Below, piece after piece: positions 1 to 64,000 of a DNA stretch of 64,000 nucleotides. The stretch is from the NCBI GenBank assembly GCA_963675785.1, contig OY776562.1, positions 1,632,001 through 1,696,000 on the forward strand, written 5' to 3'. The translations under genes and the position numbers were made by a program. The notes under the pieces were generated by a model that saw only the letters and a list, made by a program, of their open reading frames with translations, ran no database searches and was not told the DNA's origin. The first letter of the stretch is position 1. Every line of letters begins with the position of its first letter. The DNA comes from Anaerolineae bacterium. GTDB taxonomy: Bacteria > Chloroflexota > Anaerolineae > UBA1429.

Positions 1-608
1 AATAAGAGCTGTGGTTCAGACTCGTCAGGGTTCCACGTCCAGATGGCTCCGGCGAAATCAGACACATACAAATGCGAACCATCAGCAGACCAAGCCAGCG
101 CTGATGCTCCCTCAGGTAGATCGATGGAGCTGTAAACGCTGGCGCCATCCCAAAGAATGACCAGGCCATCAGCGCCGCAAGAAGCGAACTTGTCCTCATA
201 AATGCTGCCCGCTGGTGCATAGGCAGCATCCCATACAATAGCATCGTGCTCGCGCAAAGTGCGGATCAACACAGCACTCTGGGCATTTTCCACGGTAAGC
301 GGCGTTCTTGGAAGCGGCCAAAACTGCACACGCCCTGTTAAGAGCAGAACAATGAACGCGACAGCAATGAGACAGAGGAATACAGAACGATAGACGCGTA
401 GACTCTGGCGGCGATGCTCGATAAGTGAGGCCTCCACAGCCTGGAATGCCTCAGCCAAGCCAGGCGTATTGGGATTGCGACGTTGTATACGCCGCAGCAG
501 GCTCTTAGCCTTGCGCGGACTTCCCCCAATCAGCGGGCGCACAGAACTGAGAGTTGGATTACGGCGATCTTTGGCGCTGGGGTGCACGATACGACCTTGA
601 TTAGACAC
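1..608 (-). CDS. Membrane-anchored WD40-repeat protein (3'-partial, runs off the left edge; not in ORF track)
   Basis: Manual translation from GTG at 608 (GGAGG RBS ~618-622): TM segment VFLCLIAVAFIVLLL, then WD40-like LREHDAIVWDAAYAP...FASCGADGLVILWD and ALAWSADGSHLYVSDFAGAIWTW. Confidence 0.8.
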   Translation of the reverse strand, partial: MSNQGRIVHPSAKDRRNPTLSSVRPLIGGSPRKAKSLLRRIQRRNPNTPGLAEAFQAVEASLIEHRRQSLRVYRSVFLCLIAVAFIVLLLTGRVQFWPLPRTPLTVENAQSAVLIRTLREHDAIVWDAAYAPAGSIYEDKFASCGADGLVILWDGASVYSSIDLPEGASALAWSADGSHLYVSDFAGAIWTWNPDESEPQLL

Positions 609-802
609 AGAAAAACACCTCCACACGTAGGTGCCTGCCAGCGCAATTGTAAGAGCAGGGATTGTGATTCGCAAATGATAGCCTGTTCTACGTTGTTTTG
701 CCTCGGCCCCTCGACGTTAATGCCCGGAATGCTTATAATGACGACGGGAAAAATTGTTCACGTCATGCTCAATCTACGCAACGAAGCGAGGTGCAACGCT
801 TT

Positions 803-1600
803 ATGTCCGAGCCCGTGTATATCGATCTTTGGCCCACAGGATCAGCCAACGCAGTTGAGACGCAGGACGTTCTACCTCACATTGAGGTTTATCTACCGCA
901 AGGCAAAAGCGATACACCGCGCTCGGCTGTGGTAGTATGCCCCGGTGGCGGCTATGCAAAACGTGCCCCACACGAAGGCGCACCTTTTGCTGAACTCTTT
1001 GCCGCCCAGGGAATCGTGGGCATTGTATGTCATTACCGGGTTTGGCCGCATACCTACCCGGCTCCCCAAGCCGATGCAGCCCGGGCAATGCGCCTGGTAC
1101 GCAGCAAGGCGGCCGATTTCAATATTGACCCTGAAAAGATCGCCATTATGGGATTCTCCGCCGGGGGGCATTTGGCCTCCAGCATCGCGGTGCAACCCAA
1201 CCTGTATCATGATCCCGACGATGACTTGATTGACAAATTTAGCGCCCGCCCAAACCGCGCTATCCTCTGCTATCCGGTGCTTTCCATGGTGAAAGAGTAT
1301 CATCATGGCTCTGCCGAAAACCTGCTCGGTGTCAATGCCAGTGAAGTGCAGCGCCGGCAGATGAGCTCTGAACTGCAGGTTAATGCCGATACGCCGCCAA
1401 CATTCCTCTTTCACACGGCAGATGATGCTTCTGTTCCCGTAAGCAACAGCCTACGTTTTGCCAGTGCCTGCATAGAGCATGGCATCTCTATTGAATTGCA
1501 TGTCTATCCGCATGGCCGCCACGGCGTGGGGTTGGCTTATGATGAGCCGACACTCAAAGGCTGGTCTTTGCTATTGCTGGATTGGCTGGCTCGCTGGTAG
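803..1600 (+). CDS. Alpha/beta hydrolase (acetyl-xylan esterase/BD-FAE-like)
   Basis: PGGGY oxyanion motif, GFSAGG nucleophile elbow, HTADD and HGRHG catalytic Asp/His; start moved to ATG 803 behind GAGGTG RBS. Confidence 0.9.
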   Translation: MSEPVYIDLWPTGSANAVETQDVLPHIEVYLPQGKSDTPRSAVVVCPGGGYAKRAPHEGAPFAELFAAQGIVGIVCHYRVWPHTYPAPQADAARAMRLVRSKAADFNIDPEKIAIMGFSAGGHLASSIAVQPNLYHDPDDDLIDKFSARPNRAILCYPVLSMVKEYHHGSAENLLGVNASEVQRRQMSSELQVNADTPPTFLFHTADDASVPVSNSLRFASACIEHGISIELHVYPHGRHGVGLAYDEPTLKGWSLLLLDWLARW

Positions 1601-1675
1601 TGTGAATAGCAGATAGCTTTTTTGTGTTAGCAAGAATGGACTCTGTCTTTCGACAAAGGCAATGAGGAGGACGAC

Positions 1676-2314
1676 GTGACAGATTTGTACCTAACACTAG
1701 TCGTAGCTATCTCGGGATTCATCTGCATCAATGCTATGGAACGGGATAACAGGCGCATCGTCTATATCGCCAAACCTTTGACGACCCTGTTGATCATTAT
1801 CCTGGCAGTGCTGAACGCTAACCGTGGGGGAAACTGGGGTGGAACCTCCATCGCCATACTCGTCGGTTTGGTGTTTTCGGTGGGGGGCGACATCTTTTTG
1901 ATGTTGCCAAATGACCAATTCATGCCAGGGATGGCTTGCTTTGCTGCGGCACAGATATCGTATATCGTCGGATTCTCTTGGGGGCAAGCATTTTGGGGAT
2001 TGCCGCTGCTGCTGGTAGCTCTACTCGTCTATGGCGTTTATATCTATTCCATGCTGGCAGAAAAGCTCGATAGCCTGCGTATACCGATTATCATTTACAT
2101 CACGCTCATCCTTGTCATGGCATGGCGGGCGATTCTCTATGCGAGCAATACGGATATGGCCGGCGCCTGGACTGCCGGACTCGGCGCGTTGTTCTTTGTA
2201 GCATCAGATTCTCTCTTGGCGCTAAATCGCTTTAACAAACCTATTCATCATCACCCGACATGGGTGCTAACAACGTATTATGTGGCACAGTGGCTAATCG
2301 CTATTTCTTTGTGA
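1676..2314 (+). CDS. YhhN/TMEM86 family membrane protein (lysoplasmalogenase-like)
   Basis: KPL, GDIFLM, FVASDSLLA and TYYVAQWLI family motifs; hydrophobic; GAGGAGG RBS. Confidence 0.88.
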   Translation: MTDLYLTLVVAISGFICINAMERDNRRIVYIAKPLTTLLIIILAVLNANRGGNWGGTSIAILVGLVFSVGGDIFLMLPNDQFMPGMACFAAAQISYIVGFSWGQAFWGLPLLLVALLVYGVYIYSMLAEKLDSLRIPIIIYITLILVMAWRAILYASNTDMAGAWTAGLGALFFVASDSLLALNRFNKPIHHHPTWVLTTYYVAQWLIAISL

Positions 2315-2320
2315 GGTGTT

Positions 2321-2977
2321 ATGGAACTCTTGCTAATTCGGCACGGAGACCCAGATTACGATATGGACGCGCTTACCCCGCGAGGCCATGAAGAAGCGCG
2401 GTTACTTGGCGAGTATCTAGCCGGGCGGCGCATCGATCGCATCTACATGTCGCCGCGAGGACGGGCGCTGCTCACCGCAGGCTATACCCTACGCGAACGC
2501 AACGACGTGGCCTGCGTGCTGCCTTGGCTGGCAGAACTACACGGCAAATATGCCGAAGGTAAATACGCCTGGAACATGTCGGCCCCAGAGGTTCTGGCCG
2601 CAAAGCCCTCTTACACCCGGGATGATTGGGACAAACGCATTGAATATGGCCCCGTCATCGAGCCGCAGGCCCATATTTTGTGGAGCGCACTGGATGCCTT
2701 TTTAGCTGAGCATGGCTATGCCCGGCGCGAAAACCGCTACCGCGTGGCCCAGCACAGCGACGAAGTCTATGCCTTTTTCTGCCACGCGGGCGTCATCCAC
2801 ACTATACTTGCTCATCTTTTGCAGATATCTCTGCCGGTGGCCTACAGCCAGTTCCGCATCAGCCCTTCAGCCATCACTACACTGGAAACGCAAGAGGAGG
2901 GCAGTTGGGCGGGGTTCCGTCTAACAAGTTTCAACGATCTATGCCATCTTCACTGTGCATCTCAGGAGGCAACATGA
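2321..2977 (+). CDS. Histidine phosphatase family protein
   Basis: LIRHG N-terminal motif, SPRGRA, LAE, CHAG, FNDLCHL. Confidence 0.9.
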   Translation: MELLLIRHGDPDYDMDALTPRGHEEARLLGEYLAGRRIDRIYMSPRGRALLTAGYTLRERNDVACVLPWLAELHGKYAEGKYAWNMSAPEVLAAKPSYTRDDWDKRIEYGPVIEPQAHILWSALDAFLAEHGYARRENRYRVAQHSDEVYAFFCHAGVIHTILAHLLQISLPVAYSQFRISPSAITTLETQEEGSWAGFRLTSFNDLCHLHCASQEAT

Positions 2978-4233
2978 TCATCCAAATGACGCGCGATCAG
3001 GCCTCAACCGCGTCTAGCATTCAAGCGACAATCGACAGTCTAGGACCACAAGGCGGCACTGTGGTACTGCCAGAAGGCGAATTCCTCCTCGATCGCGGGC
3101 TGGAGCTGCATCCCGATGTATGCCTTGAGGGCAAGGGACAAAACACCCTGCTGCGCAAAGCCCCCGGACGTGTCTATCCACTGGCAGGGTACCACAACTA
3201 TGGCATGATGGATGTACCTCTAGTACATACCAAAGGTCTTGAGCCCGGCATGACAGTAGCTATCCGCGATGATGTGCGCAGAGGATGCAACGAGACCCTG
3301 GCACGCATCACCTGGGTAGACGATGGCTGGGTGGGACTGGATAGAGGTATTGAATCTGACTATTACGAGCAGGCAAATGCGGCGCTGGTAACAGCCTATC
3401 CACTGGTATTCGGCCGGGGCTCCCACGGAGCAGCCCTGCGTAACCTCTGCCTGGACGGCGCCAAAGAGACCCAGGAAGCAGGTATCGGTACCTGCCGCGG
3501 AGCAGCCATCTACTTTTACCAGGCAGATGGCGTTGTGATGGAGAACGTGCTGGAACGCAGCTTTATGGGCGACGGTACTGTGCTGCTCATGTGCAGCCAT
3601 ATAACGTTGCGCCAATGCGCATTCAACGAAAACACAGGCAATGGTTTCCATCCCGGTGCAGGCAGCACTAACGCCCTATTTGAAGACTGTGCCGCCTCGG
3701 ATAATGGTGGCAGCGGCTTTTTCTTTTGCGTGCGCGCCAATCACATCACCGTTCAGCACTGCGACTTTGAGCGAAACGGCAAAGAGGGCGTATCCATTGG
3801 CAAACGCGATTGCAACAACCTCATCAAAGATTGCCGTATCTTAAATAACGGCGGGCCGGGCGTTGGTTTTCGCGGTGAGCCTCGCCCAGTGGAAGAGCAT
3901 TCGGTACGCGTCGAACGATGCGACATCGGGAATAATTGCCAGACCGAAGGCATGGGACAAGTGGTGCTGGGGCAAACCACGCATGATGTAACCCTTATCA
4001 ACAATTGCATCAGTGGCGCAACGGCGGGCGTTTATGCTAATGAGGGTGCAGAGCGCATCTACCTACAAAACAATGCCTTTGTGGGGGTTACATCAGAACG
4101 CCGTGGTTCAGCCGCGGCATGGACGGAACAAGAGCCAGCTTTTGCCTACGGCCATGATGCCGCTACGGATCGGGAACTGCGTCACCTCGCTGCATACCTC
4201 AGGAGGCAATATGAAAATCAAACTGACGCCTGA
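2974..4233 (+). CDS. Right-handed parallel beta-helix (pectin lyase-like) protein, copy 1
   Basis: IQATIDSL..GGTVVLPEGEF pectate_lyase_3-like start, repeated N-x-G-x-G beta-helix turns; ATGA overlap with upstream gene, AGGAGG RBS. Confidence 0.85.
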   Translation: MIIQMTRDQASTASSIQATIDSLGPQGGTVVLPEGEFLLDRGLELHPDVCLEGKGQNTLLRKAPGRVYPLAGYHNYGMMDVPLVHTKGLEPGMTVAIRDDVRRGCNETLARITWVDDGWVGLDRGIESDYYEQANAALVTAYPLVFGRGSHGAALRNLCLDGAKETQEAGIGTCRGAAIYFYQADGVVMENVLERSFMGDGTVLLMCSHITLRQCAFNENTGNGFHPGAGSTNALFEDCAASDNGGSGFFFCVRANHITVQHCDFERNGKEGVSIGKRDCNNLIKDCRILNNGGPGVGFRGEPRPVEEHSVRVERCDIGNNCQTEGMGQVVLGQTTHDVTLINNCISGATAGVYANEGAERIYLQNNAFVGVTSERRGSAAAWTEQEPAFAYGHDAATDRELRHLAAYLRRQYENQTDA

Positions 4234-5446
4234 TCAGGCCTCGACAGCGACCGGTATTCAGAAAGCCATCGACAGTCTAGACTCCCAAGGCGGAACTGTG
4301 GTACTGCCAGAAGGCGAATTCACCCTCGACCGCGGGCTAGAGCTGCATTCCGACGTATGCCTTGAGGGCCAGGGGAAAAACACGTTGCTTCGCAAAGCCC
4401 CCGGGCGCGTCTATCCTCTGGCAGGGTACCACAACTATGGCATGATGGATGTGCCCCTCGAATCTACAGAAGGTTTGCAACCTGGTATGACGGTAGCAAT
4501 TCGTGATGATGCGCATGGTGGCTTTAACGAAACTATGGCACGCATCACCTGGGTAGATAATGGCTGGGTGGGACTAGATAGAGGCATTGAATCTGACTAT
4601 TACGAACAGGCTAACGCCGTGTTGGTAACGGCCTATCCACTGGTATTTGGCCTGGGTGCTCATGGAGCCACCCTGCGAAACTTGTGCCTGGACGGCGCAA
4701 AAGAGACGCAAGAAGCCGGAATCGGCGCTTGCCGGGGCTCGGCCATCTATTTTTACCAAACCGATGGCATTACTGTGGAAAACGTAATTGAGCATGGTTT
4801 TATGGGCGAGGGCATTGGTTTTCAGATGTGTGCCCATACTGCCATTCGCCGTTGTACGTTTAACGAAAATACCGGCAATGGCCTCCACCCCGGTGCTGGC
4901 AGCACCATCGCCCTCCTGGAAGAGTGTACAGCCCTGGATAACGGCAGCAGCGGCTTTTTCTTTTGCGTGAGAGCCAATCATATTACCGTACAGCACTGCC
5001 GCTTTGGGCGCAACGGCAAAGAGGGTATCTCCATTGGCAAACGCGATTGCTATAATCTCATCCAGGATTGCTATATCTATGAGAATGCTGGCCCAGGCAT
5101 CGGCTTTCGAGGAGATCCTCAACCTGTGGAAGAACATTCCATACGCATTGAGCAATGCGACATACGCGACAACTGTGCAAGCGAAGGCAAAGGGCAGATC
5201 GAGCTGGGGCCGGCCACGCATGATGTGGTCATTACCAATTGCCACATCCGCGGCAAAACACCGGGCATCTATGCCAACGAGGGCGCAGAGCGCATCTACC
5301 TACAAGGCAACGCCTTTGAGGTGGGCTCAATAGAACGCGATGGCTCAACCACTGCATGGGCGGAACAGGAGCCGGCCTTTGCATGTGGCCGCGATACTGC
5401 TGTTGCTCAGAATCTGCGCCATTTGAGCGGCTATCTGCGCTCCTAA
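4211..5446 (+). CDS. Right-handed parallel beta-helix protein, copy 2 (tandem paralog)
   Basis: Colinear with copy 1, long identical blocks (RKAPGRVYPLAGYHNYGMMDVPL; FFFCVRANHITVQHC); AGGAGG RBS before ATG 4211. Confidence 0.85.
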   Translation: MKIKLTPDQASTATGIQKAIDSLDSQGGTVVLPEGEFTLDRGLELHSDVCLEGQGKNTLLRKAPGRVYPLAGYHNYGMMDVPLESTEGLQPGMTVAIRDDAHGGFNETMARITWVDNGWVGLDRGIESDYYEQANAVLVTAYPLVFGLGAHGATLRNLCLDGAKETQEAGIGACRGSAIYFYQTDGITVENVIEHGFMGEGIGFQMCAHTAIRRCTFNENTGNGLHPGAGSTIALLEECTALDNGSSGFFFCVRANHITVQHCRFGRNGKEGISIGKRDCYNLIQDCYIYENAGPGIGFRGDPQPVEEHSIRIEQCDIRDNCASEGKGQIELGPATHDVVITNCHIRGKTPGIYANEGAERIYLQGNAFEVGSIERDGSTTAWAEQEPAFACGRDTAVAQNLRHLSGYLRS

Positions 5447-5452
5447 CATCAG

Positions 5453-5496
5453 AAAAGGAAAAAGCCCCTGTCGATGACAGGGGCTTTTTCCTTTTT
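5453..5496. terminator. Bidirectional rho-independent terminator
   Basis: AAAAGGAAAAAGCCCCTGTC-gat-GACAGGGGCTTTTTCCTTTT. Confidence 0.85.
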
Positions 5497-5669
5497 AGAG
5501 CCTGCATCCAACGTAAAGTTTCTGTAAATTATGAAAATAAGTGATTTTACTGCTGTATAATGCACAAAGTGTCGATAAGCTGAATATCCAGTATCTACTC
5601 AGCATTGGTGTGAATCAGCCACTTACACATCAGTCGGCAGTTCTGATATGCACTAAACGGGAGAATGAT

Positions 5670-8381
5670 ATGGCTTCGGCCAAGCGCGACAGCGATTCAG
5701 ACACTATCACGAAACTTGGGAAACTTTTCTTACGCTTGCTCGATTCACCCCAGATTTGGCGTGAACGCATGTTCACAGCCGTTTTTGGTATCGCCCTAGC
5801 CCTGGAGACGATTCCCCTCATCAGCAGCCTTGTATCCGCCTTTTGGGGCAATACACAACGGTGGCCCGAAGCCGTATTTTATAGCGCCCTCTACGCGGCG
5901 CTTATCTTTATCCTTTTGTGGCGCAAGGGGCCACTAGAATCTCGTGGGCGAATAGGTATTGTCTGCATTTATTCTTTAGGCTTGCTATCACTCGTCCTCT
6001 CCGGGCCCAATGGCAACGGACGGCCATACCTGTTTGCGGCAGCACTTGTTGCCTCGCTGTTGTTAGGCACAAGAACCGCATTATGGATGTTGTTTTTGGA
6101 TATACTAACACTATCTGGCATTGGCTTTTTGATAGTAAAAGAGTTCCCTTTATGGCCTGTTGTCGATGCGACTACCTGGATAGCAGAGACCCTCGCCCTT
6201 TTGATGTTAGCCACGACGATTATCATGTCTGTTTCGATCCTGGTATCCATCCTGGAGAAAAGTCTCGCCAAGGCCGAGAGCAGCGCCAAAAATTTGCAGA
6301 AGATCGTTCACGAACAAGAGCAGATTGAAAAGGATCTCAGTCATCGTCTCGAGCTAGACGCCATCGTTATTGACCTTTCTTACCAGCTTGGCAACACCAG
6401 CGTCGAAAACTTGGATCAGACTCTGGAGAGCATTCTGGAAAACATCGGGCATGCGCTGGACGCCGAGCGTGCACAACTCTTTTCACTCAGTATGCACCAA
6501 AAAAGCCTTTCCATCACACACGAGTGGTGTTCACCTGACTTTTTTCCACACTACGAATTCCTACAAAGCATTCCCTTTGAATGGCTACCCTGGTTGAACA
6601 CGCAGCTTTTAGAAGAGAATCATATTGTGTTGATGGAGCCTGGCGAGTTTGCAGAAGATGCCGCGTCGATCTCTGGCCTTTTGCTTTCAGAGGGAATCCA
6701 CTCGTCGGCCAGCATATGCCTGAGTTACCAGAGTCAGTGTATGGGATTGCTGGTATTGGACGCCGCACGTTATCCTCAAGATTGGGATAACCACGACCTC
6801 TCGATGATACAGACTGTGGCCAGCCTTATAGCAGCCCGACAGAACCAAATGATTTCGGAACGTGCCCAAAGCCAGAGCGAGTATAGGTATCGTCGACTGG
6901 TTGAGAGCACGCCCCTGGCCATTTTTATACTGGATAGAAAAGGGCGCATTGTGGATATGAACGCAAGCGCCTATTTACTAGACCAACCATCTGGCCTGGA
7001 TGCCACGCAGGGTCTGCTCGCCTACAAGCCCTTTGCTGAAGCAGGCTTTGGTGAAAAATTTGCTCTATGCATCGATAGCTTCAAGAGCGAAACAGGTGAA
7101 CTGGACTATTTGAACGAAAGCGGCAATCGCACCTGGGTTCGATATCACCTAGCCCCCATAGCCGAACTACCCGAGAACGAAGAACAGATTCTGTTGATTG
7201 TTGAAGATATCAGCGAGACAAAGCACCTCCAAGACGAATTGAGCCAGGCAGCCAAAATGGAGGCCCTTGGCCGTCTCGCTGGCGGTGTGGCGCACGACTT
7301 TAACAATCTCCTCACGGTCATAAATGGCTATAGTGAGATGCTCAAGTTCGATGCCGTGGATGAGCGCACCCGCCTCGATGCGGAAACCATCTGGGAAGCG
7401 GGACAGCGGGCCGTCGGACTCACCAAACAGTTACTCATGTTCAGCCGCAGGCAACCACTGGAACTGGTGCCGCTGCATGTCAATCAGGTTCTCGAAGAGA
7501 TTGCCAAAATGCTTCGCCGTCTGGTGAATGAAGATATTGAACTGGAAATAGACCTCTCCAACGAGGTTGGCCTCATTGAGGCCGACCGAGGCCAAATTGA
7601 GCAAGTCATTATGAATTTGGTTGTCAATGCGCGTGATGCCATGCCTACAGGGGGGCATATTCGCATCACAACTTTTATGCAGGATCTCAACGAACGTGTC
7701 AATGCCATACCACAAGCAGACAATGGACCTCACGTATGTATCCGGGTGTCAGATAACGGTTCGGGTATCGAACCAGAAGTGATGGAACGCCTTTTTGAGC
7801 CGTTCTATACCACCAAAGATAAGGAGCATGGCACAGGTTTGGGGCTGGCGACGGTGTATGGCATTACCTCCGCAGCTGGTGGGCATATAGCGGTTAGCAG
7901 CAAAATTGGTCAGGGAACAACGTTCGACGTTTTCTTTCCTGAAAAGCAAACCCATGCAACAGGACAGAGCGCGCCAGATGATAAAATAAACCGCGGCATC
8001 GTCGTAGGAGGACATGAGCACATTCTGGTCATTGAAGATGACTTTTCCGTAAAACGTTTGGTCCTTCGCGTGCTCAACGAGCTGGGATATCAGACACTGT
8101 CTGCAGCCAGCGGTAGCGAAGGTCTAGCTCTGTTGCGGCAGGCCGGACAGCCTGTGGATATGATCATCAGTGATGTGGTTATGCCCGGCATCAATGGCGC
8201 CAGATTGTTGAACAGAATACGCGAGATACATCCAGAACTCCCCGTATTGCTCATCTCGGGATACCCCGATGGCGTTATCGATGAACATGGGGAGCTGAGC
8301 ACACGCGAACGTCTGCTTCGCAAACCCGTCACCCGCGAAAAACTGGGGCAAGTTGTTCGAGAGATGCTGGATAGCATCTGA
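5670..8381 (+). CDS. Membrane hybrid sensor histidine kinase 1 (TM-GAF-PAS-HisKA-HATPase-REC)
   Basis: [17 protein letters not shown]-box, [11 protein letters not shown]-box, GTGLGL, C-terminal receiver SDVVMPG; THEWC GAF motif; start likely ATG 5670. Confidence 0.93.
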   Translation: MASAKRDSDSDTITKLGKLFLRLLDSPQIWRERMFTAVFGIALALETIPLISSLVSAFWGNTQRWPEAVFYSALYAALIFILLWRKGPLESRGRIGIVCIYSLGLLSLVLSGPNGNGRPYLFAAALVASLLLGTRTALWMLFLDILTLSGIGFLIVKEFPLWPVVDATTWIAETLALLMLATTIIMSVSILVSILEKSLAKAESSAKNLQKIVHEQEQIEKDLSHRLELDAIVIDLSYQLGNTSVENLDQTLESILENIGHALDAERAQLFSLSMHQKSLSITHEWCSPDFFPHYEFLQSIPFEWLPWLNTQLLEENHIVLMEPGEFAEDAASISGLLLSEGIHSSASICLSYQSQCMGLLVLDAARYPQDWDNHDLSMIQTVASLIAARQNQMISERAQSQSEYRYRRLVESTPLAIFILDRKGRIVDMNASAYLLDQPSGLDATQGLLAYKPFAEAGFGEKFALCIDSFKSETGELDYLNESGNRTWVRYHLAPIAELPENEEQILLIVEDISETKHLQDELSQAAKMEALGRLAGGVAHDFNNLLTVINGYSEMLKFDAVDERTRLDAETIWEAGQRAVGLTKQLLMFSRRQPLELVPLHVNQVLEEIAKMLRRLVNEDIELEIDLSNEVGLIEADRGQIEQVIMNLVVNARDAMPTGGHIRITTFMQDLNERVNAIPQADNGPHVCIRVSDNGSGIEPEVMERLFEPFYTTKDKEHGTGLGLATVYGITSAAGGHIAVSSKIGQGTTFDVFFPEKQTHATGQSAPDDKINRGIVVGGHEHILVIEDDFSVKRLVLRVLNELGYQTLSAASGSEGLALLRQAGQPVDMIISDVVMPGINGARLLNRIREIHPELPVLLISGYPDGVIDEHGELSTRERLLRKPVTREKLGQVVREMLDSI

Positions 8382-8601
8382 CCCATAGCCACATCGTATT
8401 TGCCCTTCTCCCTCCTACACCTTTTGGAAAAAAATCAACGCACCATCCCGGCCAGCAAGTTAACAACTTGTTGGCCGTTGTTTACGTCCATCCCTACCAA
8501 CAGCACCAAAAGAAAAAGGCGAAATATGAGTAAACGGATGAGGGCCTCATGCAATCAGAGTGAACAGCCTCCTGCATTTTCTACAGGTGCAGTATGAAAC
8601 G

Positions 8602-8647
8602 TTGACAGGCTGTCTCGCAGGTCATAGACTCGTGAATGGTCACTCAC
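8602..8647 (+). promoter_or_regulatory. Sigma70-type promoter with adjacent imperfect palindrome (putative repressor operator)
   Basis: TTGACA(8602-07)-17 bp-TAGACT(8625-30); GTGAATGGTCACTCAC (8632-47). Confidence 0.55.
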
Positions 8648-8701
8648 AATCGACGTTCAAGCCTATAGCGCATTTACATGCACTGAGAGAGCATCCAGAT
8701 C

Positions 8702-9433
8702 ATGTACAAAATCCAGGCAACTGATCTCTTTAAGCAGTTTGGCAGTGAGCTGGTACTCAAGGGAATCGACCTTTTCATAGAACCGGGCGAGGTTTTGGGT
8801 ATTCTCGGTCCTTCGGGATCGGGCAAGACCACACTAGTCAAATGCGTAATCGGCATCCTCGAACTAACCCAGGGAAGCATTTTAATCAATGAGACCAGAG
8901 TGCCCAATCTAGAATTGATGGACAGCATTGGCTATATGGCTCAACAAGACGCCCTCTATGAGGATCTCACAGGCCTGCAAAACCTCGTATTTTGGGGCCG
9001 ACTCAAGGGAATGAGCAAAAGGGATGCCAACACGCAGGCTCATGCAATGATGGACATGGTTGATCTGGGACGCGACGAGAACAAAAAAGTGGTTCATTAT
9101 TCGGGCGGCATGAAACGACGCCTATCTCTGACAGCAGCTCTCATTGGCGATCCCGATGTCATCGTTCTGGACGAGCCGACAGTGGGGATCGATCCGATAC
9201 TGCGAGAATTGTTCTGGAGCGAGTTCCGCCGCTTGAAGATGCTGGGGAAGGCTATCATCGTTACTACGCATGTTATGGATGAAGCAGACAAGTGTGACCG
9301 GCTGATACTTTTACGCGATGGGAAAATCATTCAAGGCGGAACTCCAGAAGAATTGAAAGGAATGACGCCAGAAGGCACTATTGAGGCGACTTTTATAAAA
9401 TCGGCCAAGGAAAAAGTGGGCGCAGGAGCATGA
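8702..9433 (+). CDS. ABC-2 type exporter ATP-binding protein
   Basis: GPSGSGKT Walker A, YSGGM signature, LDEPT Walker B, TTH. Confidence 0.93.
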   Translation: MYKIQATDLFKQFGSELVLKGIDLFIEPGEVLGILGPSGSGKTTLVKCVIGILELTQGSILINETRVPNLELMDSIGYMAQQDALYEDLTGLQNLVFWGRLKGMSKRDANTQAHAMMDMVDLGRDENKKVVHYSGGMKRRLSLTAALIGDPDVIVLDEPTVGIDPILRELFWSEFRRLKMLGKAIIVTTHVMDEADKCDRLILLRDGKIIQGGTPEELKGMTPEGTIEATFIKSAKEKVGAGA

Positions 9434-10488
9434 AAAGCCTCATCATCGCTGAAAGACTGATTCGCCAGATCACCGGTGACAAACGAACGCTGGGCATGAT
9501 GCTTGTTGCTCCAGTGCTCATCATGACTCTTTTGTACTTTTTGTTGGTCTCAGGGCTATCGACAGTATACATAGACATCGTGCAATCAGACTCTGTTGAT
9601 GTAGAAACGCTCGAGGAGCTGGCAACGGTGCATATCGTTTCGTCTGAAGGCGAGGCTATTGCCCGACTGGAGCAAGGAGACAGTGACGGATATATCAGTG
9701 GCGATAGCTATGTGGTAGAGGGGACAGATCCCAGCATCAGTGCGTTGGTGCGTCAAGTATTTGCGTCCTACTCGTTGCAACAAAAGCTACTGGCATTCCC
9801 CGCTCAAGCAGCGAGTATGGTCGGGAATTTGAGTCAACCATCAATTGAAATGTATTATGGCAATGCCGATTACGAACAGTTTGATTTTCTGGCACCAAGC
9901 ATGATGGGGTTCATCATATTCTTTCTGGTCTTTTTGTTGGCAGGGATTGCCTTTTTACGAGAACGCATCAGTGGTACGCTGGAACGACTCATGGCTACAT
10001 CGCTACACCGACGACATCTCGTCGGCGGATATTTCCTGGGCTTTGGCGTTTTTGCAGTGCTCCAAACCGTCGTCATACAGGTTTTCCTCATCTATGTGTT
10101 GAAAATTCACACCGAAACAAGCTTTTTCCTGGTGCTGCTCATCAACCTCACAATCGCCAGTACTTCACTAGCCCTCGGAACATTACTCTCCGCTTTTGCC
10201 CGAAACGAGTTTCAATTGTTTCAATTCATCCCCGTCGTCATCATTCCTCAGTCGCTTTTCTGCGGATTATTCAATCTGCGAGATACCCCTCTGGCATTGC
10301 AGTACCTCGCCAAGCTATTCCCCCTGACTTATGGTGCAGATGCGTTACGAGAAGTGATGCTCAAGCAAGCAGGCCTGGGGACCATTTATCCTGATCTGCT
10401 GATCATGCTCGGATTCACTGCTCTTTTCTTTGTGCTCAATATCCGAGCACTTGAAAGTACAGAAAGATCTGAGGGCCATGTAAGGTAG
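9430..10488 (+). CDS. ABC-2 type exporter permease
   Basis: RERISGTLERL motif, 1+5 TM layout, PLTY; overlaps the ATPase gene. Confidence 0.9.
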   Translation: MKSLIIAERLIRQITGDKRTLGMMLVAPVLIMTLLYFLLVSGLSTVYIDIVQSDSVDVETLEELATVHIVSSEGEAIARLEQGDSDGYISGDSYVVEGTDPSISALVRQVFASYSLQQKLLAFPAQAASMVGNLSQPSIEMYYGNADYEQFDFLAPSMMGFIIFFLVFLLAGIAFLRERISGTLERLMATSLHRRHLVGGYFLGFGVFAVLQTVVIQVFLIYVLKIHTETSFFLVLLINLTIASTSLALGTLLSAFARNEFQLFQFIPVVIIPQSLFCGLFNLRDTPLALQYLAKLFPLTYGADALREVMLKQAGLGTIYPDLLIMLGFTALFFVLNIRALESTERSEGHVR

Positions 10489-10694
10489 CGATGACAAACT
10501 GAGGTGAGAGATCAGACGCAGGGCACCTGCTGTATAAAAACCCTTCACTTTCAAAAAATGGCTAGCTTGTTCGAAGGATGCTAGTTAATAGCTAGACCAC
10601 CCATCGGCCCTACCAACGTAGATTCTGCCTTGTTTCTCTCCTGGCCTTGAGATAGAATAGAATGAAATTACCTCAACGTTGAGGGGGCCATTCT

Positions 10695-13355
10695 ATGAAA
10701 GTACCCAGACCTAGTGGGATAAAAGCTACTCTCAAACGCCCTTGGCCTACACCCTCGTTCGCCGAATCCGACAAATGGCGCTGGAAACCTTTCTATATCA
10801 TCTTTCTTGCCTCGCTTGTCGTAGAAATTCTAGTACTGTTCTACTCCATCTTTCGACCCCAAACAGGACAACAAGATATCACCTCCATTGCCCTGCAATG
10901 CTTTGGTGTTATTCTTTTGCTGATTTCCCTCCTTTGGCGCTCGCGCTCCCTTGAAACACGCATCTGGCTAGGCATAGCCAGCCTTTATTCCGTTGCAATA
11001 ATGCTGTTTCTCTTTGGTGATTCTTTCAGAGGGGGGGAGATCGTACTCTTTACGGCTTCCTTGGCAAGCGTGCTGATCAGCACTGCTAGCGGCGTGATTC
11101 TCACAGGCCTGAACTTTATCCTCCTTTTATCGCTGGGCCGTGCTGCACTTGCAGGATTAGTTTCTTGGGGAGGGCCAGAGTTTATTTGGGATATCTGGCT
11201 GATCGACACCATCAGCTATTGCGTTTTTACAGCAGTGCTTACAATCTCTGCATCGCTTACCATAAATGTCCTGAAAGACAGCCTTATCTCTGCAGAGCGC
11301 AATCAGGTTGCGCTCAAGCATCGCCTTGAAATGGAGCAACTTGGTGCTATCGTATCGACCCAAGTAGGTTCAGCTCGATACGACCAACTTGATGAGGGTA
11401 TCGACTGGGCCCTACAAGCCCTGGGTGAAACGACGCAAGTCGATCGTACTTATCTCTTTGACATTGACCCTGTGCGTAGAGTGTGGAACAACACCCACGA
11501 GTGGTGCGCACCAGGTATAACACCGCAAAAAGATTCCCTACAGAATCTGCCAATGGATGATTTGCGCTGGTGGGCAGATAAAATAGAAGCAAATGAGCCG
11601 ATCATCATGAATGACATAGAGATTATCTCGGATTCAGAACCTGCAATCTATGCGCTCCTTCATGAACAGGGCATTCAGAGCATGCTAGTGGTACCTCTCC
11701 TCGGTGAAGATGCGTTCTACGGCTTTATTGGATTCGACAGTGTGCGCAATAAACGTCAATGGAGTGTTGCTGATGTTGATCTTTTACGCACTGTAGCCAG
11801 CATCTTTGCCGGGCGGAAAAAGCGTGCCCAATACGAACAAGAGATCATCGAGGGGGAAAAACGGTACCGTATGCTGGTCGAGAACTCTCCTCTCAGCGTG
11901 GTACTCTTGGACGAACAAGGCCATGTACTAGAAGCCAACGCAAAAGCGAGACACTTGAGATCAATTTCCCAGCTCAAACCCGGGAAAAGCCTACTCGATA
12001 TACAAGGGCTTGTGGATGCTGGATTTACAGAAAACTTTAAGCGATGTCTGTTGGAGGGAGTTCCCTATTCTGACGAGATCCAGAGTACCCAAGATCCTCA
12101 CATCGCATACTGGACACGCTATTATTTAGTCAGGCTAGATATGAGCGAGAACCAACCTAATCGTGTGCTGTTGCTCATCCAAGATATCTCTCGTGAGCAT
12201 GCTTTGGAAGAAGCGCTAAACCGCTCGCAACGCATGGAGGCCCTGGGGCGACTGGCCGGCGGCGTGGCCCATGATTTCAACAACCTACTCACCGTCATCA
12301 ACGGCTATACCGAGATGATGATCGAGACGGCTGATCTTGATCCAACGTTCAAAGAAGATCTCAACACCATTGCAGAAGCCGGCAACAAGGCATCCAAGTT
12401 GACAAGTCAGTTATTGCTCTTTAGCCGCAGGCAAGAAACACGGGCCGAACGCATCGATGCGAATCAATTGCTACAAGATATGAATCGGTTGCTCAAACGC
12501 TTCCTTGATGAGACCATACAGCTCGAGTTGGATCATGCAGATGAACCTTGCTACATCCAGGCGGATCAGAGCCAGATCGAACAAGTCATCGTGAATCTGG
12601 TTGTTAATGCGCGAGATGCCATGCCAGAAGGCGGCAAAATCCGTGTGGGAACGCGCCTCATTATCGTTGATGAAGAGACGGCCCTTGCTATTCCCAATGC
12701 GAAAACTGGCCTTCATGTTCAGCTATTCGTTCAAGATACTGGCACCGGTATGACACCAGAAGTGTTGCAGCATATTTTTGAGCCCTTTTTTACTACCAAG
12801 GCAGAAAACAGGGGCACTGGCCTTGGCCTTGCAACGGCCTACGGTATTGTGACCAAATTTGATGGGCACATTACGGTAGATAGCGAACCCGGCAAAGGTT
12901 CTATTTTTTACATTAACATACCGTTTAACAATGATGAGACATGGCAGAATGATGCGACGGCAGAAGCCATTTCGGATCATGCGTATTCATCTGAACAGTA
13001 CACGATACTTTTGGTCGAAGATGACGCGACGGTTCGCCGCCTGGTAAAACGCTCCTTGGAAAACATGAACTATACGGTAAACGATGCCCCAAGCGCCGAT
13101 GCGGCACTTGAGATGCTTCAAAGCGGGCTGGCGGTCGACTTGGTTATCAGCGATGTAGTCATGCCCGGTATGTCGGGTATCAAGCTGGCCCGAGCCCTAC
13201 GTGAGCTACGATCTGATACTCCCATCATCCTCATGTCCGGTTACCCGCAAGAACTGAACGAAGTTGAAGACATTCGGGACGAGGGCGTGCCCTTGTTGCT
13301 CAAACCAGTGAAACGCCAGGATCTGCAGAATATGATTCGGCAAGTGCTCGGCTAG
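10695..13355 (+). CDS. Membrane hybrid sensor histidine kinase 2 (TM-GAF-PAS-HisKA-HATPase-REC)
   Basis: NTHEWC/GFIGFD GAF motifs, [21 protein letters not shown]. Confidence 0.93.
12735..13321 (+). repeat. Near-identical direct repeat of 15597-16183 (HATPase end plus receiver domain of kinases 2 and 3)
   Basis: Long exact nucleotide matches, e.g. GATACTGGCACCGGTATGACACCAGAAGTGTTGCAGCATATTTTTGAGCCC at 12735 and 15597. Confidence 0.9.
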
Positions 13356-13553
13356 ATATGTGATGCAGCGAGAGCCCCCGATTCTTCAGTCACAATGCCT
13401 GAAAGCTCGGGAGCTCTTGTGTGACTGAAGCGATGATAAAGGCGACAGATAACAGTGTAAGAGACTCTAGCAATGCTATTCACGTCGTTCTATTGATTCG
13501 AGTCGGGAGAATATGCAAGATCTTTATAATGGGATCGTCAAGGAGGCTGCACA

Positions 13554-16235
13554 ATGCTGGCATCTGACTTTGATAACAAGCCCAAGATGTCTAGATTCCG
13601 CAGATTCCTAAAACACCTCTTTACTACCGAAGATTGGCGTTTGAGCGCCTTTTACATCCTCTTTGCTGCTACGCTGGTTATGGAAACCGTCCCCGTCTCT
13701 GATGCACTGGGAGATATCGCGAGCAAATCTGGAAGCAATCTCGCTGCCTGGTTTCTTGTTCTTTGCTACATTCTAGTTCTTGTGGGCTTATTCTGGAGAT
13801 CGCTCTCCCTTAGAACAAGGACCTGGTTGGGAATCGCCAGTCTATATCTATATGGCACAACACTGCTAGCTCATACCGGCACTTTTTCGGGGGGCAGAAC
13901 CTACCTTCTTGTAGCTTCCCTCCTGGCAAGTGTACTGATCAGCATGAAAAGCGGCATTATCCTACTAACAGCTACCTTAGTCATCCCTCTCGTGCTGGGC
14001 CAAGCTTATCTGTCTGGCCTGGTTAATTGGGATGTATCAACCATCCTCTGGAAAAAGTGGTTGATCAGTACGGTCGGTCACAGCTTGCTTGGAGCTGCGC
14101 TTACCATCAGTGTGACGATTATCATCCGTCGACTGGAATCTAGCCTGATAGAAGCACGGAATAGCCGCGACGTTATCAATCACCGCCTGCAGATGGAAAA
14201 GCTCACTGCCTCCATATCAGTCCGAGTGGGCTCAGCCCGAATTGAGCAATTTGAAGACGCCATACAGTGGGCGCTCCAGTCTCTGGGAGAGCTAATGAGG
14301 GTAGACCGTGCATATCTTTTTGGCACTGATGCTGCTCACACAGTATGGAATAATACACACGAATGGTGCGCTCAAGGCATTGCGTCACAAATCGACGCAC
14401 TACAGAATTTACCAATGGCCAAGTTTGGTTGGTGGCAACAACAAATGGAGAATAACGTGCCGATCATCCTTAATGATATCGGCACTATTTCAGAATCAGA
14501 ACCGGTTGTCTATGCGCTTCTCCGTGAGCAGGGAATCGCAAGTACACTTGCCGTACCTCTCATCCGCGAAGATTCTTTTTATGGCTTTATCGGATTTGAT
14601 ACCCTACGCAACAAACGGGAATGGAATATCGACGATGTCCAACTCTTGCGCACCATTGCGGATATCTTGGCCGGGCGCAAGAGACGCGCAGGCTATGAGC
14701 AAGAACTCGTAGAAAGCGAACGGCGTTACCGCATGCTCGTTGAAAACGCCCCGATCGGTGTGGTGCTTGTGGATGAAAAAGGCTATGTGCTGGAAACAAA
14801 CTCTAGCGCAGAGAAGCTAGGTGATATCCCGCAGTTCCATCCGGGTGAAAGCCTTCTGGAGACGGATGTTCTTATCAAATCCAACTTTGTAGAGCAGTTC
14901 AAGCAATGCCTTTCTGAGGACGTGCATTGTACAGGAGATATTCTGTATCGTCAGGATCTCCATATGGAACGTTGGGCTCGTTACCACTTGGCAAGAATGA
15001 ATCTTGGTGAAAACCAACCGGGCCAGGTATTGGTCGTTGTAGAAGATACTTCACATGCCCACGCACTGCAGGAAACGCTAAACCGTTCACAGCGCATGGA
15101 AGCTCTGGGACGCTTGGCCGGCGGCGTGGCCCATGATTTCAATAACTTGCTCACTGTCATCAACGGCTATATGGAGATGACACTCGAAACACCAAACCTT
15201 GATCCAGCACTAAAGGACGATCTCGTAATTGTCGCAGAGGCCGGCAGCACAGCCTCCAAGCTCACCAGTCAACTGTTGCTCTTCAGTCGCCGCCAAGAAG
15301 CCAAGGTAGAGAGAGTCGAAGTAAATCAGTTGCTTCATGACATGAATAGTCTACTTGGACGCCTGATCAATGAAAGCATCGAACTCGATTTAGAGCTCAC
15401 TGATGAGCCCTGCTATATCCAGGCCGATTCTAGCCAGATCGAACAGGTCGTTATGAACTTGGTGGTCAATGCGCGCGATGCCATACTCGAGGGGGGCAGA
15501 ATTCAAGTAGGCGTACGGCACATTACAATTGACAAAGAAACTGCCGAGATAATCCCCGATGCCGTAGATGGGGAACACGTTCAGATATTTGTCCAGGATA
15601 CTGGCACCGGTATGACACCAGAAGTGTTGCAGCATATTTTTGAGCCCTTTTTTACTACCAAGGCAGAAAACAGGGGCACTGGCCTTGGCCTTGCCACGGT
15701 CTACGGTATTGTGACCAAATTTGACGGGCACATTACGGTAGATAGCGAACCCGGCAAAGGCTCTATCTTTTACATTAACATACCGTTTAACAATGATGAG
15801 ACATGGCAGAATGACGAAGCGGCAGAAGTCATTTCGGATCATTCGTATTCATCTGAACAGTACACGATACTTTTGGTCGAGGATGACGCGACGGTTCGCC
15901 GCCTGGTAAAACGCTCCTTGGAAAACATGAACTATACGGTAAACGATGCACCAAACGCTGACGCGGCACTTGAGATGCTTCAAAGTGGGCTAGCGGTCGA
16001 CTTGGTTATCAGCGATGTGGTTATGCCTGGTATGTCGGGTATCAAGCTGGCCCGAGCCTTGCACGAGCTAAGCCCTGCTATCCCCATCATCCTCATGTCT
16101 GGCTACCCGCAAGAACTGAGCGAAGCTGAAGACATTCGGGACGAGGGCGTGCCCTTGTTGCTCAAGCCAGTAAAACGCCAGGAACTCTTGGAGGTCATTC
16201 AGCAAGTACTACAACAGCCGCCATTCGAGTCATAA
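13554..16235 (+). CDS. Membrane hybrid sensor histidine kinase 3 (TM-GAF-PAS-HisKA-HATPase-REC)
   Basis: Same motifs as kinase 2; AAGGAGG RBS. Confidence 0.93.
15597..16183 (+). repeat. Second copy of the near-identical kinase 3' segment
   Basis: Matches 12735-13321 at offset 2862. Confidence 0.9.
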
Positions 16236-16246
16236 TCATGCGCGAT

Positions 16247-16282
16247 AAACCCCCGATGCATGCGCATCGGGGGTTTCTTTTC
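16247..16282. terminator. Rho-independent terminator between convergent genes
   Basis: AAACCCCCGATGC-atgc-GCATCGGGGGTTTCTTTT. Confidence 0.85.
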
Positions 16283-16295
16283 ATATAAATAAACG

Positions 16296-17882
16296 CTAAC
16301 GCATGATTAGCGGCACGAAACACAGCGAAGAGGGTGTAGCAGTGGGGGCCGTCGTCGGTATCGGTGACGCAGCTACAGTGGACGTAGCGGCTGCAGTGGA
16401 CGTCGCCGCTGTAGTGGCAGTGGCCGCTGTAGTGGCAGTGGCCGCAGCAGTTGCTGTGTTGGTAGGCGTGGGCGTGGGCAGCGGCTGGCCTATGACAGCA
16501 AGATAAACAATGCCATATGGGTTTTCCTCATTGCGGCCGGTATTCTCGGCAAGTAGATTATCAGCCGTTGAGCCAAAGGACACATGCTCTCCTGTACCGT
16601 CAATGATGCCAAAGCTCATGGTACCGTTAGGCTCTACGCCGTATTCGCCCACCTCAAGGTAGACGGTTTCGCCCGTTTCCATACTGTGCATATAGACATC
16701 ATAGTGATCATCAATATCCGCCGCATCCAGGCTGGCTAGGGTGCCAAAGATGACCCAGCTACCATCGCCGCTAATGCTGAGATCGTTGGAAAGGGCGGTG
16801 CTGGCCACACCAGCGGTGCTAACAGAGGCCAACGTATTCAGGCCCGTTGTTCTATCATACACAAACGCATCGGCAAGCGGGTTGGTATCAGCGGTCGAGG
16901 TCAAGTTGGTAGCAAGGGAGATATAGGCGACATAGCGTCCATCATCGCTGATATCTAGGCCGTACTTGAGAGCCGCTGCACTATCGATGCCAGACTTGTC
17001 ATCGGCCTCTATACCGCCAGGACCTACAGAGATGCGCGTGGTTGTATCGTTCACCGTATCACGCAGCATCACATCATAAACGCCGTTGGTGTCGCCAGGC
17101 ACTAGGTCGGTAGCACTGGTGACAAAGGCCACATACTGACCACCGTTGCTTATTACGGGCGTATATGAATGACCATCGGCCAGCTCACCATCAGCATCCA
17201 GAGAGACAAGCTCTACCGTGCCAGTGTCGACGCCGCACAAAAAGATATCCGCCTTGCCATTGGTATCACCTGGTACCATGTTCGTGGCATAAGAAGCAAC
17301 AGCCACATAGCCCCCATCGGGGCTCAAGTCCATGCGGAAGGAAAACGAATCAGCCGCTACGCCCATGCTGGTCAGCGTGGCACAAGCCCAAGTATCCGTT
17401 TGGCGATCGTAGCGATAGACATCATCCTCACCATTGGTATCTTCAGCAACAAGGCTCTCAGGCGTAATCATGGCCACATAACGGCCATCAGCGCTGATGC
17501 GAACCTGAAGATCAATTCTAGAGCTGTAAGCGCCATAGGCAAAGAGGTCTCCGCCAGGCGTGATCGAGATACATTCAGTGGTGTTGCTAATACAGTCTCG
17601 CAGGAAAAGTTGCGGATTGGCGTCGGGCGCGATGCCTTCTACTAAATTACTGGCCCACGAACTAAAGAGAACGTAGCGGCCATCATTGCTCATGGCCAGG
17701 GGCGTAGCATCACCATTCTGCCAAGCATCTTCCAGGCCAATGGAAACAATTTCCAGAGTCTGGATGGTGAGATCGTCCAGGGTAATGGCTGATTTTGAAT
17801 CTGGGGCTTGGGCGTTTACTACACTGGCTGCTATCAACACAACGAGGAGAATTACAGTGAGGGTGCGTACCGGGTTACTCAA
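16296..17882 (-). CDS. Secreted TolB/PD40-like beta-propeller protein with Thr/Ala-rich linker and C-terminal FVPLIMR motif
   Basis: Signal peptide ending VNA-QA; repeated (I/L)S.DG.YV.F.S.A.NLV.GDTNG..DVF blades; TTG start 17882 behind GGAAGG. Confidence 0.85.
   Translation of the reverse strand: MSNPVRTLTVILLVVLIAASVVNAQAPDSKSAITLDDLTIQTLEIVSIGLEDAWQNGDATPLAMSNDGRYVLFSSWASNLVEGIAPDANPQLFLRDCISNTTECISITPGGDLFAYGAYSSRIDLQVRISADGRYVAMITPESLVAEDTNGEDDVYRYDRQTDTWACATLTSMGVAADSFSFRMDLSPDGGYVAVASYATNMVPGDTNGKADIFLCGVDTGTVELVSLDADGELADGHSYTPVISNGGQYVAFVTSATDLVPGDTNGVYDVMLRDTVNDTTTRISVGPGGIEADDKSGIDSAAALKYGLDISDDGRYVAYISLATNLTSTADTNPLADAFVYDRTTGLNTLASVSTAGVASTALSNDLSISGDGSWVIFGTLASLDAADIDDHYDVYMHSMETGETVYLEVGEYGVEPNGTMSFGIIDGTGEHVSFGSTADNLLAENTGRNEENPYGIVYLAVIGQPLPTPTPTNTATAAATATTAATATTAATSTAAATSTVAASPIPTTAPTATPSSLCFVPLIMR
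16371..16460 (-). repeat. Degenerate 18-bp tandem repeat encoding the (TATTAA)-type linker
   Basis: GCCGCTGTAGTGGCAGTG twice exactly, plus degenerate copies. Confidence 0.75.
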
Positions 17883-18063
17883 GAAAATGTCCTTCCGTGT
17901 GTGGGTGAGATATTCCAGGACGGCCAAAGGCCTTTCGCAGAGTACAATACGGAGCACTTTTGCGCAACTGAAAGAGATTTCAACATATAAAAACAAGCTG
18001 TGCTTGGGGGGAAAAATCCATGGCCAGCATTGGTAGGCCAAAATACAGTAATGAATGCTTGCA

Positions 18064-18101
18064 AACAAAAGAGAGGCTGGATGAATCAGCCCCTCTTTGT
18101 T
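18064..18101 (-). terminator. Probable terminator downstream of the cupin gene
   Basis: AACAAAAGAGAGGCTG...CAGCCCCTCTTTGTT imperfect stem. Confidence 0.6.
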
Positions 18102-18125
18102 ATGCGTACATACTGTAGAACGCGT

Positions 18126-18422
18126 CTAGCCGAAACAGATCCATTGGCACTCTGTATCCGTCTCCAAGCGCGAAGCTATCCACTCGGGCACATAGACCAG
18201 ATCGCCCGGTGTAACCTCACTGGATTCCTCCCCCACTGTTACATTGGCCGCACCCTCAAGGATGAACCAATAGCGCACCCCTGCATGTGGTTTGTTGTCA
18301 AAAGGATTATCCGGCGTGGTGCGCCGTACAACAAGGTGATCTAACTTGTCTTGAAAGGCCTCGACATGATAATCTGTTCGGTAGTGAATTTCCTTGAGAT
18401 CTAGTGTTCGTACGATCATCAT
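18126..18422 (-). CDS. Small cupin-domain protein
   Basis: PH..VRYWFILEG.A.V.VG......PGDLVYVP cupin motifs; AAGGAG RBS. Confidence 0.85.
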   Translation of the reverse strand: MMIVRTLDLKEIHYRTDYHVEAFQDKLDHLVVRRTTPDNPFDNKPHAGVRYWFILEGAANVTVGEESSEVTPGDLVYVPEWIASRLETDTECQWICFG

Positions 18423-18570
18423 CCTGCTCCTTGATTCGTCATGTATTCAGAATACCCTTGGAGAAGATGGCCGTCAACAGCCTTGCACCGTTGGCGAATA
18501 TGCGCAACCCCCTGCAAGCATTTCACGTATATTTACTGGTTCATTTGTTGCATTAGGGGAAGGACTCAAC

Positions 18571-19098
18571 ATGACAGAAAACACACCTCAAAACAAGGGG
18601 CGTTCATCAGGCTGGCTGCCAGGAATTCTGCTTATCATCGCTGGCGTTCTGGGTCTGGTCAGCCGCTACGTCGATCTGACTTTTGACGTTGGGTTGCTGG
18701 TACTCCCCGGCATTGGCCTGGCTTTCTTGATCGCGGGTCTGGCGAGCGGCCAGCGTGGCTTTTTCGTGCCCGCCGGCATTCTCACCTGCCTGGGCACTGG
18801 CATCATCCTCGTCGATGGGCCGCTGGCTGCAGCATCCGAGGATTTGCAGGCTGGCGTGGTACTGATGGCCCTGGGCAGTGGGTTCATCGTGGCCATGTTG
18901 CTCTCGTTAGTAGGTAACGAGCGGCCTTTTTACTGGGCACTGATCCCTGGCGGCATTCTTGCTGCTTTGGGTGCAGGTTTTGTATTATTCACTCAGTTCC
19001 CACAATTTATGGCAAACTGGGGTACAATGTTTGTTGGCGGTATCCTAGTGCTCGTCGGTATCATTGTGCTGATACGCGGACTGGCACACCGCGAATAG
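18571..19098 (+). CDS. Hypothetical multi-pass membrane protein (LiaF/LiaI-like TM repeats)
   Basis: Six hydrophobic segments with GILLIIAG, VPAGIL, WALIPGGIL; GGAAGGA RBS before ATG 18571. Confidence 0.7.
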   Translation: MTENTPQNKGRSSGWLPGILLIIAGVLGLVSRYVDLTFDVGLLVLPGIGLAFLIAGLASGQRGFFVPAGILTCLGTGIILVDGPLAAASEDLQAGVVLMALGSGFIVAMLLSLVGNERPFYWALIPGGILAALGAGFVLFTQFPQFMANWGTMFVGGILVLVGIIVLIRGLAHRE

Positions 19099-19110
19099 GT
19101 TCTGGTAAGG

Positions 19111-19149
19111 AACCTGCGCGGTGCTCACGGCGCTGCGCAGGTTTTTTTT
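19111..19149 (+). terminator. Terminator/attenuator-like hairpin between membrane protein and ABC operon
   Basis: AACCTGCGCGGTGC...GCGCTGCGCAGGTTTTTTTT. Confidence 0.65.
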
Positions 19150-19171
19150 ATGTCAGGGAATGGAGTTAAAG

Positions 19172-20077
19172 ATGGAGCAGGCAACTGTCAGTGTCTCGCA
19201 CGTGGCCAAGCGTTTTGGACAGGTCCAAGCCGTGCGCGATGTCTCGTTCGAGGTATACCCTGGAGAGATATTTGGGTTGCTCGGGCCTAACGGCGCTGGC
19301 AAAACAACCACCATCCGCGTCATGCTGGATATTTTCAAAGCAGATGCGGGCAAGGTCACGATCTTTGGTGAACCGTTCTCCGAATCCGTCAAGGACCGCA
19401 TTGGCTATCTACCAGAGGAACGCGGGCTTTACCGTGATCAGACGCTGGAGCAAATGCTGCCCTATTTTGCAGCGCTCAAGGGCGTACCTGAAGGTGAAGC
19501 ACGGCAGCGTATGGAGATCTGGCTCAAGCGCTTCGATCTGTGGGAAGATCGTACCAAGAAAACGCAAGAGCTTTCCAAGGGTATGCAGCAAAAGGCTCAG
19601 ATCGTCGCCACCCTGCTGCACGAGCCAGATCTTGTGGTCATCGACGAGCCTTTTTCAGGTTTGGACCCGGTGAATACCCGGTTGGTTAAAGAGGTCATTC
19701 AAGAGCTTCAAGAGGCCGGCAAGACAGTAATTATGTCAACTCACCAAATGTACCAGGTGGAAATGCTCTGCAACCGAATCTTGCTGATAGACAAGGGCGA
19801 GGGCGTATTGTACGGCAAGCTAGCCGATATCAAACGCGAATACTCGGGTAACTCTGTACTTGTCAGCGGGCAAGGCGAGTTGGGAGAGCTGGTTGGCGTG
19901 CTCGAAATGCGCCGACAAAATGGTGATTATCATCTGGTTCTCGATGATCAGACTACGCCAGAAGACGTGCTCAAACAGCTTGTTGGCCGCGATGATTTCA
20001 AACTGGAACAGTATCAGGTTACGACGGCTTCTCTGGAGGATATCTTTGTCCAGGTTGTACAGGGGAAAAAGGAGTAG
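19172..20077 (+). CDS. ABC transporter ATP-binding protein (NatA/YhaQ-like)
   Basis: GPNGAGKT, GYLPEERGLY, LSKGMQQK, IDEPFSGLDPVN, SLEDIF. Confidence 0.93.
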   Translation: MEQATVSVSHVAKRFGQVQAVRDVSFEVYPGEIFGLLGPNGAGKTTTIRVMLDIFKADAGKVTIFGEPFSESVKDRIGYLPEERGLYRDQTLEQMLPYFAALKGVPEGEARQRMEIWLKRFDLWEDRTKKTQELSKGMQQKAQIVATLLHEPDLVVIDEPFSGLDPVNTRLVKEVIQELQEAGKTVIMSTHQMYQVEMLCNRILLIDKGEGVLYGKLADIKREYSGNSVLVSGQGELGELVGVLEMRRQNGDYHLVLDDQTTPEDVLKQLVGRDDFKLEQYQVTTASLEDIFVQVVQGKKE

Positions 20078-20080
20078 ACA

Positions 20081-21289
20081 GTGAAAAAGCTATTCCTTAT
20101 AGCACGGCACGAGTTTATGCACATGGTGCACCAGCGCAGCTTTTTGCTGACGACACTGGGGTTGCCCCTTTTGATCGTGTTGATCGGCCTGGTGAGTGTG
20201 TCGACAGCAGAATCCGCTGTGGCGGCTCATGCTATTGGCTATTTTGATCCAGATGGTGTCTTAGGCAATCCAGCCGTCAGCCGTGTCTACTATGGCGACA
20301 CTGAACACACCATCAGCGCCTATGATGATCGCACAAAAGCTGAAGTTGCCGTGGAAAACGGTGAAATTGACGCATTGTTTGTGGTGGGGTCTAGCTATGC
20401 GCAAGATGGCGCCCTTCAGGTCGTCTACTGGGAAGAAAGCCCCAGCGACACCGTCTATAGTATCTGGAATCAATTTGCGCGCCAGGCGCTTACGGCGAAT
20501 TATGATGCTGATGTGGCGAGCCGCCTAACCTGGGGCTTTAACATCACAGGAGAATCGCTGAGCGGCGAAGAAAAGTTTAGCAATGAAGGCATCCCATCCT
20601 TTGTGGTAGCCATGGTTGCCGCCATACTGTTCATCATAGCTTCGTTGATGAGCAGCGGTTATTTGCTGCAAGCGGTGGTCGGTGAGAAAGAAAATCGCAC
20701 CATCGAAGTGATGGCTAGTACTGTTACGCCAGAACAACTGGTGGGCGGCAAAACGCTGGGGCTGTTGGCTGTAGCACTGGCTCAGATCGCCGTATGGGTT
20801 CTTTCGGGCTTGTTGGCGTTCGATATGTTTGCCCCAGATGATTTTGCCAACCTAACGTTCGATCTGGGCAATCTGGCACTTTTGGCGTTCTACTTTATTC
20901 CGTCTTTCGCCCTGCTGGGCGGTATGATGGTGGCCATCGGAGCTGCATCAACAGAGGCGCGTCAGGCTCAACAGCTCTCGGGGCCAATTTCGATGCTCTT
21001 TGTGTTGCCGATGATGTTGATTACGTTGTTTTTTGTGGCACCAGAGAGCCCCATCGTCATGGCATTGACGCTGTTCCCGACCACCTCGTTCGTGGCAGTG
21101 GCTGTACTGATGAGCATGGGCGAAGTAGCGATCTGGCAGATCGTTGTAGGACAAATATTGCTATGGGCCAGCGCTGTGGGCATGGTTTGGGTGGCCGCTC
21201 GAGTGTTCAGAATGGGTATGCTGCGAACCGGCCAGCGCCTAAGCTGGCAGCAGATTCGTGTTGGGCTGCGCGGAGGTAATGTATCATGA
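20081..21289 (+). CDS. ABC-2 permease (NatB/YhaP-like)
   Basis: EKENRTIEV motif, GKTLG, large extracellular loop. Confidence 0.9.
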   Translation: MKKLFLIARHEFMHMVHQRSFLLTTLGLPLLIVLIGLVSVSTAESAVAAHAIGYFDPDGVLGNPAVSRVYYGDTEHTISAYDDRTKAEVAVENGEIDALFVVGSSYAQDGALQVVYWEESPSDTVYSIWNQFARQALTANYDADVASRLTWGFNITGESLSGEEKFSNEGIPSFVVAMVAAILFIIASLMSSGYLLQAVVGEKENRTIEVMASTVTPEQLVGGKTLGLLAVALAQIAVWVLSGLLAFDMFAPDDFANLTFDLGNLALLAFYFIPSFALLGGMMVAIGAASTEARQAQQLSGPISMLFVLPMMLITLFFVAPESPIVMALTLFPTTSFVAVAVLMSMGEVAIWQIVVGQILLWASAVGMVWVAARVFRMGMLRTGQRLSWQQIRVGLRGGNVS

Positions 21290-22572
21290 GAAAATTTGCT
21301 GATTTGCGCGGCTCGTGGTTGGTTTTCAAGCATGAACTGCAAGTTACGTTGGGCCGACGCTCTTTTTGGATCACGACCATTGTATTACCGCTGGTTATCG
21401 TCGCTTTTCAGGTATTGCCCCAAGTGCTAATTCAAAGTGAATTGGGGGAGGATACCAACCTGGAAGAGGCACTGGCCAGTGTCGAGCTTCAGCCGTTGGC
21501 CTATGTCGATCTGGCCGGTGTGATAGGCGAGTTACCGTCGTATATCGCCAGCGATCTGGTCATCGCCTACCCTGACCTAGAGACTGGGCGCCAGGCATTG
21601 GAAAATGAAGATATTTCATCCCTGTATGTGATTCAAGCAGACTATATACAGACCGGGGATATCACTCGCATTGATGTAGGCCAAGCAGCTTTGGAGCAAA
21701 CGAGCCACGAATACCTGCTCAACTACTTGATCGATTATGGTATTAGTGGCGATGCTGCCCTGGTAGCTTTGCTGCAAGATCCTGCAGCAGCAGCACGTGA
21801 TGCGTCTTCACAAATGAGCCTGGCTCCCGAGACATCGGAAAAAACGTCTTCGGGCAATAGCACTGGCTTTGATCTGACAGGCTATGCCTTGATGATGGTG
21901 CTATTTATGACCATCGTGGGGGCTGGCAGCCTGGTGTTGCAGAGCGTAGCGAGCGAAAAGGAAAACCGTACAGCCGAAGTTTTGTTGTTGAGCATTCATC
22001 CGCGAGACTTTATGCTGGGGAAACTACTGGCCATGGGCATTGCTTCACTAGTCCAGCTTGTAATTTGGCTGAGTACAGCCTATATGGCCCTGGGTAACAG
22101 CGATACGCTGGCCATGCTAGGCATGACCAGCCAGATCACTTTCGCCCCCGGCCTTGTTTTGTGGGGCATCCTCTTTGGCGTGCTGGGCTATGCGGTTTAC
22201 GCTGCCATGTTCGGTGCGTTGGGTGCATTGGCACCTACGGCACGTGAGGGCGCGCAGTTTCAAATCATTGTCATGATCCCGTTGATTCTGCCGCTCATGT
22301 TCAACTATACACTCATGAGCGAGCCCAACGGTATGCTTGCCCAGGCGCTTAGCCTGGTACCCTTTACCTCGCCAATCACCATGATCATGCGCATGTCTAT
22401 GATCACAGTACCTGTCTGGCAGATTGTAACCAGTCTGGCTCTGTTACTTGTTACTGCCTATGGCATGGTGGCTCTTTCCGGGCGGTTCTTCCGGGCAGAT
22501 ACGCTGCTGAGCGGACTCAAGCTGGATTGGAAGCGGATTCTATCCGTGTTCAAGGCGCCAGAAGAGGCCTAG
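21286..22572 (+). CDS. ABC-2 permease (NatB/YhaP-like), second subunit
   Basis: EKENRTAEVLL, GKLL, PFTSPITM. Confidence 0.9.
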   Translation: MRKFADLRGSWLVFKHELQVTLGRRSFWITTIVLPLVIVAFQVLPQVLIQSELGEDTNLEEALASVELQPLAYVDLAGVIGELPSYIASDLVIAYPDLETGRQALENEDISSLYVIQADYIQTGDITRIDVGQAALEQTSHEYLLNYLIDYGISGDAALVALLQDPAAAARDASSQMSLAPETSEKTSSGNSTGFDLTGYALMMVLFMTIVGAGSLVLQSVASEKENRTAEVLLLSIHPRDFMLGKLLAMGIASLVQLVIWLSTAYMALGNSDTLAMLGMTSQITFAPGLVLWGILFGVLGYAVYAAMFGALGALAPTAREGAQFQIIVMIPLILPLMFNYTLMSEPNGMLAQALSLVPFTSPITMIMRMSMITVPVWQIVTSLALLLVTAYGMVALSGRFFRADTLLSGLKLDWKRILSVFKAPEEA

Positions 22573-22581
22573 TTATCTACG

Positions 22582-22619
22582 AAAAAGGGACTGACCAAAT
22601 ATGGTCAGTCCCTTTTTTT
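22582..22619. terminator. Bidirectional terminator
   Basis: AAAAAGGGACTGACCA-aata-TGGTCAGTCCCTTTTTTT. Confidence 0.88.
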
Positions 22620-22632
22620 GATCAATATGCTG

Positions 22633-23733
22633 TTAGGCAACAGCCGCACGGGCACGCTCGATCTGGGCGATGATGCCCAGATGCTGTGGACAGTTGTCTT
22701 CGCAGATACCGCAGCCGATGCACTCGTCGAGCCATTCAGCCACATCGCGGCCAATATAGCGATTACGCAGGTACTGGCCCAGTTTGTCTGCAGCCATACC
22801 CGAAATGTCGAAATCGCGCATGATCTGCATGAACTCGGTGGGATCAAAGCCATTGGGGCAATCGTGGCAATAGCCACAGCCAGTGCAAAATGCGCCCTTG
22901 GGAAGCCGAACTTCAGCCAGACGATCGACCAGTGCCTTGCGGTAATCATCCCCCAAGGATTCGATGCTTTCTAGCGTGGCAATATCAGCCTCAACTTGCG
23001 AGAGATCAGTAAAGCCCAGTAATCCCGCGGTGATGCCAGAGTTCGCCCACAAAAAGCGCAAGGCGCCCTGCCAGGGTCCATCACCATCCTCATGCAAAAA
23101 GGCCAGCGATTCATCCTCCGGCTTGCCCAACACGCCACCGGCCAAAGGGTTCATGCAAAAGATGCCAACACCCTTTTCATGAGCATAGCGAATGAGCTCT
23201 TCTTCCTGCCGCTTGATGATGTTATATGACACCGTGGCACAAAGGAATTCACCAGTATCCACCGCGGCCTTGAACAAGGGGCCATCGCCATGGAAAGTAA
23301 AGCCAATGCCAGTGCGAATGAGGCCATCATCCTGTGCCTTGCGCAAACCTTCAATCATACCGCCAGGAGCCAGCGCCGATTCCAACGCTGACATCTGCTG
23401 CAATCCCCACACCTGGTAAAAATCAAAGTAGTCAAGGCCTGCCTTTTCCAGCGAGCTCTCAACCGAACGGCGCACATGATCGGCCTTGGGAGCCGAGGCC
23501 CAGTCAGATTTACAGGAAAAATAGACCTCATCGCGGCGCTGCTGCACAGCTTTGCCAGACCAAACCAAAGACTTGCCATCCACATAACCCGTGGAGGTGT
23601 CCAAATAATTCATGCCAAGATCGATACCCTTGTTGATGATCTCGTAGGCAGCTTGCTCGGTTTGCCAACGCATAGTGCCAAAACTCACCATGGAGATATC
23701 AATACCCGAACTGCCAAGTTTACGGTATTTCAT
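22633..23733 (-). CDS. Aldo/keto reductase with C-terminal 4Fe-4S dicluster
   Basis: MKYRKLG.SG, FGTMR, DTS.GY, MNPLAGG; CTGCGYC..CP and CIGCGICE..CPQ. Confidence 0.92.
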   Translation of the reverse strand: MKYRKLGSSGIDISMVSFGTMRWQTEQAAYEIINKGIDLGMNYLDTSTGYVDGKSLVWSGKAVQQRRDEVYFSCKSDWASAPKADHVRRSVESSLEKAGLDYFDFYQVWGLQQMSALESALAPGGMIEGLRKAQDDGLIRTGIGFTFHGDGPLFKAAVDTGEFLCATVSYNIIKRQEEELIRYAHEKGVGIFCMNPLAGGVLGKPEDESLAFLHEDGDGPWQGALRFLWANSGITAGLLGFTDLSQVEADIATLESIESLGDDYRKALVDRLAEVRLPKGAFCTGCGYCHDCPNGFDPTEFMQIMRDFDISGMAADKLGQYLRNRYIGRDVAEWLDECIGCGICEDNCPQHLGIIAQIERARAAVA

Positions 23734-23835
23734 AAGAAGAATGCCTCCTTTTATCGGGGGAAGCGCTAAACCAGAATTGTTTAGATGATAGCGAGGTTCG
23801 AAAAGCGATGCAAGCACAAAGAACGAAGGGTAAAT

Positions 23836-23869
23836 AAAAAGTGGGCGTTCTCGCAGGAACGCCCACTTT
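23836..23869 (-). terminator. Terminator of the cold-shock gene
   Basis: AAAAGTGGGCGTTC-tcgcag-GAACGCCCACTTT. Confidence 0.8.
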
Positions 23870-23878
23870 GTTTACAAT

Positions 23879-24235
23879 CTACCAGCGATCGCGGTCACCA
23901 CGGTCGCGGCCGCCGCCGCCATAGCCACCACGGTCTGCACCGCCGAAGCCACCGCGGTCACCACCACGGTCACCACCGCGTTCTCCGCCACCAAAGCCAC
24001 CACGGCTACGGCTCGGAGTTCCACCACCTAGTCGCTTTACGCGAACAGCCTGGGGACCACGATCGGTATCTTCGACTTCAAACTCGACACTTTCGTTCTC
24101 ATCGAGCGTGTGAAAACCATCGCCTACGATGCCACTATGATGTACGAATACATCCTTACCATCGGGCGTGGTTACGAAACCATAGCCCTTAGCATTATTG
24201 AACCACTTTACGGTACCGGTGATACGTTCGGACAT
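23879..24235 (-). CDS. cspA: Cold-shock domain protein with Gly/Arg-rich (RGG) C-terminal tail
   Basis: [14 protein letters not shown] (RNP1), DVFVH (RNP2), RGPQA; tail of RGG/GGDR repeats. Confidence 0.92.
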
Positions 24236-24550
24236 GAGGTCGTCCATCCTTTCGAAAAAACAAGTACGAACAACGCCAGCCAGAGACAAAGAAAAAGGGC
24301 CATAGCCTGCGCTGCGACGCAGACACGACCAGTGTTCTGTGCACTCCAGCTTGCGGCATTGCTACTTTATGATAGCGCAAGATGCCATAAATGTCAAATG
24401 TTATTAATCTGCCAACAAGAGTTCAAAAGAAACGTTAGCGAATCTCTACGGATGGATAAAAGAAAGAGCCATTACAACTCTGTTGCACAGGGGTTCGCGC
24501 AACAGTATAATGCCCACACGATTGGATATCCCAAAGGGAGAGCGACAACT

Positions 24551-25756
24551 ATGCGTGTATTGATGCTGAGTTGGGAGTATCCGCCAAACGTTGTCGGAGG
24601 CCTGGGCACACATACGGCCGAAATTGCGCCAGCTCTGGCGCGTCAAGGCATCGAGCTTACTGTAGTAACGCCGATGATGTGTGAGGCCCCTGAAGAAGAG
24701 GCCTTTATTGGTGGACGCATCGTTCGCGTGCCGGTAGAAGGCCACGGCGCCTATGGCTCTAGCTTTTACACTGATACATTGAACGCCAACGGGCCCATCG
24801 AAGAAGCTGCTGCCCGCATTATCGAAGAAACCGGCCCCTTTGATCTGATTCACAACCATGACTGGTTGACCTCGTTCGCAGCGGTCGCTCTCAAAAATCG
24901 CTATCACATTCCTCTGGTTGCCACCATTCATGCTACCGAACGCGGGCGGGGACGCGGCAACCTGTGGAACGATGATGCAATAGCCATCAACGATGCCGAG
25001 TGGCGGCTAACCTATGAAGCCTGGCGTGTAATCGCTTGTACCCACTACATGGCGAAAGAGCTGGGCGATTTCTTTGGCGTGCCAAGCAACAAAGTAGATG
25101 TCGTCCCCAACGGTATGCGCGCTGACCACTTTGCGGATATTCTCGCAGAAGACTTGACCGAATTCCGAGCACGTTGGGCTCACCCTGAGGAAAAGCTAGT
25201 GCTTTTTGTGGGGCGCATGGTCCACGAAAAAGGCCCTTATGTGCTGGTAGATGCGGTGCCCGAGGTGCTGCGGGCTGTGCCCGAAGCGAAATTCGTGATG
25301 GTTGGCAAGGGCCCCGAACTAGAGTATCTGCGCGGCGTGGTGGCCGGGCGAGGCCTGGTCGACAAGGTAGCACTACCGGGTTTTGTCGATGATGGCGACC
25401 GCGATCGACTGTATGTGGCCGCGGACGTGGCTGTATTCCCCAGCCTGTATGAACCCTTTGGCATTGTAGCACTGGAAGCCATGGCTGCCCGCACCCCTGT
25501 GGTAGTCAGTGAGGTGGCTGGCCTGGCCGAAGTAGTGCAGCATGCCGAAACCGGCATCACCACCCTTCCCGGCCAACCGGCTTCCTGTGCCTGGGGTATC
25601 ATTCATACCCTGCAACACCCCGAATGGGCCCAGATGCGCGTGCAAAACGCTGTGGATGCACTGCACACGCGCTTTAACTGGGACATCATCGCCCGGCAGA
25701 CGGGGGAAGTGTACGCCCGCGTCTGTGCTGAACGACATACGATTACCAGTTGGTAG
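24551..25756 (+). CDS. GT4 family glycosyltransferase
   Basis: MRVLMLSWEYPP..VGGLG, HNHDW, TIHATE.GR, PSLYEPFGIVALEAMA. Confidence 0.93.
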   Translation: MRVLMLSWEYPPNVVGGLGTHTAEIAPALARQGIELTVVTPMMCEAPEEEAFIGGRIVRVPVEGHGAYGSSFYTDTLNANGPIEEAAARIIEETGPFDLIHNHDWLTSFAAVALKNRYHIPLVATIHATERGRGRGNLWNDDAIAINDAEWRLTYEAWRVIACTHYMAKELGDFFGVPSNKVDVVPNGMRADHFADILAEDLTEFRARWAHPEEKLVLFVGRMVHEKGPYVLVDAVPEVLRAVPEAKFVMVGKGPELEYLRGVVAGRGLVDKVALPGFVDDGDRDRLYVAADVAVFPSLYEPFGIVALEAMAARTPVVVSEVAGLAEVVQHAETGITTLPGQPASCAWGIIHTLQHPEWAQMRVQNAVDALHTRFNWDIIARQTGEVYARVCAERHTITSW

Positions 25757-25821
25757 TTCTAGCTCATGTGGCGTGCACAGAGACCATGATTCTGTGCACG
25801 CCTTCAATTGTTGAGGTGTAC

Positions 25822-26424
25822 GTGCTAGACAAGACTCTCCCCTACAAGAGTATCCTCATGCGGGCAGAGCAGCCTTTGCCAGCGGCGTACGTTGCGCCAC
25901 CGCCCGGTTGGCACATTGTGCCCTATGAAGCTGGTGATGAGACACACTGGGCCGAAATCGAGACTTCTGTTGATGAATTCGAAGACGAGTTCAACGCACT
26001 CACCTATTTTACTAGAGACTATGTATCGCTGGCCGACTTGCTACATGAGCGCTGCCTGTTTGCCGTGGATGAACAGGGGCATTATGCCGGAACTTGCACG
26101 GCCTGGTTCGCTGAAAAAGATTCAGAGCAAATCAGTTCGCTGCACTGGCTAGCCGTCAAACCCGAGTACCAACATCACGGGTTAGGCAGGGCGCTCATCA
26201 GTCGGGTAATGGCTCTTTTTGAGACAACCAGCGGTTTCCCCGTTTATCTGCACACCCAAACCTGGAGCCATCGCGCGGTCTTGCTGTACAGACAGCTTGG
26301 TTTTTGTTTGCTCAAGGAAGAACGCTTTGCCAGATATGGGAACGACTTTGACGAAGCCATGGCCATTCTCAGGCCCGTGCTCAGCCATGAACAGTATGCC
26401 GACCTCCTAAACAGTGCTCAATAA
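25822..26424 (+). CDS. GNAT family N-acetyltransferase
   Basis: LHWLAVKPEYQHHGLGRAL acetyl-CoA motif A, YLHTQTWS..A..LY..LGF. Confidence 0.88.
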   Translation: MLDKTLPYKSILMRAEQPLPAAYVAPPPGWHIVPYEAGDETHWAEIETSVDEFEDEFNALTYFTRDYVSLADLLHERCLFAVDEQGHYAGTCTAWFAEKDSEQISSLHWLAVKPEYQHHGLGRALISRVMALFETTSGFPVYLHTQTWSHRAVLLYRQLGFCLLKEERFARYGNDFDEAMAILRPVLSHEQYADLLNSAQ

Positions 26425-26469
26425 AAACGCTGGCCCATCGGATGATGAACCAGCGTCATTTCAAAGTAG

Positions 26470-27777
26470 CTAACCACGTAATATGTCGTACACCAAAGGG
26501 GGCTCTGCAACCAGTTCTTCACTCCAGGTGCAAGCAGCCAGCAGACGTACTTGCGCTCTATCGGCGGCCTCTTGGGTACGAGCGTGAATGGTGCAAAGTG
26601 CATCCCCCGTTTCGAGTTGCGCCCCCACTTTGGCGGCAAACACCAGGCCCACGGCGTGATCTACTGGATCGCCCTTGCGTTCACGGCCAGCACCCAACTC
26701 GACAGAGAGCAATCCCACTTCACGTGCGTCAATACCAGCCAGGTAGCCGCTCTGTGGCGCTGTCACTACCTGCCTCAACGGCGCCTGCTCCAGTATCGAG
26801 AGATCATCGGCAACGCGGGCATCACCACCCTGCCCGGCAACCCACTTTTTGAATACCGCCAGCGCCGAACCATCGGCCAACGTGCCCTTAGCCAGGGCAC
26901 GTCCCGTCTCGGGCGTCTCGGCCAAACCAGCCAAACGCAGCATCTCGGCGGCAATCACCACGCAGTGTTCGACGAAATCCGCCGGGCCACAGCCGTGCAA
27001 TGTCTCCACCGCCTCAGCCACTTCTAGCGTGTTGCCTACTGCATTGCCCAGGGGTTGATCCATACTGGAAAGCACTGCAGTAACGCGCCTCCCCACCTGC
27101 TCGCCAATAGAGATCATGATCTCGGCCAGCGCACGGGCGTCTTTGAGCGTGGTCATAAAGGCGCCGCGCCCCACTTTGACGTCGAGCACCATAGCCTGGG
27201 CACCGGAAGCGATCTTTTTGCTCATGATCGAGCTGGCGATAAGCGGCAAGCTGGGCACGGTGGCAGTTACATCGCGCAGGGCATACAGTTTGCCATCAGC
27301 AGGCGCCAGATCCGCAGTTTGGCCGGCCACCACCACCCCATTGCGAGCCACAGCCTTAAAGAACTCGTCGATAGTAAGGGAGACGTTATAGCCGGGGATG
27401 GATTCAAGTTTGTCCAGGGTGCCACCGGAAAAGCCCAACCCTCGGCCCGACATCTTGGCTACAGGTTGACCCAAAGCAGCCACCATAGGCGCCACCACCA
27501 ACGTGGTCTTGTCGCCCACGCCGCCAGTAGAATGCTTATCAACCACCACAGGGGCCACACGGTCCATATTCAGCGTTTGGCCTGAGTGCACCATGGCCAT
27601 AGCCAAATCGGTGGTCTCACGGTTATTCATGCCCTTGAGGAGCACGGCCATGGCCCAGGCCGCCGCCTGATAATCGGGGATGTCTCCCCGCGTATAACCC
27701 TGGATGAAAAAATCGATTTCGGCGCTGCTGAGCGCCAAACCATCGCGCTTTTTAGCGATTATGTCTACAGCACGCAT
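26470..27777 (-). CDS. pdp: Pyrimidine-nucleoside (thymidine) phosphorylase
   Basis: DKHSTGGVGDK, KMSGRGLG..GGTLDKLESIPG, SSIMSKK, LDVKVG.GAFM. Confidence 0.96.
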   Translation of the reverse strand: MRAVDIIAKKRDGLALSSAEIDFFIQGYTRGDIPDYQAAAWAMAVLLKGMNNRETTDLAMAMVHSGQTLNMDRVAPVVVDKHSTGGVGDKTTLVVAPMVAALGQPVAKMSGRGLGFSGGTLDKLESIPGYNVSLTIDEFFKAVARNGVVVAGQTADLAPADGKLYALRDVTATVPSLPLIASSIMSKKIASGAQAMVLDVKVGRGAFMTTLKDARALAEIMISIGEQVGRRVTAVLSSMDQPLGNAVGNTLEVAEAVETLHGCGPADFVEHCVVIAAEMLRLAGLAETPETGRALAKGTLADGSALAVFKKWVAGQGGDARVADDLSILEQAPLRQVVTAPQSGYLAGIDAREVGLLSVELGAGRERKGDPVDHAVGLVFAAKVGAQLETGDALCTIHARTQEAADRAQVRLLAACTWSEELVAEPPLVYDILRG

Positions 27778-27978
27778 CGTATTCCCTCCTTGGCGAATCC
27801 GCGCCTGCTTGATCCTAATAGTTTATTCTAAACCGGAACAACATGTCGGTCAATCGCTCTCTGGCAGACATCCTTTTTGGCGATTCTATCTTTGGGGATG
27901 CGTTGGCGTTCGTGCTATACTCTTGCAGACAAAATATGCTTTTTGTCTGGCACCGTGCCCTGGAAAGGAGCCTGCTCC

Positions 27979-28974
27979 ATGCGGCGAACATATGTCGCCG
28001 ATCTGCGCATCGACGATCGCGTTAAACAAGATTTTCTGCTTCGAGAAGTTCAGATACAAACCACCCGCCGAGGAGACACTATGTTGCGGGTTCGTCTGGC
28101 TGACCGTACTGGCAGCATCAATGGCATCATGCACAATCCCCACGATGGCATCGTTGGGCGGCTGCGTGATTCTGTTGGCGCCATGGTGACCGGCTATGTC
28201 AGCGAGTACCATGAACAGGTACAGATCTCGATAGACAGCATTACCCCTATTGAATTGACCAACTTGGCCGACTTTTTACCGCCGCCCCGCCATTCGATGG
28301 ACGAGATGACGGCCGAACTGGATGCCCTGATCGATTCAATCAACGATCCGCACCTGGCACTACTGCTGGCCGAGTTCTTTGCTGACAAAACCTTTTATGA
28401 TCAGTTTATCAGCACGACCGCGGCCACACGCATGCATCATGCCTGCTACGGCGGGTTGCTGGAACATACCCTGGCTGTATGCCGCATAGCCAGCGCTTCG
28501 TCAGAGCTCTATCCCGAGGTCGACCACGATCTGGTGATGAGCATCGCCCTGCTGCATGACCTGGGCAAGGTCAAGTCCTATGATCCGGTGACTTTTCAGC
28601 TGACGGACGAGGGTCGCCTGTTGGGCCATATCAACATCGAGTTCAGCGAGATCGATTCGGCCATCGGCGAGATCGAGGGATTTCCGCCCGAGATGCGCCT
28701 GCGTGTTCTGCATGGGTTGCTGGCCAGCCATGGTCGACCCGAATGGGGCTCGCCCGTGGCGCCCATGACGTTAGAGGCCATGATCGTCTTCCATGCCGAC
28801 AGCCTGGTAGCCGACGTGCGCGGCGCTATCGATCATTTCGAACGTGAAGGCGGCAACTCGACCTTTACTGAGCGCAGTATGGGGCATGGTAACAATCGAC
28901 TCTACCGTGGTGAGAATTATGACAACCACACTGAAATGTATGAGAGCAGCGATTGGGAATCCTCTAGCGAGTGA
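27979..28974 (+). CDS. yhaM: OB-fold + HD domain 3'-5' exoribonuclease (YhaM/Cbf1 family)
   Basis: L.DRTG.I OB fold; HHA..GGLLEHT, LHDLGK, LLGHI, SHG..EWGSP..P.T.EA, HAD. Confidence 0.9.
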   Translation: MRRTYVADLRIDDRVKQDFLLREVQIQTTRRGDTMLRVRLADRTGSINGIMHNPHDGIVGRLRDSVGAMVTGYVSEYHEQVQISIDSITPIELTNLADFLPPPRHSMDEMTAELDALIDSINDPHLALLLAEFFADKTFYDQFISTTAATRMHHACYGGLLEHTLAVCRIASASSELYPEVDHDLVMSIALLHDLGKVKSYDPVTFQLTDEGRLLGHINIEFSEIDSAIGEIEGFPPEMRLRVLHGLLASHGRPEWGSPVAPMTLEAMIVFHADSLVADVRGAIDHFEREGGNSTFTERSMGHGNNRLYRGENYDNHTEMYESSDWESSSE

Positions 28975-29485
28975 CCCAATAACGTACTGCAGGCCCGATG
29001 CCGTGATCGTCAAAAGCGGCGTCGGGCTTTTTTTGTACCAACTGTACATCGAGTGAGCCGTATTCCAGGGCACGCATGGGGCAAGCGCGCACACAGGTAG
29101 GCCGAAGGCCAGCAGCCAATTCATCGGCACAACCATCGCATTTGCTGGCCACCTCAGCCACCAAGGTGACTGCGCCAAAGGGACAGGCCTCGATACAGGC
29201 ACCACAACCAATGCAAACTTCAGTGTCGATCTGCACCAGATCCAACTCATTACGAGTAACTGCCTCTACCGGGCAAACCGGCAGGCAGGCTGGATCATCA
29301 CAATGCCAGCAGTGCGTCGGGCGATAGTTGAACGATATCGCCGGATAGGCGCCCCGCTCCTCCAGTGGCACACGCAGCCAGATAACATCCCCAGCCAAAT
29401 CGGCCCGATCACGACAGGCCACAGCACAAGCGTAGCAGCCGGTACACCGAGAGATATCAATGATAAAGCCCTCTCTGTTGCTCAT
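28964..29485 (-). CDS. DmsB-like 4x[4Fe-4S] electron-transfer subunit
   Basis: CTGCYACAVAC, CWHCDDPAC..VCP, CIGCGACIEACP, KCDGC...P.CVRACP. Confidence 0.92.
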   Translation of the reverse strand: MSNREGFIIDISRCTGCYACAVACRDRADLAGDVIWLRVPLEERGAYPAISFNYRPTHCWHCDDPACLPVCPVEAVTRNELDLVQIDTEVCIGCGACIEACPFGAVTLVAEVASKCDGCADELAAGLRPTCVRACPMRALEYGSLDVQLVQKKPDAAFDDHGIGPAVRYWVTR

Positions 29486-31590
29486 GCGCCCGCCCTCTCG
29501 ATCTCGACGTGAAAGCTGTGTGTGGCCGTGCCCCCCGAAGGCGACAATTCCGAGCCAGTAAGCACATTGGCACAACCGCCCACGTCCACGCCATCCTCCG
29601 GCGCATACCAGGCACCTTCGTAAATGCAGACCACACCCGGCATGATGCGCCCGGTGACATAGGCCGGCAGACGCACCCGCCCATTTCGGTTGAACACCTC
29701 GACCCTATCGCCGTCGGCAATACCGCGAGCAGTGGCATCCTGAGGGTTGATCCACACCCGCTGCACTTCTAGTTCCTGCAGCCAGGGGTTGCCGGCCATG
29801 CTGGAATTGGCCCGCAGCTTGTGGTGCGGCGTCAGCAGATGCAGCGGCAAGTCTTCGGTGCCGGTGGGCACCGGCTCGCTATATTCGGGCAGCTCGGGCA
29901 GGTTGTAGCGCGGTGCACCCGAGGAGGCGAGCTCGATACGCCCCGAATGGGTATGCAAGGGATGGGCAGCAGGATCCTGGCGAAACTCGCGCAGAGCCAC
30001 ACGTGGGTACGGGTCACCACGGTAAACGCCCATCTCGCGTAGCGGCTGTTCATGCTGGCTCTGGCTGAGCATGTACTCTACCCATTCGGCCTCGGTGCGA
30101 CCGACAGTGTAGGCCTCACGTAAGCCAAAGCGTTCGGCCAGCCCGGCAAAAATAGCGTAATCGCTACGCGCCTCACCGGCGGCCTCAACCACCTGCTGAC
30201 TCCAAAAAGCCTGCAGGTCATACCCCCAAGATGAGACGATATCAGGATGTTCCATCTCGGTAGCGGCGGGCAGTACGATATCGGCCAGGCGCGCCGTGGG
30301 CGTAAAAAAGGGATCGATCACCGCCACGAAATCCAGGCCCATGAGTGCCTCGATGTTGGCCCGTGTGTTGGAGCTGCGATTCACCAGGTTGCTGGCGGTA
30401 ATGAGCGCCGTGGTTACTGGCGGGTTCAGCCGCTTCTGAAGAATATCCTGTGCCCAGGCTGGTGCCGAAAGAGTGCGCCCCATGCCATAGGGTCCACGCG
30501 GCAGAGCGGCAAACTGCAGGGGCCGTCCTCCGGGGCTAGTAGTGGCCAAGGCACCGCCAGGAATGCCCACGTTGCCACTGATGCAAGAGAGAGCGAGCAC
30601 TGCCCGCGACCACTGCTCGCCCACCAGGGTACGCTGCGGCCCCCAACCGGGCAAAAGTGCCGCCGGGCTTTGTTGTGCATACTCGCGGGCCAGGCTAGCG
30701 ATGCGCTCGGCAGGTACACCACAAATCCCCTCGGCCCAAGCGGGCGTCTTGGCCTGACCGTCGTTGCGGCCCAACAAATAATCGGCAAATTCGGCATAGC
30801 CCGCCATGCAGCGAGCGATGAAATCGCGGTCGGCCAGGTTCTTGCATTCCAGCACGTAGCACATTGCCAAAACCATAGCCGTATCGGTGCCCGGACGAAT
30901 GGGAATCCACTCGTCCGCCAATACCCCACTGTCAGTCCAACGAGGATCGATGAGTACCACGCGAGCGCCGCGTTCGCGAGCATCAGCCACAAAGCGAGCC
31001 GTGTTGTGCGACATGTGCAATTCGGCGGGGTTCATGCCCCACAGAATGATCAGCCGTGAGTTGAGCAGATCGGCACGATCAGAACAAGGCAGTATATCGC
31101 CCAACATCAGGCGGGCGGCCAGATCAATGCTGTGGGAACTCATGTTGCCGGTCAGGTAGCTCACCGGCGCGTAATGGGTGAAAAAGCGGTGCATAGCCGC
31201 CGCACCGCTAATGCCGCGACCGCCGCCAGAGCCATGCCCACCTGCCGCCAAAATGGCCTGTGGACCATGCTCGGCACGGGCAGAATCGAGTGCGGCAGAA
31301 ACCTCGTCTACAGCCTCATCCCATGAAATCGGCTCGAACTCACCAGAACCGCGAGGGCCCGTTCTGCGTAGAGGATTGAGTAGTCGTGAAGATGCATTGA
31401 GCATCCCTCGATGGGCTCGACCACGAGCGCAGGGCACTAAGCGAGGCAGTTCGGGGGTATCGGCATCGTCGGGCGTATCGATACGCAGCAAAACCCCATT
31501 GCGCACCACAGCATGCAATACGCAGCGCGAACCGCAGTCTAGCGTGCAGGTAAAGGGTAGGTGTTGTTCAGTTTGCGGCTCAATACTCAA
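29482..31590 (-). CDS. DMSO reductase family molybdopterin oxidoreductase catalytic subunit (DmsA/YnfE-like), no Tat signal
   Basis: CTLDCGSRC..CARG FS0 motif, RGSGEFEPISWDEA, IRPGTD, ADIVLPA, INP.DA..RGI..GD. Confidence 0.92.
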   Translation of the reverse strand: MSIEPQTEQHLPFTCTLDCGSRCVLHAVVRNGVLLRIDTPDDADTPELPRLVPCARGRAHRGMLNASSRLLNPLRRTGPRGSGEFEPISWDEAVDEVSAALDSARAEHGPQAILAAGGHGSGGGRGISGAAAMHRFFTHYAPVSYLTGNMSSHSIDLAARLMLGDILPCSDRADLLNSRLIILWGMNPAELHMSHNTARFVADARERGARVVLIDPRWTDSGVLADEWIPIRPGTDTAMVLAMCYVLECKNLADRDFIARCMAGYAEFADYLLGRNDGQAKTPAWAEGICGVPAERIASLAREYAQQSPAALLPGWGPQRTLVGEQWSRAVLALSCISGNVGIPGGALATTSPGGRPLQFAALPRGPYGMGRTLSAPAWAQDILQKRLNPPVTTALITASNLVNRSSNTRANIEALMGLDFVAVIDPFFTPTARLADIVLPAATEMEHPDIVSSWGYDLQAFWSQQVVEAAGEARSDYAIFAGLAERFGLREAYTVGRTEAEWVEYMLSQSQHEQPLREMGVYRGDPYPRVALREFRQDPAAHPLHTHSGRIELASSGAPRYNLPELPEYSEPVPTGTEDLPLHLLTPHHKLRANSSMAGNPWLQELEVQRVWINPQDATARGIADGDRVEVFNRNGRVRLPAYVTGRIMPGVVCIYEGAWYAPEDGVDVGGCANVLTGSELSPSGGTATHSFHVEIERAGA

Positions 31591-31847
31591 TTTTTGACAT
31601 CCTCAACAATTTTAATGAATTATGCAACAAAATTGTTTGACTAACCGTATAGAATATTGTATGATTCAGACAATATGAGCAACTTATTTGGGCAACTGCC
31701 CAATACCCTGGCCAGGGATACACGCTCAAACTGCCTGCATACGGAATGCTATACGATGGCCACAAGCCAAAAGATGATCGGCATTTAGGAGACATTCTAA
31801 TGAGCCGAGACCCTTTTCGCCAACTGGCCCGACAAAGGATGTCGAAC

Positions 31848-32039
31848 ATGAGCACGAACGATTACGAGTTCACCACCCTGACGCTTGCCTACCACAAAGA
31901 ACTATTAAGCAAAAGGCTACTGCGCAGGAACAGTGGCTGCAATCAAGTAAAACGAATCCTCCAGATACGTTGGGCACACTGGCATATTGCCGTGCCCTAC
32001 CCCACCATAAACCTCATGATGAGAAAAGTTGAGAGATAA
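31848..32039 (+). CDS. Possible small hypothetical protein leading the MFS cluster
   Basis: AAAGGA RBS before ATG 31848, stops 5 nt before MFS start; no recognisable motif. Confidence 0.3.
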   Translation: MSTNDYEFTTLTLAYHKELLSKRLLRRNSGCNQVKRILQIRWAHWHIAVPYPTINLMMRKVER

Positions 32040-32044
32040 GATAG

Positions 32045-33322
32045 ATGACTAACAATTGGAAGCGCATCTTCTTTCCCATCTGGATCGGGCAAGCTTTCTC
32101 GCTGTTGGGCAGCATGTTGGTGGATTTTGCCATCATCTGGTGGCTCACCGCTGATACTGGCTCTGCCACTGTGCTGGCCATCGCCACCCTCTGCGAAGTC
32201 ATGCCGCGGGTCATCATCGGCCCCTTTGCCGGCGCTTTGGTCGACCGGCTCAAGCGCAAGTGGGTGATGGTGGGAGCCGATGCCGCCATCGCCGCCACCA
32301 CACTGGTGTTCGCCTGGCTGTTCAGCCAGAACGCTATCACCATCTGGCATATCTATATCCTGTTGTTCATCCGAGCCACAGGCGGTCTTTTCCACGAGAA
32401 CGCCATGCAAAGCGCCACCAGCTTGATGGTGCCAGAGAGTCAACTCACCCGCGTCAGCGGCTTGAATATGACCTTGCGCGGTGCCATGCGCATCGCCTCG
32501 CCCATGTTGGGGGCCCTTCTCATCAGCTTGATATCTATGCAACAGGTACTGCTCATCGATGTGGGCACCGCCTTGATCGCTATCCTGCCCCTGCTGTTCG
32601 TCACAGTGCCCGAACCACAAAAAACAACTGCGCATCAGCAAACTGGCGCAGGGATTATTCAGGATGTGCGCGCCGGCCTCAAATACACCTTTAGCTGGAA
32701 GGGATTGGCCATCATCATGCTGGCCTCGACGGCCATCGATCTGCTGGCCATGCCGGCTCTCAATCTCATGCCCATTCTGGTGACGCAAAAACTGGGCGGC
32801 GCAGCCAGCGAGCTAGCCATAGTCGAATCGGCCTTTGGCCTGGGTTATCTGCTGGGTGGCGTACTATTGGGCGTATGGGGCGGCTTTAAGAAACGTATCA
32901 ACACCAGCTTGTTAGGATTGCTCTTGTCAGGCGCCGCCCTGTTGGCCATCTGGATCACTCCGGGCAGTGCCTTTGAGGTTACTGTAGGCCTCATTGCTGT
33001 GGTGGGTTTATCCCTGCCGATTGTCAACGGCCCCATGGGCGCGCTGATTCAAACCTATGTGCGACCCGAAATGCAAGGACGCGTCTTTACATTATCCGGC
33101 GCCATGTCCGGTATCGGCACGCCGCTCTCACTGCTCATTGCCGGCCCGGTGGCTGATGCCGTGGGTATCAACATCTGGTACCTCATCGGGGGTCTGGGCA
33201 TCATCGGCGTCGGCCTGATCATGGGCACACAAAAAGTCGTGCGCGAGATCGAATCCAGTGAACAGGCCAAGGACGCCCGACAGGCAATTTCTGTTGCAAG
33301 TAGCGCCAACATCACCGAATAA
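32045..33322 (+). CDS. MFS efflux transporter, DHA3/MefA-like, copy 1
   Basis: WIGQAFSLLGS, TGSATVL, GALVDR..RK motif A, P.MQGRVF. Confidence 0.92.
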   Translation: MTNNWKRIFFPIWIGQAFSLLGSMLVDFAIIWWLTADTGSATVLAIATLCEVMPRVIIGPFAGALVDRLKRKWVMVGADAAIAATTLVFAWLFSQNAITIWHIYILLFIRATGGLFHENAMQSATSLMVPESQLTRVSGLNMTLRGAMRIASPMLGALLISLISMQQVLLIDVGTALIAILPLLFVTVPEPQKTTAHQQTGAGIIQDVRAGLKYTFSWKGLAIIMLASTAIDLLAMPALNLMPILVTQKLGGAASELAIVESAFGLGYLLGGVLLGVWGGFKKRINTSLLGLLLSGAALLAIWITPGSAFEVTVGLIAVVGLSLPIVNGPMGALIQTYVRPEMQGRVFTLSGAMSGIGTPLSLLIAGPVADAVGINIWYLIGGLGIIGVGLIMGTQKVVREIESSEQAKDARQAISVASSANITE

Positions 33323-33335
33323 CACGATAGAAAGC

Positions 33336-34616
33336 ATGCAAATGAGCGACTCGCGTGATTGGAAGCGACAATTCTTTCCGATGTGGGTTGGCCAAGCATT
33401 TTCTATGCTGGGCAGCAACCTGGTAAGTTTCGCTCTGGTGTGGTGGCTTACCGATCAAACTGGCTCTGCCACCGTGCTTACCATCGGCACACTTATCGCC
33501 ATGATCCCCAATACAGTGCTAGGGCCCCTTACAGGAGCACTAGTTGATCGTTGGAACCGCAAGACCATCATGATCGTGTCTGATAGCATGACGGCGCTGT
33601 TCACTGTGGCGCTAGCGGCAATCTTTGCCTATGGACACGTGCAGGTGTGGCACATCTTTTTGCTGAACTTTTTAAGATCCTTGGGCGGAGCTCTTCAGTG
33701 GCCTGCCATGCGTAGTTCTACCAGTTTGATGGTACCTACCAAGCACCTTACGCGCATCAATGGTATCAATCAGGCACTACAAGGCATACTTCAAGTGGCT
33801 GCCCCACCGTTGGGAGCTCTATTGATAAGCATTCTCCCCATTCAACTAATACTGCTCATCGATGTTGTCTCGGCATTTTTCGCTGTTACACCTCTCTTTT
33901 TCATAAGGGTGCCACAACCAGAGAAAAAGCAAACCGCCAGGCCTACGACCCTCTACGCAGACATCAAAGAAGCTGCGCAGTATTTATATCACTGGAAGGG
34001 CATGATGGTCCTGATATTCAGTGCCGCAGCTCTCAACTTTCTTTTAGCACCAGCTTCTGCCTTGGTACCTCTGTTAGTTACAAGGCGTTTTGGTGGCAAA
34101 GCGCTAGAGCTTGCTTGGATGAATTCGGCTTATGGTATTGGCCTGATTAGTGGCGGCCTGCTTATGGGCGCCTGGGGAGGGTTCAAACATCGCGTAAAAA
34201 CCATCGTTTTAGGTGCAGCAGGCATGGGGGCAGGTATCTGTCTTTTAGCTGTAGCCCCAGGCGCCGCTCTTTGGATGGGATTTTTGGGAATGGGGCTATC
34301 GGGTTTTATGAACCCCGTTTGCAATAGCCCATTGACAGCTCTTATGCAAAGCTCTGTCGAGCCATCGATGCAAGGGCGTGTATTTACACTGGTTGGTAGT
34401 GTGGGCAATCTGGCCACACCACTCGCTATGATCATCTCTGGTCCAGTGGCAGATGCGGTCGGTATTGACATCTGGTATTGGATAGGCGGCCTGGGCACAT
34501 TGGCACTCACTGCTGTTCTGGCTGGTAACCGGCCTCTCATGCGCTTGGAGCAAGAGGCTCAAGAGCGACAAACTCTGTTGAATGACACGAACACGCCCGA
34601 AACAGCCAATCTGTAA
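33336..34616 (+). CDS. MFS efflux transporter, DHA3/MefA-like, copy 2
   Basis: Same motifs; start ATG 33336 or 33342. Confidence 0.92.
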   Translation: MQMSDSRDWKRQFFPMWVGQAFSMLGSNLVSFALVWWLTDQTGSATVLTIGTLIAMIPNTVLGPLTGALVDRWNRKTIMIVSDSMTALFTVALAAIFAYGHVQVWHIFLLNFLRSLGGALQWPAMRSSTSLMVPTKHLTRINGINQALQGILQVAAPPLGALLISILPIQLILLIDVVSAFFAVTPLFFIRVPQPEKKQTARPTTLYADIKEAAQYLYHWKGMMVLIFSAAALNFLLAPASALVPLLVTRRFGGKALELAWMNSAYGIGLISGGLLMGAWGGFKHRVKTIVLGAAGMGAGICLLAVAPGAALWMGFLGMGLSGFMNPVCNSPLTALMQSSVEPSMQGRVFTLVGSVGNLATPLAMIISGPVADAVGIDIWYWIGGLGTLALTAVLAGNRPLMRLEQEAQERQTLLNDTNTPETANL

Positions 34617-34729
34617 AGCAACCTGGCTACTCGCGATATGGTGCCATGGCTAACATCAGCCATTTTCCGGTGTGCTGTTAGCAACAATGAATCATCTAGC
34701 AATCCATTGTAAATAAGAAAGACAAGCGA

Positions 34730-36016
34730 ATGAACAACTCGAGTGATTGGAAGCGGCAATTCTTTCCCATGTGGATCGGACAAGCCTTTTCCATGCTGGG
34801 CAGTAACCTGGTAGGTTTTGCTTTGGTGTGGTGGCTTACCGAACAGACCGGCTCGGCCACCGTGCTCACTATTGGCTCTCTTATCGCCATGATCCCCGGC
34901 ACTCTGCTAGGACCCTTTACTGGTGCACTGGTCGATCGCTGGAATCGCAAGACAGTGATGATCGTATCTGACACTATGACGGCCCTGTTCACCGTAGCGC
35001 TAGCCGCGATCTTTGCCTATGGACAAGTACAAGTTTGGCATATCTTCTTGCTCAATTTTTTGCGGTCTTTGGGTGGCGCCTTCCAATGGCCGGCCATGCG
35101 CAGTTCCACCAGTTTGATGGTGCCTACTGAACATCTGACACGCGTCAACGGTATCAACCAGGCGCTGCAAGGCATACTACAAGTAGCCGCCCCACCGTTG
35201 GGCGCGCTGCTAATGACCGTTTTACCCATTTATCAAGTCCTACTCATCGACGTGGTTACAGCCATCTTTGCCGTCGCTCCCCTCTTCTTTATACGGGTGC
35301 CACAGCCAGAGAAAAAGAAAACCGCAATGCCCACAACACTCTGGGCCGATGTCAAAGAAGCTGCGCAATATATGTACCACTGGAAAGGCATGATGATCCT
35401 GGCTTTGAGTGCTACAGCCATCAATTTCTTGCTGTCACCGGCTTTTACGCTACTTCCCCTATTAGTCACCACTCGCTTTGGTGGCGAAGCGTTGGAATTG
35501 GCCTGGATGAATTCGGCTTTTGGTGCGGGCTTGATCGCAGGCGGCCTGCTCATGGGGGCCTGGGGTGGATTCAAACATCGTGTAAAGACCATCGTTTTAG
35601 GAGCCGCCGGCATGGGGGCAGGCGTCTGCCTTTTAGCTGTTGCCCCAGGCGCTGCCCTTTGGGTAGGGCTCATGGGAATGGTGTTAGCAGGTGTGATGAA
35701 TCCTATTTGCAACAGTCCGATCACGGCCATCATGCAAAGCTCAGTTGAGCCATCAATGCAAGGACGTGTGTTCATGCTGCTAGGTAGCCTTGCCGGTCTG
35801 GCCACGCCCTTAGCCATGATTATCTCTGGCCCGGTGGCTGACGCGGTTGGTGTAGGCATCTGGTATTGGATAGGTGGCCTGGGCACACTGGCTATTACCT
35901 TTTTCATGGCGTTCAACCGTCCTCTCATGCACTTGGAGCAAGAGGCTCAGGATCGACAAAACCAGTTGAATGGCGCAAGCGTTCCAGCAGAGAGCGTCGA
36001 AACCGTTAGCCTGTAG
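34730..36016 (+). CDS. MFS efflux transporter, DHA3/MefA-like, copy 3
   Basis: Very similar to copy 2 over the full length. Confidence 0.92.
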   Translation: MNNSSDWKRQFFPMWIGQAFSMLGSNLVGFALVWWLTEQTGSATVLTIGSLIAMIPGTLLGPFTGALVDRWNRKTVMIVSDTMTALFTVALAAIFAYGQVQVWHIFLLNFLRSLGGAFQWPAMRSSTSLMVPTEHLTRVNGINQALQGILQVAAPPLGALLMTVLPIYQVLLIDVVTAIFAVAPLFFIRVPQPEKKKTAMPTTLWADVKEAAQYMYHWKGMMILALSATAINFLLSPAFTLLPLLVTTRFGGEALELAWMNSAFGAGLIAGGLLMGAWGGFKHRVKTIVLGAAGMGAGVCLLAVAPGAALWVGLMGMVLAGVMNPICNSPITAIMQSSVEPSMQGRVFMLLGSLAGLATPLAMIISGPVADAVGVGIWYWIGGLGTLAITFFMAFNRPLMHLEQEAQDRQNQLNGASVPAESVETVSL

Positions 36017-36031
36017 CCGGACAAGCGGTAC

Positions 36032-36066
36032 AAAAAAGCGGGGCGATCTAAACGATCGTCCCGCTT
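36032..36066 (-). terminator. Terminator between convergent MFS and sulfatase genes
   Basis: AAAAAAGCGGGGCGATC-taaac-GATCGTCCCGCTT. Confidence 0.7.
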
Positions 36067-36074
36067 ACTTACTA

Positions 36075-37601
36075 CTAGGCTCCAGCGATGCGGGGCATAC
36101 GGGTAGGTTCACGGCGCAGTTCAGCTTGCAGGAAAGCGAACATCAGCTGACTCTTGACCTCGGCATAGTCGGGATCAGCCCAGCGATTGTGCAACTCGTG
36201 GGGGTCTTCCTGTAGATCGAACAGCTCGCCATAGGCATGATCGCGATAAAGGGTGAGCTTGAAGCGGTCGTTCACATAGGTGCGCAGGTGCACCAGCGTG
36301 GGCTCGTGGCGGTTCTCGATAACCACATCATGGCGGATGGGCTCGCCACTCTCCCAGGTATCCACCTGGCTGAGGCCCTGCATATAGCCAGGTACCTCAA
36401 TACCAGCCGCCTGCAAAAAGGTGGGGCAATAGTCGATCTGGCTCTGCATCGCGTTGCTGACCGTGCCCGCAGGGATGTGACCGGGCCAGCGTGCGGCCAT
36501 AGGAATGCGCACCATATCCTCATAATGGAAGGCGCCCTTGGCCACCAGGCCATGCTGCCCCAGAAAATGGCCGTGATCGGTGCTAAACACCACCAGGGTG
36601 TTATCGGCGATGCCCAGGCGATCTAGAGCGTCGAGGATGCGACCGATGCGGTCGTCCATGAGACTGATCATGCCGTAATAGACAGCCATCGACTCACGCA
36701 GTTCGGCCTCGCCCATACAATGCGAGTGAAAGCCGTGGGGGCCATAGGTCTCATGATACATGCTGAAATCAGGATGCTCTTCTTGCGTCTTGGCAAAATG
36801 AGGCGGCATATCGTCCAGCTCGCCGGGCTCTAGCCGACCAGGTTGCATGTCCTCCATATCGTACATGGAAGCCCAGGGCTCTGAGACAATATAGGGCGGA
36901 TGGGGATCCTGAAAGGACGACCACAGGAAAAAGGGCTTGTCGGCCTCAACCGAACGCTCTATGGCGGCAATGCTGCGTTCGGCCGTCCAGGTGGAATAAT
37001 GCTGCTCTTCAGGCAGATTCCAATGTTTTTCGCCGCCGCGCCAATACATGCCGGTGCCGTCTACCTTGCGCGGCCAGGGCTGGAAATAGTCCTTCCAATC
37101 AGGCAGGCCCTGCTCTTCCAGCCAGATGCCGTAATGCTGACCGGCGTGAGACTCATCACCGTGGTTACGGGCGATCTCGACATGCTGAAAGCCGTACCAG
37201 GGGCCGTGAAAGCCGCGCCAAAAGCCAAGATCGCGCATGACCGGCTGGCATTCCAGCGACAGGCTGCCTGGCTGAGAGCTGAGCGGCTGAAAATGGGCCT
37301 TGCCGATGAGGGTGGTGTCATAGCCGTGAGCATTGAATATGTCGCCCACAAAAGGTACGTCCTCCGGCAGTTTGACCCCGATGGTCCAACAGTTATGCCA
37401 GGCGGGGTACAGGCCGGTGATAATGGTGGAACGCGAGGGCGAACAGACCGGATTGACGCAATAAGCGCGATCAAAACGGACGCCCTCGTTGCTGATGCGG
37501 TCAATATTGGGCGTTTGAATGCGCGGATTGACGCTGCCCAGGGTATTCCAATGCTGCTGGTCCGAGGTGATGAGCAGAATATTGGGTCGATCAGACGGCA
37601 T
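36075..37601 (-). CDS. Cys-type sulfatase-like hydrolase (alkaline phosphatase superfamily)
   Basis: PNILLITSDQ, CSPSR formylglycine motif, GKAH, DPHPP, TDHG, ELFDL..DP.E. Confidence 0.94.
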   Translation of the reverse strand: MPSDRPNILLITSDQQHWNTLGSVNPRIQTPNIDRISNEGVRFDRAYCVNPVCSPSRSTIITGLYPAWHNCWTIGVKLPEDVPFVGDIFNAHGYDTTLIGKAHFQPLSSQPGSLSLECQPVMRDLGFWRGFHGPWYGFQHVEIARNHGDESHAGQHYGIWLEEQGLPDWKDYFQPWPRKVDGTGMYWRGGEKHWNLPEEQHYSTWTAERSIAAIERSVEADKPFFLWSSFQDPHPPYIVSEPWASMYDMEDMQPGRLEPGELDDMPPHFAKTQEEHPDFSMYHETYGPHGFHSHCMGEAELRESMAVYYGMISLMDDRIGRILDALDRLGIADNTLVVFSTDHGHFLGQHGLVAKGAFHYEDMVRIPMAARWPGHIPAGTVSNAMQSQIDYCPTFLQAAGIEVPGYMQGLSQVDTWESGEPIRHDVVIENRHEPTLVHLRTYVNDRFKLTLYRDHAYGELFDLQEDPHELHNRWADPDYAEVKSQLMFAFLQAELRREPTRMPRIAGA

Positions 37602-38820
37602 GTGCCGCTCCTTTCGCGCCGCGGAGGCCGAGCAGCCCCACACAAAGGGCAGCCAGCGCCCAAAAGGCAAAGACGGCGGGCCAGCCCAGAGTAGACTGCA
37701 ACATACCTACAATAATGGCACTGAGACCACCGCCCACATATGAAATAAAATCAAAGGTGCCAGCAGCAGCCGAGGTGTTGCCCTGTCCGCTAAGGCTGAG
37801 GGGCACCGAGGTCACCAACATGGCATTCACGCCGTGGGCGCCCAAGGCCATGAGCGCCAGCAGAGCAAAGGTAGCGACGATGGGCAATCCGGCGGGCAAA
37901 GCATACAACAGAACAGAGCCGATGACCACCAACCCCGCGCCGATAGCCGTGGTACGACCCTCGCCATAGCGGGTGGTGAGGATGCCGCCCAGGGCGGCGC
38001 CGGCGGCGCCAGCCAGAGGAATCACTGTGCCCGAAAGCGCGGCGGTGGTGATGTCCAGGCCCTTGACCTGCACCAAAAAGGTGGGCCCCCACAGGTTCAT
38101 GCCCTCTTTGATCATGCCGCTGGCCGCACTAGCCAACAGCGCCCAACGGAGTGAAGGTTGGCGCAGGATATTCCCTATACTAGCCGTGAGTCCGCTGAGA
38201 TGCAGGCGCTGGCGAAGCGGCACATGAACCGTAGTTGGAGCATCGGGCGGATTATCACGGATCAGTAGGAACCAGGACAGCGAGAGCACCAAGAGAACCG
38301 CAGAGGGGCCGAAAAAGGCAGAACGCCAGCTATGGTGGGCCACCAGCAGCCCCGCCGCGGCCCAGGCCAGGGCCTGCCCCACTACATAGCAGGGCGAAAA
38401 GATAGCCGTGATGCGGCCACGTTCCTCAGGAGGAAACCAACGCGAAAGCAAGCCCACCATGGGGCCCCAAGCGCTGGACTGAGCCAGGCCGTTGAGAGCC
38501 CAGATGAACAACATCAACGGGAACCAGAAGGTCAGGCCGAAAAGCAGGTTGAGCAGCGCCGAGGCAGCGATGCCCAAAGCCACAAAACGCTGGGCCGAAA
38601 GACGGTCGCCGAGGTAGCCATTGACCACCTGGCCACCGGCGTACACCCAGTAATAGGCGGTGCCCAACAAACCAGCCAGGGCTGCGCTCCAGCCCATGTC
38701 ATCCTGCAAAAGAGGTAGAGCCACAGAGATGTTGACACGCCCCATATAGAGGAGAGAGTAGGTAATCCAGCAGATTGCCAGAATGCGCCACTTGTTCCTG
38801 GCCGCGAAAGCTTTAGGCAT
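37591..38820 (-). CDS. MFS transporter, OPA (GlpT/UhpT-like) family
   Basis: Y..LY.GR.N, G.LGDR, NGLAQS..W, RWF...ERG. Confidence 0.88.
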   Translation of the reverse strand: MPKAFAARNKWRILAICWITYSLLYMGRVNISVALPLLQDDMGWSAALAGLLGTAYYWVYAGGQVVNGYLGDRLSAQRFVALGIAASALLNLLFGLTFWFPLMLFIWALNGLAQSSAWGPMVGLLSRWFPPEERGRITAIFSPCYVVGQALAWAAAGLLVAHHSWRSAFFGPSAVLLVLSLSWFLLIRDNPPDAPTTVHVPLRQRLHLSGLTASIGNILRQPSLRWALLASAASGMIKEGMNLWGPTFLVQVKGLDITTAALSGTVIPLAGAAGAALGGILTTRYGEGRTTAIGAGLVVIGSVLLYALPAGLPIVATFALLALMALGAHGVNAMLVTSVPLSLSGQGNTSAAAGTFDFISYVGGGLSAIIVGMLQSTLGWPAVFAFWALAALCVGLLGLRGAKGAAHAV

Positions 38821-39607
38821 GGGCCGAGATCAACTCCTCGTAAGGCCAGCCCACGGCCAGGCTGCGGCGCAGACTGTCGATGAGGTGATAGCCAAAGGGG
38901 CCAAGTTCGGTGCGAATTTCGTCGTTGGTGAGACCCTGGGCTATAGCTGCACGAATGGCCGGCAGGTTGCGCTCCAGATCATCATTTTGAACACGTAGGC
39001 GAGCAACATCGGCCCAACGGGTGAACTCTCCAGCGCGAACGACCTCGGCTAGGTCGTGCTCGGTGCGCACAGTATCGGGCACATCGAGTGCATAGAGGCC
39101 CACATGATGAACGATGTGCGCGTCAGAGGCAGCCGTCATGGGCAGGCCAAATTTTTCCGCCAGAGCCACCGCTTTGGGGTGGGCGTGGCGAATGACATTG
39201 TTGGAGTAGACCTCGATAGCGTCCACTGGCGTATTCTGCAGCGTTTGCAGGGGCACCTTGGGGCCATAGCGATAGGGGTGGGCCAGGATGGCCACGCCAC
39301 CCCGCCCCTGTATGGTGGTGATGATCTCGCCAGCCGGACGGGGTTCGCCCAATGGCTCAAAATCATCCACACCAAAAGTGACATAGTGATCGCCCACGTC
39401 GGCGGTAAACTCGGCGCCGCGCAAGATGAGGAATTCAGGGTAGCGTGTGCGCAGCTCATCCAGCTCGGTCACAGGCCAGGGAATATTGTGTTCGGTGATC
39501 ACCAGGCCATCTAGCCCATAGCTAATGGCTGCTTTGATCATATCGTCCGGGTCGGATTTACCGCACTCGGAATAACGCGTGGTATGTACATGTATATCAA
39601 TGAGCAT
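38813..39607 (-). CDS. PHP-domain metallophosphoesterase
   Basis: IDIHVHT, ITEHN, GAE, AHP, IEVY, SDAH. Confidence 0.9.
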   Translation of the reverse strand: MLIDIHVHTTRYSECGKSDPDDMIKAAISYGLDGLVITEHNIPWPVTELDELRTRYPEFLILRGAEFTADVGDHYVTFGVDDFEPLGEPRPAGEIITTIQGRGGVAILAHPYRYGPKVPLQTLQNTPVDAIEVYSNNVIRHAHPKAVALAEKFGLPMTAASDAHIVHHVGLYALDVPDTVRTEHDLAEVVRAGEFTRWADVARLRVQNDDLERNLPAIRAAIAQGLTNDEIRTELGPFGYHLIDSLRRSLAVGWPYEELISAHA

Positions 39608-39786
39608 CGCGAATACAGGCTCCTTGCAATAGTAGCATCCTGCCGCTCAAACGGCATGTCGTGCAGGCACAACAGCCCCCATAGTAATCAGTTCAAGCAG
39701 CCAGGTCAATGTATCAAAATCGAGCAAAAGCTTGACGAAGCCGACAGTGCGTTCTACTCTAGGGCAATTATTAGGAGGTGAACTAG

Positions 39787-40986
39787 ATGATCGAAAAAAT
39801 CAATCCCCAAGCTGTAGGGTTTTCTGCGCAGCGGCTGAGCCGTTTGGACACCGTGATGCACCGCTATGTGGACGAGAACAAGTTGGCGGGCGCCATGACT
39901 GTGGTAGCGCGCAAGGGCCGCATCGCCCATTGGGATACCTATGGCATGGCCGACTTGGAAGCGGGTTTGCCACTGCAGCAAGACACCATTTTCCGCATCT
40001 ACTCTATGAGCAAAGCCCTGACTACCACAGCCTTGTTGACCCTGCTGGAAGAGGGGCGCCTGCTGCTCAACGATCCCGTCTCACGTTACATCCCGGGATT
40101 CAACCAGATGAAAGTGGTGTCCGGCGGCACACCCGAGGCCCCCAAGCTGGTCGAGCAGGAACGTGAAGCAACCATCGCCAACCTACTAACCCACACCTCG
40201 GGGCTGCTGTACGGCCGAACCGGTAAGGATGCGGCCTCCAAGCTGCAATACGAGGCCATCAACAAGCTGTACATGGAAAAGAAGCAATTCACGCTGTCCA
40301 ATTGGATGGATGCCGTGCTGACCACGCCGCTGGCCTTCCAGCCAGGCACGGCCTTTGCCTATGGTACTTCTATCGACGTGGTGGGCCGCATCATCGAGGT
40401 CGTCTCGGGCAAAACGCTGGACGTATTCATGCAAGAGCGCGTCTTTGAGCCGCTGGGTATGGTGGATACCGCCTTTAGCGTGCCTGAGGACAAGGTAGCG
40501 CGCTTTGCCGCCAACTATAGCCCGCGGCAAGAGGGCGAAGGGCTGATCTGCATCGATCACCCCAAAGAGAGCCACTTTCGCGAACCGGTGAGCTTTTTCG
40601 AGGGCGGCGGCGGACTGGTCTCCACAGCCATGGACTATTTGCGGTTCTGCCAGGCCATCCTCAACGGCGGCGAACTCGAGGGCCAGCGCGTGCTGGGCTC
40701 GCGCACAGTAGAGCTAATGGAAAGCAACCACATGCCCGAGGGCCTTTGGGGAGATAATCGCCCCGGCATGGGCTGGGGGCTGAGTTGGTCCATCTATATG
40801 GACCCCGGCCGGCTGCACGAGCTGGTTTCGCCGGGCACCTGCCGCTGGGGCGGCGCGGCCAGCACCGAGTTCTGGATCGATCCGCGCGAAGAGGTCATCG
40901 GCTTGGTGATGACCCAATTGATGCCTTCAGGCACCTACCCCCTGCTGCAGCAGGCTATGACCACGGTGTACCAGGCGCTAGAATAG
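39787..40986 (+). CDS. Serine hydrolase, beta-lactamase/family VIII esterase-like
   Basis: FRIYSMSK (SxxK), LLTHTSG, L.FQPG..F.Y, GGGGLVSTA.DY.RF, WGGAA.T.FWIDP. Confidence 0.92.
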   Translation: MIEKINPQAVGFSAQRLSRLDTVMHRYVDENKLAGAMTVVARKGRIAHWDTYGMADLEAGLPLQQDTIFRIYSMSKALTTTALLTLLEEGRLLLNDPVSRYIPGFNQMKVVSGGTPEAPKLVEQEREATIANLLTHTSGLLYGRTGKDAASKLQYEAINKLYMEKKQFTLSNWMDAVLTTPLAFQPGTAFAYGTSIDVVGRIIEVVSGKTLDVFMQERVFEPLGMVDTAFSVPEDKVARFAANYSPRQEGEGLICIDHPKESHFREPVSFFEGGGGLVSTAMDYLRFCQAILNGGELEGQRVLGSRTVELMESNHMPEGLWGDNRPGMGWGLSWSIYMDPGRLHELVSPGTCRWGGAASTEFWIDPREEVIGLVMTQLMPSGTYPLLQQAMTTVYQALE

Positions 40987-40988
40987 AC

Positions 40989-41025
40989 AACAAGCCCGGG
41001 ACACACGCTCCGGGCTTGTTCTTTT
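40989..41025 (+). terminator. Terminator hairpin, related in sequence to the hairpin at 45059-45082
   Basis: AACAAGCCCGG-gacacacgct-CCGGGCTTGTTCTTTT. Confidence 0.75.
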
Positions 41026-41034
41026 GGAGAATTG

Positions 41035-41574
41035 ATGAAACTATTGCACCCCATCGAGACTGAACGGCTGATCATCCGCCGCTTTGTGCCCGAAGATTGG
41101 CAGGACCTATACGCGTATCTCTCGGATGAGCGCGTGGTGCGCTATGAGCGCTATGGTCCCTTTAGCCGTGAGGCCGCCCAACGAGAGGCCGCCCGTCGGG
41201 CCGAAAGCGACGAATTCCTGGCCGTGTGCCTCAAAGAGTCGGGTAAGCTGATCGGCAACCTTTACCTGGGCGTGCGCGAATACGAGACGCTGGAGCTGGG
41301 GTATGTGTTCAACGCCGCCTATTGGCATCAGGGATATGCCACTGAGAGCGCCAGGGCCGCCATGGATTATGCTTTTACCACCGGCGCCGCTCGGCGCATT
41401 GTGGCCATGTGTAATCCCGAGAACGCCGCCTCATGGCACTTGATGGAACGGCTGCACATGCGCCGCGAGGGCCATTTGCGGCAGAATATCTATTTCGAGG
41501 TGGACGAGAACCAGCAGCCCATTTGGATCGATACGTTCATCTATGCGGTGTTGGCTTCAGAGTGGGGGAAGTGA
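41035..41574 (+). CDS. GNAT acetyltransferase, RimJ/RimL family
   Basis: IETERL.IR, ELGY...WHQGYATE, N.AS..LMERL.MRREG. Confidence 0.92.
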   Translation: MKLLHPIETERLIIRRFVPEDWQDLYAYLSDERVVRYERYGPFSREAAQREAARRAESDEFLAVCLKESGKLIGNLYLGVREYETLELGYVFNAAYWHQGYATESARAAMDYAFTTGAARRIVAMCNPENAASWHLMERLHMRREGHLRQNIYFEVDENQQPIWIDTFIYAVLASEWGK

Positions 41575-41638
41575 AAGAAAGAGAATAAAAAGAACAAATG
41601 ACTTGGGGAGACAGCGCCATCAAACCACAAGCAATGGC

Positions 41639-44600
41639 TTATGATTCTTTTGGCAGATAAATCAAAGAACAACGACAGAATGATGCGAATATGCCAAAAA
41701 GCTTTTTCCAGTTGATTTCCAACTCTGCCATTTTCATGAAACGAGGAAAGTTGCCCAAAAAGCAATGCCAATCACCAAAATGGTCGGATCTAGGAATGCA
41801 AGCATACATAGCAGTATGAAGAATACTCTTTGTCCCTCTCGCCAGTTCTTTAGCTGGATAATGCTCGTATAATGCCATATCAGGAAACGACGAGTACCAC
41901 TCGTCTGTATATCTGGATATCTCCACGGCTGAAAGGTTTTGGCTAATAATATAGTCAAGATCCTGGGAATGAATAAAGCCGTTTCTAAACGGTGCAAACT
42001 CCTCATCATCAGTATCAACCAGATCATGATTAGAAGCATTCGTATATATACAACCCTCAACAATGTTGTCATACTCTTGCGGAACGCCGGTAATGTGAAT
42101 CTCTCTTTCTATAAGGGCTTGCTTGAACAATTCTGAATAATCAGAAAGTAAAATACCTTTTACATCATAAAAGTCTATGCTTTTCGAATGCCAATAAGTA
42201 GACAGATAACTACGTATCTCTTTAGTAATATCTTCTTTAAGAAGACTATTGAGTTTTTCAGGTCTTAGTTCAAAAAAGCTGATATGTTTAGAGTCATAAT
42301 CAACACTATGGAAGTATCGGACAAAAAAGACATCACTTTTCCTATTGAGATATGAATTTAAAAGTAACCTTATGCCCTTTTCGGATTGATCCATTAGAGC
42401 AGAGAGCACTTTTGGGGATGTCTTTTCTTCGATTACACCAACTTCTTCAAATGTCAGTAATGCTTCCGCCATGGTCGAGACGGAGTAGTCCTTTCTGTTG
42501 AAATACATAAAAAAGTATTTCCAGACAGATAAGATATCAGTTTCACTATCACTGTGATTTACGTATCGCAGAAAAGCCAAGACGCGTTCACAAGTCTCAA
42601 AGGATCCTTGCGAAGCACTATCCTCAATGACGTCGAGAAGAGTTTTATCAGAAAATTCGGACGTATATCCGAGGGAAGATAAGGTTAAATAAAGCTCCTG
42701 GAAAAGTCTAGAACACATAACCTCCGGCAAATATAGTTCACGTCGATAGTACGCTAGAAGATGAGCGGGAGCGAAATCACCTCTACAAGAGACGATTTTG
42801 CATATGTCCTCATACAAAGGACTATCACTAATTTTATGTATATAAATATAAGAAAACGCAACTAGATGGGAATTATAAAAGACTTCATAAGATGTGTTTT
42901 TCAGATTTATTCCATGAAGTTGTTGATCAAGTGATTCCCAGTTTCCCCAATCAAGCTCTTCGATATTGAGAAATGTAGTTTCCTGCGTAACAGCCTTCTT
43001 AAAATCCCGCTCCGCTTTTTCTACATCATAATATGTTCTGCTGTAGGACTGTCGATAGTACTGGCTGTTCTTATGGAGGCGTGCCCGATAAGCCCCCCAA
43101 ATGAAACCCGTACTGAAGATACTGTCAATCGTGATGCCGTGCTTGTGCCAATACTCCGTAATATGAAACCAGAGACGCTCTGATCCCGCAAAGTCATGTC
43201 GTTCGGTGATAAGGCAAATAAGAATGAACGCATAATACTGATAATAATCCAGCAGTTTCTCAGACATGTGAGAAAAACGTTTTTTTAACTGCCAATAGAA
43301 TTCCTTGACAGATTCAAAGTCATAGTTTTCATCAAGTAGCTTTTTAAATACATCGAAATCAGCGTATTTTTGAAGCACCTTCGCCACAAAATCATCATCG
43401 AAATCAAATCCACTGAATCGTGAAAGATACTCTATTTCCCTGCTCAAGATGCTATCTTGAATTTGATCTATAACTTGCGAATGATCTACCACACAATTAG
43501 GCTGCCCGAGAAGATACGTATTCAAACTATCATGTATCAATGAAACACGTTTTTCATTGATCTCGAATAGATAGGGATGCTTTTTGATGAATTCCTCTAC
43601 CAGAAAAGCTGCCAATTCATGGTTCAGCAAATCGTGTATCTCTTTATATGTAAAGTAAAATCTATTAGTACTAAACAAGCTCAATGCTTTACTAATACCA
43701 TCAAATTGCATCAATGAATCGTAATAGGCATTTATGCTGTCTATTTTTTGATCAACTGCTATTTCATGATATATTATATAGTGTTCTGCTAAATAATTCG
43801 TAATAATTGGATATCCATCAGCGATTTCATATATCCTTGCTGCGGCATCAGGATCAATTTCCTTATATTCGACAAGAAACTTGAAAGTTTCACTTCTTCC
43901 CCAATTTACCAGCGTTCTTCGCTTCCATGATATCTTGCGCCTGAGTGGACGTGTTAGAACAACAACTCTGGCTTCTTGGAGCTTATCCACAAATGCAAAA
44001 TAGCGATCTAGCTCATAGCACCGATAATTCTCGATATGATCCAAACCATCTATGAAAAGAGTCAGGGTCTTATCATTGATTTCTTCTATGAGTTCATCTT
44101 CAGTAAACTCTTTGGGGGAATGAAATACTTTTTTGCAAAGATCCCTGATAAATTCAGAATATTCCAGACGATCGGATGCATTAGGATCCTGCGACCCTAT
44201 CCAAAATCTATATACGATAGCATTGGGATATGCTTCAACAAGCTCGTTCACAAAATGGCTTTTCCCAACTCCAGGCTTTCCAATAATGCAAAGAACACCC
44301 TTCTCAGGAATAGCCGTATCATGATTTACATCGAAAGTGCCCTCTGATAGAATCGCAGAAAATGCCTTTACAAATGGCAGATCATCTCTTATTACTTTGC
44401 AATTGCCATTCGAACAACATGTATGGGCGAACGAGATAATGTGGCTAATCCTTTCAGAGCTGGGATACATTTCTGTGATTTTCCGTTCAATCACGTCAGG
44501 GCTCAAAGGAACAACATAAACACCTTCTTTTAGTTTTTTTGCATTCAGGCCCAAGATCACATCCTGACATTCATCAAGTGGTATGCAATCGGTGTTAATC

Positions 44601-44887
44601 ACAGCTATGCTTGTCTTATCTCCGGCAATACGACTACAACTGCCTTTTACACTAAGAACTCCTTGTTCAGAAAGCTTGATTTCCTCAAGCGAGGTACCGG
44701 GGTAATCTTTGACCTGAAAACAATAATCGCCACCGGTATTTGTAAGACACACATCATCAAAATTATGTGCAGCGTCAAATTCGGCATCGATAGAGGTAAC
44801 ATTAGTTTCACAATCCATTATTGCCAAGAGCAAGCAATAAACTTGAACCTGATAAGCATATCCCTTGAATGCAAATAAGGCAGCCAT
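41639..44887 (-). CDS. Large P-loop (STAND/NACHT-like) ATPase with N-terminal PD-(D/E)xK-like domain; candidate anti-phage protein
   Basis: KGYAYQ...FDDV...FQVK N-terminus; GKPGVGKS Walker A; LFIDGLDH Walker B; VLTR; GYP; HDSL; visibly AT-rich relative to flanks. Confidence 0.75.
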   Translation of the reverse strand: MAALFAFKGYAYQVQVYCLLLAIMDCETNVTSIDAEFDAAHNFDDVCLTNTGGDYCFQVKDYPGTSLEEIKLSEQGVLSVKGSCSRIAGDKTSIAVINTDCIPLDECQDVILGLNAKKLKEGVYVVPLSPDVIERKITEMYPSSERISHIISFAHTCCSNGNCKVIRDDLPFVKAFSAILSEGTFDVNHDTAIPEKGVLCIIGKPGVGKSHFVNELVEAYPNAIVYRFWIGSQDPNASDRLEYSEFIRDLCKKVFHSPKEFTEDELIEEINDKTLTLFIDGLDHIENYRCYELDRYFAFVDKLQEARVVVLTRPLRRKISWKRRTLVNWGRSETFKFLVEYKEIDPDAAARIYEIADGYPIITNYLAEHYIIYHEIAVDQKIDSINAYYDSLMQFDGISKALSLFSTNRFYFTYKEIHDLLNHELAAFLVEEFIKKHPYLFEINEKRVSLIHDSLNTYLLGQPNCVVDHSQVIDQIQDSILSREIEYLSRFSGFDFDDDFVAKVLQKYADFDVFKKLLDENYDFESVKEFYWQLKKRFSHMSEKLLDYYQYYAFILICLITERHDFAGSERLWFHITEYWHKHGITIDSIFSTGFIWGAYRARLHKNSQYYRQSYSRTYYDVEKAERDFKKAVTQETTFLNIEELDWGNWESLDQQLHGINLKNTSYEVFYNSHLVAFSYIYIHKISDSPLYEDICKIVSCRGDFAPAHLLAYYRRELYLPEVMCSRLFQELYLTLSSLGYTSEFSDKTLLDVIEDSASQGSFETCERVLAFLRYVNHSDSETDILSVWKYFFMYFNRKDYSVSTMAEALLTFEEVGVIEEKTSPKVLSALMDQSEKGIRLLLNSYLNRKSDVFFVRYFHSVDYDSKHISFFELRPEKLNSLLKEDITKEIRSYLSTYWHSKSIDFYDVKGILLSDYSELFKQALIEREIHITGVPQEYDNIVEGCIYTNASNHDLVDTDDEEFAPFRNGFIHSQDLDYIISQNLSAVEISRYTDEWYSSFPDMALYEHYPAKELARGTKSILHTAMYACIPRSDHFGDWHCFLGNFPRFMKMAELEINWKKLFGIFASFCRCSLIYLPKES

Positions 44888-45058
44888 TATGTCCCTCACA
44901 AACTAGTCGATGTCTTTGCAATAAACGAACAGGAACTCGATATCGCAGCAGAATCATATGATTTATGACAACCCAGTAGCGCACTTACTATAGCGGTTTA
45001 TTAACGGCAATGCCACCCTTTTTCCTTACTCTCACGCACCTGCCAAACGCTAAAGCAA

Positions 45059-45082
45059 AGCCCGGAGCATACGCTCCGGGCT
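45059..45082. repeat. Palindromic hairpin (REP-like/terminator), second copy
   Basis: AGCCCGGAGC-atac-GCTCCGGGCT. Confidence 0.7.
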
Positions 45083-45105
45083 ATTTATTCTTTGGGAACT
45101 AGAGC

Positions 45106-45675
45106 TCAATCATATCGCGCGCCGTACAATGCCTTTGCTTCTTTAGTGTACTTGTAGATAAACTCGGCCTTGTTATCGGTATAAGCATCGCGGTTGTGTT
45201 CGTACGCTTGCCACAAGCCGAGTTTCAAGCTCTCGTACTCGCTGGCGACTTGCGGATGGTCGTTCAAGTAATCGCGGAAATACAGCTCGTCGTTGTCCCC
45301 GGCGTACCGCAGATGCAGGTGGAACACCCTTTCCGAAAAACCGTCCGGCGTATAGCCCTTGTTGAAGGACAACCTTCGTTCGCTTGACGACATGCAAATA
45401 TACCCGCTGGCCTCGATCAGCGGCACGATTTCGTCGAGGCTGCACCCATCGACAACCTCGACCAGAATATCGACAATCGGCTTGGCCCAGATCGTATCCA
45501 CCGCCGTGCTGCCGATATGGCTCAGGCGGGCGATCTTGTGCGCGGGCAAAACCTGGCTCAGATGATTGGCTTCTTCTTCATACCACGCGTGCCAACGCGG
45601 GTCATGTTCCACCAGAACGATGGGGAATAATTGCCACAATTCATCCAAGGTCATTTCAGAAAGTGATTTTGGCAC
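45106..45675 (-). CDS. GrpB family nucleotidyltransferase-fold protein
   Basis: HIGSTAV..I.AKPIVDI, HLHL, FRDYL, Y..LK, YT..K..FI. Confidence 0.92.
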   Translation of the reverse strand: MPKSLSEMTLDELWQLFPIVLVEHDPRWHAWYEEEANHLSQVLPAHKIARLSHIGSTAVDTIWAKPIVDILVEVVDGCSLDEIVPLIEASGYICMSSSERRLSFNKGYTPDGFSERVFHLHLRYAGDNDELYFRDYLNDHPQVASEYESLKLGLWQAYEHNRDAYTDNKAEFIYKYTKEAKALYGARYD

Positions 45676-45744
45676 AGGCTAGTCCTCTTCATGAGCTATG
45701 ACGGCTCTGTAAGGCACTCAATATAACCCTATCGGGCGGAGATG

Positions 45745-46110
45745 CTACTCTTTCTTGCCCTCACGCACCCATTCCTTATGCAGTGCATCGCGGGAGGTAG
45801 AGGCGGGCTCATAGCGGGCCTCCAGGCGGATGGCGCCGTGACGGCAAGAGGCCTCGCACTGGCCGCAAGAAGCGCAGGTATCAGCATCATAGCGCATACG
45901 CAGGCCACCATCGGGCAGACGTTCCAACACCAGGCTGCCAGCTGGACAATCGCGAACACAGAGGCTACAGCCAGTGCATTTATTTATGTCAACTACTACC
46001 CGGCCACGGTAACTGTCGGGCACCACGCCCATTACCTCCAGCCCCACAGCTTCACGCGGGGCCCGCGAACGGCGCAGCACGTGGCGCAGCAAATAGATGC
46101 GCTTGGGCAT
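45745..46110 (-). CDS. NuoI/EchF-like 2x[4Fe-4S] subunit
   Basis: YRG, CTGCSLCVRDCP, CASCGQCEASC. Confidence 0.9.
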   Translation of the reverse strand: MPKRIYLLRHVLRRSRAPREAVGLEVMGVVPDSYRGRVVVDINKCTGCSLCVRDCPAGSLVLERLPDGGLRMRYDADTCASCGQCEASCRHGAIRLEARYEPASTSRDALHKEWVREGKKE

Positions 46111-47036
46111 TAGAGCCTCCCCATCCACACAGTAAAGAGCATCTGGGCCAGGCCAGCAGGCACCAAATACAGCCAGCCAAAGGCCGCCATCTGGTCAATG
46201 CGCACCCGAGCGAACAACACTTGCACCAGGGCCAGCATGGTCACCATAAGTGCTGCCTTGAGGCCATAGGCCGCAAACCCGGCCAAACCCACAAAGGGAG
46301 CTCCCCCACCCAAATAGACCGCCACCAGCAAATTGACGCCCACCAACGTTTGCATCATGACGGTGAGCTTCCACAAGGCCAGCTTGCGGCCGCTGTATTC
46401 AGTGAGCGGGCCAGCGCCCACCTCTGATTTGGCGTGGGGGATATCAAAGGGCACCCGTTTGAGCTTGCCGATGAGCCCGACGACCGACACCATAAAGCCC
46501 ACAGGCTGCCAGAACACGCTCCAGCCCCCCTGCGCCTGTGCCGAAACCAGCCCCATAATGCTCCAGCAGCGCGTCAGCAGGGCCGGCGCGGTCAGTCCCA
46601 GCAGCAGGGGCACTTCGTAGGAGAAATATTGCAACAGCGAGCGGTTGCCACCCAGCGCGCCAAAAAAGCTGGGCGCGGTCCATCCAGCCATGAAATAGCC
46701 CAGCGTAGGGATGCTCAGCAGGAACAACACCACGATGAGGTCGGCCTCAAAATCGGCTGCGGCCCAATCGCCCACGGGTACATAGAGCGCCGCGGTGAGC
46801 ACCGAGGCGATGGAGACGATGGGCAGCACGGCGCTCAGGGCGGCGTCGGCCCCACGAATGGTGATGTCCTCCTTGGCGAACAGCTTGATGATGTCGGCCA
46901 GGGGCTGGTAGACGGGCGGGCCCACCCGACCCTGGAACAGCGCTACCAGCTTGCGATCCAGCCAGTGCACCAACAACGAGGCCGCCAGCACGTACAGCAG
47001 CCCGGGGAACACCAGCACATGGAACAAGGTCGTCAT
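46110..47036 (-). CDS. NuoH/EchB-like membrane subunit
   Basis: DRKL.A..QGRVGPP.YQP.AD..KL..KE, SYEVP, R.PFD, TEYSG, R.RIDQ. Confidence 0.92.
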   Translation of the reverse strand: MTTLFHVLVFPGLLYVLAASLLVHWLDRKLVALFQGRVGPPVYQPLADIIKLFAKEDITIRGADAALSAVLPIVSIASVLTAALYVPVGDWAAADFEADLIVVLFLLSIPTLGYFMAGWTAPSFFGALGGNRSLLQYFSYEVPLLLGLTAPALLTRCWSIMGLVSAQAQGGWSVFWQPVGFMVSVVGLIGKLKRVPFDIPHAKSEVGAGPLTEYSGRKLALWKLTVMMQTLVGVNLLVAVYLGGGAPFVGLAGFAAYGLKAALMVTMLALVQVLFARVRIDQMAAFGWLYLVPAGLAQMLFTVWMGRL

Positions 47037-47072
47037 CAAGAACTCCTATCAGGGAGATCAGGATCTCCGATC

Positions 47073-48155
47073 TCAGCGGTCAGCACAAGCGATACACAAG
47101 TCGGCCCCGGCAATCACCGCGGCTACATCGGCGGTCTGCACGCCCGAAAGCAAGTGCGGCAGGCTGGCCAGGGTGGGCAAGGTTGGCGTGCGCACTTTGA
47201 CCCGCGCTGGCGTATCAGAGCCATCCGAACGCACATAGTAAAACAGCTCGCCGCGCGGCGCCTCTATGCGCGTGGTCACCTCGCCAGCGGGCACCCGCCG
47301 AGGAGCGCGCACTTGCACTTCACCCTCGGGCAGGCCGTCTAATATCTGATGGACGATTTTCAAGCTCTCGTCGATCTCGGCCAGACGCGTATGCGCCCGG
47401 CACCATACATCGCCGCCGGTGCCGGTAATCACTTGGAAATCCATTTCCTCATAGGCCAGGTAAGGCTGTTGTTTGCGGATATCCAGCGTGCAGCCCGAAG
47501 CGCGCGCCGTGGGGCCTACCAGGCCAAGTCGGTGCACCAGATCGCCGCCCATCACCCCCAGTCGGCGGGTTCGGGCCTGAAAATTGCGGTCGTGCAGCAC
47601 CATATCGCGAAACAGCTTGAGCTGCTCCTCAAACTCGGCCAAGTTGGTTTGTACATAGCGCTCGTGGTCGGGTGTCAGATCGATGCGCACCCCGCCGATG
47701 GAGGTAGCCGAATGGGACACGCGTCCGCCGGAGAGATCCTCCATCAGGTCGAGGATGATCTCGCGGTCGCGCCAGGCGTACATGAAAATAGTGGTAAAGC
47801 CAATGGCCTCGGAAAGCACGCCCAACCAGAGCAGGTGGCTGTGGATGCGCTCTAATTCGCAAAGCAACATGCGAATGTATTGGGCACGGCGCGGCACCTC
47901 GATACCGGCCAGCTTTTCCACCGAGAGGCAAAAGGTGGTGGTGTGGGCTTGCGAACAAATACCGCAAACACGCTCGACCAGGTGCACATTCTGAATATAA
48001 GTGCGCTGCTGGGCCAGCTTTTCGATGCCGCGATGCACATAGCCGATGCGCAGATCGGCGCCCAACACGGTCTCGCCAGATACGCTCAGGTTGATGGAAA
48101 GGGGTTCTTTGAGCAAGGGATGTTGCGGCCCGATGGGGATACGAGTCGGCGTCAT
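47073..48155 (-). CDS. Group 4 [NiFe]-hydrogenase large subunit (NuoD/EchE-like)
   Basis: GPQHP, GYVHRGIEK, L1 ERVCGICS.AH, ELERIHSHL, EAPRGE, RTPT, L2 DLCIACADR-stop. Confidence 0.92.
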   Translation of the reverse strand: MTPTRIPIGPQHPLLKEPLSINLSVSGETVLGADLRIGYVHRGIEKLAQQRTYIQNVHLVERVCGICSQAHTTTFCLSVEKLAGIEVPRRAQYIRMLLCELERIHSHLLWLGVLSEAIGFTTIFMYAWRDREIILDLMEDLSGGRVSHSATSIGGVRIDLTPDHERYVQTNLAEFEEQLKLFRDMVLHDRNFQARTRRLGVMGGDLVHRLGLVGPTARASGCTLDIRKQQPYLAYEEMDFQVITGTGGDVWCRAHTRLAEIDESLKIVHQILDGLPEGEVQVRAPRRVPAGEVTTRIEAPRGELFYYVRSDGSDTPARVKVRTPTLPTLASLPHLLSGVQTADVAAVIAGADLCIACADR

Positions 48156-48589
48156 GCGTTCTCCTCCTCATTCAACAAAGGCGGTGGTCCCTGCCAGTCG
48201 TCGGGCAACAGCAGCGGCTTGATCTCCCCCCGGCCCTCGATGGTGACGCCCAGCATCTCGTGCACCTCGCGCTCGTACCAGTTGGCTACCAGCATAATCG
48301 GGGTCAGGCTGGGTACGCTCAGATCATCCATCGGCAGCAACAGGCGCAGGGTAATGCCACAGCCGCCGTAAAAGTGGTACATCAGTGAGACGCCCTGGGG
48401 CAGGCGTTGGCCAGTGATGGTGGTCAAGTGGTGCACATCTGCCGCCACCAGGGCTCGCGCCGCCTCGATCAGATTCTCACGGGGCAGGTCATAGCAAATC
48501 TCGTTCTGGGGGCCCTCACCGCGTTGGGCACCGCATTCAACAAGCGCAGTGTCGATGGCGGCGAGATCAGCAGAAAGCAGATCATCCAT
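48152..48589 (-). CDS. NuoC/EchD-like subunit
   Basis: L.TITG, YHF, VPSL......ANWYEREVHEMLG....G, LLLPDDW...PPL. Confidence 0.9.
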   Translation of the reverse strand: MDDLLSADLAAIDTALVECGAQRGEGPQNEICYDLPRENLIEAARALVAADVHHLTTITGQRLPQGVSLMYHFYGGCGITLRLLLPMDDLSVPSLTPIMLVANWYEREVHEMLGVTIEGRGEIKPLLLPDDWQGPPPLLNEEENA

Positions 48590-49008
48590 CAGATACCCTC
48601 CAACAGTTGGGAAATGGCCTCGATGACGGCCTCGGGGCGTGGCGGGCAGCCGGGAACATACAAGGCCACCGGCACCACCTGATCGATACCGCCCAGCACG
48701 TTATAGCTGGCCTGCACAATGCCACCCGAACAGGCGCAAGCGCCAATGGCCACCACCCAACGCGGCTCGGCCATCTGCTCGTAAATGCGCCGTAGCGGGC
48801 GCGCTGACTGGCGCGTCACCGGCCCGGTGGTCAGCAGAATGTCGGCGTGACGCGGCGAGGCCTCTTTGAGGATTCCCAGCCGCTCAATGTCATAGCGGGG
48901 CGTCAGCAAGTCGAGAATCTCGATATCGCAGCCGTTACAGCCGCCGGTGTTGTAATGCAGCACCCAGGGCGATTTACGCCGCGCCCAGCGCACCACGCGG
49001 TCGATCAT
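48589..49008 (-). CDS. NuoB/EchC-like hydrogenase small subunit
   Basis: GGCNGCDIE (hydrogenase-type CxxC, not the NuoB tandem CC), SPRHAD, GACACSGG, VPGCPPRP. Confidence 0.93.
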   Translation of the reverse strand: MIDRVVRWARRKSPWVLHYNTGGCNGCDIEILDLLTPRYDIERLGILKEASPRHADILLTTGPVTRQSARPLRRIYEQMAEPRWVVAIGACACSGGIVQASYNVLGGIDQVVPVALYVPGCPPRPEAVIEAISQLLEGI

Positions 49009-49343
49009 GATTCCTCTCCCTCGTGGGTTAGTACGTCCACGCAAAGCCCGGTGCCCAGCAAAAAGGCCGCTGCCAGCACCCAGGCGTTGCCCTCCAGGGG
49101 CAGCATAGCTACCACCAGTGCGGCCATGTGTACCACCACAAACATCAAACCCAGCCTGAAATAACGTTGGTAAGAGAGCTCCATCTCCTCAGGCACTAAC
49201 TCTTGCCCCCCGGCGTAAGGCTCTATCTTGCCAGGTTCATCATCTCGACCGCGAGGGGCGATCCTGCCGGACCAGCGATAGAGGCCATAGGCCAACAATC
49301 CGAAAAGGGCCAGCGCCAGTGGGGGGCTTGTCAACCAATCCAT
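49005..49343 (-). CDS. NuoA-like membrane subunit
   Basis: 3 TM helices with K.EPYAGG loop (cf. NuoA K..PYECG) and Y..YF motif; directly precedes the NuoB-like gene. Confidence 0.8.
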   Translation of the reverse strand: MDWLTSPPLALALFGLLAYGLYRWSGRIAPRGRDDEPGKIEPYAGGQELVPEEMELSYQRYFRLGLMFVVVHMAALVVAMLPLEGNAWVLAAAFLLGTGLCVDVLTHEGEES

Positions 49344-49344
49344 G

Positions 49345-50787
49345 TCAACCTCCCAAGGCCAACAAGGAGGCAGCTGCTTTCGTAGCAGCTACCATCACCG
49401 GGGTGGGCCAGACGCCCATCCCCAAGGCCATAACCGCCATTAGCACCATGGGCACCAGCATCCAGGCGGAAACAGGAGCATGCGGCCCCTCAATGCGCTT
49501 GTGGGTGAGCAGTCGACCCACCAGGGGCACGTAATAGCCCAAGCTAAGCAGGCTGTTGAGCACAAAAAGCACCACCACCGTGCCACTCAGCCAATCCCAC
49601 TGGCGCAGACCGCCCTGCAAGAACAGCCACTTGCTGATAAAGCCGTTGAGTGGTGGCACACCGGCCAGCCCCAGCAATGCCACAGTGAACACTACCGTCG
49701 TGGCCGGTGCGCGGTCCATCAACCCGTCCAGATCAGAGAGCATGGTGCTATCCATGTAATAGTGACAAACGCCTTTGCTGAGAAAAGCCAGCCCCTTGAG
49801 CAGCGCGTGGGCGGCAATGAGGTAAAAAGCCGCGGCCAGCATCTCCACATGCCCGCTGACCAAACCCAACCCCAGGGCCGCGGCCACATAGCCGGTCTGG
49901 GCAATGGAGGAATAGGCCAACATCCGCTTGCCGTAGGTTTGCACCAGGGCCATGCTGTTGCCCACCGTCATGTTGAGCACGCCCTCGACCACCAGCGCCC
50001 AACCCAAAATTCGCGGCTCAATGCCCAAGCCCAGCCCTACGCGCACCAACACCAGCAGATTGACCTGGATGAGCACACCAGAAAGTAGCGCGCTGATGCT
50101 GGATGGCGCTCGTCCATGAGCATCGGGTAACCAGGTGTGCGCTGGCACCAAGGCTGCCTTGACGGCGTAGCCGAGCATCATCAGCACGGCGCCAAACAGG
50201 CCCCAGGTGCCCATGGCAGCAGCACCACTAGTCAAAGCCAGGCTCCCCGACTGGCGATAGACATAGCCCAGGCCAAAGAGGATGAGCATGGCTGCAGATG
50301 AGCCCATGATGGCGTACTTGAAACCAGCCTCCACGGCGGTATCCGTGGTGCGGCGAAAGGCCACCAGCACATAAGAGCAGGCGCTGGCCAGAATGGTAGC
50401 CAGATAGAGCGTGAAGAGATCGACGGCGCAGAGCATGGCCAGCAGACCAGCGCACATCAGCAGCACCAGTGAATAGTAATAACGATAGCGCTTATCCTCC
50501 GACATATAGCGCCCCGAGTAGACGGAGATTAGCAGACCCAGGCCCAACACGATGACGCCCATAAAACGCGATACATCGTCTATAACAAAAGTGGCCGCCG
50601 TACCCTGGCTGGAGGTCCAAGCTAGGCCGTTTGTCCAGCCAAGCAGTAGGCGTCGCAAGGCCACAGCAAACACAGCGGCTGTAAGCAGGGCCATCAAGCC
50701 ATTACTGCTGATGAGGCGGCTGACGACATAGAGCGATACCGCGCCCAGCGCTAGTACGACCAGGGGAGCCAACAGGGGATCAGACAT
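49345..50787 (-). CDS. NuoN/MrpD-like antiporter-type subunit
   Basis: EAGFKY, K...VP.HTWLPDAH..AP, KR.LAYSSIAQ.GY, GVPPLNGFISK. Confidence 0.9.
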   Translation of the reverse strand: MSDPLLAPLVVLALGAVSLYVVSRLISSNGLMALLTAAVFAVALRRLLLGWTNGLAWTSSQGTAATFVIDDVSRFMGVIVLGLGLLISVYSGRYMSEDKRYRYYYSLVLLMCAGLLAMLCAVDLFTLYLATILASACSYVLVAFRRTTDTAVEAGFKYAIMGSSAAMLILFGLGYVYRQSGSLALTSGAAAMGTWGLFGAVLMMLGYAVKAALVPAHTWLPDAHGRAPSSISALLSGVLIQVNLLVLVRVGLGLGIEPRILGWALVVEGVLNMTVGNSMALVQTYGKRMLAYSSIAQTGYVAAALGLGLVSGHVEMLAAAFYLIAAHALLKGLAFLSKGVCHYYMDSTMLSDLDGLMDRAPATTVVFTVALLGLAGVPPLNGFISKWLFLQGGLRQWDWLSGTVVVLFVLNSLLSLGYYVPLVGRLLTHKRIEGPHAPVSAWMLVPMVLMAVMALGMGVWPTPVMVAATKAAASLLALGG

Positions 50788-50788
50788 G

Positions 50789-52234
50789 CTAGGCACCTCC
50801 GGGAATGAGCAATCCGGCGGCGGCACTGCCCCAGCCATAGAGCAGGCCGGGAAACAACCCCAGTATGAGCACCAGCAGCACAGCCGCCGCAGTAGACCAA
50901 CGCATGGCCGCTGGCACCTGTTGTACGGCCATATCCAGCGGGGCTTGGCCGCTGTTTACGCGCACAACAAGCCATACCGCGTACATGGTCGTAGCCAGCG
51001 GTGCCAACAGTTCCAGCACGGCCAACAAGCTATAGGGCGCAGCAAACCCGGCCAGGATGATTTGCAATTCGCCGTAAAAGGCGGCAAAGGGCGGTAGCCC
51101 GGCAATAGCCATGGCGCCCAGTGCCAACCAAAGGCCAGCCCCGGGCAATACCCGGGCCAGTCCACGAATCCGCTCAATATTGCGCCGCGAGGTGGCCAGC
51201 ATGATCCAGCCCACGGCCATAAACAGCGCTGCTTTGATCAAGCCGTGGGTAACCACCTGCATCACGGCGCCGGTCAGGCCGGCCTCACTCAGCGTACCGA
51301 TGGCAAAGAGCACATAGCCCATCTGGCTGACGCTGGAATAAGCGACGATGCGTTTGATGTCGTGTGAAGAGATGGCCATCAGGGCGCCGTATATCTGTGA
51401 CACCAAACCGGCGATCATCAGCGGCACTTGCAAGGGCTGTAATGCCGCCACGCCCAAAATGCCCACGGCAAAACGCATCATGCCATAGGCACCCATGCTG
51501 AGCATAGCCCCAGCCAACATCACCGTCACCGGCATGGGAGCGATCGAGTGGGCATCGGGCAGCCAGGTGTGCAATGGAAAGACTGCCAACTTGACGCCAA
51601 AGCCCAACACCAACAAACCAGCCAACCAAGTGAGCGTCGTGGCAGGAATTCCTGCCGCCATAGCCTGGCCAGTCATATCGGTGGTACCAGAGTGAACCGC
51701 CATATAAGCCAGCACGCCCAGCACCGTCAGCGAGCCAAGCTGGGTATAGAGCACGTACTTGAACGTAATGCGCCCAACCTGCTCGCCACTGCCCCACCAC
51801 AAGAGCAATAAGCTGGAGGCTACCAGCATGAGTTCCCAAAAGAGGAAAAAGACCAGCGCATCGTGGGCCAACACGGTGCCCACCATACTGCCGCAAAAGG
51901 CAGCCATGAGCGCATAGACGACGTGCCCGCGTGGAAAGCTTTGTAAATAGCCCAGACCGTACAGGCTGGCCAACAGTGTTACGCTCAGCACGGTGATGGC
52001 AAAAGGCCGGGCCAGGGCATCCAGCACCAGGCTAAAGGATGGCCCGTTCTGAATCCAAGGCAGTGAGAAGGAGCTTGCAGGTGCGACAATCACTAAAACG
52101 AGGGTAGCTCCCACAGCGGTACAGGTCGCCACACCGGCGATGCGCGTCCGCTTGGTCAGCCGCGCGGGCAAGACGAAACTGATCAGGCTTGCCGCCCAGG
52201 GCAGTATCAGAATGAGAGCGAGCATCCAGGGCAA
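50789..52234 (-). CDS. NuoM-like antiporter-type subunit
   Basis: FFLFWELML, KY.LYT..GS, VK...FPLHTWLPDAH..AP, DIKRIVAYSSVSQMG, GLP....F.GE. Confidence 0.9.
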   Translation of the reverse strand: MPWMLALILILPWAASLISFVLPARLTKRTRIAGVATCTAVGATLVLVIVAPASSFSLPWIQNGPSFSLVLDALARPFAITVLSVTLLASLYGLGYLQSFPRGHVVYALMAAFCGSMVGTVLAHDALVFFLFWELMLVASSLLLLWWGSGEQVGRITFKYVLYTQLGSLTVLGVLAYMAVHSGTTDMTGQAMAAGIPATTLTWLAGLLVLGFGVKLAVFPLHTWLPDAHSIAPMPVTVMLAGAMLSMGAYGMMRFAVGILGVAALQPLQVPLMIAGLVSQIYGALMAISSHDIKRIVAYSSVSQMGYVLFAIGTLSEAGLTGAVMQVVTHGLIKAALFMAVGWIMLATSRRNIERIRGLARVLPGAGLWLALGAMAIAGLPPFAAFYGELQIILAGFAAPYSLLAVLELLAPLATTMYAVWLVVRVNSGQAPLDMAVQQVPAAMRWSTAAAVLLVLILGLFPGLLYGWGSAAAGLLIPGGA

Positions 52235-52244
52235 GGTTAGCCTC

Positions 52245-53558
52245 CTACAATAACGAAAATACAGCAACAAAAGCCAGCGCTAGTACAATCAGGCCGGCCA
52301 TCCAGGCCAGATTGGCCCGCAGCTTGCCCGTGTGCAGGCGGCGCAAACGGCGCCCTACCTCCAATGCTGAACGCTGTACATTGACAAAACCCTTTTCAAG
52401 GACATGCTCATCGATGGCGCTGGCCGCACGCGAGGCGCTCTCGGTCAAATGCCAAACCCAGGCATTGAGTGGCTCTAGCAGCCGCGTCTCGACGAATAAG
52501 GCCGCAATCGAAAGCCTATCCCATCTTGTGTTCAATGGGGCGTTATCAGCGTATTCGCCCCGAGCCTCGTCCACAACTCTTGGGGCAGACAGGATCATCA
52601 ATACCCCTCGCAGCGGCATGAAAGAATAGAGATAGGCATATGGCCAGCCCAGAGGCACAATCACCAGCGCAAGCGCCCCATGTGCTACTTCCAAATGGTG
52701 CAAGCGCAACCTGCTTTCGGCTCGAACAGCGCAAATCAGAGCCCAGATCATGATTCCGGCACCGGCCACAACCAAAGGAGTCGTCAGGTGCAGTGCCTGA
52801 ATGCCGCCCTCCAAACGATAGAGCAAATAGGCGCCCAACAGAGGTAGGCCCGCCGTAGCCGCCGACCATCGTTCAGGGCTAGCGATCTCGCCTGCAACGG
52901 CTAACCAGCGATCAAATGGATAGAGGCCCAGCTTGATCCACACTGCCAACAGGCCCATCAGTACTGCCAGCCAGGTGGTACCATCGGCTGCCTGGGCAGC
53001 GGCAGCCAACATGGGGGAGATGAGCAGCGTGTCGTGGGCCTGCCAGAGCACGATGATAGCCCCCAGCAAAGCCAGATCGCCCAAACGCAAAGTGAGAAAA
53101 GAGCCGACTAGATCGCGCCAATTGCCGCGACGTACCGTCATAACCAGCGTGGCCAAAGCAGCCGCCTCCAGAAAGGCATAGCGGTAGAGAAAATGGTTGA
53201 CGTTCAGCGCAGCAAAAGAGGCAGCCAGCAAGATCGGTGCAGCCAAAGCCTGCCACCAGGCCGACGCAGGTTGATCGGCATCTTGCCAAAGCAGCAGGGC
53301 ATAGCCCAGAATGGCCAGCCCGCTCAACTCGGTGCCGCGCTCATCCAGGGCAATCACTCCCGGCTCGATCCAGGGAATCCAGCCCAGATTGATCGTTGAA
53401 GCATCGCGGTGAACTAGGGCCACCAACGCAGCCAAAGCAACAGCTACCGCCACCATACGCAATAGCCGCGCGCGTTTGGCTGTAACCGGAGCAGGCAAGG
53501 TACGCAGCAGTCCTCCTGCCAAAGCCAGTGCCAGCGTTGCCATGATGAAATAGATCAT
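52245..53558 (-). CDS. Shortened, degenerate NuoL/MrpA-like subunit
   Basis: LRLGD, IKLGLYPF..WL, GAYLLYR; C-terminal amphipathic helix and LRRLHTGKL..NL.W TM as in the NuoL tail. Confidence 0.78.
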   Translation of the reverse strand: MIYFIMATLALALAGGLLRTLPAPVTAKRARLLRMVAVAVALAALVALVHRDASTINLGWIPWIEPGVIALDERGTELSGLAILGYALLLWQDADQPASAWWQALAAPILLAASFAALNVNHFLYRYAFLEAAALATLVMTVRRGNWRDLVGSFLTLRLGDLALLGAIIVLWQAHDTLLISPMLAAAAQAADGTTWLAVLMGLLAVWIKLGLYPFDRWLAVAGEIASPERWSAATAGLPLLGAYLLYRLEGGIQALHLTTPLVVAGAGIMIWALICAVRAESRLRLHHLEVAHGALALVIVPLGWPYAYLYSFMPLRGVLMILSAPRVVDEARGEYADNAPLNTRWDRLSIAALFVETRLLEPLNAWVWHLTESASRAASAIDEHVLEKGFVNVQRSALEVGRRLRRLHTGKLRANLAWMAGLIVLALAFVAVFSLL

Positions 53559-53878
53559 CCGCGTAGCGTCCTGAGGTCATCCACCTCACCAGAGGGGAAA
53601 TAGCGCAAAGCGTTGATAGTAAGCGCTAGAACGATGGCCAACACGATGGTCTCGGCCACCAAGGCAGAGACCACCAGACTTTGCACTAACTCCAAGTCGC
53701 CCTGTACGCGGGCGGCATCCACAAAGTTGAGCAGGGCGCCCTGCAACATGATGTTGAGACCGATGACCTGTTTGAGCAGACGACGACAGGTAAGAAGACA
53801 GAGGAAGCCAATCAAGATCAGCGCAGCAGAGAGTAACGGGTTGACGATATCTAGCAGAGGATCGGGTAAAGACTGCAT
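53555..53878 (-). CDS. NuoK/MrpC-like subunit
   Basis: 3 TM; LLK.VIGL.IM, AE..V.A..LAL, DDLRTLRG C-terminus. Confidence 0.85.
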   Translation of the reverse strand: MQSLPDPLLDIVNPLLSAALILIGFLCLLTCRRLLKQVIGLNIMLQGALLNFVDAARVQGDLELVQSLVVSALVAETIVLAIVLALTINALRYFPSGEVDDLRTLRG

Positions 53879-53881
53879 GAT

Positions 53882-54112
53882 CTAACTCTCCTCGTCACGG
53901 CCGGGCAGCAAAGCGCGAATGCCCAAGGCCCCGGCAAACATGAGAGCCAACTGAAACAAGAGATCGGGCTGGCGGGATGTCCAGAGGGTGAAAAAGGAGG
54001 CTTCTTCACTCGAGGATTTTTCTCCCAGTAAAATGTAAAGGCCTGCCCCAAGCACCAGCAAAAGGATCACGCCGGTTCTGCCCAGAAGCAGGTCAATGAG
54101 TTTGGACTTCAT
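53882..54112 (-). CDS. Small membrane protein, probable C-terminal half of a split NuoJ
   Basis: 2 TM, LW..R..DLL.Q...MFAGALG...L; position between the NuoJ-N and NuoK homologs. Confidence 0.65.
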   Translation of the reverse strand: MKSKLIDLLLGRTGVILLLVLGAGLYILLGEKSSSEEASFFTLWTSRQPDLLFQLALMFAGALGIRALLPGRDEES

Positions 54113-54138
54113 CGTCTCCCCACAGTTTTATGGCCGGG

Positions 54139-54420
54139 TTAAACCCCGGGGCTATTGTCACGGGTCTCTTGTTTGCGCCGTTTGCCGATGGATTCGGCCA
54201 AGCTAAGAGCGATGATAAAAAGCGTGCTCACCAATCCAGCGCCCACAGAAAGCTGAATAGCAGCAGCATAAGGCGCCTGCAGTAGGTAGAACATCAAAGC
54301 CAAGCCGCTGCTGGCCACAATGAGAGCCCCAGCTGCTCGGATGAGTTCCCTGGTACGAACGGCTACAATCGCCGCCGTCAGGACAAGTGCTGCTGCTACC
54401 AGATATGCTGTCGTCATCAC
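54139..54420 (-). CDS. NuoJ N-terminal-like (DUF4040/MrpB-type) membrane subunit
   Basis: LIRAA.AL......LA..FY.L.APY.A.IQL.VGAG. Confidence 0.8.
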   Translation of the reverse strand: MMTTAYLVAAALVLTAAIVAVRTRELIRAAGALIVASSGLALMFYLLQAPYAAAIQLSVGAGLVSTLFIIALSLAESIGKRRKQETRDNSPGV

Positions 54421-54524
54421 TCACTCTGTTGTATTGAAGAAAAAACCGCGTCGGTCTGCCATGGCCGGTGCGGTCTATCTTTTATATATCATAGCATAGC
54501 AGGCGGCAACAGGCAACCAACATG

Positions 54525-54553
54525 AAAAAAGCGCCCCGCAACAGCGGGGCGCT
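54525..54553 (-). terminator. Terminator after the NapH-like gene
   Basis: Minus strand AGCGCCCCGC-tgtt-GCGGGGCGCTTTTTT. Confidence 0.8.
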
Positions 54554-54566
54554 CAGGAAAACAGGA

Positions 54567-55346
54567 CTATCTACAACAGAGTGTGCCTTCACGGGGACAG
54601 GCGCCGGTGCATTCCATGCAGCGAATGCATTCCATGCTGCGCTCTACCTCGGTAGATGGGTCAATATCCATGGGACAGATGGCTTCACAACGCCCGCAAG
54701 AGACACAACTGGTCTCATCGGCCTTGATGCGCCAACGAGAGAATAAGTTGGTGACGGAGAGCACCGCCCCCAGAGGACAAGCATAGCGGCACCAAAAACG
54801 CTCAATAGCGATGGACCAAATCAGGAATACGACGACCACGCCAGCACCCAGGGCACTGCCTACATTCATGGTGAACAAGGTACGGTAGGGACAAAAGGCC
54901 ATGAGGGGCGGCACCACAGCGGTGATGCTGGCATAGATCACCCAGCCCAGCACCAGCCACTTGACCCAGCGCATAGGACGGTCGAGCCAACGCGGCAGAT
55001 GAATGGGCAACCAGTGCTTGCGCCCACCGGTAATGCGCCGCAAAAAGCGGCTAATCCAACCCTGTACCGTGCCCAAGGGGCAAAACCAACCACAGAACAC
55101 CCGACCAAAGAGAACCCCAGAGATCAACACTAGCCCCAGCAACACCAAATTGATGATGCTGGTATAGCGTAAAACGGTGCCTGAAGTAAGAAAAGTTGAG
55201 ATCAACTCAATGCCACCCATGGCGCAAATGGCGTCAAAGGAAGCAATGAGCCCCAGTGAAAAGGCTATGCCGATGCCGATGGCAATGAGTAAGCCAATAC
55301 CCTGCGAGATGCGGCGGTAGATCTGAAGGCGATTCTTGGCCGCCAT
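54567..55346 (-). CDS. NapH/MauN-like membrane polyferredoxin (4Fe-4S binding protein)
   Basis: GRVFCGWFCPLG, FCP, ERFWCRYACPLG, CVSCGRCEAICP, CIRCMECTGACP. Confidence 0.92.
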   Translation of the reverse strand: MAAKNRLQIYRRISQGIGLLIAIGIGIAFSLGLIASFDAICAMGGIELISTFLTSGTVLRYTSIINLVLLGLVLISGVLFGRVFCGWFCPLGTVQGWISRFLRRITGGRKHWLPIHLPRWLDRPMRWVKWLVLGWVIYASITAVVPPLMAFCPYRTLFTMNVGSALGAGVVVVFLIWSIAIERFWCRYACPLGAVLSVTNLFSRWRIKADETSCVSCGRCEAICPMDIDPSTEVERSMECIRCMECTGACPREGTLCCR

Positions 55347-56173
55347 CAGTGACTGCCCCTGCCGGAGCCACTGGAAGAACTGGAAAGCTGCTCATAGAGT
55401 GCGGGCTCGGAGTAATCACAATAGCCATTGCCGTTGGAATCGACATAGTCATGGCACAAGCCGGGATAAGGATCCCAAACCTGCCCTTTGGGACAGGCTA
55501 CTTGCCCAGTGACGCTGGTATCGACGGTGGAATCGGATGTCACAGCAGGCACGGCGGTTGCCGTCGCTGTTGCGACCGCAGTTGTGGCCGTTTCCTCGAT
55601 CAAAGTATCTGATGATTCTTCGGGCTCAGACAGGTCGCAAATGGCGTTGTTGTTCAGATCGCAATAGCGATTGCACTGACCCGGGAAGGGATCATTCAAT
55701 ATGCCAAAAGGACAAGCAACCACAACAGCAGCAGTCGCCGTTGCTTCGGCGGTAGCCTCAGCAGTTGCGGATGATTCTGTTGTTGCATCCGGTGTAGCCG
55801 TGGCCATTGAATCAGCCGCAGGTTCGGAATAGTCGCAATAGCCGCTGCCGGTGGTATCCACGTAATTGAGGCACTGGCCGGGGTAGGCATCGTACTGTAA
55901 TCCAAAGGGGCAAGTGGAGACGAAACTGGAATCCACAGTTACCGTTGCAACAGCCGCTGCCGCAGCCGTCGTGGCGCTGGATGATTCTATGCGGTCGCAC
56001 AATGCGTTGCCATTGGCATCGTAACAGGCAGCACAGGGGCCAGTGCAAATGCCATCAGCCGAAATGGGGCAATCGCTCACGATGTAAAGTCCACCCATGG
56101 CTCCGGTAGCAACCACGCCTCCGGCAAGCACCAGGAACTGTCGGCGGTCGAGTTTTCGTTTCTTGGGGACCAT
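55346..56173 (-). CDS. Tat-signal protein with three CPxG..D(P)YPGxC..Y.D..G.G.CD.SEP repeats
   Basis: DRRQFL twin-arginine motif plus hydrophobic stretch; repeats separated by Thr/Ala linkers; coupled to the NapH-like gene (TGATG). Confidence 0.82.
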   Translation of the reverse strand: MVPKKRKLDRRQFLVLAGGVVATGAMGGLYIVSDCPISADGICTGPCAACYDANGNALCDRIESSSATTAAAAAVATVTVDSSFVSTCPFGLQYDAYPGQCLNYVDTTGSGYCDYSEPAADSMATATPDATTESSATAEATAEATATAAVVVACPFGILNDPFPGQCNRYCDLNNNAICDLSEPEESSDTLIEETATTAVATATATAVPAVTSDSTVDTSVTGQVACPKGQVWDPYPGLCHDYVDSNGNGYCDYSEPALYEQLSSSSSGSGRGSH

Positions 56174-56290
56174 TATACCCTTCCTGTGTATGGTTGGATA
56201 AAGCATATTAGATGACTATAGTATAAGGAATAAATGTTCGTGAAATGTTAAGAGTCAATCAGGATGTTGCATAGTTAAAGCTGTTCTTAC

Positions 56291-56337
56291 AGAGCATCTC
56301 CGGGAGGGCAACCAGAGGTTGTTCCCGGAGATGCTCT
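56291..56337. terminator. Long inverted repeat downstream of the anti-sigma gene
   Basis: AGAGCATCTCCGGGA...TCCCGGAGATGCTCT (15-bp perfect arms). Confidence 0.7.
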
Positions 56338-56386
56338 ATTTACTGCTGTGAATCAAGGGACAAGGTGCAGAATGAGCACATCCTCA

Positions 56387-56674
56387 TCAGAGGGTTTGGA
56401 GGGCGACGAGCAATGCGGTAAATTCCCTGCGGCAATCCGGGCAGGAAGCCAGATGCTGCGCCACTCGCGGCATAGCCTCGTCCGCCGAGAGCCCAGCCAA
56501 TGTGAGTTCCGCATAGCGATCGACTTGTGCCAAACATTCGTCGCAGGTCAGCTCGTCGTTTGGGGTTTCCAAACACCGCCTAACAAGGTTCTTGAGTGCG
56601 TCCAAATCCATCTGCCCTATCTCCCCTATGTCATCAACGATAGGGTCAGAGGCGAAATTCTTACGAAAAACCAT
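56387..56674 (-). CDS. Zinc-finger (ZAS/zf-HC2-like) anti-sigma factor
   Basis: ELTCDEC and HLASCPDC (HxxxCxxC); follows the ECF sigma gene. Confidence 0.85.
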   Translation of the reverse strand: MVFRKNFASDPIVDDIGEIGQMDLDALKNLVRRCLETPNDELTCDECLAQVDRYAELTLAGLSADEAMPRVAQHLASCPDCRREFTALLVALQTL

Positions 56675-57317
56675 TCAGGATTTCCTCAGCCGATATCCCC
56701 GTGGCCAGCAGTGTATCGCGCAGCTTGACCCGAGCGTCATGGACAAGTTTATACAGAGCATTGCTGTTGGTATCCATACTTGCCGCCACCTCGGCAACGG
56801 GAATACCCTGCAAATGTACAGCCAAAAGCGCTTCACGCTGGCGCGGTGAAAGCTCTTTCAGAGCCTGGCCTAATGTATTGAGTAGATCATCCTGTACAGT
56901 GCGCTGCTCCGGATCAGGGGTCGAAATGCTCAAACGGGCAATGAGCGCCGGAAAATCATCACTCCGTTCGGCCTCTAGCGGAACATCGCGCCAACGCATA
57001 CGGCGCAGCTCGCTATAGACGGCGTGCACGGTTATCTTGGTCGCCCAGGTGGTAAAACGCGCCTCGCCGCGATAGGTATCAATGTGTTCGATGATGCGCA
57101 ACAACGAATCCTGTATCAAGTCTTCGAGGTCGGCTTCGGTAAGGGGTGTATTGGCAAAAGCCCTGATCATGCCCCGCAACAAAATGACACGCAGATCCTG
57201 AATGGCCATAGCTTGCTGAGGTACACCAGCCTTGAGTTCGGCCACCCAGTCCGCATCGCTCCGTTCCGGCATTGAACCGGCTTCGAGGGACGCCCTCTGC
57301 ATGTCATCCCTTTCCAT
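56661..57317 (-). CDS. ECF (sigma-70 group 4) RNA polymerase sigma factor
   Basis: EDLIQD, YRGEARFTTW region 2; LSPRQREA...EVA..M.TN.NALYKLVHDAR.KL region 4. Confidence 0.93.
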   Translation of the reverse strand: MERDDMQRASLEAGSMPERSDADWVAELKAGVPQQAMAIQDLRVILLRGMIRAFANTPLTEADLEDLIQDSLLRIIEHIDTYRGEARFTTWATKITVHAVYSELRRMRWRDVPLEAERSDDFPALIARLSISTPDPEQRTVQDDLLNTLGQALKELSPRQREALLAVHLQGIPVAEVAASMDTNSNALYKLVHDARVKLRDTLLATGISAEEILNGFS

Positions 57318-57325
57318 TTCGCTGC

Positions 57326-58582
57326 CTACTTGCCATCGAGTTCAAGGCGCTTGAAACCACCAAAAGGCATAAAGATCGTCTCTCCCGGTGTGGTTTTCAG
57401 GCTGGCACGCAACGGTGTCTTTTCACAAATACCCGCCATGGCGCTGAGCTGTGTCTTTTTGCAGTCACTGGCCTTTTGCAAACCCTTGACCTGCGCCTTT
57501 TTCAAGCCTTCTATGACCAGTTCGCCATCAGGCAGATTGCGAGCACGCAGTGTCGGGGTTTCCGGCGCCACATCCAGAGCAGCATCACGCACAAAATCAG
57601 CAATGAGTAGATCATCCGAGGCCGTCTCCAGCACGATGAGCGGGTTGGCGTTATTGCTGGCCTTCCAAGTGTGCACATCACGGATAGAGACGCGAGTGAC
57701 TGCGCCAACACCATTGGCCACCGCAGGATCGTCGGGATCAAAGATGGGCGTTGCGCAATAGCGGGCAGCGTCCATATTGATGGCATGGCAGTTCACGCCG
57801 CCGCTCAAGTTGGAGATACGCACATCCTCGATGGGGGCATTGACGCTGAGTAAGCGAACCAACGTATGGCAACGCTGCACTTGAACGTCATCCACCTGAA
57901 TGCGACGGATGGGACCGCGATCCATGCCCAGATTGAGCACGCGGGTGACACAATCATCGGCATTGAACGCCAATACGTCATCGTTAGGCACCGAGGGCCC
58001 ATAAGCTCGCAAGTGGCGGATGACGCCGTCTTCACAATAGCCACCAAGATGAATGCCATCATGGTTGGGGCGCACATGCGGCGCCTCAAAAGTGATGCCC
58101 TCGATGGTAAAATTACTCACATGCCCCAGGCGAACAAAAAAAGCCTCGGGGTCACGCAGGGTCATGTTACGCAACCTAAAGTTTTGTGCCTCAAAAAAGT
58201 TGATGAGCGTGCCGGTATAGCTGCCTGGCTTTTCGGGGCCGCGCGGGTTTCCGGGGTTGTTGCCATCCCAAATGCCGCCTTCAATCGTAAAGCCCACCGC
58301 ATCCCGCTCGTTGGTCAGCAAAAAGCTGTCGCTATCTACGCCGGCGCCATCCGCCATGTAGAGTCGGGCCAGCGGATGCACCACCAAGCGAGTGTTAGAA
58401 GCCACACGCAGGGTTTTGCCGATGCAGTACGTACCGTAAGGGATGGTTACCAACGGCTCGCCCGAATCCAAGGCCCTTTGGATCGCCGCGCTGTCGTCAG
58501 CCTCACCATTGCCCACGGCACCCATATCCAGCACATTGATGCCAAAGGTTTCGTTGCTCATTACATCGTCCCAATCTGCCAT
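57326..58582 (-). CDS. Pectin-lyase-fold glycoside hydrolase (GH28-like)
   Basis: NVLDMGAVGNG..DDSAAIQRALD, GGIWDGN, NHDGIH and NDD acidic motifs. Confidence 0.82.
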   Translation of the reverse strand: MADWDDVMSNETFGINVLDMGAVGNGEADDSAAIQRALDSGEPLVTIPYGTYCIGKTLRVASNTRLVVHPLARLYMADGAGVDSDSFLLTNERDAVGFTIEGGIWDGNNPGNPRGPEKPGSYTGTLINFFEAQNFRLRNMTLRDPEAFFVRLGHVSNFTIEGITFEAPHVRPNHDGIHLGGYCEDGVIRHLRAYGPSVPNDDVLAFNADDCVTRVLNLGMDRGPIRRIQVDDVQVQRCHTLVRLLSVNAPIEDVRISNLSGGVNCHAINMDAARYCATPIFDPDDPAVANGVGAVTRVSIRDVHTWKASNNANPLIVLETASDDLLIADFVRDAALDVAPETPTLRARNLPDGELVIEGLKKAQVKGLQKASDCKKTQLSAMAGICEKTPLRASLKTTPGETIFMPFGGFKRLELDGK

Positions 58583-58618
58583 GATGTCTCTCCTGATTGC
58601 TTCAATCTGTTAGCAAAG

Positions 58619-59602
58619 CTATTCCAGCAAGAATGCTTCCAACTGCCGCACTCCCCGCCTCTCTAATTCGCCGGCGCGACGCAGTCGTCCAGCCAGCGCA
58701 ATGCGCACCTCTTCTGGAGGGCACTTTTCTGTCGAAAACGCCTGCCAGATCGGCAGCAGCTCTTTTGCCAGGTGGGCATAGGTTTCGGCAGCATCGGCCA
58801 GTGCGGGGTATTCTCCAATCAAAAGGCGCAGATAGTCGCGAGCATAGCAGCGCGCCCCTACCCACTGGGCCGCATAATAGGCAGACCAATCCCAATTGAC
58901 CGAGCCCTCATAGTCTGGCTCGATGGTATTGGCCCACTGAGTATAAGCGGGCAGTCCGTTCACGTAATCCGGCAGTTCCATCCGCTCACGCTCAGAAGCA
59001 TGGTCAACAGCAATTTGCAGCGAGCGGCGTACAACCTCCTTTCGGGAGCGTCCATTGGGCTCGCCAACAACGGTGACCGATAGAAGAGAAGGATCGGTTC
59101 CGCGATTGCCCAGTTTTTCACAGGGCAGGGTGCCCAGTTCACCAGTGCAAGAGATGAACTCGTAGACACGAGCGACGGCATCATAGCCGACAATTAACTC
59201 CCATTCGGGGATGGACATATCCCAGGAAATGGCGGGGATACCCCGCTCCAAACCTTCAAGAATGGCAACATGAGCCCGTTGCTGGCGTTCGGATTGCAAT
59301 TCATCTTCCCACCACATGCGACTCACATACGTACAGCCATGGCCCAGTTGGGCGACAGACTCTGTGAGCTGATCTGCCCAATCGAACACAGAGATGGCAC
59401 TCGGGCACAAGTCCTTGTGGACATTGATGCGAAAGGCCCAGCCACTTGCCCCCATGAGCCAAGCGGGGGCGTAATCCTCACCAAGGACACGCAGTACAGC
59501 GCCAAGAGATGCCATATAGGTGTTCCACAGGCCGGGCTCACCTTTTGCTACAGCCGCCGAGTCTATATACCACGCGACGTCGCCAACATGAAGGCTTTCC
59601 AT
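58619..59602 (-). CDS. Hypothetical protein (possible degenerate papain-like/BtrH-type fold)
   Basis: GASGWAFR, CPS, G.PAI.W....PEW.LIVGYD, NGL.AY..W; GGAGGG RBS. Confidence 0.65.
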   Translation of the reverse strand: MESLHVGDVAWYIDSAAVAKGEPGLWNTYMASLGAVLRVLGEDYAPAWLMGASGWAFRINVHKDLCPSAISVFDWADQLTESVAQLGHGCTYVSRMWWEDELQSERQQRAHVAILEGLERGIPAISWDMSIPEWELIVGYDAVARVYEFISCTGELGTLPCEKLGNRGTDPSLLSVTVVGEPNGRSRKEVVRRSLQIAVDHASERERMELPDYVNGLPAYTQWANTIEPDYEGSVNWDWSAYYAAQWVGARCYARDYLRLLIGEYPALADAAETYAHLAKELLPIWQAFSTEKCPPEEVRIALAGRLRRAGELERRGVRQLEAFLLE

Positions 59603-59703
59603 TCGGGCCCTCCGTTCGTTATATAACTATGTTAGCCTCTGACACAGGCGGGGTCAATAGCTCATTCGCACAAAGACGATCAGCAAGGGCAGAGTGGCTG
59701 TAG

Positions 59704-59733
59704 TTGGCAATCTACCGGCTCTTGTGGTATACT
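59704..59733 (+). promoter_or_regulatory. Putative sigma70 promoter with extended -10 for the small basic protein gene
   Basis: TTGGCA-18 bp-TATACT preceded by TG. Confidence 0.45.
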
Positions 59734-59776
59734 ATCTAACCGTAGAGGGAGTTAACCGCAGTTCAGGAGGCTATAC

Positions 59777-59869
59777 GTGGGCAGCGTTATCAAGAAGCGT
59801 CGCAAAAAGATTGCTCGGCACAAGTACCGCAAGATGCTTCGCAAGCAGCGTTTCCAGCGCCGCAAGTAG
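59777..59869 (+). CDS. AURKAIP1/COX24-domain small basic protein (ribosomal protein bS22/mS38-like); not in ORF track
   Basis: MGSVIKKRRKKIARHKYRKMLRKQRFQRRK; AGGAGG RBS, own promoter and terminator. Confidence 0.92.
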   Translation: MGSVIKKRRKKIARHKYRKMLRKQRFQRRK

Positions 59870-59903
59870 CAATAGCGTTCGAGTATATACGCCCCCAGGC
59901 GTT

Positions 59904-59934
59904 GCGGGTGCGCACAAAGCGCACCCGCCTTTTT
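59904..59934 (+). terminator. Terminator of the bS22-like gene
   Basis: GCGGGTGCGC-acaaa-GCGCACCCGCCTTTTT. Confidence 0.82.
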
Positions 59935-59981
59935 GCTAGTAGGGATGCCGCAGGCTGACAAGCTTGCGGCATTTGCTTTGG

Positions 59982-61244
59982 CTAAAGCGCACCGTATTCA
60001 CGAACGGCATCAAACAGCGCCACAAGGTTCTCTGTGGGTATGCCCGATTGGATGTTGTGCACGGCGTCAAAGATGAACCCCCCGCCGGGCGATAGAATCT
60101 CGATTTGCTGGCGTACGTGCTCGCGAATCTCCTCCGGCGTGCCAAAAGGCAACACCCACTGTGTATCGATGCCCCCGCCCCAAAACACCAGCTTGTCTCC
60201 CCAGCGCTCTTTGAGCGCCGTCGGGTCCATCCCCTCGGCAGCAATCTGCACTGGATTGACGATATCCACCCCGGCATCGATCAAGTCATCGTACAACTTG
60301 ACCATGGAGCCGCACGTGTGGAAAAAGGTCTTCCAGGTAGTGTGGGCGTGAATCCAATCGTTGATGGCCTTGTGATTAGGCTGGTACAGCTTGCGATACG
60401 CTCGCGGCGAGATGAAGGGGCCGTTCTGGGTGCCAAAATCGGTGCCGCTGACAAAGACGGCGCAAATGCGCTCGCCCACCGCCTGGTGATACATTTCTAG
60501 ATTCTTTAAGCAGATTTCGCGCTGTAAAGCATAAATCTCTTGCACGTAATCCGGATAAAGCAGCGAAGCCATGTACCAATCAGCCACCTTACGAATGCCG
60601 TGGGGTTGCTTCACATGAGGAGCCGGCACATAAGCGATATCCCCAAAAGAACCCTGGCCCCAATTACCGATGATAGCCTTGTCCGTGCCCTCATACAGAG
60701 CACGACTGCGTTCCTCCAGCAGGCGCAGTTCATCCTCAGTGTAGAGAGCATACATCTCATCCACCCAGGCCTGTGGGTCTAGCTCCTCGGGTTTGAAATC
60801 CAGTTGACGCTCAATGGAATCATGATAGTAACCATCGACGGGCATACGGGCTGAAGGCGACGCCATGCGGTCTCCTTGAGGGTATTGGTAGAGATAGCCA
60901 TCAGCCGCCGGCTCGGTGTTATAGAGGCCGGGCACCAGCACCGGGGTGCCATCAAAGAGCCGCCAGGGTTTCCAATCGGTCGCCGGAAAACCGTAAAAGG
61001 TGCCGTCGTCGCGCAAGCCCAATACATCGATGCCCAGCGCCTCGATCACATCCTCTTCAACCAAGCCCAGCATCTGGTAGGGCTCAAACACCTTGACCTG
61101 ACGTTCCTCCAGACCTAGCGCGGCCCGCAGTTTGTACAAAGACGAGGCTGTAATGCCGGTAACATTGGTGGACCCCAAGTCCAAAGGAACGCGATCCGGC
61201 TGCCGATGGTCAAGAGCAGCCATAACCCGTTCGCGAGCTCTCAT
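59982..61244 (-). CDS. Uroporphyrinogen decarboxylase / methylcobamide methyltransferase (MtaA/CmuA) family protein
   Basis: RERV..AL.H..PDRVP.D, DFGTQ..PFISP, HTCG, NPVQ, FWGGGIDTQ, VHNIQ. Confidence 0.9.
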   Translation of the reverse strand: MRARERVMAALDHRQPDRVPLDLGSTNVTGITASSLYKLRAALGLEERQVKVFEPYQMLGLVEEDVIEALGIDVLGLRDDGTFYGFPATDWKPWRLFDGTPVLVPGLYNTEPAADGYLYQYPQGDRMASPSARMPVDGYYHDSIERQLDFKPEELDPQAWVDEMYALYTEDELRLLEERSRALYEGTDKAIIGNWGQGSFGDIAYVPAPHVKQPHGIRKVADWYMASLLYPDYVQEIYALQREICLKNLEMYHQAVGERICAVFVSGTDFGTQNGPFISPRAYRKLYQPNHKAINDWIHAHTTWKTFFHTCGSMVKLYDDLIDAGVDIVNPVQIAAEGMDPTALKERWGDKLVFWGGGIDTQWVLPFGTPEEIREHVRQQIEILSPGGGFIFDAVHNIQSGIPTENLVALFDAVREYGAL

Positions 61245-61348
61245 AGCGATTCTCCTTGCAAGAAATGACCTGGCTGCATTCTAGCCACCGCCCTCATCAG
61301 CCGCAACCACAACGAGACTGTCTCATTCATCTACACCTAGCCTTGCCC

Positions 61349-61377
61349 TTGACACCCCACTCGACCGGGGGCACACT
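61349..61377 (+). promoter_or_regulatory. Putative sigma70 promoter of the uxuA-like/oxidoreductase pair
   Basis: TTGACA-17 bp-CACACT. Confidence 0.45.
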
Positions 61378-61433
61378 CTGGCCAAAGATGTATGCAGCAA
61401 AGCAGTATGTAATCCGTAGGAGGGTTGGCAGAG

Positions 61434-62438
61434 ATGAAAATTGGCGTACGCACGGATAATGGCGCCGAGGAACGCCTGGTGCTGGCCGAGCAAATCGGAG
61501 CCCACGGCGGCAGCATTTGGGCGGATAACGCCTTACCCGGCTTTTATGAGACCAATGTGGCAAACATAGACGGTATCAAGCGCATTCGCGAGCGCTTTGA
61601 AGCCCACAACTTGAACATCACAGGCATCGGCATTGGCGGACGTGCCCTCAAGAATCAACTGTTGGGCCTACCCGAGCGCGACCGCGACATCGACGCCATC
61701 TGCGAGACGGTGCGACGCATTGGCCAGGTGTATGCTGACAAGGCGCCCGCCGAAAGCCCGGTGATCATTATGGACCAGCGCATCACCTATTGGGCCAGCG
61801 AGGGTTGGAAGGGTTCAGCGCGCGTTCCCGGTCGCGGCGGGGTGCTGCTTTACGACTTTCACGCCTCACGCGATGCCGATCAAACCGACGCTCCTGCTGG
61901 TCAGGTGCCCCTGGAAGAGACCTGGGCACGCATCGATTACCTGTACGATCGTCTGGTGCCGGTCGCCGAAGAAGCGGGCATTCGCCTGGCTACCCATCCC
62001 GACGATCCGCCCTTGTACGTTTACCGCGGGGCGGCGCAGGCACTCAACAGCCTGGCGGGGTTCAAGCGCCTCTTTGATTCACATCCCAGCCCTATGAACG
62101 GCATGTTGCTCTGCCTGGGCTGTATGCAAGAGGCCAACGAGGACGTGATTGAGGTCATTCGCGATATGGGCGAGCGGAACAAGATCTTTTACGTGCATTT
62201 CCGCAATGTCCGTGGCACCGTACGCGACGAAAAGAACCCCGGCTATACCGAGGTCTTCCCCAACGAGGGGGATATGGACATGGTAGCAGCCCTCAAAACC
62301 TTCTGGCAAGTGGGCTATGATGGTGTGCTGGTTCCTGATCACCATTTTGGCTTTGAAGGCGACGACGAGTGGTCATCCATCAGCCGAGCCTGGCAAGTGG
62401 GCTATATCAGCGGCCTGATCCAAGCTACAAAATCCTGA
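61434..62438 (+). CDS. uxuA: Mannonate dehydratase (UxuA) family protein
   Basis: PVAEEAG.RLA.HPDDPP, S..NG..LC.G, VHFRNVRG, E.F..EG.MDM, PDH. Confidence 0.85.
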   Translation: MKIGVRTDNGAEERLVLAEQIGAHGGSIWADNALPGFYETNVANIDGIKRIRERFEAHNLNITGIGIGGRALKNQLLGLPERDRDIDAICETVRRIGQVYADKAPAESPVIIMDQRITYWASEGWKGSARVPGRGGVLLYDFHASRDADQTDAPAGQVPLEETWARIDYLYDRLVPVAEEAGIRLATHPDDPPLYVYRGAAQALNSLAGFKRLFDSHPSPMNGMLLCLGCMQEANEDVIEVIRDMGERNKIFYVHFRNVRGTVRDEKNPGYTEVFPNEGDMDMVAALKTFWQVGYDGVLVPDHHFGFEGDDEWSSISRAWQVGYISGLIQATKS

Positions 62439-62498
62439 TCATCATCTCGCGAAGCAAAGACACCCTTGTGAACAAGTCATCAATCGGAGGCATATCTT

Positions 62499-63659
62499 AT
62501 GATCCGTGTGGCAATTATTGGTACTGGCAACATCTCAACAGCGCACATCCGCGCCTATCTGGCATTCCCCGAACGCTGCAAGATCGTCGCCTTGGCCGAC
62601 ATCTACCCAGAAAAAGCTCAAGCTAAAGCGGAGCAGTTCGGGCTGGATGTAAAAGTGGTCGATTCGCACGAAAAGCTGCTGGGGAGATCCGATATCGACC
62701 TGGTCAGCGTATGCACGCCGCCCTACTGCCACGCCGAAATCGGTATCGATTTCTTGAATGATGGCAAGAACGTTATCATCGAAAAGCCCATGGCCGCCTC
62801 ACTAGAGGAATGCGATCGCATTCTGGAGGCCGAAAAGCAGAGCGGACGTGTCCTCGCCATCATCGCCCAAAACCGTTTTCGAGACCCCATCATGAACTTG
62901 AAGACTGTGCTGGATAGCGGCATGATCGGCCGGGTGCTCCACGCCCAAGTGGATTCCTTTTGGTGGCGCGGCCACTGCTATTACGACCTGTGGTGGCGCG
63001 GAACGTGGGAAAAAGAAGGCGGCGGTTGCACACTGAATCATGCCGTGCACCACATCGACATGCTCAGCTGGATGATGGGCTTACCCAAACAGGTGATGGC
63101 CACGCTCAGCAATGCCGCTCATGACAATGCCGAGATCGAGGATATCTCGGTGGCCGTGCTGCAGTACGATAAGGGTACCCTGGCTCAGGTTACCAGCTCG
63201 GTCATTCACCACGGCGAAGAACAGCAAGTCATCTTTCAGGGCGAAAAGGCGCGCATCTCGGCACCCTGGAAGGTCTATGCCTCGCTCTCCAAGCCCAACG
63301 GCTTTCCCGAACGCAACACGGCATTGGAAAAGGAAATACAGGCCTTCTATGATGCTCTGCCCCATCTGGAGCACATTGGCCACGAGGGCGAGATCGACAA
63401 CGTGCTCACGGCTATTGAGACGGGCAGCCGGCCACTGGTTACCGGCGAGAGCGGCCGCGACACCATCGAGCTAATCACCGCCATCTACAAAGCAGGCTTT
63501 GCTGGCAGAGTAGTCGACCTGCCGCTGACCAAGGATGATCCTTTTTATACGGTAGAGGGCATCCAAAAGAACGTGCGCCACTTTTATGAAAAGTCCGCCT
63601 CGGTGGAGAATTTTGCCGATTCCGAAATTACCGTGGGCAGCGATTACAAAAAGAGCTAA
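62499..63659 (+). CDS. Gfo/Idh/MocA family oxidoreductase
   Basis: GTGNI Rossmann motif, CTPP..H, EKPMA, WRGTW..EGGG..NHAVHHID. Confidence 0.93.
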   Translation: MIRVAIIGTGNISTAHIRAYLAFPERCKIVALADIYPEKAQAKAEQFGLDVKVVDSHEKLLGRSDIDLVSVCTPPYCHAEIGIDFLNDGKNVIIEKPMAASLEECDRILEAEKQSGRVLAIIAQNRFRDPIMNLKTVLDSGMIGRVLHAQVDSFWWRGHCYYDLWWRGTWEKEGGGCTLNHAVHHIDMLSWMMGLPKQVMATLSNAAHDNAEIEDISVAVLQYDKGTLAQVTSSVIHHGEEQQVIFQGEKARISAPWKVYASLSKPNGFPERNTALEKEIQAFYDALPHLEHIGHEGEIDNVLTAIETGSRPLVTGESGRDTIELITAIYKAGFAGRVVDLPLTKDDPFYTVEGIQKNVRHFYEKSASVENFADSEITVGSDYKKS

Positions 63660-63674
63660 TCCATACGGCTGGAA

Positions 63675-63717
63675 CTAAAAGGCGACGGATATTCTCAGGA
63701 TATCCGTCGCCTTTTAG
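63675..63717. terminator. Bidirectional terminator
   Basis: CTAAAAGGCGACGGATAT-tctcagg-ATATCCGTCGCCTTTTAG. Confidence 0.85.
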
Positions 63718-63739
63718 ATATTATGACAAGTTAATTGAT

Positions 63740-64000
63740 CTAGAAATACTCGGTCATCAATCGTCCCACCCATTCGGGCACCGTCGCTTCTGGTCTGCAA
63801 TCATACACAGGGAAATAGGGCTTGATATCGATAAGCGGCGTGCCATTGATGGCATCCAACCCTTTGACGGTGACCACATTGCCAGAGACATTCAACAGCT
63901 CGACCGCGGTAACGCCCACGGGATTCGGGCGATCCTTGGCCCGCTGAGCCAGAATGCCGACAAAGGGCATATCCTCTCGCCCCTGCGGCCTGCGCACCAT
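63740..64000 (-). CDS. tsaA: TsaA/TrmO family tRNA methyltransferase (5'-partial)
   Basis: G..A.R...RPNP.G, V.GLDA..GTP.IDIKPY. Confidence 0.88.
   Translation of the reverse strand: MVRRPQGREDMPFVGILAQRAKDRPNPVGVTAVELLNVSGNVVTVKGLDAINGTPLIDIKPYFPVYDCRPEATVPEWVGRLMTEYF

Follow-up and report, generated by a model that had tools for sequence, protein, structure and literature searches.

A Probable Ferredoxin-Linked Group 4 [NiFe]-Hydrogenase with a Full Set of Complex I Core Subunit Counterparts in an Anaerolineae Bacterium

Which enzyme is encoded where counterparts of complex I subunits and [NiFe]-hydrogenase motifs share a single operon, and does such an operon represent a new kind of enzyme? 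We considered this question for a locus within a window of 64,000 nucleotides (the whole stretch of DNA that was analysed), for which an original prediction had been made from the letters alone. That prediction placed the host in Chloroflexota, which is confirmed, the class being Anaerolineae.

Organization and conservation of the operon

Open reading frames and their translations confirm the predicted run of 12 coupled minus-strand genes, which are tightly packed from 54420 to 45745 in the order J-J'-K-L-M-N-A-B-C-D-H-I; neighbouring genes overlap or are spaced by no more than about 30 nt. The features are as follows.

54488..54516, minus strand: sigma-70-like promoter candidate upstream of J (TTGCCT-17-TATGAT with a TG extension)
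54139-54420, minus strand: J, N-terminal half of NuoJ, MbhD-type, 93 aa
53882-54112, minus strand: J', small protein with two transmembrane (TM) helices, MbhE/MbsE/MrpB-N-like, 76 aa
53555-53878, minus strand: K, NuoK/MrpC-like, 107 aa
52245-53558, minus strand: L, truncated, fast-evolving antiporter-like subunit, NuoL/MbsH'-like, 437 aa
50789-52270, minus strand: M, NuoM/NdhD-type antiporter-like subunit, 493 aa
49345-50838, minus strand: N, NuoN/MbhH-type antiporter-like subunit, 497 aa
49005-49343, minus strand: A, NuoA/ND3-like protein with three TM helices, 112 aa
48589-49044, minus strand: B, hydrogenase small subunit/NuoB-like, one [4Fe-4S]
48152-48589, minus strand: C, NuoC/MbhK-like, 145 aa
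47073-48155, minus strand: D, [NiFe] large subunit, 360 aa
46110-47039, minus strand: H, NuoH/MbhM-like membrane anchor, 309 aa
45745-46128, minus strand: I, NuoI/MbhN-like ferredoxin-type subunit, two [4Fe-4S]
45059..45082, minus strand: terminator-like hairpin after the GrpB gene, 10 pairs, 8 of them G-C

The true starts of B, I, and N are probably ATG 49008, ATG 46110, and ATG 50787, positions that give either an ATGA-type overlap with the preceding stop codon or 1-nt spacing to it. Pfam and NCBIfam matches, together with the neighbouring genes, revealed no NuoE/F/G- or FpoF-like genes inside the operon or adjoining it, in agreement with the predicted absence of an NADH or F420 input module.

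The operon seems to be flanked by a promoter and a terminator of its own. The promoter candidate, which is a consensus match only and one of 8 such matches in the region against 4.9 expected, stands shortly downstream of a NapH-like gene and of the strong hairpin, terminator-like in form, that follows it (54529-54554). At the opposite end, a hairpin scan found no strong hairpin between I and the GrpB gene (45106-45675), which separates I from the hairpin at 45059..45082, the probable end of the transcription unit. GrpB is non-conserved, a search of the 80 related loci having found it in none, and the neighbours of the operon are likewise not conserved among these loci. Anaerolineae share this gene order and content: of the 41 related loci that have enough flank, 37 contain all 11 larger genes in identical order. 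A family HMM also placed J' between J and K in 39/39 loci, 17 of which had contributed sequences to the model. The gene order, originally taken for a circular permutation of nuo, is rather that of Mbh/Mrp (in mbh, MbhD-E-G-H-I-J-K-L-M-N) with two extra antiporter genes inserted.

Catalytic subunits and their phylogenetic placement

D matches both PF00346 (5.7e-72) and PF00374 (4.2e-16). Its translation contains the L1 motif CGICSQAH (within ERVCGIC) and the L2 motif DLCIACADR followed directly by a stop codon, so that both predicted CxxC motifs are present. In alignments with E. coli proteins, the corresponding sites of NuoCD read DRIEYLG and DFVMSDVDR, the GPQHPLLKEP of D stands against GPNHPSAHGA, and D is missing both a NuoCD-specific insertion of ~22 residues and the 32-residue C-terminal tail of HycE and HyfG, consistent with the predicted lack of a C-terminal extension. 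B (PF01058, 6.6e-33) carries the cysteine motifs CNGC...GAC...GCPP and aligns with the CNGC/CNAC of HycG/HyfI rather than with the CC of NuoB: its GGCNGCDIE resembles GGCNGCEIE of HycG, where NuoB has GLSCCYVEM, and its assignment to the hydrogenase type is thereby upheld. Among orthologues extracted from the related loci, 50/50 D sequences keep the four Ni-Fe cysteines, Glu17 (the proton-relay Glu), and the leucine of 'DLC', and Cys36, Cys39, Cys103, and Cys133 are each kept in 68/68 B sequences. Such conservation of operon and motifs is far above chance, and it supports the prediction of a group 4 [NiFe]-hydrogenase whose active site is intact.

Against solved structures, D scored best with the ferredoxin-dependent MbhL (6cfw_L; 276 bits, full length), followed by Nqo4 (237), HycE (213), and MbsL (202 bits). 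Its top NCBIfam match is the NuoD model (373 bits, cut-off 360). Relatives of D are named NuoD in many sources. In a FastTree phylogeny of 144 D rows, where support values are SH-like only, the clade of the window's D (support 100) pairs with a clade from Anaerolineales as its sister (support 90), and both fall in a 32-row clade (support 93) that includes representatives labelled Methanoregula and Bathyarchaeota, the latter in another sub-clade than the window's D. HydDB class 4g contains enzymes from Methanoregula formicica and Bathyarchaeota BA1, and the tree positions the enzyme in the neighbourhood of this loosely defined subgroup. The description of the enzyme as a hydrogenase/complex I intermediate is upheld only in part, and not for D, which is nested deep among cysteine-bearing hydrogenases, adjoining HydDB 4g members and away from the cysteine-less rows.

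The membrane arm and remaining subunits

The three antiporter-like subunits differ widely in their similarity to PF00361 (N, 1.5e-51; M, 1.9e-60; L, just 1.1e-6). M passes the NuoM-type model TIGR01972 (277.8 bits, cut-off 263.8), finds NdhD (6tjv_D, 184 bits) and NuoM (163 bits) as its top PDB matches, and retains the TM5 Glu, TM7 Lys, and TM12 Glu, with Glu146 and Lys227 in 59/59 orthologues and Glu401 in 57/59. N is closest in the PDB to MbhH (6cfw_H, 191.8 bits, versus 106 for NuoN) and falls with the NuoN clade in a subunit tree (support 99). It retains the TM7 and TM12 Lys (Lys227 in 45/45 orthologues); the TM5 Glu is present in 43/45, and the window's N has Ile149 at this site. L had no PDB sequence match at E<=1, but Foldseek comparison of its AF2 model (pLDDT 80.6) returned MbsH' (6u8y_X), NdhF, and NuoL as top matches (TMq ~0.6 over ~350 columns). 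The C-terminal part of L has long helices and a final TM helix, its family ranges from 414 to 690 aa, and its orthologues have a nearly invariant TM5 Glu131 (at least 90% of 43 rows) and an invariant TM7 Lys209. Three working pumps would be hard to power with the little energy that ferredoxin-to-H+ electron transfer yields; this, the truncation and strong divergence of L, and the TM5 Ile of the window's N suggest that some of the arm could have a structural role or function as an antiporter.

C (PF00329, 3.7e-21) is fused to D in some relatives (517-530 aa), and H (PF00146, 3.6e-71) has a mean column identity of 69% among 38 orthologues. I matches Fer4 families with two [4Fe-4S] motifs, CTGCSLCVRDCP and CASCGQCEASC, and its NuoI/HycF-type NCBIfam matches are all under their cut-offs. 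K matches PF00420 (3.9e-13), with PRK08388, cation/H+ antiporter subunit C, as its top NCBIfam match.

A and J' had no Pfam match at E<=0.01. The predicted NuoA identity of A has sub-threshold support from the window's own protein (PF00507, E=0.054) and holds consistently within its family, in which 16/22 orthologues reach E<=1, with 5.4e-5 the lowest value. The A family profile found ND3/NuoA chains in the PDB at near full length, at E 0.05-0.7 amid noise, and did not match MbhI. An AF2 model of A has helices at 7-28, 57-80, and 87-107, and the loop motif K-x3-Y-x2-G is invariant in 22/22. Similarly, the predicted split NuoJ stands for J, which is kept in related loci and matches PF00499 (1.2e-10; 41.8 bits, cut-off 33.2) as well as PF13244 (MbhD, 8.2e-9), but J' resembles MbsE/MrpB and not the NuoJ profile; its family profile has MbsE (6u8y_E, E=0.049) as top PDB match across the conserved motif. 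We propose J' as a putative counterpart of the C-terminal half of NuoJ. Taken together, these assignments support the prediction that all 11 complex I core subunits have counterparts in the operon.

Proposed function and comparison with known systems

The genome, one contig that is 94.8% complete, contains a single PF00346 (NuoD-like) locus and no other complex I. The maturation genes anticipated by the original prediction are present as hypF-C-D-E and hypA-B; they adjoin the genes of a group 3d hydrogenase of Hox type, and the genome encodes a third [NiFe] enzyme, so their presence is not specific to the 12-gene enzyme. The NiCoT nickel permease (PF03824), the one nickel-uptake family searched, was not found. 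The genome has a POR-like locus for a 2-oxoacid:ferredoxin oxidoreductase; RnfD was not found in it, nor were MenA and the futalosine-pathway family PF02621, the two quinone-pathway families searched.

The operon likely encodes a 12-subunit membrane-bound, energy-converting, ion-translocating, ferredoxin-linked group 4 [NiFe]-hydrogenase, and this sole complex-I-type enzyme of the genome probably turns reduced ferredoxin into H2 while pumping ions. We infer the ferredoxin donor, reaction direction, pumped ion, stoichiometry, and assembled geometry; in the accessible portions of PMC5037454 and PMC7886697, biochemical data are given for none of the 4g enzymes. Ferredoxin reduced by 2-oxoacid:ferredoxin oxidoreductases would dock on I, from whose two [4Fe-4S] clusters electrons would pass to the single [4Fe-4S] of B and on to D, whose Ni-Fe site would reduce protons to H2. 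This redox step could be coupled to movement of H+ (or Na+), as in Mbh and complex I, through loops of D, H, and the NuoA-like A into a channel formed by H, A, J, J', and K, and onward to as many as three antiporter-like subunits (N, M, and L, the last truncated and bearing a lateral helix). We expect the reaction to be reversible.

H2-driven ferredoxin reduction is known for Eha, Ehb, and Ech in methanogens, and the enzyme could operate in this reverse sense, with an ion gradient made by ATP hydrolysis driving H2-dependent ferredoxin reduction. Such operation fits the reversibility of group 4 enzymes (HydDB table), a longer antiporter arm could provide the higher ion/electron ratio suited to an uphill reaction, and Loh et al. 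(2021), in the accessible part of their report, propose this direction for the 11-subunit Hfo of Bathyarchaeia (PMC7886697). We nevertheless regard it as unlikely: with a 2-oxoacid oxidoreductase locus producing reduced ferredoxin and no Rnf found, ferredoxin re-oxidation is the more obvious need, and a Hox-type bidirectional enzyme is also encoded. Still less probable, in our estimation, is electron delivery not by free ferredoxin but by a dedicated module whose genes lie elsewhere (formate dehydrogenase, CO dehydrogenase, or NADH diaphorase). Precedents exist in formate hydrogenlyase, Coo, and Mhy and in groups 4a, 4b, and 4c (HydDB table), FocA, FdhD, and a NuoEFG-like Hox diaphorase occur near the hyp genes, and a molybdopterin oxidoreductase gene lies 14 kb from the operon within the window. 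However, no electron-input gene (FDH, CODH, or NuoEFG) lies in or adjoins the operon or is conserved beside its counterparts in the 80 related loci, which were examined with the window's proteins, the operon has an apparent promoter and terminator of its own, and the tree separates D widely from E. coli HycE/HyfG. An oxidoreductase of the Fpo-like, NDH-1, or Mbs/Ehr kind that passes electrons from ferredoxin to quinone (or another acceptor), with vestigial cysteines, would accord with the NuoD model as top match of D and the frequent naming of its relatives as NuoD, yet it is highly improbable in view of the invariant cysteines, Glu, and full L1/L2 motifs in 50/50 orthologues, the missing NuoD-specific insertion, the grouping of D with cysteine-bearing hydrogenases, and the failure to find MenA or PF02621 in the genome.

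A further alternative concerns geometry and is a realistic, though not the favoured, possibility. The complex may be Mbh-shaped, with the peripheral arm and H docked on the MbhH-like N, A in the role of MbhI, and J/J'/K followed by M and L on the far side, such that the likeness to complex I would lie in the parts and not in their arrangement. The order N-A-B-C-D-H-I parallels mbhH-I-J-K-L-M-N, J and J' are of MbhD and MbsE/MrpB type, and MbhH and MbhL are the closest solved relatives of N and D; moreover, the accessible part of PMC8165549 describes a rotated arrangement in MBH and MBS. Conversely, A has the full three-helix NuoA topology and a profile that finds ND3/NuoA and not MbhI, the antiporter-like trio is made up, like that of complex I, of L, M, and N types, the lateral-helix-like C-terminus of L fits a linear L-M-N arm, and AF2-multimer models of Asgard relatives are reported as complex-I-like in the available text of a preprint (10.1101/2024.07.04.601786).

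The ferredoxin-linked hydrogenase that we favour can be set against several known systems. It represents all 11 core subunit types of complex I/NDH-1/Fpo, including the L-M-N complement of the arm and an M that passes the NuoM model, but its D is predicted to bind Ni-Fe with no quinone site, its B has CxxC rather than CC, its J is split, and the searched quinone-pathway families were not found. E. coli hydrogenase 4 (Hyf, group 4a) is likewise a [NiFe] enzyme with three antiporter-like subunits (HyfB, D, and F) and NuoH-like and NuoK/J-like subunits; unlike the window's enzyme, it has formate hydrogenlyase electron input, no NuoA-like gene, and a large subunit, HyfG, that is fused to NuoC, has its C-terminal tail cleaved, and lies far off in the D tree. 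Mbh of Pyrococcus furiosus (group 4d, PDB 6CFW), the top solved relative of D and N, has in common the gene order, the ferredoxin donor, and an MbhD-type J. The window, however, has no MbhA/B/C/F sodium module, three antiporter-like subunits rather than one, and a NuoA-like subunit at the MbhI position, and the nearest HydDB-labelled relatives of its D are 4g, not 4d. The sister clade from Anaerolineales, which resembles Anaerolinea thermophila WP_013560598.1 (HydDB 4g, formerly 4d) as matched by eye to a printed supplement, shares the layout J-(J')-K-...-N-A-B-C-D-H-I in 4/4 loci, but it has just two antiporter-like subunits, of L type (~585 aa) and N type, and a D that is ~49% identical, with DPCFSCNDR and a C-terminal tail of ~30 residues.

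Novelty, which the original prediction had left for testing, is limited by two archaeal precedents. Hfo of Bathyarchaeia, an 11-subunit Fpo/Nuo-like [NiFe] hydrogenase of HydDB subgroup 4g described in 2021 (PMC7886697, as far as its accessible text goes), also has intact L1/L2 motifs and counterparts of all 11 Nuo/Fpo core subunits, with neither NuoEFG/FpoF nor the MbhABCF sodium module, and both enzymes are predicted to be ferredoxin-linked and ion-translocating. The window's enzyme differs in being bacterial, in its order J-J'-K-L-M-N-A-B-C-D-H-I in place of the Fpo/Nuo order, and in its Mbh-style split J, MbhH-like N, and truncated L. The Asgard archaeal complex-I-like [NiFe] hydrogenases of groups 4j-4q, compared here by description only from the available text of the 2024 preprint (10.1101/2024.07.04.601786), similarly combine NuoBCDI without NuoEFG, a membrane arm resembling that of complex I, a ferredoxin donor, and a NuoD for which hydrogenase activity is predicted. 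Archaea are already known to have complex-I-like hydrogenases, of which the Anaerolineae enzyme is a bacterial relative; it is not of a new kind but a variant, in bacteria, of one that is known yet biochemically uncharacterised.

Subunit content and conservation of the operon

The operon (54420..45745, minus strand) comprises twelve genes, all read in one direction, whose ends overlap or almost abut in the ORF calls and translations. They follow the order J-J'-K-L-M-N-A-B-C-D-H-I, lettered after their Nuo counterparts. Profile searches placed ten of the products as follows, while A and J' had no Pfam or NCBIfam match at E<=0.01.

Family matches of the operon subunits, all minus strand, in gene order
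J: NuoJ, 41.8 bits (cut-off 33.2), and Pfam MbhD (Pfam)
K: NuoK (Pfam)
L: antiporter-like family, weak, 1.1e-6 (Pfam)
M: antiporter-like family; over the NuoM model cut-off, 277.8 vs 263.8 bits (Pfam/NCBIfam)
N: antiporter-like family (Pfam)
B: NuoB (Pfam)
C: NuoC (Pfam)
D: 49-kDa/NiFeSe families (Pfam)
H: NuoH, 3.6e-71 (Pfam)
I: 2x[4Fe-4S], NuoI/HycF type (Pfam/NCBIfam)

Together with orthologue profiles and a fold match for L, these results bear out the original prediction that counterparts of all eleven complex I core subunits (A, B, C, D, H, I, J in two parts, K, L, M and N) are present, A and J' by weak profile evidence. The operon also holds the subunit set of group 4 hydrogenases, namely a NuoB-like subunit with one [4Fe-4S] cluster, a NuoI-like subunit with two, NuoC-like and NuoH-like subunits and at least one antiporter-like membrane subunit.

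The arrangement is well conserved. When the window's proteins were searched by tblastn against the 41 loci in which D is flanked by 7 kb or more upstream and 2.3 kb or more downstream, we found J, K, L, M, N, A, B, C, D, H and I all present and in the same order in 37; the others had 10 of the 11 genes (two loci), 8 (one) and 6 (one). A profile HMM of J' placed this gene in the J-K interval of each of 39 loci, 17 of which had supplied sequences to the HMM. One scan of species-representative genomes found relatives of D in 118 species-level genomes, and the loci of the best 80 of these 118 all lie in Chloroflexota MAGs, mostly Anaerolineae/Anaerolineales, with Pelolinea, Brevefilum, Ornatilinea and Thermoflexales among them. 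The operon's enzyme is real, conserved and well defined.

Variants were also seen among the relatives. In loci L044, L062 and L066 (also L049 and L041) the operon span is 2-3 kb longer, with additional DNA at the B/C or the D/H junction. A single fused C-D protein of 517-530 aa (PF00329 + PF00346) occurs in relatives P0081, P0083, P0087, P0088, P0122 and others, at 61-63% identity by BLAST, or 57% for P0122.

Upstream of J, a strong terminator-like hairpin (54529-54554) is followed by a promoter-like site, and a hairpin also lies 3' of the downstream GrpB gene. Directly upstream (54567-56206, minus strand) are genes for a NapH/MauN-like membrane Fe-S protein and a Tat-signal Cys-rich repeat protein. 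We considered these two genes and GrpB as parts of the system and rejected them, because none was found by tblastn with the window's proteins in the best 80 of the 118 related loci (0/80) and the hairpin separates the NapH-like gene from the hydrogenase operon. No electron-input gene was identified near the operon among the window's genes. A 702-aa molybdopterin oxidoreductase (PF00384 + PF01568; 29485-31590, minus strand) is encoded 14 kb away, with no hydrogenase link seen. Separately, a 1086-aa ORF (41642-44899, minus strand) has a weak AAA_22 P-loop match (4.2e-6) alone and is possibly a STAND/defence-type NTPase; the G+C content around it is 37%, against ~55% in the rest of the window, and the stretch looks like foreign DNA.

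The Ni-Fe site and the placement of the large subunit

The large subunit D carries an intact Ni-Fe site. Its L1 (CGICSQAH) and L2 (DLCIACADR) sequences fit both [NiFe] motifs as published in PMC7886697 (L1, C[GS][ILV]C[AGNS]xxH; L2, [DE][PL]Cx[AGST]Cx[DE][RL]), and the four cysteines are present in 50 of 50 orthologues, as is Glu17. In alignment with E. coli NuoCD, the RVCGIC and DLCIACADR segments of D fall at positions where NuoCD has no cysteines; D also has KEP in place of HGA and is missing a ~22-residue insertion of NuoCD. D stops directly after L2, unlike HycE and HyfG, which continue for a further 32 residues. The small subunit B has GGCNGC as in HycG, whereas E. coli NuoB has SCC, and its four cluster cysteines are kept in 68 of 68 orthologues. 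The site, the absence of a C-terminal extension on D and the hydrogenase-type CNGC of B, in place of the NuoB tandem CC, had all been predicted from the sequence and are upheld by these alignments.

The prediction had also described the enzyme as a hydrogenase/complex I intermediate, which is borne out only in part: the phylogenetic position of D is not an intermediate one. Among solved structures, D matched MbhL of the Pyrococcus furiosus membrane-bound hydrogenase (Mbh) best (276 bits, full length), followed by Nqo4 (237), HycE (213) and MbsL (202). We built a FastTree phylogeny of 144 rows. An exhaustive search supplied the 150 best cluster representatives, of which 140 entered the tree and ten, at under 330 residues, were left out; the window's D and three E. 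coli references make up the remaining rows. Its supports are local SH-like values only, and its labels come from cluster names and the E. coli records rather than from named Ech, Mbh, Mbs, Eha, Ehb, Coo or Hfo sequences. The window's D forms a clade with two representatives (support 100), one of which has members named Pelolinea. Its sister (support 90) is a clade whose named member, an Anaerolineales protein, has the motif DPCFSCNDR and a C-terminal tail, and both lie inside a 32-row clade (support 93) that includes representatives named Methanoregula and Bathyarchaeota. This larger clade is nested deep inside the rows that bear both cysteine motifs, and both the Cys-less NuoD-like rows and HycE/HyfG are distant from it.

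The HydDB data table lists the enzymes of Anaerolinea thermophila and Methanoregula formicica as Group 4g, formerly 4d, and the table of the HydDB paper lists that of Bathyarchaeota BA1 as 4g; by eye, the tail of the A. thermophila enzyme is the same as that of the sister-clade D. Because of these tree neighbours and the HydDB 4g entries of the same or related taxa, we tentatively place the enzyme in or beside group 4g and not between hydrogenases and NuoD. The DLCIAC motif occurs in none of the entries of the HydDB table, and the window's sub-clade is therefore not in the 2016 HydDB set.

The membrane arm and the sister clade

Three of the membrane subunits, A, J' and L, were harder to assign. 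For A (49005-49343), the predicted match to NuoA stands at the level of the family, in which 16 of 22 orthologues match NuoA/ND3 (PF00507) at E<=1 with a best value of 5.4e-5, and falls short for the window's own protein, which is sub-threshold at E=0.054. Against PDB chains, the A family profile recovered many ND3/NuoA chains over nearly their full length at E 0.05-0.7, among unrelated receptors, and gave no match to MbhI. The AF2 model of A (pLDDT 77.8) has a helix, a long loop and two helices, which is the NuoA topology, and an invariant loop motif, K-x3-Y-x2-G, aligns with K-x2-P-F-E-S-G of E. coli NuoA. A fold search gave nothing at E<=0.001 and placed ND3 chains at E 7-9 among unrelated helices, a three-helix protein offering low discrimination.

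By profile match, the predicted split NuoJ holds for J, which matches the NuoJ profile, and not for J': none of 18 J' orthologues matched NuoJ (PF00499) or MbhE at E<=1, and one gave a weak MnhB match (E=0.037). The best solved relative of J' is MbsE, of MrpB type (E=0.049), over a conserved D-L-x2-Q-x2-L-x3-G-A-L-G motif. Given the Pfam MbhD match of J and the MrpB-type character of J', the pair therefore corresponds to MbhD + MbhE as arranged in Mrp-linked hydrogenases.

L had no match among PDB sequences at E<=1 and was identified solely via fold search, in which its AF2 model (pLDDT 80.6) matched MbsH', NdhF, NuoL and MrpA with probability 1.0 and TMq ~0.6 over ~350 columns. In the model, the final ~100 residues fold into long helices that end in a membrane helix, resembling NuoL with its lateral helix and anchor. 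The L family is fast-evolving and ranges from 414 to 690 residues, with a nearly invariant TM5 Glu and an invariant TM7 Lys.

For the other antiporter-like subunits, the closest solved structures are MbhH for N (192 bits, vs 106 for E. coli NuoN) and cyanobacterial NdhD for M (184 bits, with E. coli NuoM at 163 bits). The core of the complex is Mbh-like. In a tree of 49 antiporter-like sequences (IQ-TREE, short search, SH-aLRT only), the N family adjoins the N of the sister clade and both group with NuoN (support 99), the M family forms its own clade beside NuoM, and the branch leading to L is very long; in the sister clade, the antiporter-like subunit other than N falls with NuoL (support 98). 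Each of the three complex I types is thus represented once in the window complex. In the window's N (49345-50838, minus strand), residue 149 is Ile; this is the position of the TM5 Glu, found in 43 of 45 orthologues. The TM7 Lys, TM12 Lys and His are kept; the substitution may weaken or alter the N pump module in the window lineage.

The four sister-type loci (L111-L114, in genomes G080, G133, G287 and G130), whose D is A. thermophila-like, share an 11-gene layout, J-(J')-K-X-N-A-B-C-D-H-I, in which X is L-type, so that all four genomes carry two antiporter-like genes. Both clades thus possess NuoA-like, split-J and K subunits, and relative to its sister the window clade has an added M-type subunit and a degenerate L. 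This 11-gene layout also makes the six subunits given for 4g in HydDB an underestimate. Among 301 genomes sampled evenly across the class, the sister type was found in ~16 (63-74% identity to its representative) and the window type in about a dozen, the window's own genome included, as judged by a 47-54% identity band and not by synteny. Of ten further genomes from the window's own family, one gave a NuoD-like match to a 4g query and nine gave none at E<=1e-40; enzymes of complex I type, of whatever kind, therefore seem uncommon there, and the operon has a patchy distribution.

Genomic context, function and relation to known systems

The window's own genome (G000) is closed, a single contig (C1) of 3.22 Mb, 94.8% complete, and the operon is its one NuoD-like locus. 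Its other [NiFe] hydrogenase features are as follows.

Hydrogenase and maturation genes elsewhere in G000
C1:186000-201000 (locus L012): Hox-type group 3d hydrogenase (NuoE/F-like, NuoG-like, small and large subunits)
C1:193.6-194.6 kb: hypA and a HypB-like CobW-family GTPase
C1:841991-843181: third [NiFe] large subunit

The maturation genes on which the original prediction partly hung were found as a full hypA-B-F-C-D-E set. The NAD-linked Hox-type hydrogenase is followed by a 161-aa ORF, hypA, hypB, hypF, hypC, hypD, hypE, a FocA-type (formate) channel and FdhD; since the hyp genes adjoin another hydrogenase, they are not specific to the window enzyme. The genome also has a locus for a multi-subunit 2-oxoacid:ferredoxin oxidoreductase. 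Among the families searched, RnfD, MenA and the futalosine-pathway family were not found, and nor was the NiCoT nickel permease PF03824, the one family used for nickel uptake.

Judging from sequence, the enzyme most likely catalyses ferredoxin:H+ oxidoreduction coupled to ion translocation; we infer its donor, direction, ion and stoichiometry. Three active pumps would be disfavoured on energetic grounds, a point matched by the truncated, fast-evolving L and by Ile149 of the window's N. The three antiporter-like subunits, set against a weak driving reaction, pose a concrete question of energetic mismatch. More generally, an active Ni-Fe site joined to a complex-I-like arm is a natural test bed for studying the link between redox chemistry and several ion pumps, and the role of the enzyme should be unusually clean to test in this genome, where it is the sole complex-I-type enzyme and no quinone pathway or Rnf was detected.

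Complex I is thought to have descended from membrane-bound hydrogenases. It is conceivable, if rather doubtful, that a hydrogenase in Anaerolineae gained a full complex-I-type arm (A, split J, K and the N, M and L types) independently; in the window clade, a NuoM-type subunit would have been gained as the L-type one became smaller and more divergent. Should the assembled enzyme indeed have the shape of complex I, the complex I architecture would have arisen more than once, or preceded quinone use, and either a whole L-M-N arm would be driven by low-energy ferredoxin-to-proton chemistry or part of the arm would be no pump. A complex of this shape would also offer a bacterial model accessible to cultivation.

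Several known systems differ clearly from the window enzyme. Complex I, Fpo and NDH-1 have a NuoD without Ni-Fe ligands, which forms a quinone or phenazine site, and a NuoB with tandem Cys, neither of which is matched by D and B here. In Ehr, Mbx and Mbs the Ni-Fe cysteines are lost, whereas D has all four, invariant, and its score against MbsL is below that against MbhL. Ech (4e) has six subunits, one antiporter-like, and no NuoA, J or K; the window operon has twelve genes, of which three encode antiporter-like subunits, and J, J', K and A are among the others. Mbh (group 4d) has a single antiporter-like subunit (MbhH) where the window has N, M and L, and its Mrp-type sodium module (MbhA, B, C and F, equivalent to MrpE, F, G and B) is absent between the operon's promoter-like site and terminator-like hairpin; of such a module, just the short, MrpB-N-like J' is represented, and the flanking genes are NapH-like and GrpB.

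A close parallel is Hfo of Bathyarchaeia. Loh et al. 2021 class it as 4g and describe it as a [NiFe] hydrogenase that matches Fpo/Nuo in its 11 subunits and their gene order, the first such case, with Hfo-like clusters in two other archaea (PMC7886697). As in the window, its subunit set is that of Fpo/Nuo without the F420 or NADH module. The gene order differs, being A-B-C-D-H-I-J-K-L-M-N in Hfo and J-J'-K-L-M-N-A-B-C-D-H-I in the window and in 37 of 41 loci. In the D tree, which has no named sequence of Hfo (subgroup 4g-6), the Bathyarchaeota-labelled P0127 falls in another sub-clade. Complex-I-like predicted structures with shorter arms are described for Asgard group 4j-4q hydrogenases in a 2024 preprint (10.1101/2024.07.04.601786), and Matheus Carnevali et al. 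2019 report 4g-like "Mrp-Mbh" loci related to Pelobacter and Clostridia enzymes (PMC6349859). A Chloroflexi "Mbh" has been named without its architecture (PMC3971608). We found no description of the Anaerolineae architecture in the literature searched, in which a Chloroflexi group 4 tree (10.1101/2021.08.23.457424) and Figures 5 and 6 of PMC7886697 could show it. In the accounts of Hfo and the Asgard groups (PMC7886697; 10.1101/2024.07.04.601786), the published cases are archaeal and known from metagenomes only, while the window family is bacterial and widespread in Anaerolineae, with a relative in 118 species-level genomes. The novelty originally proposed is thereby narrowed: the kind of enzyme is already published, as Hfo and the Asgard groups, and the window enzyme is a bacterial variant of this kind, a complex-I-like hydrogenase probably of group 4g or close to it; its gene order is its own, and it combines a core of Mbh type with an L-M-N arm.

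Follow-up and report, generated by a model that had tools for sequence, protein, structure and literature searches.

The window, a 64,000-nucleotide stretch of an Anaerolineae genome, carries a 12-gene operon (minus strand, 54420..45745) that, judged from its sequence, is an intact and conserved complex-I-like membrane-bound [NiFe] hydrogenase in which many charged residues of the proton path have been replaced by equally conserved residues. The best explanation as a whole, which we favor with confidence somewhat above even, is that its product is a ferredoxin-dependent energy-converting hydrogenase of [NiFe] group 4 with an altered ion path that would move fewer ions per H2. Our literature search found no description of this hydrogenase family.

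Gene content and genomic setting

The operon extends past the interval (46110..53878) to which a preliminary description had drawn attention. Its gene order is J1-J2-K-L'-M-N-A-B-C-D-H-I, all 12 reading frames are open, and 10 of the 12 products could be assigned with Pfam and NCBIfam.

54139..54420, minus strand: J1, N-terminal NuoJ/MbhD-like subunit, 93 aa, TM1-3 (PF00499 1.2e-10; PF13244 MbhD 8.2e-9)
53882..54112, minus strand: J2, small conserved two-helix membrane protein, 76 aa, occupying the mbhE position
53555..53878, minus strand: K-like subunit (NuoK/MbhG/MrpC-like), 107 aa (PF00420 3.9e-13)
52245..53558, minus strand: X/L', degenerate NuoL/MrpA-like antiporter-like subunit, 437 aa (weak PF00361 match, 1.1e-6)
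50789..52270, minus strand: M-like antiporter-like subunit, 493 aa as the longest ORF (TIGR01972 NDH_I_M 277.8 bits, cut-off 263.8)
49345..50838, minus strand: N-like (MbhH-like) antiporter-like subunit, 497 aa (closest PDB entry MbhH 6CFW_H, 2.1e-55)
49005..49343, minus strand: A-like subunit (putatively NuoA/ND3-like, by family profile and gene position), 112 aa, 3 TM
48589..49044, minus strand: NuoB/MbhJ-like small subunit with CxxC...C...C ligands (PF01058 6.6e-33)
48152..48589, minus strand: NuoC/MbhK-like subunit, 145 aa (PF00329 3.7e-21)
47073..48155, minus strand: [NiFe] hydrogenase large subunit (NuoD/MbhL-like), 360 aa (PF00346 5.7e-72; PF00374 4.2e-16)
46110..47039, minus strand: NuoH/ND1-like membrane anchor, 309 aa (PF00146 3.6e-71)
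45745..46128, minus strand: NuoI/MbhN-like 2x[4Fe-4S] ferredoxin-type subunit, 127 aa (Fer4_7 4e-12 and other Fer4 families)

All core subunits of complex I are represented. The repertoire equals that of its 11-subunit form (NuoA, NuoB, NuoC, NuoD, NuoH, NuoI and NuoK, a NuoJ divided between genes, and three antiporter-like subunits), with a NuoD homologue that retains all four [NiFe] cysteines. Genes for NuoE, NuoF and NuoG are absent from the operon, as checked in its open reading frames and with Pfam. The 12-gene order is conserved in all 46 orthologous loci long enough to show it. Within the 3.2 Mb genome, the operon is the sole complex-I/Mrp-type system; PF00346 occurs at no other locus, and the three PF00361 genes of the genome all lie here. 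We also found hypD and hypF, but because the genome encodes two other NiFe hydrogenases that could explain these genes, they may not be specific to the enzyme of this operon.

The catalytic and electron-transfer subunits are well preserved. In the large subunit, an RVCGICS motif close to the N-terminus is paired with DLCIACADR at the C-terminal end, which bears no extension; each of the four NiFe cysteines is found in 74 of 75 orthologues, and the Glu matching MbhL E21 in 73 of 75. Its closest PDB entry is MbhL (6CFW_L, 3.3e-81), followed by Nqo4 (3.6e-69). The NuoB-like cysteines C36, C39, C103 and C133 are each present in 73/73 orthologues. This gene probably starts at the ATG at 49008, which shares nucleotides with the stop codon of the A-like gene (ATGA); within 49029-49032, three differences between strains are silent when read in the A frame but non-synonymous in the extended B frame. 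The NuoI-like subunit (NCBIfam matches PRK08348, 9.5e-15, and TIGR01971 NuoI, 2.9e-12) is likely the entry point of electrons from ferredoxin.

Replaced residues along the membrane arm

By-eye comparison had led to the claim that six canonical features of the membrane arm were altered: the NuoH loop, the NuoA FDVE motif, the first NuoK Glu, the TM5 Glu and TM8 Lys of the N-like subunit, and the TM8 Lys of the M-like subunit. All six stand in alignments made by MAFFT, HMMER-to-PDB and hhalign, with E. coli numbering verified on the actual K-12 nuo genes for positions other than NuoJ D79, NuoH E246 and NuoH D229. Overall, 15 of the 34 tabulated canonical positions carry a non-conservative change in the window. 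Across a family sample of 80 orthologous loci from throughout the Anaerolineae, within which the family is restricted to Anaerolineae/Chloroflexota, most of the substitutions are, as these loci indicate, traits of an Anaerolineae-wide family. The substitutions are not chance drift, because orthologues conserve the new residues too.

Among the E-channel subunits, the H-like protein matches NdhA (1.5e-38) ahead of Nqo8 (1.3e-30), NuoH (2.4e-30), MbsM (5e-29), MbhM (8e-23) and HycD (8e-15). Its TM5-6 loop reads PFDIPHAKSE in translation, so that E216 becomes H202 and E218 becomes K204, with E220 retained as E206, in the MAFFT alignment as well as by HMMER against NdhA of 7eu3/6hum; E241->V and K303->L are further changes that had escaped the earlier list. 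In the family this loop is Lys-x-Lys-x-Glu (K202 in 65, K204 in 72 and E206 in 73 of 74 orthologues). The first two loop glutamates often vary in relatives, however: among 114 representatives whose motif was readable, 62 have EEE and 52 something else, including 3 KKE and 3 HKE.

The A-like sequence by itself had zero matches in Pfam, NCBIfam and the PDB, and its putative assignment as NuoA comes from gene position and from a family-profile hhalign comparison with E. coli NuoA (probability 59%, E 9e-5). Where FDVE would stand it reads VVHMA; MAFFT and the family hhalign give D79->H72 and E81->A74, and the loop carries E51->A44. All 71 orthologues examined have His where NuoA has Asp79. In the K-like subunit (6CFW_G 5e-7; 4HE8_K 4e-5), GLEIM reads GLNIM, with E36 replaced by N42. 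The family consensus at this site is Lys (K 43, N 2, S 1, R 1; n=47). The second Glu is kept as E76 in 47/47 orthologues, and in the HMMER alignment its counterparts are E72 of E. coli and E67 of T. thermophilus, whereas MAFFT shifts it by 3 residues. J1 shows E55->Q56 and Y59->G60 relative to E. coli NuoJ; among 46 orthologues position 56 is E in 43 and Q in 3, and G60 is invariant (46/46). J2 lies between J1 and K in 46 orthologous loci. Its Pfam search gave no match, and hhalign against E. coli NuoJ gave a probability of 0.5%, which leaves kinship to the C-terminal half of NuoJ unsupported.

The antiporter-like subunits combine losses with strict retention. The M-like protein (database cluster representative 481 aa; closest PDB entries NdhD 6TJV_D, 4.6e-53, then NuoM, 1e-46) has K265->S258 in TM8, also when aligned with NdhD of 6TJV, and retains E146, K227, H342, K346 and E401. 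Lys never occurs at this TM8 site: Ser fills it in 48 of 58 orthologues (otherwise G 4, A 3, P 2, N 1) and in 108 of another 120 cluster representatives (otherwise G 6, A 5, P 1). In the N-like protein, E133 of TM5 is I149 and K247 of TM8 is Q258, changes seen also against MbhH of 6CFW (at E143 and K256), with K227 (TM7), H344, K348 and K403 (TM12) retained. Orthologues have E at the TM5 site in 53 of 57 cases, the exceptions (M, G, V, A) being the window's four nearest relatives, and at the TM8 site have Q 31, K 17, gap 5, P 2 and E 2 (n=57). The claim that TM7 Lys and TM12 Glu/Lys are kept in both M and N is borne out, and TM7 Lys is invariant in M (58/58), N (57/57) and X (48/48).

X/L' (414-689 aa among orthologues) retains TM5 Glu131, Asp161 and TM7 Lys209, lacks the TM8 His/Lys and TM12 Lys, and ends in a conserved amphipathic helix followed by a TM helix. 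Residues K209, R126 and R158 are invariant in its alignment, and E131, D161 and, at the C-terminus, G411/L413/R414/L417/W419 nearly so. An AF2 model (pLDDT 80.6) finds its best Foldseek matches in 6U8Y_X, MrpD, NuoL and NdhF (TMq ~0.6 across ~340 columns).

Selection and a later wave of change

Purifying selection is evident in all nine subunits tested, membrane subunits included, with NG86 dN/dS of 0.06-0.33 over 10 unsaturated orthologue pairs (dS < ~1.4); values are 0.06-0.11 for M, 0.07-0.22 for N and 0.07-0.14 for D, and X/L' evolves fastest (24-54% identity, dN/dS up to 0.33). Of the 238 differences in close-strain contigs, 40 were listed: 39 are coding, of which 34 are synonymous and 5 non-synonymous, 1 is intergenic, and none is an indel; these contigs contain no frame-breaking change, and one close strain has an in-frame 78-nt skip in X/L'.

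The changes are, as the sampled loci indicate, of two ages: a family-wide set, then a later wave limited to the window's subclade. This subclade (six complete loci and one fragment, with common substitution states over ~50% protein divergence) is monophyletic in a FastTree phylogeny of B+D+H. It has neutralized the N-like TM5 Glu, the K-like Lys at position 42 and the NuoJ Glu (Gln in J1), and these losses are correlated with gains in the A-like subunit of Arg60 (6/6) and Asp103 in TM3 (6/6), a co-variation that carries no statistical weight since it represents a single evolutionary event. Divergence of its N-like subunit is not unusual (47.9% identity to the core group versus 40.0% for another clade). 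By the structures of complex I and MBH, the three neutralized charges would meet at the J/K/N interface, a reading that rests on homology because the membrane subunits may be arranged either as in complex I or, flipped by 180 degrees, as in MBH/FHL.

With intact frames, a fixed gene order, conserved replacing residues and low dN/dS, the operon is, by these measures, rewired under selection and not decaying. The preliminary description had preferred rewiring to decay, and that part stands. Its picture needs three corrections: several changes are not mostly polar losses but exchange one charge for another or bring in a titratable group (Glu->Lys, Asp->His), the changes have two ages, and NuoH-loop variation is common in relatives.

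Coupling mechanism and alternative readings

In the mechanism we propose, reduced ferredoxin would hand electrons to NuoI and on, via NuoB, to the NiFe site, where protons are reduced. The small free energy of H2 formation would then drive ion translocation via the remodeled path, with less than the four ions of complex I moved per H2 and H+ as the most likely ion. The E-channel may have been rebuilt with mixed charges (the Lys-x-Lys-x-Glu loop of NuoH, the NuoA His, Lys plus Glu in NuoK, and the NuoJ Glu). The central TM8 Lys is gone from M-like and most N-like subunits, and the L-like subunit appears cut down to its first half, lateral helix and anchor. The TM7 Lys is retained in every antiporter-like subunit, as are the TM11 His/Lys and TM12 Glu/Lys in M and N. 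The window's subclade goes beyond this, with three charges neutralized and Arg60 and Asp103 gained. A four-ion stoichiometry is not expected, we infer, because MBH conserves only ~12 kJ/mol per 2e- versus 42 for MBS (PMC8165549). Lower stoichiometry, Na+ coupling and a lack of coupling could each accord with the same sequence.

We give almost no credence to a non-functional operon, a reading already largely refuted. Three more conserved charges are gone from the subclade, whose L-like gene is also shortened (414-533 aa versus ~450-690 aa in other loci), but all frames are open, states are shared across deep divergence, strain differences are mainly synonymous, N-like divergence is not raised, and losses come with conserved gains. 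Operation in reverse, in which an ion gradient drives ferredoxin reduction by H2 through a path tuned for inward flow, has been described for Eha/Ehb-type hydrogenases. Group 4 enzymes are reversible in principle, and the two further NiFe hydrogenases would permit H2 cycling. We nevertheless consider it quite improbable here, as the operon and its surroundings give no sign of an anabolic demand for reduced ferredoxin, the large subunit is closest to H2-evolving MbhL, and cultured Anaerolineae are known as fermenters that give off H2. Somewhat less improbable, though still doubtful, is a role for the membrane arm in Na+ transport, or in Na+/H+ exchange of the kind put forward for P. furiosus MBH, with the altered residues forming a cation site instead of a proton wire. 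MbhH, MbhG and MbhL are the solved structures closest to the N-, K- and D-like subunits, and Asn42 of the window falls on an Asn of MbhG in the alignment. But the MBH O-site residues Asp37G and His41G, as given in PMC8679088, align with Leu45 and approximately Ala49 of the window, and the family Lys lies three residues upstream. Moreover, MnhG (PF03334) and MnhE (PF01899), the components for which we searched of the Mrp-type module that serves Na+ in MBH, are unmatched in this 94.84%-complete genome. In favor of Na+, an ATPase operon in the genome has a c subunit with a helix-1 Glu and an E-S-T-x-x-Y motif, which we take to be Na+-binding. Against it, the gene order of that operon (beta-epsilon-x-a-c-b/delta-alpha-gamma) is presumably that of an N-ATPase, which we assume to be a Na+ exporter and not the main ATP synthase, and the A/V-type c subunit reads GLGEGIA, without the E-T/E-S motif.

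The absence of pumping, with the membrane arm serving as an anchor and as a supply of substrate protons for the NiFe site, is unlikely, yet we rate it highest among these alternatives; pumping by E. coli FHL-1 is itself debated. The missing TM8 Lys, the half-degenerate and fast-evolving L-like subunit and the 78-nt skip would all suit it. In every one of the 46 loci that extend far enough, three large antiporter-like genes are retained in order together with J1, J2, K and A, which speaks against it, as does membrane dN/dS as low as that of the catalytic subunit. A mere anchoring role is also hard to square with (near-)invariant TM5 Glu, TM7 Lys, TM11 His/Lys and TM12 Glu/Lys. PMC9474812 describes a precedent in E. 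coli FHL, in which Leu208 of HycC replaces the canonical TM7 Lys, an already known loss of a canonical antiporter residue, and no clear P-side path was seen. Because most HycC-axis mutations left H2 production unreduced (PMC9474812), a conserved axis is not proof of pumping.

An operon with complex I subunits and a hydrogenase-type large subunit

The stretch singled out in the preliminary description is only part of an operon of 12 genes on the minus strand (54420..45745). Pfam and NCBIfam searches gave the following assignments, in which the proteins are named after their Nuo homologues.

54139-54420, minus strand: J1, like the N-terminal part of NuoJ and MbhD (PF00499, 1.2e-10; PF13244, 8.2e-9)
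53882-54112, minus strand: J2, membrane protein of 76 aa with no family match
53555-53878, minus strand: K-like, NuoK-like (PF00420)
52245-53558, minus strand: X (L-like), weakly antiporter-like (PF00361, 1.1e-6)
50789-52270, minus strand: M-like (TIGR01972, 277.8 bits, exceeding its cut-off)
49345-50838, minus strand: N-like, antiporter-like
49005-49343, minus strand: A-like, 112 aa, no family match for the single sequence
48589-49044, minus strand: B-like, NuoB-like (PF01058)
48152-48589, minus strand: C-like, NuoC-like
47073-48155, minus strand: D-like, NuoD-like, also matching PF00374 (NiFeSe_Hases)
46110-47039, minus strand: H-like, NuoH-like (PF00146, 3.6e-71)
45745-46128, minus strand: I-like, NuoI-like

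Three of these genes match PF00361, and one, encoding the NuoH-like anchor, matches PF00146. All 11 core subunit types (NuoA, B, C, D, H, I, J, K, L, M and N) are present, with NuoJ split so that only its first piece is recognisable and NuoL degenerate, and no genes for NuoE, NuoF or NuoG occur within the operon. As a single sequence the A-like protein has no match in Pfam or NCBIfam, or in the PDB up to E 10; similarity to E. coli NuoA emerged only with its family profile (hhalign probability 59%, E 9e-5). J2 was considered as the C-terminal half of NuoJ and rejected, given an hhalign probability of 0.5% against the E. coli protein. The predicted model of X (pLDDT 80.6) matches antiporter-like subunits over its first ~340 residues in Foldseek comparisons (MBS chain X as the top match, then MrpD, NuoL and NdhF), beyond which low-confidence helices are followed by a C-terminal TM helix with a conserved motif. 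In the model, this C-terminal layout resembles the lateral helix and anchor of complex I.

The longest B-like open reading frame begins at a TTG and shares 40 nt (49005-49044) with the A-like gene. The ATG at 49008 forms an ATGA with the A-like stop codon, and three strain differences at 49029-49032 are synonymous in the A frame only; B-like translation therefore probably starts at this ATG and is coupled to that of the A-like gene. Public sequencing runs yielded no RNA data covering 45745-54420.

Both CxxC pairs that make up a [NiFe] site are present in the D-like protein, one in RVCGICS near its N-terminus and the other in DLCIACADR at its C-terminus. These cysteines align with those of MbhL, and each is found in 74 of the 75 listed orthologues. 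Since the NiFe ligands are kept, the enzyme is predicted to reduce protons rather than quinone, and by its sequence it is a member of the group 4 energy-converting hydrogenase/complex I superfamily. Residues C36, C39, C103 and C133 of the B-like protein, each present in 73/73 listed orthologues, are presumably the ligands of the proximal [4Fe-4S] cluster, judging from the motif pattern. The genome (3.22 Mb, a single contig, 94.84% complete) holds no second PF00346 locus and no antiporter-like genes outside the operon. It does encode hypD (480.7 bits) and hypF (765.2 bits), maturation genes that may be shared with two other NiFe hydrogenases encoded in the same genome. No HycI-type protease was found in the genome, which fits a D-like large subunit that has no C-terminal extension.

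Likeness to solved structures is mosaic across the subunits, with MbhL, MbhH and MbhG of Pyrococcus furiosus MBH (6CFW) as the top PDB matches of the D-, N- and K-like proteins and chains of complex I or NDH-1 nearest to the H- and M-like proteins.

Table. Nearest solved chains of five operon proteins
D-like: MbhL (3.3e-81), then Nqo4 (3.6e-69)
N-like: MbhH (2.1e-55), versus NuoN (2e-29)
K-like: MbhG (5e-7), then Nqo11
H-like: NdhA (1.5e-38), ahead of MbsM (5e-29), MbhM (8e-23) and HycD (8e-15)
M-like: NdhD, NuoM

Charged residues of the membrane arm

A debate about complex I concerns how redox chemistry at the interface of NuoD and NuoH drives distant antiporter-like subunits, and it hinges on residues that are changed here. 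The preliminary description held that the charged pumping residues of the E. coli enzyme are replaced along the membrane arm. We aligned each window protein with its E. coli counterpart and orthologues using MAFFT, employed HMMER alignments to solved chains as an independent check, and verified residue numbering against the E. coli K-12 nuo operon sequence; NuoJ D79, NuoH E246 and NuoH D229 do not match that sequence and were left out of the tabulated positions. Every substitution originally listed was recovered by MAFFT, with HMMER in agreement. In the H-like loop, E216 and E218 are replaced by H202 and K204 and E220 is kept, and in the A-like protein D79 and E81 become H72 and A74. The K-like protein has N42 in place of E36 and keeps E72 as E76, a pairing taken from HMMER after the MAFFT placement of this second Glu was rejected as three residues off. 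The N-like protein has I149 for the TM5 Glu and Q258 for the TM8 Lys, also when compared with E143 and K256 of MbhH, and the M-like protein has S258 for the TM8 Lys, also when compared with NdhD. The TM7 Lys and TM12 Glu/Lys had been described as retained in the M- and N-like proteins, and the alignments place them so; the TM11 His/Lys is likewise kept in both.

The changes extend beyond those first noticed. In J1, NuoJ E55 and Y59 are replaced by Q56 and G60, A44 stands for E51 of the NuoA loop, NuoH E241 and K303 are Val and Leu, and the L-like subunit has neither the TM8 His nor the TM12 Lys. Altogether, 15 of the 34 canonical membrane positions tabulated are changed in the window.

Using the D-like protein as query against the genomes of species representatives, we obtained 207 matching stretches, 118 of which encode a relative. 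The best 80 of these 118, which were kept, are all titled Chloroflexota, Anaerolineae or genera thereof and are 52-70% identical to the query. Gene order (J1-J2-K-X-M-N-A-B-C-D-H-I) is the same in all 46 loci that extend far enough. Most of the substitutions are conserved in these orthologous operons, as exemplified by the A-like His and the H-like K204.

Table. Residues in the listed orthologues (window excluded; drawn from the best 80 of 118 relatives)
A-like at D79: His 71/71
A-like at E81 (n=71): Ala 52, Gly 9, Ser 5, Val 4, Thr 1
H-like 202 (n=74): Lys 65, His 5, Ser 2, Asn 1, gap 1
H-like 204: Lys 72/74
H-like 206: Glu 73/74
K-like 42 (n=47): Lys 43, Asn 2, Ser 1, Arg 1
K-like 76: Glu 47/47
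J1 56 (n=46): Glu 43, Gln 3
J1 60: Gly 46/46
M-like TM8 (n=58): Ser 48, Gly 4, Ala 3, Pro 2, Asn 1
N-like TM5: Glu 53/57
N-like TM8 (n=57): Gln 31, Lys 17, gap 5, Pro 2, Glu 2
TM7 Lys: M-like 58/58, N-like 57/57, X 48/48

Wider database comparisons agree for the M-like protein, whose TM8 position is Ser in 108, Gly in 6, Ala in 5 and Pro in 1 of the best 120 of 4,629 matching clusters, never Lys; these 120 are all family members. The nearest match of the N-like protein is 53% identical. Among 5,245 matches of the H-like protein, we surveyed the loop in the nearest 150 representatives of clusters at 50% identity, and its PFD motif was readable in 114. In these 114, the three Glu positions are occupied by EEE in 62 cases, HEE in 10, EDE in 8, EKE in 5, KKE in 3 and HKE in 3, with other combinations in 23. 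The survey indicates that the first two Glu residues of the NuoH loop vary widely outside canonical complex I; the third is kept in 113 of the 114. The whole combination (NuoA His, NuoK Lys, NuoJ Gly, an M-like protein lacking the TM8 Lys and the full complex I subunit set) was not found elsewhere. One relative, L027 (CAZZEX010000066.1), carries a second, more distant set of C-, D- and partial H-like genes ~5 kb after the H gene of the operon, its second D-like protein being a 666-aa open reading frame of 41% identity. Some Anaerolineae thus hold two complex I-like systems side by side.

The orthologues that have no N-like TM5 Glu are, among those listed, exactly the nearest relatives of the window. 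In a FastTree phylogeny of concatenated B-, D- and H-like proteins rooted with E. coli, the window groups with five orthologous loci (L056, L005, L007, L004 and L010), and the fragmentary locus L053 shares the H-like His with this subclade. A second wave of changes distinguishes these loci from the main clade.

Table. Residues in the main clade and in the subclade of the window
J1 Glu56: main clade Glu 43/43; subclade Gln
K-like Lys42: main clade Lys 43/44; subclade Asn or Ser
N-like Glu149: main clade Glu 53/53; subclade Ile, Val, Gly, Ala or Met
H-like Lys202: main clade Lys 65/68; subclade His or Asn
M-like R165, H177 and E302: main clade conserved; subclade lost

Conserved charges are also gained in the subclade, namely A-like Arg60 and Asp103 (6/6 each), J1 Arg22, and M-like His116, Glu420 and Arg457. 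The subclade also has a short L-like gene, encoding 414-533 aa versus roughly 450-690 aa in the other loci. In structures of complex I and MBH, residues of NuoK/MbhG and NuoJ/MbhD and TM5/TM7 residues of the neighbouring antiporter-like subunit form one charged cluster. The O-site of MBH consists of D37G, H41G, E69D, E143H and K225H (PMC8679088). By homology, the three residues neutralised in the J1, K-like and N-like proteins are plausibly neighbours. Their loss represents a single evolutionary event.

The preliminary description had read the replacements as a rewired mechanism rather than decay, and at the level of selection this reading is supported by the conservation of the replacements and by low dN/dS ratios. 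Across 10 pairs of orthologues (dS about 0.1-1.4), Nei-Gojobori ratios for nine subunits lie between 0.06 and 0.33, consistent with purifying selection (J1, 0.06-0.23; K, 0.07-0.18; X, 0.12-0.33; M, 0.06-0.11; N, 0.07-0.22; A, 0.06-0.28; B, 0.06-0.22; D, 0.07-0.14; H, 0.06-0.15); the near-identical loci L039 and L041 give noisy ratios of up to 0.35. Pairs of the window with its nearest orthologues are saturated (dS 0.85 to >2.5 or undefined) and were excluded, so we instead aligned to the operon contigs of public runs with near-identical DNA. Of 238 strain differences, the 40 listed comprise 34 synonymous, 5 non-synonymous and 1 intergenic when the A frame is counted where A and B overlap. The 40 listed leave the key residues untouched and include no insertions or deletions. 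Contigs of one public run, X9, are otherwise 98-99% identical and skip 78 nt in-frame at 52421-52500 inside X, equivalent to 26 codons in its low-confidence helical region (residues about 353-379), which indicates that this region tolerates length change between close strains. Nor is the subclade N-like protein unusually diverged, since its identity to the core group is 47.9% and that of another clade is 40.0%.

Relation to known enzymes and energy coupling

The operon resembles several characterised systems, each in part. Its J1-J2-K-(antiporter-like)-A-B-C-D-H-I order is colinear with what we take to be the mbhD-E-G-H-I-J-K-L-M-N order of MBH. As in MBH, the four NiFe cysteines and the Glu beside the site are kept in Anaerolineae D-like proteins, and the electron donor is likely ferredoxin. 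In contrast to MBH, the operon begins with J1 and no MbhA-C-type Mrp module was found in it or, by searches for MnhG (PF03334) and MnhE (PF01899), neither of which has a match, in the 94.84% complete genome. The operon also encodes three antiporter-like subunits rather than one, a NuoH homologue nearer to NdhA and NuoH than to MbhM, an A-like protein of the three-TM NuoA type, and a K-like protein that keeps the NuoK-type TM3 Glu that MbhG lacks. Moreover, MbhH keeps E143 and K256 in the text available for PMC8679088, whereas the window N-like protein has Ile and Gln.

With complex I and NDH-1 (6HUM, 6TJV; E. coli and Thermus thermophilus), the operon shares the 11 core subunit types and the putative lateral helix and anchor of the L-like protein, and with NDH-1 it shares the lack of NuoEFG. 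Unlike NuoD of complex I, which has no NiFe ligands, its D-like protein keeps four cysteines, and the charged positions altered in the window include E216/E218 (H), D79/E81 (A), E36 (K), Y59 (J) and the TM8 Lys (M and N).

FHL-1 (Hyc, 7Z0S) and FHL-2 (Hyf) likewise belong to the group 4 NiFe hydrogenases and lack canonical antiporter residues. The accessible part of PMC9474812 reports that HycC has Leu208 instead of the TM7 Lys and that most mutations on the HycC axis leave H2 production unaffected; Hyf, in the sources available, also has three antiporter-like subunits. However, HycD and HyfC retain the loop PFDxAEAEQE, HycD ranks only 31st of the 34 PDB sequences that match the H-like protein, and FHL has a fused NuoCD-type large subunit, formate dehydrogenase and HycB, none of which the operon encodes, its C- and D-like genes being separate. 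The FHL large subunit is also extended at its C-terminus and depends on the HycI protease for cleavage, whereas the D-like protein ends in ...CADR. The Ehr, Hyq and MBS complexes share a complex I-like membrane module with a varying number of antiporter-like subunits; what defines them, according to the available sections of PMC6349859 and PMC8165549, is that some or all NiFe cysteines have been lost, whereas all four are kept here.

The composition of the operon is that postulated by Moparthi and Hagerhall in 2011 for a common ancestor, an 11-subunit complex I-like enzyme with a NiFe site on NuoD; all compact 11-subunit enzymes known at that time lacked the C-terminal Cys pair, as stated in the available part of PMC3144371. 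The operon encodes an extant enzyme rather than that ancestor, and its remodelled residues may well be a derived state. Neither the operon type nor its substitutions are described in the literature searched (main texts, with few subscription journals), and the accessible sections of PMC3971608, PMC6349859, PMC8165549 and PMC11748557 do not describe the operon type.

In the mechanism we propose, reduced ferredoxin would deliver electrons through the clusters of the NuoI-like and NuoB-like subunits to the NiFe site, and proton reduction there would be coupled, via the remodelled E-channel and the M and N subunits, to the export of fewer ions per H2 than in complex I. Electron transfer from ferredoxin to H2 yields far less free energy than that from NADH to quinone. 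Because MBH conserves only about 12 kJ/mol per 2e- (PMC8165549, available text), four ions per H2 are not expected.

Two ATPase operons in the genome bear on the coupling ion. One, at ~431.9-440.5 kb, is a complete A/V-type operon (D, B, A, E, F, c, I, C) whose c subunit (148-aa open reading frame) reads GLGEGIAIYG and lacks the E-T/E-S pair, presumably the Na+ motif of such subunits; this operon probably encodes the main, H+-coupled ATP synthase. The other, at ~260.9-267.3 kb, encodes beta, epsilon, a 95-aa protein, a, c, a b/delta fusion, alpha and gamma, and its c subunit carries ALLESTAIY (ESTxxY) and a Glu in helix 1, a gene order and Na+-binding signature that we take to be those of N-ATPases. 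The ESTxxY operon speaks for Na+ as the coupling ion of the membrane arm; the lack of an Mrp EFG module and of the Na+ motif in the A/V-type c subunit weakly favours H+, and we regard Na+ coupling as improbable. That the arm serves as an uncoupled anchor seems unlikely, operation mainly in reverse very unlikely, and decay of the operon, given the selection on its genes, exceedingly so.

A further reading, which we put forward tentatively as possible rather than probable, is that these are extant hydrogenases of complex I architecture in which coupling would proceed through a Lys/His/Glu-pair E-channel and antiporter-like subunits lacking the TM8 Lys, with the subclade as a natural triple knock-out (NuoJ Glu, NuoK Lys and NuoN TM5 Glu) rescued by new charges in NuoA. 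If so, the subclade would reveal which charges of the complex I coupling path are dispensable, and a composition postulated in 2011 for an ancestor, and at that time described as missing from the known 11-subunit enzymes, would be extant. The family is a widespread, selected natural variant with a complex I subunit set, in which E-channel acids are replaced by Lys or His and the TM8 Lys is dropped in two of three antiporter-like subunits (in M, and in N of most orthologues). With the nested loss of three more interfacial charges, it provides a comparative series for structure, simulation and stoichiometry, and it allows a proposed dependence of active channel number on available free energy to be tested. 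Public records that name M-like family proteins call them 'NADH-quinone oxidoreductase subunit M', and as a result metagenomic and automated metabolic surveys may count a predicted H2-evolving enzyme as the respiratory complex I of Anaerolineae.

Surroundings of the operon

Directly upstream (54567-56206, minus strand) lie genes for a NapH-like membrane protein (Fer4_5, with ferredoxin motifs) and for a Cys-rich repeat protein that has a Tat signal. Just downstream, G+C content dips to 0.464 at 40001-44000, compared with 0.51-0.60 in the surroundings. The dip spans an open reading frame of 1086 aa (41639-44899, minus strand) whose sole Pfam signal is a weak match to AAA_22, and this low-G+C DNA may be recently acquired. 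Elsewhere in the window (5541-16235, plus strand), three large paralogous hybrid sensor kinases of 946, 886 and 893 aa each have MASE11, GAF, HisKA, HATPase and receiver domains, with PAS also in the first, and an ABC-2 transporter pair separates the first from the other two.
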